DNA from: an uncultured virus (IMG/VR IMGVR_UViG_3300030329_004627) | Lineage: Duplodnaviria; Heunggongvirae; Uroviricota; Caudoviricetes | IMG/VR virus record: IMGVR_UViG_3300030329_004627 | Direction: 5' to 3' (one strand) | Length of the DNA: 20,000 nucleotides | Shown here: piece after piece, positions 1 to 20,000 of the stretch | How positions within the stretch are numbered: the stretch's first letter is position 1 | How the letters are laid out: every line of letters starts with the position of its first letter | The notes under the pieces: generated by a model | Told to the model about the DNA's origin: nothing | Seen by the model: only the letters and a program-made list of their open reading frames with translations | The model's database searches: none | Position numbers and translations under genes: made by a program

Positions 1-1
1 T

Positions 2-1933
2 AGTTACACGCGAACCGATCGGAATCACGTTATAACGCTGAGTCAAAATCCGCTGGTGCGAATTCGAGTGATGAATCTTCTTACGGACGGAAAGCGGACG
101 GCGCCTTACCAAGCTTTTTTTGGAGGTGCCCCTGGGCAGACTGCCGGCTTGGATTATTCAAAGCGCCGAGGAGTGCTGTGTGCTGTGCGCAATATGAATG
201 TGAGCTTTAATTTGGAAAATGGTGAGGTAGGCGTTTTTGAATCGGGCCCAGGAAGCACATCGAGGCCAATCCCGGGCGTTACCGAAACCCACAGGATTAC
301 TCCCCCCAGTCAGACGCAGGGCATGGGAATCGTGCCTAAGCTGATAGAGGTGAATATGACGTTTGATGTAATCCATGAAATGTTCATAGGGTGGGATGCC
401 GAAACAAATGGCGCCCCTGGCGTATATGGTTGTGATTTTGAAAATTCTACAATGGGCGGGGGAGGAGCTGGCATCGCTGAAAAAGGAACTTCTGGCCAGG
501 GGGGTTCCACGAAGGTAGCCGTACCAACCAAAACAACGCCCAAGACTAGTGGTGATCCATCGACAGGGGGCCCCAAGCCGCCGGCAGAAAAACCAAAACC
601 GTCCGTCACCAAAACAGCTGATGGAGCCAGCAGTACTTCGAAGGTGATCAAAAACATACCCACCGCGCAAGATCCCACAGGCACTAAACCTGCCTATTGT
701 CAAGGGAGCGCCGGCTCTTCTAGCACTGGCCGCAAACAACGAGAGAAGAAACGTTGGCGGTGGGGAACGCCCATCACTGAAGATTATTCATGGCGCTGGG
801 GAGTAATTGGGATTGAAAAGCCCCCCACACGAATAATACTGGATTCTCGCAGTGAGCCTTTGGACAAGACACGTATCGATGATGCTGGCCATCACTACAC
901 AATGACACAGGTATATGCGGAATGGTCGCCTGATGAATGGGAAGAATGGGCAGTAACCGATTATCACGAAAGCCGTTGGCCAGTTAAAGTTATCGAATGG
1001 CAGATGGAAACCGATCCATCTTCTAAAAATTACGGAGAATATAGAATTGCTCATGAGAAATGTAGAATGATGCGGATGTCCACCATTATGGAGCAGTATG
1101 GCCCAGATGTTCCCCGATATGCCTCCGATGCCAGCATTGTAATGGATAATGGCGAGCGTCCCATGTCCATGTATATTGCGGGCACCCAACCGGCTCAAGA
1201 CTATCCATGGCAAATACCCGAAACACCAACGGTTGTTCCCAATATAATTCGTTCTCACATGCATGGACGAAGCTTGGACGAAGAAGATGCGATCAGGCGC
1301 ATGTATTACACAGGATGGGGCGATGACTGGTATGATATTCCGGAGCATAGCGGCTGGAATCGTGACGCCCCCACTAGCTTTGGCCCCACTGATAATCCTG
1401 AAATATATCGCGAGGTCATGTCTTATGGGGATCCCGACGACGAAACCCGCACGGGCGCCGAAGTCCCGGCGGATCCCGCGCCAGGAGCCTATGGAAGCCT
1501 CCGCCATTCTCATGATCATGGGGAAGATTCTGATAGCACCGCGGCTAGCGATCCGGAGTCCAGCCGCGTGAGGAGCCTTATCCCCCCATCGGGACTTCCG
1601 GTAGGCGACGGTCAGAGCGCCGAAGATCTGGCAGCTATTATGGCGTATGGCCAATGGGATCCCAATCAGGTCGCCAAGCGCCAAAGGACCGCCGCGGCAG
1701 CAGACGTTCGCGGTGAATCGGAAGGTACCAACTTGCGCTGGGATGGCACCCAAAAGCAGTGGCGCCAGCGCTGTAGAGAAAGCGGCCTTAAGAATTGTTA
1801 TGGCCCACGCGCTCATAAAAAGATGCAAAGAAGCGGCGCCAAGACCACCGCCGAATGGAACGCTAAAGGCTCGGGAGATTTGACCGAATCAGTCGACGGC
1901 GCAGGTATTGACGTGATCCGCGAGGATATGTAA
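2..1933 (+). CDS. Putative tail-tube/baseplate-associated structural protein with a long C-terminal extension (5'-truncated)
   Basis: The frame is open from base 2 (SYTRTDRNHVITLSQNPLVRIRVMNLL...), so the GTG at 56 is probably not the real start. The segments NPLVRIRVMNLL, GVLCAVRNMNVSFNLE and VPKLIEVNMTFDVIHE resemble tube-fold baseplate proteins (T4 gp48/gp54-like, CIS tube). A LysM/gp53-like gene follows directly. A G/P/T/K-rich linker comes after the conserved-looking part. Confidence 0.5.
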   Translation, partial: SYTRTDRNHVITLSQNPLVRIRVMNLLTDGKRTAPYQAFFGGAPGQTAGLDYSKRRGVLCAVRNMNVSFNLENGEVGVFESGPGSTSRPIPGVTETHRITPPSQTQGMGIVPKLIEVNMTFDVIHEMFIGWDAETNGAPGVYGCDFENSTMGGGGAGIAEKGTSGQGGSTKVAVPTKTTPKTSGDPSTGGPKPPAEKPKPSVTKTADGASSTSKVIKNIPTAQDPTGTKPAYCQGSAGSSSTGRKQREKKRWRWGTPITEDYSWRWGVIGIEKPPTRIILDSRSEPLDKTRIDDAGHHYTMTQVYAEWSPDEWEEWAVTDYHESRWPVKVIEWQMETDPSSKNYGEYRIAHEKCRMMRMSTIMEQYGPDVPRYASDASIVMDNGERPMSMYIAGTQPAQDYPWQIPETPTVVPNIIRSHMHGRSLDEEDAIRRMYYTGWGDDWYDIPEHSGWNRDAPTSFGPTDNPEIYREVMSYGDPDDETRTGAEVPADPAPGAYGSLRHSHDHGEDSDSTAASDPESSRVRSLIPPSGLPVGDGQSAEDLAAIMAYGQWDPNQVAKRQRTAAAADVRGESEGTNLRWDGTQKQWRQRCRESGLKNCYGPRAHKKMQRSGAKTTAEWNAKGSGDLTESVDGAGIDVIREDM

Positions 1934-1980
1934 AGAGAGATTTTGCTCAACAGAGGAAAAGAATTCTAATTCATTTTGAT

Positions 1981-1998
1981 ACTACTTATAAGAAGGAG
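1981..1998 (+). promoter_or_regulatory. Shine-Dalgarno site preceded by an AT-rich candidate late-promoter element
   Basis: AAGGAG at 1993-1998 lies 8 nt before ATG 2007. ACTACTTATA at 1981-1990 sits in the intergenic gap with no -35 partner; the late-promoter role is inference only. Confidence 0.35.
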
Positions 1999-2006
1999 CC
2001 TTACAA

Positions 2007-2303
2007 ATGCCACGTTATAAAGGACACCGGATTATCTCTACTGCTGGAGTGACATTCTACGACACTCTACAGCTAAGAAACCCTTCCCTTGCGGATCGCA
2101 CAATGCTCAATACAACTAATCATATTTGGGCCTATGGAGATCGGTATTATAAATTAGCCTACCAGATGTATGGGCGCCCAGATTATTGGTGGGTTATAGC
2201 ATGGTGGAACGCTCGCCCCACTGAGGCTGATTTAAGCCCGGGAGATGTTATTGTCATTCCTATAAATTTGGAAGATGCATTGCGCGCTTTAGGGGCATAT
2301 TAA
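2007..2303 (+). CDS. LysM-like baseplate wedge protein (T4 gp53 / tail X-like)
   Basis: HIWAYGDRYYKLAYQMYGRPDYWWVIAWWN...LSPGDVIVIP fits the LysM/gp53 pattern GD-x(3)-LA-x(2-3)-YG-x(4)-W-x(2)-IA-x(2)-N...L-x-PG-x(2)-I-x-IP. It has a good SD site. Confidence 0.8.
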   Translation: MPRYKGHRIISTAGVTFYDTLQLRNPSLADRTMLNTTNHIWAYGDRYYKLAYQMYGRPDYWWVIAWWNARPTEADLSPGDVIVIPINLEDALRALGAY

Positions 2304-2304
2304 T

Positions 2305-5300
2305 ATGGGCGGCAATCCTCTTTATACAGCCGAGGGTCAGGCCGAACTCCAGCGCGCTGCCGCGGAAATCACTTCGACCGCTGGAGGCCTGCCAACGAGC
2401 CCTTTTCCTGAGCGTAAAGATTATAACGCGGCCGCGGGCTACTTTTACGCCGGCGAAGTTACATACTCAGCCACAACCGAAACATATACAGTCGTCCATC
2501 CAGGAGACGCGCTGCTCACGGCCGAGAGAGCGAAGCAGCTGAACGGTAGCAAGTGCTTGACACCTCGCGGAAGCACTAGTTGCGGCCCTGACCCGTATAA
2601 AAACTGGAAAAAGAACCAGCCGATTCCTAAAGAGTTTTGGCCTCAAGAATGGATCGATGCTAAAGAAAAAGGAGATAAAGCATGGAAGACCGACATGCTG
2701 GCTTGGACCGCCAAAGCAGAAGTCATAGCACATGGAGGCTCTAAATTATCAGATTACATTACGGCATTTGATAGCATAGATATAGAAGGCATTATCGGCA
2801 CAAAATATCGAGAAGCTGTTGTCATGATGCAAAAACAAGCTAATCTTTATGCCGATGCCTCGACGGCATTGCGAGAAGCATGGGTAACACACACGTTGCC
2901 GGCTACTCAACTCAGCAGCGTGGCCCGAAAGCCGGCCAGGGGCCAATCCAATGCGATGTATAACTTGGCCACAGCAGGACAGCACGCAGGTAACGTTTTT
3001 CGCAAGCCTGAAAGCGGGATGACCAACACACCTTTTATTCAAACTGTCGATCTCCCGGATTCCGACATCCAAAAAGGCGGCGTGAGCAATAGCTCCAACA
3101 AACATAGATTTGTACAGATAATGTCGCAGCCGCACCGCGACATGGGAGTCGATGGTCTTAATATTTGCGATGTTCGCAGCGGCGGCATTCTTAACGCAGA
3201 AGGGCCACGCTTCACCCAGGCCATGCATGACGGCCAAGAGCGGTCATGGATATACGGAAGAACTATGAGCGACTACGATAGCAAGCGCGGCTCTAAATTC
3301 GGACTCGGCTTCCTGGCGCCCCCTTCGTCCGACGACCCTTCCAGCTTCTCCTTCGAGGACGCCAACCAGAATGGCAAAACCGCACGGATAGTTCCTGGCG
3401 ATGTAGCAAAGCAAGGAGTATTTTTAGAACCTTATCACCCGATTCCAAGCGACAAGAAGGAGAGCGAAGTTACTCGCGACAGCCCCAATGGCCGCGAAAT
3501 AGCATATTACAAGTTTCTCTTCAATTATTATGTTTCGCTTATGGCATGCCAGACTCTTCAAAGTACAGGTATAATTGATAAATTTTTTGTGCAGAAATTT
3601 AGAGAGCGTGTGCCGCAATCAGTACGGTGGCTTAAGACATATGCGGTTAAAGATAAAAATCTTATGGACGGATATACCTCTCCTGCTTCTGTGGCTCCTG
3701 TTCGAACTGATGTATACGGAGATTATAGCGGCGACGGACGTTTAGGGGAGCCGATTCCGCCGTGGAGCTTGCACACCATGATAGATGGGGTATATTGGCT
3801 AGAATGGAGCCAAGAGCAAAACAGCGCCCCCGCAGGCGCCGAAGGTCGAAAAGAGTATCACGCGGCCCAGCGCGCCGGCACAACAGACATCCAACGGGAA
3901 GGTGACGCGTTAGGGCAGTTTTTTACATCTGAGAGGAAATGGGCCGCCAAGATCGAGAAGGCAGCTGACCCGGAAATGGGAGGGTGGAAGTTCTTAGATA
4001 TTTTTCAAGCTGCCATAGGGGATCAATCTCAAATTAACCTTACTCCTGCTTCCGCGTGGCTCACGGACCGGTCAACGCGCGTCGGATACGCCGGTGTGAC
4101 CGATCGATCGGCTGGTGACACGAGACCCATGTACGCCACATCTCGCGACCCGAAAATTGGCCTGGGCGAAGTCGATCCTTTTACGCGTCCTTATTCGAGC
4201 ATTGCAGAAGTTCAAGGCGCCGAACGCCCAAAACAGCACCGGAGAATTTATTGGGATCGCGATGCTGCGAATGCTATGGCCGCGGTAAAGAAGGGCGAAT
4301 CAAAGGGAGATCACGTCTCCGACGAAACCTTGGCGCGCCAGCACGGCTCCACCGCAGTCACCACCCAGCATTCGCTGTGGAAATACGAGCGAAGCAGTGA
4401 GCATGAGCGTTACGGTGCCCCCACTAATTTAGCTCTTTTGAATGAAAATGGAGTTTTGTATAGCACGATTAGAGAGCTGGGGGACAAGATTATAGAGTTG
4501 ACAGGGGGAGAATTGGTGGAACAAGATAGGGCGTCTATCACCGCTATTAAGCGTTTTGCCGCTAGCGCTGGCGTACACACTAATAAGATGCGCAACTCTT
4601 TATTAGCAATTTCTGCCGCGTATAATACCATTGAAGACGCAGCAGACGAATTAACTGAGAAAATAGACGCGGCCCGGGCAGCTGCTGGCCTGCCTCCTGC
4701 CGAGGAGAGTGCTTTGGTTGACGCCTTAATGGCTGACAGCCTAGGCGTCCTTGAGGAGCTTCAGCTCAGCATCAAAGATATGACTGCGGCCTATTATTCT
4801 AATAACCCAGAAAAAGCCTTTTTCAAGGAGCAGTGTTATCTTCTTACTAATATTCAAAGCATCACACAGTATAAAAAACACGTTGTAGACGCATTCAGAT
4901 ATAAGTGGCAAATAACTGATAGTGACTATCTTAAGGCTAAATGGCCCTCGACCAGCGAGGAAACGGGCAAAGAAACGATGATGTATACGGAGGCCTTAGC
5001 TCAATATGAAGTGCAGCGAGAAATTGAAGCCGGTCGCTTGTGGGATGACGTCGACCCGGGTGACAGCCTCTTGGTCGGTGGTGAAGATAGAATGATCAAG
5101 GCAACACATATTCGAGAAATGCAAGCGAATCCGAGGTATGCCGGCGTCTCGAAGCACCTAGAGAGACTTCGACAGCTGTCGGGAAAACAATTCGGACCCG
5201 AGTTAATGAAAGAATATAATTATGCCCCGGCCGGCGGCGAAGGTTTAAATAAAAAGCTTCTTCCCTATGTAGGGTACCAAGGAGATCTGGCCGCTAAATA

Positions 5301-7665
5301 CGGCTTTGAGCAATATAATAGCTCGCTCATGATCGACGGGGATCCATATGGGTTTTTAAATCGCCTTTTGCTTTCTCACTATCAAAAATCTCTTCATAAT
5401 ATTGATCATAAAGTAATCTCTTTGCTACAGCCTTATGTTAGACTATGGAAGGTGACTTTTGATGAGAACGCCAACGAAGTAGACACCGAAGTTAAATTTG
5501 ATGCTTATCGCACAGAAAAAGAAGATCTCCTTTTTCAGAAAAGGAAGCTGCGCAATACAGGTGTGGGACTTAAACATTTTCAATTTACTTATGACGGCAG
5601 TAATCCTTTCGGCGCCAAGAAAAGCATTAAAGGACAACTTAAGATTTTTTCTAATACTTTTGATGAGTTATTGATAGATCGTAACGGCTATAAATATGTT
5701 GATTTAGCTTTGAAGACGAGCAACACTCCCACTTTGAAAGCCGTACGGCGTGAAAATGAAGATCTTGCGAAGCTTAATTTTCGTCTTAAGGCGCAAGTAG
5801 GGTGGACTCCCCCGAGCAATGAAACACTTCAGCGATTGCGCCTTACACAAACAGAGGCTAGTGAACTGATTGACACGCTGCTGGATTCGATCGTTACTTT
5901 AAACTTGACCCCCACTATTCATGATTTTGGAATAGATGAATTAGGAAGGGTTGATTTTACCATTAATTACTTAGCCTACGTAGAGGAACTATATGATACG
6001 GGCAAGTTTAATGTATTCAGCGAGGCCACTGTCGCCGCGGGGCGCTATGTGCGCGCCTTGCAGATGAAGGAGGCCAAGCAAAACTGTAAAGACGAGGCTC
6101 TTGAAAAACTTAAAGAAGCGCATGCGCTGGCTGCGGATAACGAAGTGGCTGATAGTATTTCTCATCTTATTGGTCGGATGATTAAGCTTGACCGCATCTA
6201 TTACATGCCGGTGGACGGGCACACTATCCGCGAATTCATTAGCCGCGGCCCCTTCGCCACTGGATTCACAGTTCCCCAGGTACCGGTATTAAACTCTCGG
6301 GAAAAAGCCAGCTATGATGCCAAAGTAATAGACGAGGCTCTCGACAAATATAGAGATCACAGCAGCAGCGGCAATACGGGAGACGTACCTATTGGAGAGG
6401 AGGAGATAAAGATTACTCAAGGATTGGCCACCATGGACCTGAGCCGAGAAGTGCTCTCTTTCTTCTATTTTTCGGATTTAGTCGACACTCTTCTCTCCAA
6501 TATTGAGCAAGAACTAGAAAAAATTCCCGAAGCTCTTGCGAGCTATGCGAGTGCCGGCGGCGTTTATAATAAAGAAGACTTAGAATCGACCGTAAAAGAA
6601 TACCAGCGTTATCAGAAGGCTTTTCGAAAAATAAGATTTCTTTTAGGCCCTCTAGAGCTGGTTCATCCGGCAAAAGGAAAAAGTGTTTTTATTAATTTGG
6701 GGGACGTCCCTATTTCTGTAAAATATTTCATAGAATGGCTCACGAGCACGATGTTAAAGCGAAATAGTTCTTATTTTTCTTTAACTGCTTTCATGAACAA
6801 ATTTGTTAATGAGCTGTTGCGTAAATTTTTAAATAATGACGATTGTTTTGGATACAATATTCGTCAAAATGTTCGCTTAAATCAGAGCGTATATACTGGC
6901 CCCCAAGATATCTCAAATCGTAGCGCGCGCGAACGAGCTTATGTAGCAGATGGATTTGTGAAAGATCCGATAACCCAAACGTATCTTAAGCCCATGGGCG
7001 CTCGGGGAGAATCGCGAAGAATGAATATTCGCAATATGCCATCCCCAGTACTCAGAGATAAAGATCGCCCTAGTGCTCTCTCCACGATTCCTAGCTATGA
7101 TGAGGTTAATTACATGATCTATTATGTTGGCCGCACAATGCCAACTGAGCTTATGAATGGCGACAAAGGCGCCGATGAAGATCGTGGAATCTATCATTAT
7201 CAAATCGGCCGTCATTCAGGAATTACCAAAACCATTAAACTTAAAAAGACCGTGACTCCTGGCTTGCAAGAGGTGCGATTTGAACAAGAAGGCTATGATG
7301 GATTAGAACAGTTGCGTGTGGTCTATGATGCCACCATTGAAAGCTATGTTAACCCTAATACTTTCCCGGGTACTTATATTTATATAGAGCCCGCCGGCTT
7401 TTCTCCTAGTTTTGGATCTTCGACTATTACGTCAGAGGGCGCTTACGATCTTACTGATTTCGGAATTGGGGGCTATTATATGATTGTGCGCTCGACGCAT
7501 GTATTTGGACCGGGCGAGGCCTCCACGTCAATAGAGGCAAAGTGGGTGAATGCTATTGATAAGGGCCGCGCCGAAGAACTTAAACAGGCCGCCGGCGCAG
7601 AAGATCGCGTTAAATCTGACTGTACGCACCAAATCGAACGCGCAACAGCAGCTTATGAGGAATAA
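2305..7665 (+). CDS. Large virion protein, probable baseplate hub (gp27/GpD-like C-terminal region)
   Basis: 1786-aa ORF directly after the LysM gene. The C-terminus YDATIESYVNPNTFPGTYIYI...GGYYMIVRSTHVFGPGEASTSIEAKW resembles the final beta-barrel of hub/late-control-D proteins (PG-x(2)-I...G-x-Y-x-I-x(3)-H). The N-terminal ~950 aa are unrecognised. Confidence 0.55.
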   Translation: MGGNPLYTAEGQAELQRAAAEITSTAGGLPTSPFPERKDYNAAAGYFYAGEVTYSATTETYTVVHPGDALLTAERAKQLNGSKCLTPRGSTSCGPDPYKNWKKNQPIPKEFWPQEWIDAKEKGDKAWKTDMLAWTAKAEVIAHGGSKLSDYITAFDSIDIEGIIGTKYREAVVMMQKQANLYADASTALREAWVTHTLPATQLSSVARKPARGQSNAMYNLATAGQHAGNVFRKPESGMTNTPFIQTVDLPDSDIQKGGVSNSSNKHRFVQIMSQPHRDMGVDGLNICDVRSGGILNAEGPRFTQAMHDGQERSWIYGRTMSDYDSKRGSKFGLGFLAPPSSDDPSSFSFEDANQNGKTARIVPGDVAKQGVFLEPYHPIPSDKKESEVTRDSPNGREIAYYKFLFNYYVSLMACQTLQSTGIIDKFFVQKFRERVPQSVRWLKTYAVKDKNLMDGYTSPASVAPVRTDVYGDYSGDGRLGEPIPPWSLHTMIDGVYWLEWSQEQNSAPAGAEGRKEYHAAQRAGTTDIQREGDALGQFFTSERKWAAKIEKAADPEMGGWKFLDIFQAAIGDQSQINLTPASAWLTDRSTRVGYAGVTDRSAGDTRPMYATSRDPKIGLGEVDPFTRPYSSIAEVQGAERPKQHRRIYWDRDAANAMAAVKKGESKGDHVSDETLARQHGSTAVTTQHSLWKYERSSEHERYGAPTNLALLNENGVLYSTIRELGDKIIELTGGELVEQDRASITAIKRFAASAGVHTNKMRNSLLAISAAYNTIEDAADELTEKIDAARAAAGLPPAEESALVDALMADSLGVLEELQLSIKDMTAAYYSNNPEKAFFKEQCYLLTNIQSITQYKKHVVDAFRYKWQITDSDYLKAKWPSTSEETGKETMMYTEALAQYEVQREIEAGRLWDDVDPGDSLLVGGEDRMIKATHIREMQANPRYAGVSKHLERLRQLSGKQFGPELMKEYNYAPAGGEGLNKKLLPYVGYQGDLAAKYGFEQYNSSLMIDGDPYGFLNRLLLSHYQKSLHNIDHKVISLLQPYVRLWKVTFDENANEVDTEVKFDAYRTEKEDLLFQKRKLRNTGVGLKHFQFTYDGSNPFGAKKSIKGQLKIFSNTFDELLIDRNGYKYVDLALKTSNTPTLKAVRRENEDLAKLNFRLKAQVGWTPPSNETLQRLRLTQTEASELIDTLLDSIVTLNLTPTIHDFGIDELGRVDFTINYLAYVEELYDTGKFNVFSEATVAAGRYVRALQMKEAKQNCKDEALEKLKEAHALAADNEVADSISHLIGRMIKLDRIYYMPVDGHTIREFISRGPFATGFTVPQVPVLNSREKASYDAKVIDEALDKYRDHSSSGNTGDVPIGEEEIKITQGLATMDLSREVLSFFYFSDLVDTLLSNIEQELEKIPEALASYASAGGVYNKEDLESTVKEYQRYQKAFRKIRFLLGPLELVHPAKGKSVFINLGDVPISVKYFIEWLTSTMLKRNSSYFSLTAFMNKFVNELLRKFLNNDDCFGYNIRQNVRLNQSVYTGPQDISNRSARERAYVADGFVKDPITQTYLKPMGARGESRRMNIRNMPSPVLRDKDRPSALSTIPSYDEVNYMIYYVGRTMPTELMNGDKGADEDRGIYHYQIGRHSGITKTIKLKKTVTPGLQEVRFEQEGYDGLEQLRVVYDATIESYVNPNTFPGTYIYIEPAGFSPSFGSSTITSEGAYDLTDFGIGGYYMIVRSTHVFGPGEASTSIEAKWVNAIDKGRAEELKQAAGAEDRVKSDCTHQIERATAAYEE

Positions 7666-7683
7666 AACAAAAGGAGACCACAC

Positions 7684-8970
7684 ATGGCCACAATTGAACG
7701 AGGATTTATAGTAGATAATCAAAATGACGCATTCAACGCTTTTGCAAAAAAGATAAGATATCGCACGTACACTCGTAGTGATGCGGCCCATGTAATTGAT
7801 TTTAATTTGGGAGAGATGGTTTATTATGGACGAATGGACAATTTTAATATACCGGTATCATTGGGTGCTTCTCCTCAAAAGATGCTCGCACCGACAAGGC
7901 GCACTAAGAGCGTTGTTGAGCCAGAATATGGATTAAACTTTGTTATGATGGTATTTGAAGAGATGGCTCTCCATTTTGAAAAAGCCGTCGCCACCCGACA
8001 GATACTTCCCTCAGAGAAGTATCTCTCTAATCTTACAGTCTATCGGGGATTTGACGATCCGTGGATAAGATATCGCTCCTACACGGGAACTTATCTGCGC
8101 TCGCTGTATGGCAGCATGTTAAACCTCGGATTAAATCCTACTAATACATTTAAAAACATGAAAGAACTATTGAATTTTTTTCCTGCTTTTACGCAAGAGA
8201 TGGCACTTACAACTCCTTTTACTTATCCTTCTTATATAAAAAGCCGGATGGGCGACATATTAGGAAGCGGCTTGGCTTTGGAATTAGCCGACTTGTCCTA
8301 CTCTAATGATGAGGAAAAAATAAATCATTTTTATAATAGTCGTACGTGGAACTATTATGTTAATGCCTGTAATGAGTTTGGATTTAGAATAGACGCAAAT
8401 ATTCCTTGGCGCATCGTGGCCGATATAGACTCCAGTATAATGAAGTTTGCGGCCAACCGCCTTCAGATGCCCGGTGGAAGATTTATTTTTTCTTCTCTTT
8501 ATGAAAAAGGCGCCCAGACGTATTTGCGAAATATGCCCAAGCTGCTTCTAGAGATGTATAATCTACTTTCGCCGACAGCCTATGAAGAGCGCACTTCGTG
8601 TCCTGCCGGTGGCGAGGTAAGAAAGATTAAGCGCATGCGTACATATCAGAATTACGACCAAGTGCTTGCCGAAATCGATATTAAAGATATTCTCACTTTC
8701 TATATGAGACTGCGCCTTAATGAGCAAATGCCCGAGATGGATACATTTCAACGAGATACGATCATGAGCGATTGCCTGAAATTATATCAATCATCTGGAC
8801 AACTTACCCTCCCACTAACAATTTTCGAATCGATTGTTTCATCTACTATTGACAAGATTGGATCTTTCAGTTATCATAAGAAGCATATACAAGCTTTCTA
8901 TAAGCAGATGTATGACAGGGGCGAAATTGACGCGCTTCAAGTAGAGGCTCAGATTGGGGGTGGCTATTGA
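7684..8970 (+). CDS. Hypothetical phage protein (428 aa)
   Basis: Long ORF with SD AAGGAG at 7671-7676. No recognisable motif. Its TGA stop overlaps the next TTG start (TTGA). Confidence 0.75.
   Translation: MATIERGFIVDNQNDAFNAFAKKIRYRTYTRSDAAHVIDFNLGEMVYYGRMDNFNIPVSLGASPQKMLAPTRRTKSVVEPEYGLNFVMMVFEEMALHFEKAVATRQILPSEKYLSNLTVYRGFDDPWIRYRSYTGTYLRSLYGSMLNLGLNPTNTFKNMKELLNFFPAFTQEMALTTPFTYPSYIKSRMGDILGSGLALELADLSYSNDEEKINHFYNSRTWNYYVNACNEFGFRIDANIPWRIVADIDSSIMKFAANRLQMPGGRFIFSSLYEKGAQTYLRNMPKLLLEMYNLLSPTAYEERTSCPAGGEVRKIKRMRTYQNYDQVLAEIDIKDILTFYMRLRLNEQMPEMDTFQRDTIMSDCLKLYQSSGQLTLPLTIFESIVSSTIDKIGSFSYHKKHIQAFYKQMYDRGEIDALQVEAQIGGGY
8849..8877 (+). promoter_or_regulatory. Sigma70-type promoter inside the 428-aa gene, upstream of the mini-PolA
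   Basis: TTGACA (8849-8854), 17-bp spacer, TATCAT (8872-8877). Confidence 0.65.
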
Positions 8971-10142
8971 TATTTCAGGCACTTGACGATAAGTCAGAAT
9001 GTATTGGAATTTACGCAGATGGCAAGTTATCGTTTGAAAATTTTCCAGAAAATTTAACACAGACATGGCGCTACAGCGCATCTATCACAGACCCATCGGT
9101 GGAGTATGCCTGGATACGTGCTGGTGGGCGCAATATCACCGATTGCTGCCCAGAAGATTTATGTAACGAACTTCAGGCTACGATAAGAAAAATGAAGGCG
9201 TATTTGAAGTCTTTTAAGATTGCGAAAGTTAATATGGCGGATCATTGTGTGTTTGACTTGATCCCTCACGATTTCCTTGTACGGTTTTGCGAGATCAAAA
9301 ATAAAATTACAGAGCATGTGTTCAGTACATACGAGAAGCCAGATAATTACGAGCACTTAGACGCGGTATATAAGTTGCTTCACAAGATTCGTTATCAGAA
9401 GCTTAATCTTAATAGCGAAGATTGTAAGCACTTGTTTTATTCTTCTATGAATCGTCAAAAGATCCAAGAGCTTATGAAGAACTTTAGGCGCATTGATTAT
9501 AATATGTTTGGCACCGTCACCGGTCGCCTCACAACACACCCAGAATCGTTTCCCATTCTTACGCTAAAGAAGGATCTGCGCCGAATAATCAAGCCTCACA
9601 ATGACTTGATGATGAGTCTTGATTATAATGGTGCTGAGATTCGCACACTGCTAGACTTGTGTGGCCAAGAGCAGCCCGAGTATGATATTCACGAATGGAA
9701 TATTCAGAACGTTATCAATGATTTAGAGATGACTCGCGAAGAGGCAAAGCTTTACTTCTTTGCTTGGTTGTATAATCCACAATCAAACGATATTGATTCA
9801 GAGTATTACGATCGTGAAAAAGTTCTTGACAAGTATTACAAAGACGGTTATATTCATACTCCATACGGACGAAAAATTAAAGTGGAGCAAAGAAAGGCGT
9901 TGAATTACTTAATCCAAAGCACAACCGCCGACCGCGTTTTAGAAAAAGCCGTTCTGGTTGACCAGATGCTTGAAGGCAAGAAGTCGTTCATTTCGCATAT
10001 AGTTCACGATGAGATTGTGATTGACTATTCGGATGAAGATCGTGATATAGTGATTGGCCTTCGCGATGTCTTCGAAGGCGGCTTTATGGCCAACTTGCGT
10101 GCGGGAAAAGATTATTATAATTTGAATGAGATAAAGCTATGA
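8967..10142 (+). CDS. polA: Compact family-A DNA polymerase (polymerase core only)
   Basis: Contains TVTGRL, motif A LDYNGAEIR (cf. DYSQIELR), motif B REEAKLYFFAWLYN, GYIHTPYGR, ALNYLIQSTTAD (cf. N-x-PIQGTAAD) and motif C IVHDEIV. Only 391 aa. The TTG start overlaps the upstream stop. Confidence 0.85.
   Translation: MIFQALDDKSECIGIYADGKLSFENFPENLTQTWRYSASITDPSVEYAWIRAGGRNITDCCPEDLCNELQATIRKMKAYLKSFKIAKVNMADHCVFDLIPHDFLVRFCEIKNKITEHVFSTYEKPDNYEHLDAVYKLLHKIRYQKLNLNSEDCKHLFYSSMNRQKIQELMKNFRRIDYNMFGTVTGRLTTHPESFPILTLKKDLRRIIKPHNDLMMSLDYNGAEIRTLLDLCGQEQPEYDIHEWNIQNVINDLEMTREEAKLYFFAWLYNPQSNDIDSEYYDREKVLDKYYKDGYIHTPYGRKIKVEQRKALNYLIQSTTADRVLEKAVLVDQMLEGKKSFISHIVHDEIVIDYSDEDRDIVIGLRDVFEGGFMANLRAGKDYYNLNEIKL
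9826..9854 (+). promoter_or_regulatory. Sigma70-type promoter inside the polymerase gene, upstream of the tubulin-like gene
   Basis: TTGACA (9826-9831), 17-bp spacer, TATATT (9849-9854). Confidence 0.55.
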
Positions 10143-10978
10143 TTTCGATCGTTGGGCTAGGCTCGGCAGCGTCTAAAATTGCTGAAAAATTCAAGCAGAC
10201 TAAAAACTATAATGTCTATGTAATGAACGGCAATGTAGAAAGAAACAGCAAGTATAAATTTAAACTTAAAACGTATGATACACCAGAGGAATACGAAGCC
10301 AATATTCCTAATGTTAAGAAATTTCTGGGAACCTCTGATGAGCATATTCAGATTTTTATTGTAGGCTCTTCATTAAGCTCAGCTTATGCTTTGGGAATCT
10401 TAGAACAAATTAAGCATCGTAAGATTGATGTGTTCTATATTCAGCCTGATGGAGAGCTGATGACAGGTGTGCCCAAACTGTTAGACCGCGCTGTTTTTAG
10501 TATATTACAGGAGTATGCTCGATCCGGACTGTTAGCTTCTTTTACTGCGATGTCAAATGTTGCAATTGAAAAGACCATAGGAGATATTCCTATCAAACAT
10601 TATTATGATAGAATAAATGATTCGATTTTTTCAACAGTTCATTATATAAATTATTTCAACCATGCGGAACCAGAAATTGGAATGACATCGAAGCCCCTCG
10701 ATATTAATCGTATTAGAACTTATGGAATTTTAAATACTAAAAATTTAGAAGAAAAATGGCTATATCAACTTGACATGGGTCGCGACCTATGTTATTATCT
10801 ATGTATCAATAACAAACGATTAGAAAACGAAGGAGGATTGCACAAGAAGATAGTCGACATGCTCAAGGAAAAACCTAGAAACGCATTTCGGAAAATTTCT
10901 TACGCAATCTATGAAACAGAACACAACGATTTTGGGCTCTGCGTTGCCCATACTAACGCAGTACAAGAATACACTTGA
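10139..10978 (+). CDS. Divergent tubulin/FtsZ-like protein
   Basis: The N-terminal ISIVGLGSAASKIAEKF matches the FtsZ/tubulin T1 strand-loop-helix. IFIVGSSLSSAYALGIL sits where GGGTGSG is expected. FYIQP and AMSN-x(14)-YDRINDSI match later FtsZ-fold elements. ATGA overlap with the polymerase stop. Confidence 0.55.
   Translation: MISIVGLGSAASKIAEKFKQTKNYNVYVMNGNVERNSKYKFKLKTYDTPEEYEANIPNVKKFLGTSDEHIQIFIVGSSLSSAYALGILEQIKHRKIDVFYIQPDGELMTGVPKLLDRAVFSILQEYARSGLLASFTAMSNVAIEKTIGDIPIKHYYDRINDSIFSTVHYINYFNHAEPEIGMTSKPLDINRIRTYGILNTKNLEEKWLYQLDMGRDLCYYLCINNKRLENEGGLHKKIVDMLKEKPRNAFRKISYAIYETEHNDFGLCVAHTNAVQEYT
10770..10798 (+). promoter_or_regulatory. Sigma70-type promoter with extended -10 and palindromic spacer, inside the tubulin-like gene
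   Basis: TTGACA (10770-10775), 17-bp spacer ending TGT, then TATTAT (10793-10798). Bases 10773-10792 (ACATGGGTCGCGACCTATGT) form a near-perfect palindrome. Confidence 0.6.
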
Positions 10979-11003
10979 CAAGCTACGTTGAGTGTCATAC
11001 AAT
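10975..11003 (+). promoter_or_regulatory. Sigma70-type promoter for the SSB gene
   Basis: TTGACA (10975-10980, overlapping the upstream TGA stop), 17-bp spacer, TACAAT (10998-11003). SD AAGGAG at 11043-11048. Confidence 0.8.
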
Positions 11004-11055
11004 AGGAATCAAGGAAAGCTTGATTTACTTTACCCAACTAATAAGGAGAAATAAA

Positions 11056-11826
11056 ATGGGAATCAATATGGAACTGATGCGGCAAAAGCTCGCATCCCTT
11101 CGCGGCGAAGGAAACAAGGACGCAAACTCACCCTGGTTCAAGCCAGATGAGGGCGATACAGATATTCGGATCGTGCCGACAAATGATGGCGATCCATTGA
11201 AGGAAATGTTCTTCCACTATAATGTGGGCGAGCATCGCGGAGGTATCCTCTGTCCAAAGCGCAACTTTGGCGAGCACTGCCCCGTATGTGAATTTGCTTC
11301 TTCGCTTTGGCGCGAGGGAGTTGACAACAACGATGAGGAGAGCAAGAAGCTTGCGAAGAGTCTCTTCGTGCGCACCCGCTATTTCTCGCCCGTTGTTATC
11401 CGTGGTCGCGAAGACGAGGGCATCAAGGTCTACGGCTACGGAAAGCAGGCTTATGAGCTACTTTTGGGATACATTCTGGATCCCGAATACGGAGACATCA
11501 CTGATGTGAAGGAGGGTACGGACATTACCCTTACTTATACCAAGCCCAACAAGCCTGGAGCGTATCCCCAGACAAACCTAAAGATGCGTCGAAATACGTC
11601 CACCCTCCTGGCAGACAGCGAAGCGATCCCCGCCCTCCTCGATCGCATGCCTGACTTTGACAATCTATTCGATCGTCTTAGTCCAGCCCAGGTCGACGCA
11701 ATCCTCGATGAGCAGCTTTCGGGAAGTTCTTCCGCAGAAAGTCGCTCGTCTGAGACAGCCAAGTACGGTGCCACCAATGGTAAGAGTGATGTAGACCGTG
11801 CGTTTGATGAATTGATGACAGGCTAG
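11056..11826 (+). CDS. T4 gp32-like single-stranded DNA-binding protein
   Basis: Contains WFKP...IRIVP, the Zn ligand set HYNV...LCPK...HCPVCE, YGYGKQAYELL, YGDITDVKEGTDITLTY, and an acidic tail DVDRAFDELM. Start moved from TTG 10975 to ATG 11056, which has an SD site; 10975 is the promoter -35 box. Confidence 0.9.
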   Translation: MGINMELMRQKLASLRGEGNKDANSPWFKPDEGDTDIRIVPTNDGDPLKEMFFHYNVGEHRGGILCPKRNFGEHCPVCEFASSLWREGVDNNDEESKKLAKSLFVRTRYFSPVVIRGREDEGIKVYGYGKQAYELLLGYILDPEYGDITDVKEGTDITLTYTKPNKPGAYPQTNLKMRRNTSTLLADSEAIPALLDRMPDFDNLFDRLSPAQVDAILDEQLSGSSSAESRSSETAKYGATNGKSDVDRAFDELMTG

Positions 11827-11848
11827 TAGTAAATAGGTGAGTCTAGTA

Positions 11849-11881
11849 CCGATGGCAGAGCGGGGTTGAAATACTCTGCCA
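11849..11881 (+). other. Structured RNA element copy 1 (hairpin, possible pseudoknot)
   Basis: CCGA-TGGCAGAG-CGGGGTTGAAATA-CTCTGCCA, an 8-bp stem. Paralogous to 12010-12037. Confidence 0.7.
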
Positions 11882-11902
11882 AATTTTCCAAAAGGAGGGA
11901 TT

Positions 11903-12001
11903 ATGAAGTACGCTGTACTAATCGCCGCATGCGCTCTAATGAGCGGATGCGGAGACGCTGAAGAAGATACTGGCGAAGACACCGCAGTCGCCGCTGAGTA
12001 A
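11903..12001 (+). CDS. Tiny acidic lipoprotein (32 aa), not in the ORF track
   Basis: MKYAVLIAACALMSGC-GDAEEDTGEDTAVAAE*: basic N-terminus, hydrophobic core, lipobox-like MSGC at Cys16. Strong SD AAGGAGG at 11892-11898. Confidence 0.75.
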   Translation: MKYAVLIAACALMSGCGDAEEDTGEDTAVAAE

Positions 12002-12009
12002 AACAAAAG

Positions 12010-12047
12010 CCGCTGGCAGACCGGTGAAAAGTCTGCCGCATTTTTTT
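12010..12047 (+). terminator. Structured RNA element copy 2 / probable intrinsic terminator
   Basis: CCGCT-GGCAGAC-CGGTGAAAA-GTCTGCC-GCA-TTTTTTT: a 7-bp GC-rich stem followed by a T7 run, 14 nt before the recA start. Confidence 0.6.
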
Positions 12048-12061
12048 AACAAGAGGGCTTT

Positions 12062-13204
12062 ATGGCAAAGAAAACAAAAACAAAAGCAGGTCGGGTTGGA
12101 CTACAAGACTTGATGACCTTAGTGAATAAGAAAGCCGGCAGAAATGTCGCACACGATTTAACCGGAGATAATCCAACCTCCGTTAAAGATTGGATCCCAA
12201 CAGGCTCCCGCTGGCTTGACTCTATTATTTGTAAGGGGCGCCGCGCCGGCATTCCGGTTGGTAAAGTAACTGAGATTGCCGGATTAGAATCTACAGGTAA
12301 ATCTTACATGGCAGCACAAATCGCAGCCAACGCCCAGAAACAAGGAAAATTGGTTGTATATTTTGATTCTGAATCAGCAATCGACCCAACTTTTCTAGAG
12401 CAAGCAGGCTGCGATTTGAGCCGTCTAATGTATGTTCAAGCATCCTCTGTCGAGTTTGTGTTGGAAACCATCGAGGAGTTGCTAGGGGCTACGGATGAGA
12501 AGCTTGTTTTAATTTGGGATTCGTTGGCATTTACGCCTGCTGTCTCGGATGTTGAAGGCGACTTCAATCCACAATCTTCAATGGCAATGAAGGCACGTAT
12601 TCTTGCGAAGGGTATGTCAAAGTTGACGATTCCTATTGCTGATAAGCAAGCTACTTTCATTGTGCTCAATCAGTTGAAGACTAACATCCCACAAGGGCCG
12701 ACAGCGCGCATTGTCGCGATGACGACACCTTATATTACCCCAGGCGGAAAGGCTATGCATTATGCCTACTCTTTGCGCATCTGGCTCACCGGCCGCAAGG
12801 CCAAGTCTTCGTTCGTTGTAGATGAGAAAGGGTTCCGCATTGGATCGGAGGTTAAGATCAAACTTGAGAAGTCTCGCTTTGGAACTCAGGGTAGATCCTG
12901 CGCTTTCCGTATTCTCTGGGGTAACGAGATTGGCATCCGAGACGAGGAAAGCTGGTTTGACGCGATCAAGTCATCTGAGCACCTGACTTCTGCCGGCGCG
13001 TGGTATACGTTAAAGATGGAGGACTACGAGAAAAAGTTTCAACCATCCAAATGGACACAACTAATTTCAACTGATGATGAATTTAAGAGTAGGGTTATGC
13101 GTCTAATGGACGAAGAGATAATCCAAAAGTTCGATAAACGTGAAGGCAGCGCCGAAGCATACTACGCAGAGCCAGAGGATCTAACAGTACCACACAAGGA
13201 GTAA
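12062..13204 (+). CDS. recA: RecA/UvsX-family recombinase
   Basis: Contains IPTGSRWLD, GIPVGKVTEIAGLESTGKS (Walker A), YFDSESAID, LIWDSLA (Walker B), LNQLK and TPGGKAMHYAYSLRI. Confidence 0.95.
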   Translation: MAKKTKTKAGRVGLQDLMTLVNKKAGRNVAHDLTGDNPTSVKDWIPTGSRWLDSIICKGRRAGIPVGKVTEIAGLESTGKSYMAAQIAANAQKQGKLVVYFDSESAIDPTFLEQAGCDLSRLMYVQASSVEFVLETIEELLGATDEKLVLIWDSLAFTPAVSDVEGDFNPQSSMAMKARILAKGMSKLTIPIADKQATFIVLNQLKTNIPQGPTARIVAMTTPYITPGGKAMHYAYSLRIWLTGRKAKSSFVVDEKGFRIGSEVKIKLEKSRFGTQGRSCAFRILWGNEIGIRDEESWFDAIKSSEHLTSAGAWYTLKMEDYEKKFQPSKWTQLISTDDEFKSRVMRLMDEEIIQKFDKREGSAEAYYAEPEDLTVPHKE

Positions 13205-13207
13205 ATC

Positions 13208-13516
13208 ATGGTTTCACTATTCACAACATTACTATTGGCAACGCAGCTAAATGTTGCGGAGGCACACAAGGCGCGCAAGCCACATACACATGCGCGCCCT
13301 CACACTCATCATTCTCATCAAAAAAGAACCCACGTACATGTGAGACACAGGCACCATTCTTATAATGTGGCTAAGCCCCATCGACCTCCGAAAGCTCGTA
13401 CCGCTCATTCGGTGTATTTTTATCGCGGACATTGGGTGATGACTCACCACAGACCACACTTGATGTGGCGATGGAATCACCATCGCGGAAAGTGGGTGAT
13501 TGTTTTCAGATTCTGA
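13208..13516 (+). CDS. His/Arg-rich small protein with putative signal peptide
   Basis: SD AAGGAG at 13196-13201. The hydrophobic N-terminus ends in an AEA cleavage motif. The remaining 83 aa contain 20 His and no Asp or Glu, with two RG(H/K)WV repeats. Confidence 0.7.
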   Translation: MVSLFTTLLLATQLNVAEAHKARKPHTHARPHTHHSHQKRTHVHVRHRHHSYNVAKPHRPPKARTAHSVYFYRGHWVMTHHRPHLMWRWNHHRGKWVIVFRF

Positions 13517-13525
13517 AAAAAACTC

Positions 13526-13554
13526 TTGACCTAACCCCCTCGATAAGTTATAAT
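13526..13554 (+). promoter_or_regulatory. Sigma70-type promoter for the glycosylase and exonuclease genes
   Basis: TTGACC (13526-13531), 17-bp spacer, TATAAT (13549-13554). Intergenic and preceded by an A-tract. Confidence 0.8.
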
Positions 13555-13580
13555 GTATATGACTTGAGGGGGTTATTTAT

Positions 13581-14042
13581 ATGAATATATTCGTATTACA
13601 TAAGGATCCGACAATTGCTGCACAAATGGCTTGTGACAAGCATGTCGTTAAAATGATTTTGGAAACAGCACAGATGCTATGTACGGCTGCTAGAGCCAAA
13701 AGCGCATGGGCGCCGTATGGTGCGACACACAAGGGCCATCCGTGTACCATCTGGACAGGCACGTCTAAGGGAAATTGGGATTGGCTTGTCGATCATGGCA
13801 AAGCTTTGTGTGCCGAATATACTAAGCGCTATCGCCGACGCCACAAGAGCGAAAACGTTATTCAGTATTGCGCGCAGCTAAACTTGTCGTTCGAACTACA
13901 GGAAAAAACACCGTTTGCCCAGGCAATGCCCCCGCAGTATAAAAACGAGTGTCCTGTTATGGCCTATCGCGCATATTATATGGGCGAGAAAGCAGCTTTC
14001 GCAACCTGGAAAACCCAAACACCTGACTGGTGGAGAGTATAA
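13581..14042 (+). CDS. Pyrimidine dimer DNA glycosylase / endonuclease V family protein
   Basis: MNIFVLHKDP-x(2)-AA-x(3)-CDKHVVKMILETAQML, HKGHPCTIW, EYTKRY-x(3)-H, FAQAMP and AYRAYY are typical of this family. Confidence 0.85.
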   Translation: MNIFVLHKDPTIAAQMACDKHVVKMILETAQMLCTAARAKSAWAPYGATHKGHPCTIWTGTSKGNWDWLVDHGKALCAEYTKRYRRRHKSENVIQYCAQLNLSFELQEKTPFAQAMPPQYKNECPVMAYRAYYMGEKAAFATWKTQTPDWWRV

Positions 14043-15022
14043 TGAAAAGAGTATTGATTATTGACGCGCTAAACGCATATCTGCGCGCTTACATTGTTGA
14101 CCCGTCTATCTCATCTAACGGACAGCCGATTGGTGGACTGAAGGGGTTTATCAAAATCCTACAGAAGCTTGTCCGAGAGACTAAGCCTGATAACATTATC
14201 ATTGCGTGGGATGGCCCCGATGGCTCCCGCAAGCGCAAGACTATGGACAAGAACTACAAGGCAGGCAGAAAGCCTATCCGCCTTAACCGTGCTATTCGTA
14301 ACCTGACAGAAGATGAGGAGCTTGCCAACAAGATGTGGCAACAGAAGCGCATTATTGAGTATATGAACGAGATGCCTATCATTCAAGTTTTGATTCCTCA
14401 GATTGAGGCAGACGACATTATCTCTTATGTCACACAGATGAACCACTACGACGGCTGGCAGAAGATTATCGTATCAAACGATAAAGATTTCATGCAGTTG
14501 TGCGATGAGGAGACTGTACTGTGGCGCCCTACTGTCAACGAAATGCTGAACACAAAGCGCATCGTTGAGACAACCGGTGTTCATCCTCGCAATATGGCGC
14601 TTGCCCGTGCGATGGCCGGTGATGCGTCAGATAATTTACCCGGCATCAAGGGCGCCGGGTTAAAGACAATTCAGAAGCGCCTTCCATTTCTTGGAGAAGA
14701 CAAAGACTACAATATCCCAGACGTTCTTGACTACTGTATTAAGAGCACAAAAGGATCACGCGTGAAGTTCTATGACAGCGTAATTGAGAATAAAAAATTG
14801 GTGGAACACAACTATAAAATGATGCAACTTTACGCGCCCCAAATGTCTGTCCAAGCAAAGCAGTTTACACAAGAAGCAGTAACGAATTTCGAGTGTGATT
14901 TCAACAGGACAGAGCTAATTCGCATGATGCGTGAAGACGGATTTGGCGAGTTAAACTGGGAAGATCTTAAGTCACAGTTAAACAAGATCAACTACGAGTG
15001 TGTTGACAACACAACCAAATAA
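14042..15022 (+). CDS. Stand-alone 5'-3' exonuclease / flap endonuclease (Pol I N-terminal domain / T4 RNase H family)
   Basis: Contains LIIDALN, AWDG, YKAGR, EADDII, VSNDKDFMQL and the H3TH motif GDASDNLPGIKGAGLKT. The start is likely ATG 14042 (TAATG overlap, SD GGAG at 14032-14035) rather than 14030. Confidence 0.93.
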   Translation: MKRVLIIDALNAYLRAYIVDPSISSNGQPIGGLKGFIKILQKLVRETKPDNIIIAWDGPDGSRKRKTMDKNYKAGRKPIRLNRAIRNLTEDEELANKMWQQKRIIEYMNEMPIIQVLIPQIEADDIISYVTQMNHYDGWQKIIVSNDKDFMQLCDEETVLWRPTVNEMLNTKRIVETTGVHPRNMALARAMAGDASDNLPGIKGAGLKTIQKRLPFLGEDKDYNIPDVLDYCIKSTKGSRVKFYDSVIENKKLVEHNYKMMQLYAPQMSVQAKQFTQEAVTNFECDFNRTELIRMMREDGFGELNWEDLKSQLNKINYECVDNTTK

Positions 15023-15036
15023 ATTTTCAATTCACC

Positions 15037-15064
15037 TTGACATTCGGGCTGGATCGACTATAAT
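15037..15064 (+). promoter_or_regulatory. Sigma70-type promoter for the helicase-RNR operon
   Basis: Intergenic TTGACA (15037-15042), 16-bp spacer, TATAAT (15059-15064). Confidence 0.75.
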
Positions 15065-15087
15065 TACAAGACATACAGAGGGCATTA

Positions 15088-16476
15088 ATGATCGCAGAAA
15101 AAGCAAACTTCGGAAGGTATGGAAAAACCTTTCAAGAAGGACTTGTTCAGCTAATCTTTGAGGATAGACCGTTCGCGGATCAAATCACAGAGGTGTTGGA
15201 CATTAACTTTTTAGAGCTTGAATATCTTCAAGTTTTTCTACGCAAGATTGTGACGTATAGAGCGAAATATAATACGCATCCATCCGTAGAAGCAATGGTT
15301 ACGATTGTTCGCACTGAACTAGAGGGCGAAGATGAGGTTACACAAAAGCAAGTGCGCGAATATTTCGCACGCATCCACACTCGCGAGCTTCAAGATAATG
15401 ATTACATTAAGGAAACATCGTTAGACTTCTGTCGCAAGCAGAACCTTAAAGAAGCGATGATGAAGTCTGTTGGGTTGCTTCAGACGTGCTCCTTCGATGA
15501 GATTTCTAAGGTCATCAACGACTCGCTTAAACTTGGATCCGAGAACAACTTCGGTTATGATTACATGGCTGATTTTGAGGAGAGGTTTAAGCCCAAGCAC
15601 AGAAATCCAATCACAACTGGCTGGAAAGACATTGATGCGATTGTTGGTGGTGGCCTAGGCAAGAGCGAGTTGGGAGTTGTGATTGCTCCAACTGGCGCGG
15701 GCAAGAGTATGGTGCTTGTTCACCTAGGCGCCGCCGCACTGCGCGAGGGCAAGACTGTGGTTCAGTATACATTAGAACTACAGGACACAGTAATAGCGAA
15801 TCGTTACGATAGCTGTATTACCGGCTATCCCCTCTCGGACATCAAGAATTTTAAACAAGAGATATACGAAGAGATTAAAGACTTTGAAGGCAATCTGATT
15901 ATCAAGGAGTATCCTACGAAATCGGCATCTACTAACACAATTCGCGCCCACTTGTCGCGACTTGTGAAGCGAGGAATAAAGCCGGGAATGATCATAGTAG
16001 ACTATGCTGATCTTCTTAAGCCAGTACAGGTGAGAAAGGAGAAGAGAAACGAACTTGAGTCTATTTATGAAGAGCTGCGCGCATTATCCACGGAGTTTCA
16101 ATGCCCTATTTGGACAGCCTCACAAACAAACCGATCAGGACTAAGCGCAGAAGTAATCACCATGGAGCAGATTTCCGAGGCATTCAACAAATGCTTTGTA
16201 GCTGACTTCATTTTCTCTGTCTCTCGCACGATCGAGGACAAACAAAATAATCAAGGCAAAATTTTTATTGCTAAGAATAGGAACGGGCCCGATGGAATGG
16301 TGTATCCGATATTTATGGACACGTCAAATGTTAACATTAAGATATTACCCAAGCCCCCCGTCGCCAACACACAAGGACAAGTCCAGGTTGTTACTGCGCC
16401 TGTGGCTTTGGATCCGGCGGCACAAAAGAAGTTACTAGCAGATAAATATAACAAATTAAGAGGAAACCGCAAATGA
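15088..16476 (+). CDS. dnaB: Replicative SF4 helicase (DnaB / T4 gp41-like)
   Basis: Contains ITTGWKDID, GGGLGKSEL, Walker A APTGAGKS, YTLEL, IIKEYPT, IIVDYADLL, IWTASQTNR and KNRNGPDG. Confidence 0.93.
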   Translation: MIAEKANFGRYGKTFQEGLVQLIFEDRPFADQITEVLDINFLELEYLQVFLRKIVTYRAKYNTHPSVEAMVTIVRTELEGEDEVTQKQVREYFARIHTRELQDNDYIKETSLDFCRKQNLKEAMMKSVGLLQTCSFDEISKVINDSLKLGSENNFGYDYMADFEERFKPKHRNPITTGWKDIDAIVGGGLGKSELGVVIAPTGAGKSMVLVHLGAAALREGKTVVQYTLELQDTVIANRYDSCITGYPLSDIKNFKQEIYEEIKDFEGNLIIKEYPTKSASTNTIRAHLSRLVKRGIKPGMIIVDYADLLKPVQVRKEKRNELESIYEELRALSTEFQCPIWTASQTNRSGLSAEVITMEQISEAFNKCFVADFIFSVSRTIEDKQNNQGKIFIAKNRNGPDGMVYPIFMDTSNVNIKILPKPPVANTQGQVQVVTAPVALDPAAQKKLLADKYNKLRGNRK

Positions 16477-18440
16477 GAACATTGGAGAATATTCGCAGAT
16501 TTAGATTATCAGACACCTTTATCGAGCCTTACAAAGAAGCCGAGGTTCCATGGGGCCCCCTGGGGTATGTGACTTTTAAGCGCACATACGCTAGACGCTT
16601 GAATGAGTTCGATCCAGAAGCGACAGGTTCCGAAGAATGGTGGCAGACATGCCGCCGCGTCATTGAAGGGATGTTCAATATGCAAAAGCAGCACGTGTTT
16701 ATGCTTGGTCTGGAGTGGAATGACAACAAAGCGCAGCGCACAGCAAAGGAAGCCTACGATCGCTTGTTCACTCTTAAATGGACACCTCCTGGCCGCGGCC
16801 TATGGATGATGGGTACTAAGTTTGTTGAAGAGCGCACAGCAGCCGGCTTGTTCAATTGTGCTTTTCGGTCTACTCGCGACCTCGCAACCAAGGGCGGTTA
16901 TCTGTTTGCGTGGATGATGGATGCGCTGATGGTTGGTATTGGGGTCGGGTTTGATACGGAGGGCGAGAATTCGGTCACTATTAAAGAGCCACAATATACC
17001 AACGATACGCTAGTTATTGATGACTCTCGCGAAGGCTGGGTAGACTCAGTTCACACTCTTCTTGATGGATTCTTTTTTGGCTCTCGCGTTCCTAAGTTTG
17101 ATTACTCAGCGATTCGCCCAGAAGGTGCTCCCATCCGAGGCTTCGGCGGTACATCAAGCGGCCACGGGCCCCTTAAGGAGCTTCATGAAAACCTCGCAGA
17201 ATTATACACAGCTAAAGTTGGCGAGCCTATCACGTCCGTAGACATCGTAGATACAGAGAATTTAATTGGGCGTTGTGTCGTGGCTGGCAATGTTCGACGT
17301 TCTGCTGCGCTGGCTATGGGGGCTTATGATGATCGCCAGTATCTTGAAATGAAGAACGATCAAGAAAAGCTTTACCATCACCGATGGGGGTCAAACAACT
17401 CCTTCAACGCTGTGGTGGGCATGGACTATACTTGGCACGCAGAGCAGTCGCAGAAGAACGGAGAGCCAGGATACATTTGGCTGGATAATGCTCGTACACG
17501 TGGACGCTTTAAAGATGGTCCCCGCTTTGACGATATTAATGTTGCTGGCTTTAACCCTTGCGTTGAGCAGCAACTAGAGGATGCTGAGTTGTGCTGTCTG
17601 GTGGAAACATTCCCAGCGAAGCACGACGACTACGAAGATTACCTTAGAACGCTAAAGATTGCTTATCTTTATGGCAAGACCATCACGCTCTCTAATACGC
17701 ATTGGCCCGAGACTAACGCAAAGATGCTCAAGAACCGACGCATTGGCCTGTCGCAATCTGGCGTTGTCCAGGCGTTCAATAAACACGGCAAGCGTCAAAT
17801 GCTCAATTGGTGTGATAACGCATATGAATATGTGCGCCAGCTAGATGAAGAATATTCCAATTGGCTTTGTATTCCTAAGTCCATTCGAATGACGAGCATT
17901 AAACCTAGCGGTACCGTATCACTGCTTAACGGATCTACTCCGGGTATACACTTTCCCGAGGATGAGTATTATATTAGACGGATCAGGTTTGCAAAAGATT
18001 CAAAATTACTTAAAACTTTAGCTGAAGCAGGGTATAATATGGAAGATGATGAATACTCGCCTAATACCGTGTGTGTTGAGTTTCCTGTCCACGAGCCTTA
18101 TTTCCAAAAAGGAAAGAGATCAGTCTCGATGTGGGAGCAGTTGGAGATGGCCGCGCAATATCAGCACTATTGGGCCGATAACTCGGTGTCTATTACGGTG
18201 ACGTTTAAGCCCGACGAAGCTAGCCAGATCAAGGATGCGTTAGAGATGTACGAGACTAGACTTAAAGCAGTTTCTTTCCTTAAGTATGAAAAGACTGGCT
18301 ACGTGCAGGCGCCTTATGAGCCCATTACCAAATCTAAATATAATAAACTGATTAAGAATATAACACCCATTCAGCGATTTGATGCCGCGGAGGGTGGTAG
18401 CGGAACTAAGTTCTGTACTAATGATAGCTGTACAATTTGA
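16473..18440 (+). CDS. nrdJ: Class II adenosylcobalamin-dependent ribonucleotide reductase (monomeric RTPR type)
   Basis: Contains FKRTYAR, PPGRGLW, LFNCAF, GVGFD, VVAGNVRRSA, SNNS, the catalytic NPCVEQ loop, CCLVE, IKPSGTVSLL, DNSVSIT and the C-terminal Cys pair FCTNDSC. No beta-subunit gene is adjacent. Confidence 0.93.
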   Translation: MRTLENIRRFRLSDTFIEPYKEAEVPWGPLGYVTFKRTYARRLNEFDPEATGSEEWWQTCRRVIEGMFNMQKQHVFMLGLEWNDNKAQRTAKEAYDRLFTLKWTPPGRGLWMMGTKFVEERTAAGLFNCAFRSTRDLATKGGYLFAWMMDALMVGIGVGFDTEGENSVTIKEPQYTNDTLVIDDSREGWVDSVHTLLDGFFFGSRVPKFDYSAIRPEGAPIRGFGGTSSGHGPLKELHENLAELYTAKVGEPITSVDIVDTENLIGRCVVAGNVRRSAALAMGAYDDRQYLEMKNDQEKLYHHRWGSNNSFNAVVGMDYTWHAEQSQKNGEPGYIWLDNARTRGRFKDGPRFDDINVAGFNPCVEQQLEDAELCCLVETFPAKHDDYEDYLRTLKIAYLYGKTITLSNTHWPETNAKMLKNRRIGLSQSGVVQAFNKHGKRQMLNWCDNAYEYVRQLDEEYSNWLCIPKSIRMTSIKPSGTVSLLNGSTPGIHFPEDEYYIRRIRFAKDSKLLKTLAEAGYNMEDDEYSPNTVCVEFPVHEPYFQKGKRSVSMWEQLEMAAQYQHYWADNSVSITVTFKPDEASQIKDALEMYETRLKAVSFLKYEKTGYVQAPYEPITKSKYNKLIKNITPIQRFDAAEGGSGTKFCTNDSCTI

Positions 18441-18448
18441 GGTGAGAA

Positions 18449-18676
18449 GTGAATTTTAATCATTTAATGGAGAATAAGATTCTCCATCGCCGCTGTAGAA
18501 AGGACGGCGGCGAATGTTATTGGGCTCCTACTGGAAACATTCGTGCGATGGTAGGTGGTCATGTTAATGTTAGCATGTACTGTAAGAAGTGTGAGACCCG
18601 CGAAGAAGTTTTTTTAAGCGAGACTCTCTACAAAAGACAACAAAAGATTTTAGAACAAGAGGTAGGAAATGTTTAA
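18449..18676 (+). CDS. Small hypothetical protein with four Cys (possible Zn ribbon)
   Basis: GTG start with SD GAGGT at 18439-18443. Motifs C-x6-C and CKKC. It fills the gap between nrdJ and groES. Confidence 0.65.
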   Translation: MNFNHLMENKILHRRCRKDGGECYWAPTGNIRAMVGGHVNVSMYCKKCETREEVFLSETLYKRQQKILEQEVGNV

Positions 18677-18953
18677 GCCAGTTAATAGGTATCTTCAAAT
18701 AGAGCTGCCTAGACCTAAAGCAAAAACAACAAGCAGCTTAGTATTGCCAGAAGATTACAAGCCAGCCGAAGAAAGGCATATTACCGCGAAAGTGGTTGCT
18801 TATGCTCCCGATGTTAGGTTCAAGGATCAGTTGGTAATGTGCGGAGGAGGAGTATCTGTGATCGTTGATAAGTCAATGATCGAAGAAATTGCTATAAATA
18901 ATAGTAAAATAAACGTTGTTCTTGATAATTATGTAGTGGGGATTATTAAATAA
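18669..18953 (+). CDS. groES: GroES/Cpn10-like co-chaperonin
   Basis: MFKPVNRYLQIE (cf. KPL-x-DRVLV), mobile-loop-like TTSSLVLPE, AKVVAYAPD and a terminal DNYVVGII. 94 aa. Confidence 0.7.
   Translation: MFKPVNRYLQIELPRPKAKTTSSLVLPEDYKPAEERHITAKVVAYAPDVRFKDQLVMCGGGVSVIVDKSMIEEIAINNSKINVVLDNYVVGIIK
18893..18900 (+). promoter_or_regulatory. Possible T4-type late promoter upstream of the amidase
   Basis: TATAAATA matches the T4 late consensus and lies 69 nt before ATG 18970. The same octamer also occurs mid-gene near 5689, so it could be chance. Confidence 0.3.
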
Positions 18954-18969
18954 ATGGGAACAACGCGCC

Positions 18970-19878
18970 ATGCCAATAGACAAGAACTTTTACAATGAAT
19001 CGTCAGCAGCCAAGCTTGGATGGGATCCAACTTGGTTTGGTGAAAAGTATTTTGACGACAAACTAACGAGAGCCATTAAGAAATGGCAAAAGGACAAGGG
19101 GCTTGTTGCCGATGGGCTTTGTGGGCCCGCGACCTTCCGTCGCTTGTGGACAGAAAGACAAGCTGACATTGATGATTACCAGCCTGAGAGCTGTCATTAC
19201 TCAAACTACATTGTTTACCAGGGAAACTTTACTCCCATTGAGTGGGATAAGGTGGTGCTCTGGTCAGAGGAGGGCGGATTAGAAGCTAAGTCTGGTACAT
19301 ACTATGACTACTCTGGCCGCCCCAAGCGCAACATTCGCCTGTTTGTAAACCATTGGGACGTGTGCTTGTCATCCCGTTCTTGTCAGCGTGTGTTAGACAA
19401 GCGCGGGATATCGGTACACTTCCTAATTGACAACGACGGCACAATCTATCAGACACTGGACATGCAGCACGGCGGCTGGCACGCTGGCTCCGAGCGCGTG
19501 AACCGAGCATCAGTTGGTGTCGAGATCAGCAACGCATACTACACCAAGTATCAAGATTGGTATGAGAGAAACGGTTTCGGCCCCCGCCCCCTTGTTGATG
19601 ATGCGTGGGTTCACGGCGTGAAGCTTAAGGAGCATATGGACTTCTACCCTGTTCAAATCGAAGCACTCAAGGCTCTCTGGAAGGCAATTCACAAAGCGAC
19701 CGAGATCCCATACGAAGCCCCCAAGAGCCAGTTTGGCACTACCTCTACAAAGTATGAGCAAGATGTTAAGTATGGCAGCTTCTCTGGATTCATTAGTCAC
19801 TATCACGTCAGCAAGAATAAGATTGATTGCGCTGGCTTGGACATCGTTAAGCTCCTTGAGCAAGTGAAGGACGATTGA
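18970..19878 (+). CDS. N-acetylmuramoyl-L-alanine amidase (Amidase_2) with N-terminal peptidoglycan-binding domain; probable endolysin
   Basis: PG_binding_1-like TRAIKKWQKDKGLVADGLCGPATFRRL. Amidase motifs VNHWD, SVHFLIDNDGTIYQ, WHAG, NRASVGVEI and SHYHV-x(3)-KIDC. Confidence 0.9.
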   Translation: MPIDKNFYNESSAAKLGWDPTWFGEKYFDDKLTRAIKKWQKDKGLVADGLCGPATFRRLWTERQADIDDYQPESCHYSNYIVYQGNFTPIEWDKVVLWSEEGGLEAKSGTYYDYSGRPKRNIRLFVNHWDVCLSSRSCQRVLDKRGISVHFLIDNDGTIYQTLDMQHGGWHAGSERVNRASVGVEISNAYYTKYQDWYERNGFGPRPLVDDAWVHGVKLKEHMDFYPVQIEALKALWKAIHKATEIPYEAPKSQFGTTSTKYEQDVKYGSFSGFISHYHVSKNKIDCAGLDIVKLLEQVKDD

Positions 19879-20000
19879 TACTAGAGTACGAAGACATCGT
19901 TGTTGGGAGTGACTTAAAGGCGACATTGTTCGCCTTCAATAATAATCTACCCATCATTTTTTCTCAGCCTCGCCGTCCTTTTCGATTCGACTTCCTTGAG
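19875..20000 (+). CDS. Hypothetical protein, 3'-truncated by the window
   Basis: A TTG overlaps the amidase TGA (TTGA) and the frame is open to the window end: MILEYEDIVVGSDLKATLFAFNNNLPIIFSQPRRPFRFDFLE. The start weakly resembles a Rossmann beta-alpha unit. Confidence 0.55.
   Translation, partial: MILEYEDIVVGSDLKATLFAFNNNLPIIFSQPRRPFRFDFLE

Follow-up and report, generated by a model that had tools for sequence, protein, structure and literature searches.

In a widespread family of large, uncultured, marine, T4-like phages, a truncated family A DNA polymerase of the divPolA1 type and a protein with a predicted tubulin fold, here called pseudo-tubulin, are encoded by adjacent core genes. We propose, with a probability of roughly one in three, that the pseudo-tubulin is a non-polymerising helper of the polymerase, which would act as an accessory, gap-filling enzyme beside a DnaE replicase. 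This model draws on the observed gene order, co-occurrence, gains and losses of motifs, and occurrence of DnaE in relatives, and on predicted folds for both proteins. The window is the whole stretch of 20,000 nucleotides of viral DNA that was analysed.

Organization of the locus

All genes given with coordinates here lie on the plus strand of the window. The polymerase gene (8967..10142; 391 aa, TTG start) is directly preceded by u428 (7684..8970), a fast-evolving core gene whose stop overlaps the polymerase start (TTGA, 8967-8970), and which was found within 150 nt of the polymerase gene in all of 166 dereplicated loci. It is followed by the pseudo-tubulin gene (10139..10978; 279 aa), whose ATG (10139-10141) overlaps the TGA of the polymerase (10140-10142) in the sequence ATGA. 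Downstream are genes encoding a gp32-type single-strand DNA-binding protein (SSB; 11056..11826; Pfam PF08804, E 1e-14), a RecA/UvsX-like recombinase (12062..13204; PF00154, E 1e-35), a stand-alone 5'-3' exonuclease of the Pol I N-terminal type (14030..15022), and a DnaB-like helicase (15088..16476). The SSB most likely starts at the ATG at 11056, which lies behind an AAGGAG, rather than at the TTG at 10975. Every element of the layout given in a preliminary description of this DNA, namely the ATGA overlap followed by a gp32 SSB and RecA, was present. As the entire block (baseplate gene, u428, polymerase, the gene next to it (X), SSB, RecA, exonuclease, and DnaB) is syntenic, the adjacency of polymerase and pseudo-tubulin may reflect inherited gene order.

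In this genome, 17 of the 125 pairs of co-directional genes overlap by exactly 4 nt, and in relatives small genes interrupt the pair. The overlap by itself is therefore ordinary and constitutes weak evidence; its conservation, in 94/94 close relatives, is not ordinary. The two genes lay over 150 nt apart in 27 of 86 distant relatives (27/180 overall), and most of these gaps were filled by small unrelated ORFs. Translational coupling, as initially suggested from the overlap, is not obligate, given these gaps and a promoter-like site within the polymerase gene that precedes the pseudo-tubulin gene in 67/94 close relatives.

This site (9826..9854, plus strand) is a sigma70-type motif located ~310 nt 5' of the pseudo-tubulin gene, and was detected in only 9/86 distant relatives. 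Another such motif (TTGACA-17-TATCAT; 8849..8877, plus strand) lies 5' of the polymerase gene, where a similar site was present in 139/162 loci, compared to 4/180 and 12/180 control windows. Two more are located 5' of the SSB gene (10770-10798 and 10975-11003, plus strand), and a motif was found at this location in 143/164 loci. The polymerase/pseudo-tubulin pair is bracketed by the motifs 5' of the polymerase and 5' of the SSB, and the latter two likely mark the SSB as a separate transcription unit.

The polymerase

The window polymerase is a member of divPolA1, which has already been published (Yutin et al. 2024), and is not new; the novelty originally claimed for the module does not extend to its polymerase half. 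divPolA1 polymerases have a short thumb, an inactive exonuclease, and an intact palm, and the 14 genomes covered in that study, of 155-190 kb, have a second, regular polymerase and replication genes downstream (Virol J, PMC11348598). The short thumb, intact palm, second polymerase (in relatives of the window), and downstream replication genes are shared here. In the divPolA1 genome MK892784, the gene labels of the supplement (PMC11348598) occur in the same order as the families detected in G001. Neither tubulin nor FtsZ is mentioned in the text of PMC11348598, comprising the main text, preprint, and three supplements. By HH-align, the window polymerase matched gene 1 of Immutovirus MW353176 with a probability of 98.2% (E 4e-14); this gene is taken as the divergent copy, since gene 71 encodes another PolA of greater length.

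The protein matched Pfam DNA_pol_A (E 4e-12), and residues 1-387 of its model matched Klenow with a Z-score of 21.0 (rmsd 3.5, 371 residues aligned over a 577-residue Klenow span). Its motifs align to KlenTaq, and nine palm residues with catalytic or substrate roles (R187, D219, E224, the steric-gate glutamate, R257, K261, Y269, Q317, H347, and D348) are invariant in 150/150 sequences. The thumb region (127-184) is truncated to 56-60 residues, where a normal PolA thumb has a length of ~110 aa. The N-terminal domain is exonuclease-like and putatively inactive. Residues 1-144 gave weak matches, at the level of residue ranges, to exonuclease folds (Z 6.5-8). D7 is invariant, and the range start, matching residue 1 to 352, would put the likewise invariant Q4 at what we take to be Klenow D355. 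Further invariant positions of this domain are K9, C12, W34, and C94.

DnaE was encoded in 20/24 relatives, including 6/6 near-complete ones, and was missing only from the incomplete contig of the window itself and from 3 other fragments. As all near-complete relatives encode DnaE, the divPolA1 polymerase is likely an accessory polymerase and not the replicase. This bears directly on the model first proposed for the pair, in which the pseudo-tubulin replaces the thumb as a thioredoxin-like processivity factor and turns the small PolA into a processive replicase. T7 DNA polymerase and thioredoxin likewise combine a PolA with an accessory protein (one that is only proposed here), and the thumb of just 56-60 residues, the invariant ATGA overlap in close relatives, and the finding of a phage beta clamp in 0/7 genomes (searched with PF02767 alone) would all fit such a factor. 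However, T7 polymerase is a replicase with an extended thumb (TBD), whereas the thumb is shortened here and DnaE is a core protein. The analogy is undercut by the probable accessory status of divPolA1; in addition, its exonuclease is predicted to be dead, and cultured phages have a divPolA1 with the same short thumb and no tubulin. We consider this explanation quite improbable.

A role of divPolA1 as a late RNA polymerase was disfavoured as well. The steric-gate glutamate is invariant in the pseudo-tubulin branch, DNA polymerases outranked RNA polymerases in structural comparisons (Z 21 versus 10), and a weak late-sigma match was present (PHROG 234, E 0.007).

The pseudo-tubulin

The AF2 model of the pseudo-tubulin (pLDDT 94) predicts a two-domain Tubulin/FtsZ fold, consisting of a Rossmann GTPase domain, H7, and a C-terminal domain. 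Over its full range (1-279), the model matched CetZ with Z-scores of 24.1 (rmsd 3.0, 257 residues aligned) and 22.5, TubZ with 22.1, FtsZ with 20.8, and PhuZ with 16.3-16.7, compared to 9.1 for the best non-tubulin; Foldseek E-values against tubulin-family chains were 1e-11 to 1e-13. Sequence-only searches were blind to this fold. No Tubulin Pfam match was obtained for any of 150 homologues (E<=0.01), and the ESM Atlas provided a lead only (0.88). Since both Pfam and PHROGs miss the family, HMM surveys of phage tubulins would not count it.

Despite the fold, several hallmarks of active tubulin GTPases are missing. The canonical T4 signature GGGTG(S/T)G, as defined in PMC2875224, was found in 0/150 homologues, while a degenerate form (GxGxx[STP]G) occurs in 41/80 distant and 0/70 close members. 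The catalytic T7 loop (NxDxxD/E) was likewise found in 0/150 homologues when residues 171-193 were scanned, and the C-terminal polymerisation tail is absent, with 4-21 residues (median 9) past the last strand. Conserved features are the T1 glycines and N140, Y155, and N160, which are putative guanine-contact residues (N140 and N160 at >=99% in 150 homologues), and a near-invariant surface patch of Q124, R128, S129, R191, and Q276, which is family-specific rather than FtsZ-like. The pseudo-tubulin thus shares the predicted fold, the T1 glycines, and a phage origin with PhuZ and TubZ, but lacks the canonical T4 motif, T7 loop, and tail, on which hydrolysis and assembly of PhuZ depend according to PMC7950403. 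From its best structural matches, CetZ and FtsZ, to which it has ~12% identity, it differs by the loss of the GGGTG(S/T)G signature and T7 loop. The protein is probably incapable of GTP hydrolysis and of dynamic filament formation. Since both the T7 loop and the tail are missing, a dynamic filament is unlikely to provide the link to a cell location that the preliminary description had considered; its view of both proteins as reduced versions of known folds is borne out by the models and motif losses.

The family comprises 1,042 clusters at 90% identity, from which more distant relatives may be missing, and an estimated ~1,600 IMG/VR stretches hold a member. No member was detected in cultured phages by tblastn, none of the listed holders was RNA, and literature searches found no published description. 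GTDB contained matches in two MAGs; one match is flanked by N gaps in a stretch of bacterial genes, possibly as a result of misassembly, and no host was drawn from either. The genome also encodes an intact second tubulin, but a heterodimer with it was rejected as core function, as that gene was matched in 1/6 near-complete relatives and has no profile similarity to the pseudo-tubulin.

Co-occurrence and the sister branch

divPolA1 and pseudo-tubulin were found together in every informative locus (226/226 and 252/252), and the latter was never found apart from divPolA1 (252/252 loci). This constancy speaks against an explanation in which the pseudo-tubulin caps host FtsZ filaments to block cell division, its location beside the polymerase reflecting shared early timing only. 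It would add to filaments via the nucleotide face that it has kept and, in the absence of T7, halt further growth. The FtsZ-like two-domain fold, retained top-face residues, and lost T7 loop suit this function, as do the promoter-like site of its own in many close relatives and its greater variation relative to its neighbours (75-82%, against 86-95% for PolA, in close relatives). Yet identity to FtsZ structures is only 7-14%, and the most conserved patch is not FtsZ-like, making this explanation doubtful.

Evolutionary rates gave a mixed picture. The best partner of PolA was the pseudo-tubulin (rho 0.38), while the best partner of the pseudo-tubulin was u428 rather than PolA (rho 0.48), although saturation can give rise to spurious covariation among genes that evolve fast. 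The latter value, and the fact that u428 was parted from the pair in 0/166 loci, would agree with a static factor that serves as scaffold or in localisation and has no connection with the polymerase, for instance by partnering u428 or the upstream baseplate genes, or as a non-dynamic oligomer anchoring phage DNA. In addition, 5/6 near-complete relatives lacked a match to the intact tubulin of this genome, which may leave them with the pseudo-tubulin as their sole tubulin. On the other hand, the promoter motif at 8849 divides u428 from the pair, and the protein has no tail such as PhuZ requires for polymerising (PMC7950403). We regard a static scaffold, too, as unlikely. A prediction of the PolA/pseudo-tubulin complex from paired 150-row alignments scored 0.00, which counts neither for nor against binding, and a weak search revealed no fused PolA-tubulin forms among 7,999 candidates.

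While the gene-neighbourhood survey thus showed no independent occurrence within this phage branch, a sister divPolA1 branch, including cultured Immutovirus, lacks the tubulin, in part the outcome that had been named as evidence against a linkage. In that branch, a conserved protein of 130-150 aa (GP2) occupies the slot, and the polymerase has a histidine in motif A, compared to a glutamate in the pseudo-tubulin branch. Among 19 genomes, 12 had the tubulin without GP2, and 7 GP2 without the tubulin. GP2 was located between divPolA1 and SSB/RecA in 56/58 informative distant loci, the tubulin in 0/80; the other 2/58 loci reached SSB or RecA with neither, and genes of 300-800 aa often part GP2 from divPolA1. 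The swap between the two clades represents one evolutionary event rather than several. Since the sister branch pairs divPolA1 with GP2 instead, the pseudo-tubulin is not an obligate divPolA1 partner, yet the slot is constant. The possibility that GP2 or Immutovirus gene 3 is a tubulin fragment was unsupported (HH-align probability <=2%), and GP2 had no match in the ESM Atlas.

Proposed role of the pair

In the helper model that we favour, the sigma70-type site at 8849 would drive early expression of both the polymerase and the pseudo-tubulin. Having a short thumb and presumably lacking proofreading, divPolA1 would extend short tracts, for example at Okazaki gaps in concert with the stand-alone exonuclease, or at the 3' ends of D-loops in concert with RecA and gp32. 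With its putative guanine pocket and new surface patch, the pseudo-tubulin would recruit or gate the polymerase at gp32-coated DNA, a role that GP2 would perform in the sister branch.

A precedent is CCPol-MP of SCCmec, in which a truncated PolA is followed by a gene whose product, MP, alters its activity and is required by the polymerase (Bebel et al. 2020, PMC7581432). The present pair shares this layout of a truncated PolA and next gene upstream of a helicase, and could by extension act as a primase-polymerase in de novo synthesis of DNA primers. A DnaG-type primase is already encoded in the genome (PHROG 47, E 2e-43), though, and the partner has a predicted tubulin fold, for which we know of no single-stranded DNA binding. 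Such binding is reported to be the contribution of MP (PMC7581432), and a function in primer synthesis therefore seems remote.

More tentatively than the helper role itself, we suggest that the tubulin fold may have been diverted here from the cytoskeleton to sensing guanine nucleotides as a subunit of a phage DNA polymerase, evolutionarily interchangeable with GP2, and that divPolA1 and its partner might form a two-subunit accessory polymerase in a very large group of phages, most of them uncultured. Should the pseudo-tubulin prove to bind the polymerase, a protein with a tubulin fold would be acting in DNA synthesis, of which our literature searches found no report. For divPolA1 itself, two partners are now candidates, and its division into two branches can be tested. 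As the GP2 branch includes the cultured phages Flavobacterium immuto and Microcystis Mel-JY01, the slot can be tested genetically.

The polymerase is divPolA1

The polymerase gene (8967..10142, +; 391 aa), the tubulin-like gene that follows it (10139..10978, +; 279 aa), their ATGA overlap, and the downstream genes for gp32-type SSB (11056..11826) and RecA (12062..13204) were all present as in the preliminary description. The polymerase is the divPolA1 that Yutin et al. described in 2024 (PMC11348598), and the accessible parts of that paper already put the enzyme and its gene context in print; the supplement labels the genes of MK892784 in the same order as in G001, a comparison genome. In the literature, divPolA1 was found only in that paper and its preprint. 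The searchable text of both, which does not extend to Fig. 4B, mentions neither tubulin nor FtsZ, and no description of the pseudo-tubulin family was found in the literature covered (mostly outside subscription journals) or in the accessible parts of PMC9123017, PMC11835377, and PMC2875224. What appears new is a degenerate tubulin-superfamily protein tied to divPolA1, itself known but unexplained.

The PolA profile matched Immutovirus gene 1 with an HH-align probability of 98.2%, and the AF2 model (pLDDT 95) aligned end to end with Klenow-type enzymes (Z 20 to 21.6). All 150 of 150 homologues share nine residues, the steric-gate Glu among them, that by their E. coli equivalents serve in catalysis or substrate binding. 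The exonuclease-like domain (8967-9300), predicted to be inactive, has invariant Q4, D7, K9, C12, W34, and C94, possibly a repurposed binding site. DnaE was detected in 20 of 24 relatives examined, including all 6 that were at least 90% complete, and the contig of the window stops short of the position where relatives carry it. From this distribution, we infer that divPolA1 is likely an accessory enzyme. A beta-type clamp, searched as one Pfam family, was found in 0/7 genomes. The polymerase and its neighbor could also be read together as a primase resembling CCPol-MP (accessible parts of PMC7581432 and PMC10201439), which we consider improbable.

A predicted degenerate tubulin follows the polymerase

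The predicted tubulin fold of the 279-aa protein escaped sequence tools. Its model (pLDDT 94, built on a 150-row alignment) matched CetZ, TubZ, tubulins, FtsZ, and PhuZ at Z 16 to 24 and one further FtsZ at Z 11.3, with unrelated folds at Z 9 or less. Neither the canonical T4 motif nor the T7 pattern occurred in any of 150 homologues. The T4 region reads GxGxx[STP]G in 41/80 distant members, and has decayed to a GSSxSS-like form in the 70 close ones, that of the window included. Still kept are the T1 glycines, N140 and N160 (at least 99%), and Y155 (84% to 97%); the latter three residues would presumably contact guanine, judged by position rather than by aligning residue to residue. Near invariant, too, is a patch specific to the family (Q124, R128, S129, R191, and Q276). 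With a PolA thumb region of only 56 to 60 residues, the models support the earlier view of both proteins as reduced known folds. PhuZ requires both T7 and its tail (accessible part of PMC7950403), whereas the pseudo-tubulin lacks the T7 pattern and has 4 to 21 residues after its last strand. It is likely a non-hydrolyzing, non-dynamic protein. A protein of this kind, predicted to resemble FtsZ in fold and encoded beside divPolA1, might cap FtsZ, although we regard this as unlikely.

The same genome encodes a second tubulin that is intact and carries both T4 and T7-like motifs (contig G000 84459-85598; L006:11459-12598). A match in only 7/24 relatives, and 1/6 near-complete ones, marks it as accessory. 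It has an acidic N-terminal extension and is 87% to 94% identical among close relatives, with patchy occurrence across the family.

Linkage of the two genes

The ATGA overlap alone says little, as 17/125 same-strand gene pairs of this genome overlap by 4 nt and PolA also overlaps u428 upstream. Among 180 PolA-tubulin pairs (dereplicated at 90%), ATGA was retained in all 94 close relatives; of the 86 distant pairs, 41 overlap, 16 abut, 2 lie 21 to 150 nt apart, and 27 more than 150 nt, so that the overlap behind the suggested coupling holds for close relatives and not throughout. In 24 of these 27 gaps, a small ORF was called on the plus strand; these ORFs belong to several unrelated families. 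Across 341 loci from best-80 lists, not dereplicated, tubulin was found in 226/226 PolA loci with 2.5 kb downstream and PolA in 252/252 tubulin loci with 2.5 kb upstream, counts inflated because the gene being counted had itself served to retrieve some of the loci in each set.

Sigma70-type motifs precede PolA in 139/162 loci and SSB in 143/164 (control windows: 4 and 12 of 180), and a further site inside PolA, 5′ of tubulin, occurs in 67/94 close and 9/86 distant relatives. This layout of consensus matches would fit a two-gene early unit. In the 55 of 180 loci with seven complete genes, rate covariation (rho) was 0.38 for PolA-tubulin, 0.48 for u428-tubulin, and 0.54 for exonuclease-DnaB, values that are suggestive of a PolA-tubulin link but not specific to it. 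The pseudo-tubulin could instead be a polymerase-independent scaffold or a partner of u428, a reading we consider unlikely. The u428 gene (7684-8970) is a core gene, never apart from PolA, and very fast-evolving (approximately 30% identity where PolA has 90%).

A sister branch carries GP2 in the same slot

The co-occurrence that the preliminary description proposed to survey ends at a sister branch, in which the motif-A Glu is replaced by His (66/80; 13 unparsed, 1 Met). There, divPolA1 is followed by GP2, a conserved 130-150-aa protein, in 64/64 informative loci (79 in total), in Microcystis phage Mel-JY01 and a 484-kb phage, and in 56/58 distant loci reaching SSB or RecA; tubulin was found in 0/80 distant loci. 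The cultured Flavobacterium phage immuto_3-5A has the block order of the window and no tubulin match at E≤10 across its whole genome. With both profiles run on 19 genomes, 12 had tubulin only and 7 GP2 only, and no GP2 match was found in loci L001-L355. GP2 (L394:1346-1801, MW353176 gene 2; homologues L397-L566) is highly conserved, has a basic, near-invariant HRKKE stretch, and occupies the divPolA1-SSB interval across the whole His branch. It has no profile similarity to tubulin, no convincing PHROG match, and no Atlas match. The divPolA1-SSB slot is thus nearly always occupied by one conserved gene, but the tubulin/GP2 swap is a single event. Tubulin is therefore not an obligate divPolA1 partner. 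A thioredoxin-like processivity factor for the thumb-reduced polymerase seems a poor candidate role beside this branch. In a MAG chromosome assigned to WOR-3, the same phage block (L486:3514-8873) is flanked by N gaps and is possibly misassembled.

We infer every partner role proposed for the pseudo-tubulin. In the reading we favor, at a probability of roughly one in three, DnaE would replicate the genome, while divPolA1 would act on short tracts without proofreading, together with the stand-alone 5′-3′ exonuclease (14030..15022), gp32, and RecA. The pseudo-tubulin would be a helper that forms no filaments and recruits or gates divPolA1.

The source virus

The viral contig is 138,897 bp long, with an estimated completeness of 75%, and the window is its final 20 kb; near-complete relatives measure 185 to 190 kb. 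The contig's T4-type major capsid, portal, terminase, prohead protease, and tail genes identify a T4-like myovirus. Some homologues come from Tara sources, and the single run listed is a marine metagenome. Other features of the contig include a weak match to the late sigma factor of T4 type (PHROG 234, E 0.007; L004:2085-2891, G000 40085-40891) and a cluster of approximately 20 sugar-modification genes (glycosyltransferases, GDP-mannose dehydratase, and cytidylyltransferases; L003:3962-19531 and L004:464-1378). Near-identical N-terminal motifs (MKLLxENWR-like and MKITKxQLK-like) are common to many ORFs at G000 1-11200 and 79400-97500. Across loci, two intervals are hotspots at which variable genes are inserted: SSB-RecA (11826-12062 in the window, and equivalents) and RecA-exonuclease. 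RecA is followed by an ORF of 102 aa (13208-13516) that is rich in His and Arg, has a hydrophobic stretch at its N terminus, and is kept in close relatives.

Follow-up and report, generated by a model that had tools for sequence, protein, structure and literature searches.

A compact RNA pseudoknot repeated behind phage SSB and capsid genes, and its possible role as the 3' boundary of the upstream message

[quoted passage not shown] This arrangement raises the question of what the repeated element is, and which of its neighbours it serves. Judged by its gene set (family A polymerase, gp32-like SSB, RecA, 5'-3' exonuclease, DnaB, class II ribonucleotide reductase, and amidase), the window is a piece of a large T4-like phage. 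All features of the locus described here lie on the plus strand. The SSB operon begins with a sigma70-type promoter (TTGACA-17-TACAAT, 10975..11003) that matches the consensus at 11 of 12 positions and overlaps the stop codon of the upstream gene, an arrangement likewise seen in the leaders of relatives. The gp32-like SSB gene follows at 11056..11826 (Pfam gp32, E 1e-14) and ends in three stop codons in tandem. Copy 1 of the element (11849..11880), placed like copy 2 by sequence and comparison, lies 22 nt past the SSB stop and precedes a stretch (11884..11898) with a short U run and a Shine-Dalgarno sequence (SD), AGGAGG (11893-98), both read from the sequence. Next comes a 32-aa cassette gene (11903..12001), whose product appears lipoprotein-like from its hydrophobic leader, Cys, and acidic tail; a Pfam search of this protein returned no match. 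Copy 2 (12010..12037) lies 8 nt past the cassette stop. It is followed (12041..12057) by a 7-U tract (12041-47) that begins 4 nt past its second stem and by an SD-like GAGGG, again read from the sequence, and then by the recA gene at 12062..13204 (Pfam RecA, E 1e-35). No promoter-like site was found on the plus strand between SSB and recA (11826 to 12062).

The original prediction had placed two hairpins with pseudoknot potential at 11849-11880 and 12010-12037, and both are present there. By sequence and comparison, each copy is a compact H-type RNA pseudoknot of 28-35 nt, with an S1 of 3-4 bp, an L1 of 2 nt, an S2 of 7 bp that a U-A or U-G pair extends, and an L3 rich in A; L2 is absent. Copy 1 consists of S1 CCG (11849-51) and CGG (11861-63), L1 AT (11852-53), S2 GGCAGAG (11854-60) and CTCTGCC (11874-80), and L3 (11864-73). 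In copy 2, S1 is formed by CCG (12010-12) and CGG (12022-24), extended by a G12009-U12025 pair, with L1 CT (12013-14), S2 GGCAGAC (12015-21) and GTCTGCC (12031-37), and L3 (12025-30). The closing pair of S2 thus switches from G-C to C-G between copies (GGCAGAG/CTCTGCC versus GGCAGAC/GTCTGCC), as had been proposed, and the copies do end 22 and 24 nt ahead of the ATGs at 11903 and 12062. A U-tract had been attributed to copy 2 only; this needed correction, since copy 1 also has a run of four U at 11884-87. Exact matches to the shared pattern, CCGNNGGCAGANCGG, are limited in the window to these two copies. Copy 1 resembles what we take to be a tRNA-Ser-like sequence; that reading was rejected, as the window holds no tRNA. 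Taken singly, the hairpins are weak evidence (z about -2), and proof of the element therefore rests on comparison.

S1 was tested blind with two IMG/VR scans in which S2 and the junction pair were fixed, the 5' side of S1 was left free, and the usual 3'-side G was forbidden at the third (scan 1) or second (scan 2) S1 position. Among the matches listed, scan 1 gave both S1 pairs in 66 of 77 distinct cores, against 36.5 after shuffling, and pair 3 was G-C in 40, U-A in 17, and A-U in 8. In scan 2, both S1 pairs formed in 35 of 49 distinct cores against 9.9 after shuffling, with U-A (23) and G-C (12) at pair 2; six of the 14 failures came from one phage family whose loop lengthens the hairpin instead. 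The compensated partners in both scans demonstrate that the pairing is conserved, and not the letters. Hence the suggested complementarity of CCG and CGG holds as a pairing, and the pseudoknot potential as a conserved cis RNA fold, whereas a fixed CCG/CGG sequence does not, as other pairs substitute for it. An ordinary terminator with a random loop was rejected, because the loop pairs and covaries with the 5' flank.

Further support came from protein-selected sets. There the descriptor requires S1 pairs 1-3, which are present in 74 of 74 cores by construction; the fourth pair, which is not required, formed in 48 of 74 (five rows without the fold removed) against 30.9 after shuffling, and pairs 5 and 6 (22/74 and 29/74) stayed at shuffle level and are unsupported. 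An alignment of 52 sequences, made of the two window copies and 50 of the 74 cores after exclusion of near-duplicates and off-geometry rows, was paired in 94.9% of its cells and showed changes on both sides of 9 of 12 pairs, counts of a kind that kinship inflates; within S2, two-sided change was found at 7 of 8 pairs. S2 covaries freely within the gp32 lineage, and S1 across phages. The sense strand carries G-U pairs, and 300 of 306 called cases have the element in the same sense as the upstream gene, with orientation taken from a codon-score caller that had 107 of 107 known gene ends right. Together, the G-U pairs and the sense orientation indicate that the element acts as RNA.

Upstream of the SSB promoter, positions 8967-10978 hold a short family A polymerase gene (391 aa) and then a 279-aa gene without a Pfam match at the cut-off, which we suspect to encode a tubulin-like protein. 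Within the last codons of the latter lies a candidate third pseudoknot (10933-10961, plus strand), with stems UGGG/CCCA and CUGCGUU/AACGCAG. Its synonymous positions are almost frozen across 50 distinct relatives, and the sole covarying pair is the terminal S2 pair (35 of 50 against 29.2 after shuffling). As the promoter leaves no UTR there, this candidate may protect the 3' end of the upstream operon.

In order to place the element in relatives, we used 157 IMG/VR loci obtained from RecA and SSB searches (best 80 of 562 and best 80 of 489). A letter-free structural descriptor gave 299 sense-strand matches (272 of them starting with CCG) versus 32 on the opposite strand, and 165 of 169 distinct CCG matches were located after SSB and/or before recA. 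A copy stands 3' of SSB in all 92 distinct SSB-recA intervals, a count in which L150, a U-G variant, was entered by hand and L021, L032, and L150 are like the second type described below. Directly before recA, a copy was found in 49 of the 92, and in 34 of the 77 intervals that hold inserts. The number of copies per interval was one in 37 cases, two in 40, three in 11, four in 3, and five in 1. Fifteen intervals are empty sites of 63-87 nt, with one copy and no gene between SSB and recA, and seven intervals with 3-4 copies contain no sigma70-like match. Read-through is therefore needed, since the empty sites are too short for a promoter and the seven multi-copy intervals lack a recognisable one. 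A role specific to SSB-to-recA read-through, as originally proposed, finds no support in these data: the element tracks the upstream gene in every interval, recA in about half of them, and it also follows capsid and tail-tube genes.

The inserts themselves differ in kind. Small ones encode lipoprotein-like proteins of 32-37 aa, membrane-anchored proteins of 64-99 aa, or 62-aa Hc1-like proteins, and they nearly always end in a 3' copy of their own; the lipoprotein-like gene and its 3' pseudoknot are present or absent as a unit among relatives. Large inserts (Dam methylases, a MunI-like nuclease) often come without one. The idea that the lipoprotein gene entered as a cassette is borne out by the 15 of 92 relatives with a single copy and no gene, and by small genes that bring their own 3' copy. 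Near-identical copies probably also serve as recombination junctions for the gain and loss of cassettes. By analogy with the shuffling via repeats proposed for the PeSLs of T4-like phages (PMC4122927), such cassette shuffling is likely a side effect. Within the intervals of L024, L041, L047, L078, and L464, a tRNA with a CAU anticodon is inserted straight after a copy, and the 62-aa cassette protein of L014 (3737-3922) matches the histone H1-like Hc1 domain (PF07432). Some copies are thus followed by a tRNA, others by a new sigma70-like promoter.

A covariance model found 5, 2, and 3 copies in three complete genomes, all inside the SSB-recA interval, with one further weak match outside it (E 0.2). 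A genome-wide repeat was thereby rejected. The same model found no copies in two genomes reached via loci of a distant clade. In the cultured distant relatives Flavobacterium immuto and Microcystis Mel-JY01 (31-35% identity), the SSB-recA gaps of 2 and 8 nt leave no room for the element.

The element is nevertheless widespread beyond this lineage. An IMG/VR scan that did not require the 5' CCG returned at least 121 stretches. Among the matches listed, 110 distinct ones have a closed S2, and 99 of these carry CCG at the expected spot; of 14 with a mismatched closing pair, none does. No homologue of SSB, recA, or the cassettes could be detected in the loci of 48 of the 99 CCG-bearing matches. 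When 25 upstream ORFs from non-lineage loci were examined, five proved to be gp2.5-like or other SSBs, two major capsid genes, and one a tail gene. For the paired blind-scan variants, upstream ORFs were usable in 78 of 101 and, among the matches listed, 14 could be named (8 SSB, 2 capsid, 3 lipoprotein, 1 polymerase). The SSB families followed by the element are gp32-like, gp2.5-like, and bacterial-type; tail-tube genes and one solute-binding protein gene also carry it on their 3' side. Among distinct protein-selected 3'UTRs, it was present in 45 of 45 of a podovirus capsid family, in 17 of 20 of the gp2.5-like family by score (15 once two plain terminators were removed by eye), and, under the same scoring, in 93 of 94 gp32 3'UTRs. 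The controls gave 6 of 78 for recA 3' ends, none of type I (the form found in the window), and 6 of 1185 for shuffles.

The core further occurs in at least 124 metagenome stretches and, as an exact match, in 62 GTDB stretches. The latter are mostly prophage-like loci (Verrucomicrobia, Lentisphaerae, alphaproteobacteria, Myxococcales, Nitrospira), with a few chromosomal 3' regions, namely those of an aldehyde dehydrogenase gene in Bradyrhizobium and of a solute-binding protein gene in Methylocaldum and Methyloversatilis, the last recognised via its matching C-terminus. Some GC-rich GTDB matches are probably due to chance. The cultured Xanthomonas phage XAJ2 has an intergenic variant with S1 AGCG/CGCU; blastn of the region and the motif against cultured phages and plasmids gave short matches only, that in XAJ2 among them.

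Three groups of these loci deserve mention in their own right. In Victivallaceae/Lentisphaerae loci (L283, L292, L300, L313, L318, L329), an extended -10-like promoter lies about 60 nt upstream of the motif; judged by eye, the order is promoter, short non-coding stretch, then motif and U run, and this promoter-motif stretch is probably a small RNA. Bradyrhizobium loci (L289, L302, L327, L337, L340) carry the motif, a CU-rich anti-SD-like stretch, and a terminator hairpin in varied gene contexts, the core sitting about 15-20 nt upstream of the separate hairpin. From its layout, this unit is a probable sRNA family, without an Rfam match. Lastly, L296 (Sphingomicrobium) has an exact core between two gene ends, presumably those of rpsO and pnp; it could be a chance match or part of a pnp leader.

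We then compared loop letters and 3' tails. TGAAA, which had been put forward as a conserved loop motif, is present in just 32 of 551 distinct instances; what is kept instead is the A-rich end of L3 (A at position -3 in 88%), together with a conserved L1 pyrimidine (L1 is CU in 480 of 551). At least five T in +1..+8 occur in 184 of 551 distinct instances, and a canonical U-tract is therefore not required. Among 84 distinct first-copy tails, 78 have at least four T in +2..+9, and T frequency among relatives is 0.8-0.94 at +4..+7. In the gp32 set, the T-run is conserved at +4..+8, its onset at +4 (+7 in the capsid set) corresponding to an offset from the stem of 3 nt (6 nt for capsid), and an A/U-rich spacer and SD come after the element. 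Only 1 of 33 capsid tails has at least five T in +1..+8. A canonical intrinsic terminator was rejected, as the U-tract is not directly behind the stem and the loop is not free to vary. A readthrough or frameshift pseudoknot was likewise rejected in view of the variable spacer (7-11 nt for capsid), the unpreserved frame (next ATG in frames 0, 1, and 2 in 11, 16, and 18 of 45 cases), and the three tandem stops after the window SSB gene.

What replaces the element at orthologous sites proved informative. In a more distant gp32 clade (named matches 44-61% identical to the window SSB), a second pseudoknot-like type occupies 56 of 66 3'UTRs, for example just 3' of SSB in L453, L457, L464, L488, and others. 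This type II has an L1 of RCAGG, a covarying S2, an L3 ending in CAG, and one L2 purine that tracks the first L1 base (A.A in 18 and G.G in 12 of 30 cores); S1 by itself hardly covaries (pair 3, p 0.19), and 15 of 47 tails have at least four T. Types II and I stand in tandem in L453 and L462, and plain hairpin terminators hold the orthologous site in L427, L442, L446, L447, L489, and L528. The swaps among type I, type II, and plain terminators suggest that the site wants a stable 3' structure, for which a U-tract is optional.

These comparisons establish how the element folds, on which strand it lies, that it is tied to the upstream gene, that read-through is needed, and that terminators can take its place; from them we infer a function. 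The explanation that we favour, and to which we would give an even chance, is that the pseudoknot forms the 3' boundary of the preceding gene, a barrier to 3'-to-5' decay of the malE type. RNA polymerase would mostly pass through it. Once the downstream RNA had been cut and trimmed, or some termination had occurred at the offset U-tract, 3'-to-5' exonucleases would be held up by the GC-rich S2 helix, which S1 and loop contacts would brace. Messages for SSB, capsid, tail tube, and small membrane or nucleoid proteins would then outlive those downstream of them, a step-down like that of malE/malF, and every small gene gained between SSB and recA in the marine T4-like lineage would bring its own copy. 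Such a decay barrier fits the geometry, in which S1 is short and a long GC-rich S2 faces the 3' tail, as well as the place after bulk-product genes; the element sits 3' of high-demand genes in read-through units, with demand judged from gene family. Gene pairs around it are tandem in 215 cases, convergent in 3 (of which L726 is probably miscalled), and divergent in none, so that orientation alone hardly separates a 3' from a 5' linkage. Two observations sit less easily with this explanation: the conserved T-run in the gp32 set argues against a pure decay barrier, which needs none, and in Bradyrhizobium a 3' barrier looks redundant upstream of a terminator. Moreover, the S2/L1 core, which the search patterns fixed, recurs across phyla beyond what stability explains, and the over-representation of SSB genes may point to an SSB-specific role.

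Other explanations share part of this evidence. The T-run and the plain terminators at orthologous sites would also suit a leaky, structure-tuned intrinsic terminator or pause, which we consider unlikely. Here S2 would be the terminator stem, and S1 would keep the junction G and L1 off the 3' tail, blocking a longer hairpin that abuts the U-tract; competition by S1 would set the read-through fraction, and termination may act together with a decay barrier. The required pairs are available: in gp32, capsid, and gp2.5 contexts, respectively, the junction G can pair with +2 in 66/76, 24/26, and 7/12 cases, and the final base of L1 with +1 in 59/76, 22/26, and 12/12. The HMP-PP riboswitch offers a precedent for competition between pseudoknot and terminator (PMC6478431). 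However, the U-tract is offset from the stem, scarce in capsid tails, and absent at the four-T level from most type II tails, and in arrays of 3-4 copies that lack a sigma70-like promoter the losses before recA would multiply. The preference for SSB genes would instead be accounted for if free SSB used the pseudoknot as a nucleation site, as T4 gp32 uses its operator, and then either melted the knot, so that the SSB mRNA decays from its 3' end, or masked the recA ribosome-binding site. Like the gene 32 operator, the element is of the H-type class (PMC3014915); it follows three SSB families, and has the A/U-rich spacer and SD behind it in the gp32 set. The SSB genes, for their part, have no such knot in the transcribed leader: of 88 leader regions 8 scored, all eight upstream of or across the promoter. 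Yet capsid, tail-tube, lipoprotein, and solute-binding genes carry the element as well, no copy stands 5' of recA in 43 of 92 intervals, and some copies precede a tRNA or promoter; we regard SSB sensing as rather improbable. Equally improbable is a portable, protein-gated 3' lock in which, for three unrelated phage SSB families, excess free SSB would melt the knot and expose its own mRNA, while an ungated lock would stabilise capsid messages.

The element shares the sense of the downstream gene in 251 of 259 calls and often lies 20-30 nt ahead of a start codon. It could also stabilise the downstream RNA or promote its translation, if a cut occurred in the A-rich upstream stretch and the knot then blocked RNase J or RNase E as an xrRNA would. 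The Bradyrhizobium context, with the element at the head of an sRNA-like unit closed by a terminator of its own, favours this 5' reading. Against it, the element is kept where a promoter comes next and is lost before recA in the same 43 intervals, and the stem that a 5'-to-3' enzyme meets first has only 3-4 bp. Downstream genes such as those for a tail tubular protein, primase, exonuclease, and helicase are, furthermore, not usually needed in excess, and we hold such a 5' function to be distinctly improbable. Least probable of all, in our judgement very much so, is an undescribed class of small RNA that binds a ligand or cleaves itself. The same S2/L1 core in many host phyla, the predominant L3 A and L1 CU, and the type II A.A/G.G covariation would fit such an RNA, but both stems covary freely, the adjoining genes have no common metabolic theme, and no Rfam riboswitch or ribozyme model scores.

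Searches against Rfam 15 found no family covering the motif, whether in the window (E up to 5), at 19 viral loci (E up to 10), at 20 GTDB loci (gathering score), or at 12 type II loci (E up to 5). With the covariation of S1, this upholds the original prediction that the element exceeds a plain terminator. The exact motif sequences were found in no open full text, in a search covering open papers, and topic searches of the literature, whose scope excluded the PMC5737381 supplement and the PMC10690425 alignments, returned no description. The element is thus a real, widespread structured RNA without an Rfam family, and it falls in none of the families tested. Its mode of action is probably that of known 3' protective or terminator structures. 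In the malE-malF case, 3' protective intercistronic structures occur in differentially decaying operons; as described for them (PMC5927463), they lie, like this element, between high-demand upstream and lower-demand downstream genes of one transcription unit, and one cellular copy of the element likewise follows a solute-binding protein gene. In contrast to the hairpin there, the present element is a pseudoknot of conserved geometry. It is also found mostly in phages, as 1-5 copies at one locus per genome. The T2 gene 32 operator has a short L1 over a 7-bp S2, as in this element. That T4/T2 operator is an H-type pseudoknot in the SSB gene's own leader, and both structures stand beside a gp32-family gene (PMC3014915); the present element is 3' of the gene instead, and is repeated after other genes, including non-SSB ones.

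PeSLs of T4-like phages, too, are short conserved intergenic repeats around variable genes of a hyperplastic region (PMC4122927; see also PMC2839356). The bracketing of inserted or deleted genes is common to both, as seen in the empty and filled sites among the 92 intervals, whereas our element has no promoter in its unit, folds as a pseudoknot, and is confined to the SSB-recA interval. The STAXI motif (RF01728) is another pseudoknot near ssb and other DNA-handling genes, but it consists of two or three units in tandem, with UUCG loops, and comes from Enterobacteriales (PMC2864571); the STAXI sequences compared do not resemble this element. The STAXI covariance model did not match the element. 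Antitoxin RNAs of type III (ToxI-like) form head-to-tail repeats upstream of a cognate toxin nuclease gene; a ToxI-like RNA was rejected, as the copies are split by unrelated genes and the downstream genes vary. Closest in setting are candidates of Fremin et al. (2023), DNAVirus_1121 and DNAVirus_8655 (before RecA) and DNAVirus_2851 (before Dam), all marine (PMC10690425). The table of that paper describes them as Caudoviricetes elements of 50-58 nt, at most 25 nt from recA or dam, where copies of our element occur, and lists each of them as an upstream element that has a single covarying pair. They may be local pieces of this element, by a comparison made on the table description only.

It is assumed that the mRNAs of bacteria and phages end in simple hairpins. 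If the preferred 3'-boundary reading is correct, the pseudoknot would be a new class of 3'-end element, placed after SSB and capsid genes in unrelated phages and in several host phyla and interchangeable with terminators, which hairpin-based terminator finders and Rfam overlook. If SSB gates it, the 3' lock would amount to 3'-end autoregulation, the mirror image of the T4 gene 32 operator. Its small size suits biochemical and structural tests, the cultured phage XAJ2 carries it, and it could be used as a compact mRNA stabiliser. For the marine T4-like lineage itself, the element marks the junctions of a gene-capture hot spot that extends from SSB to recA.
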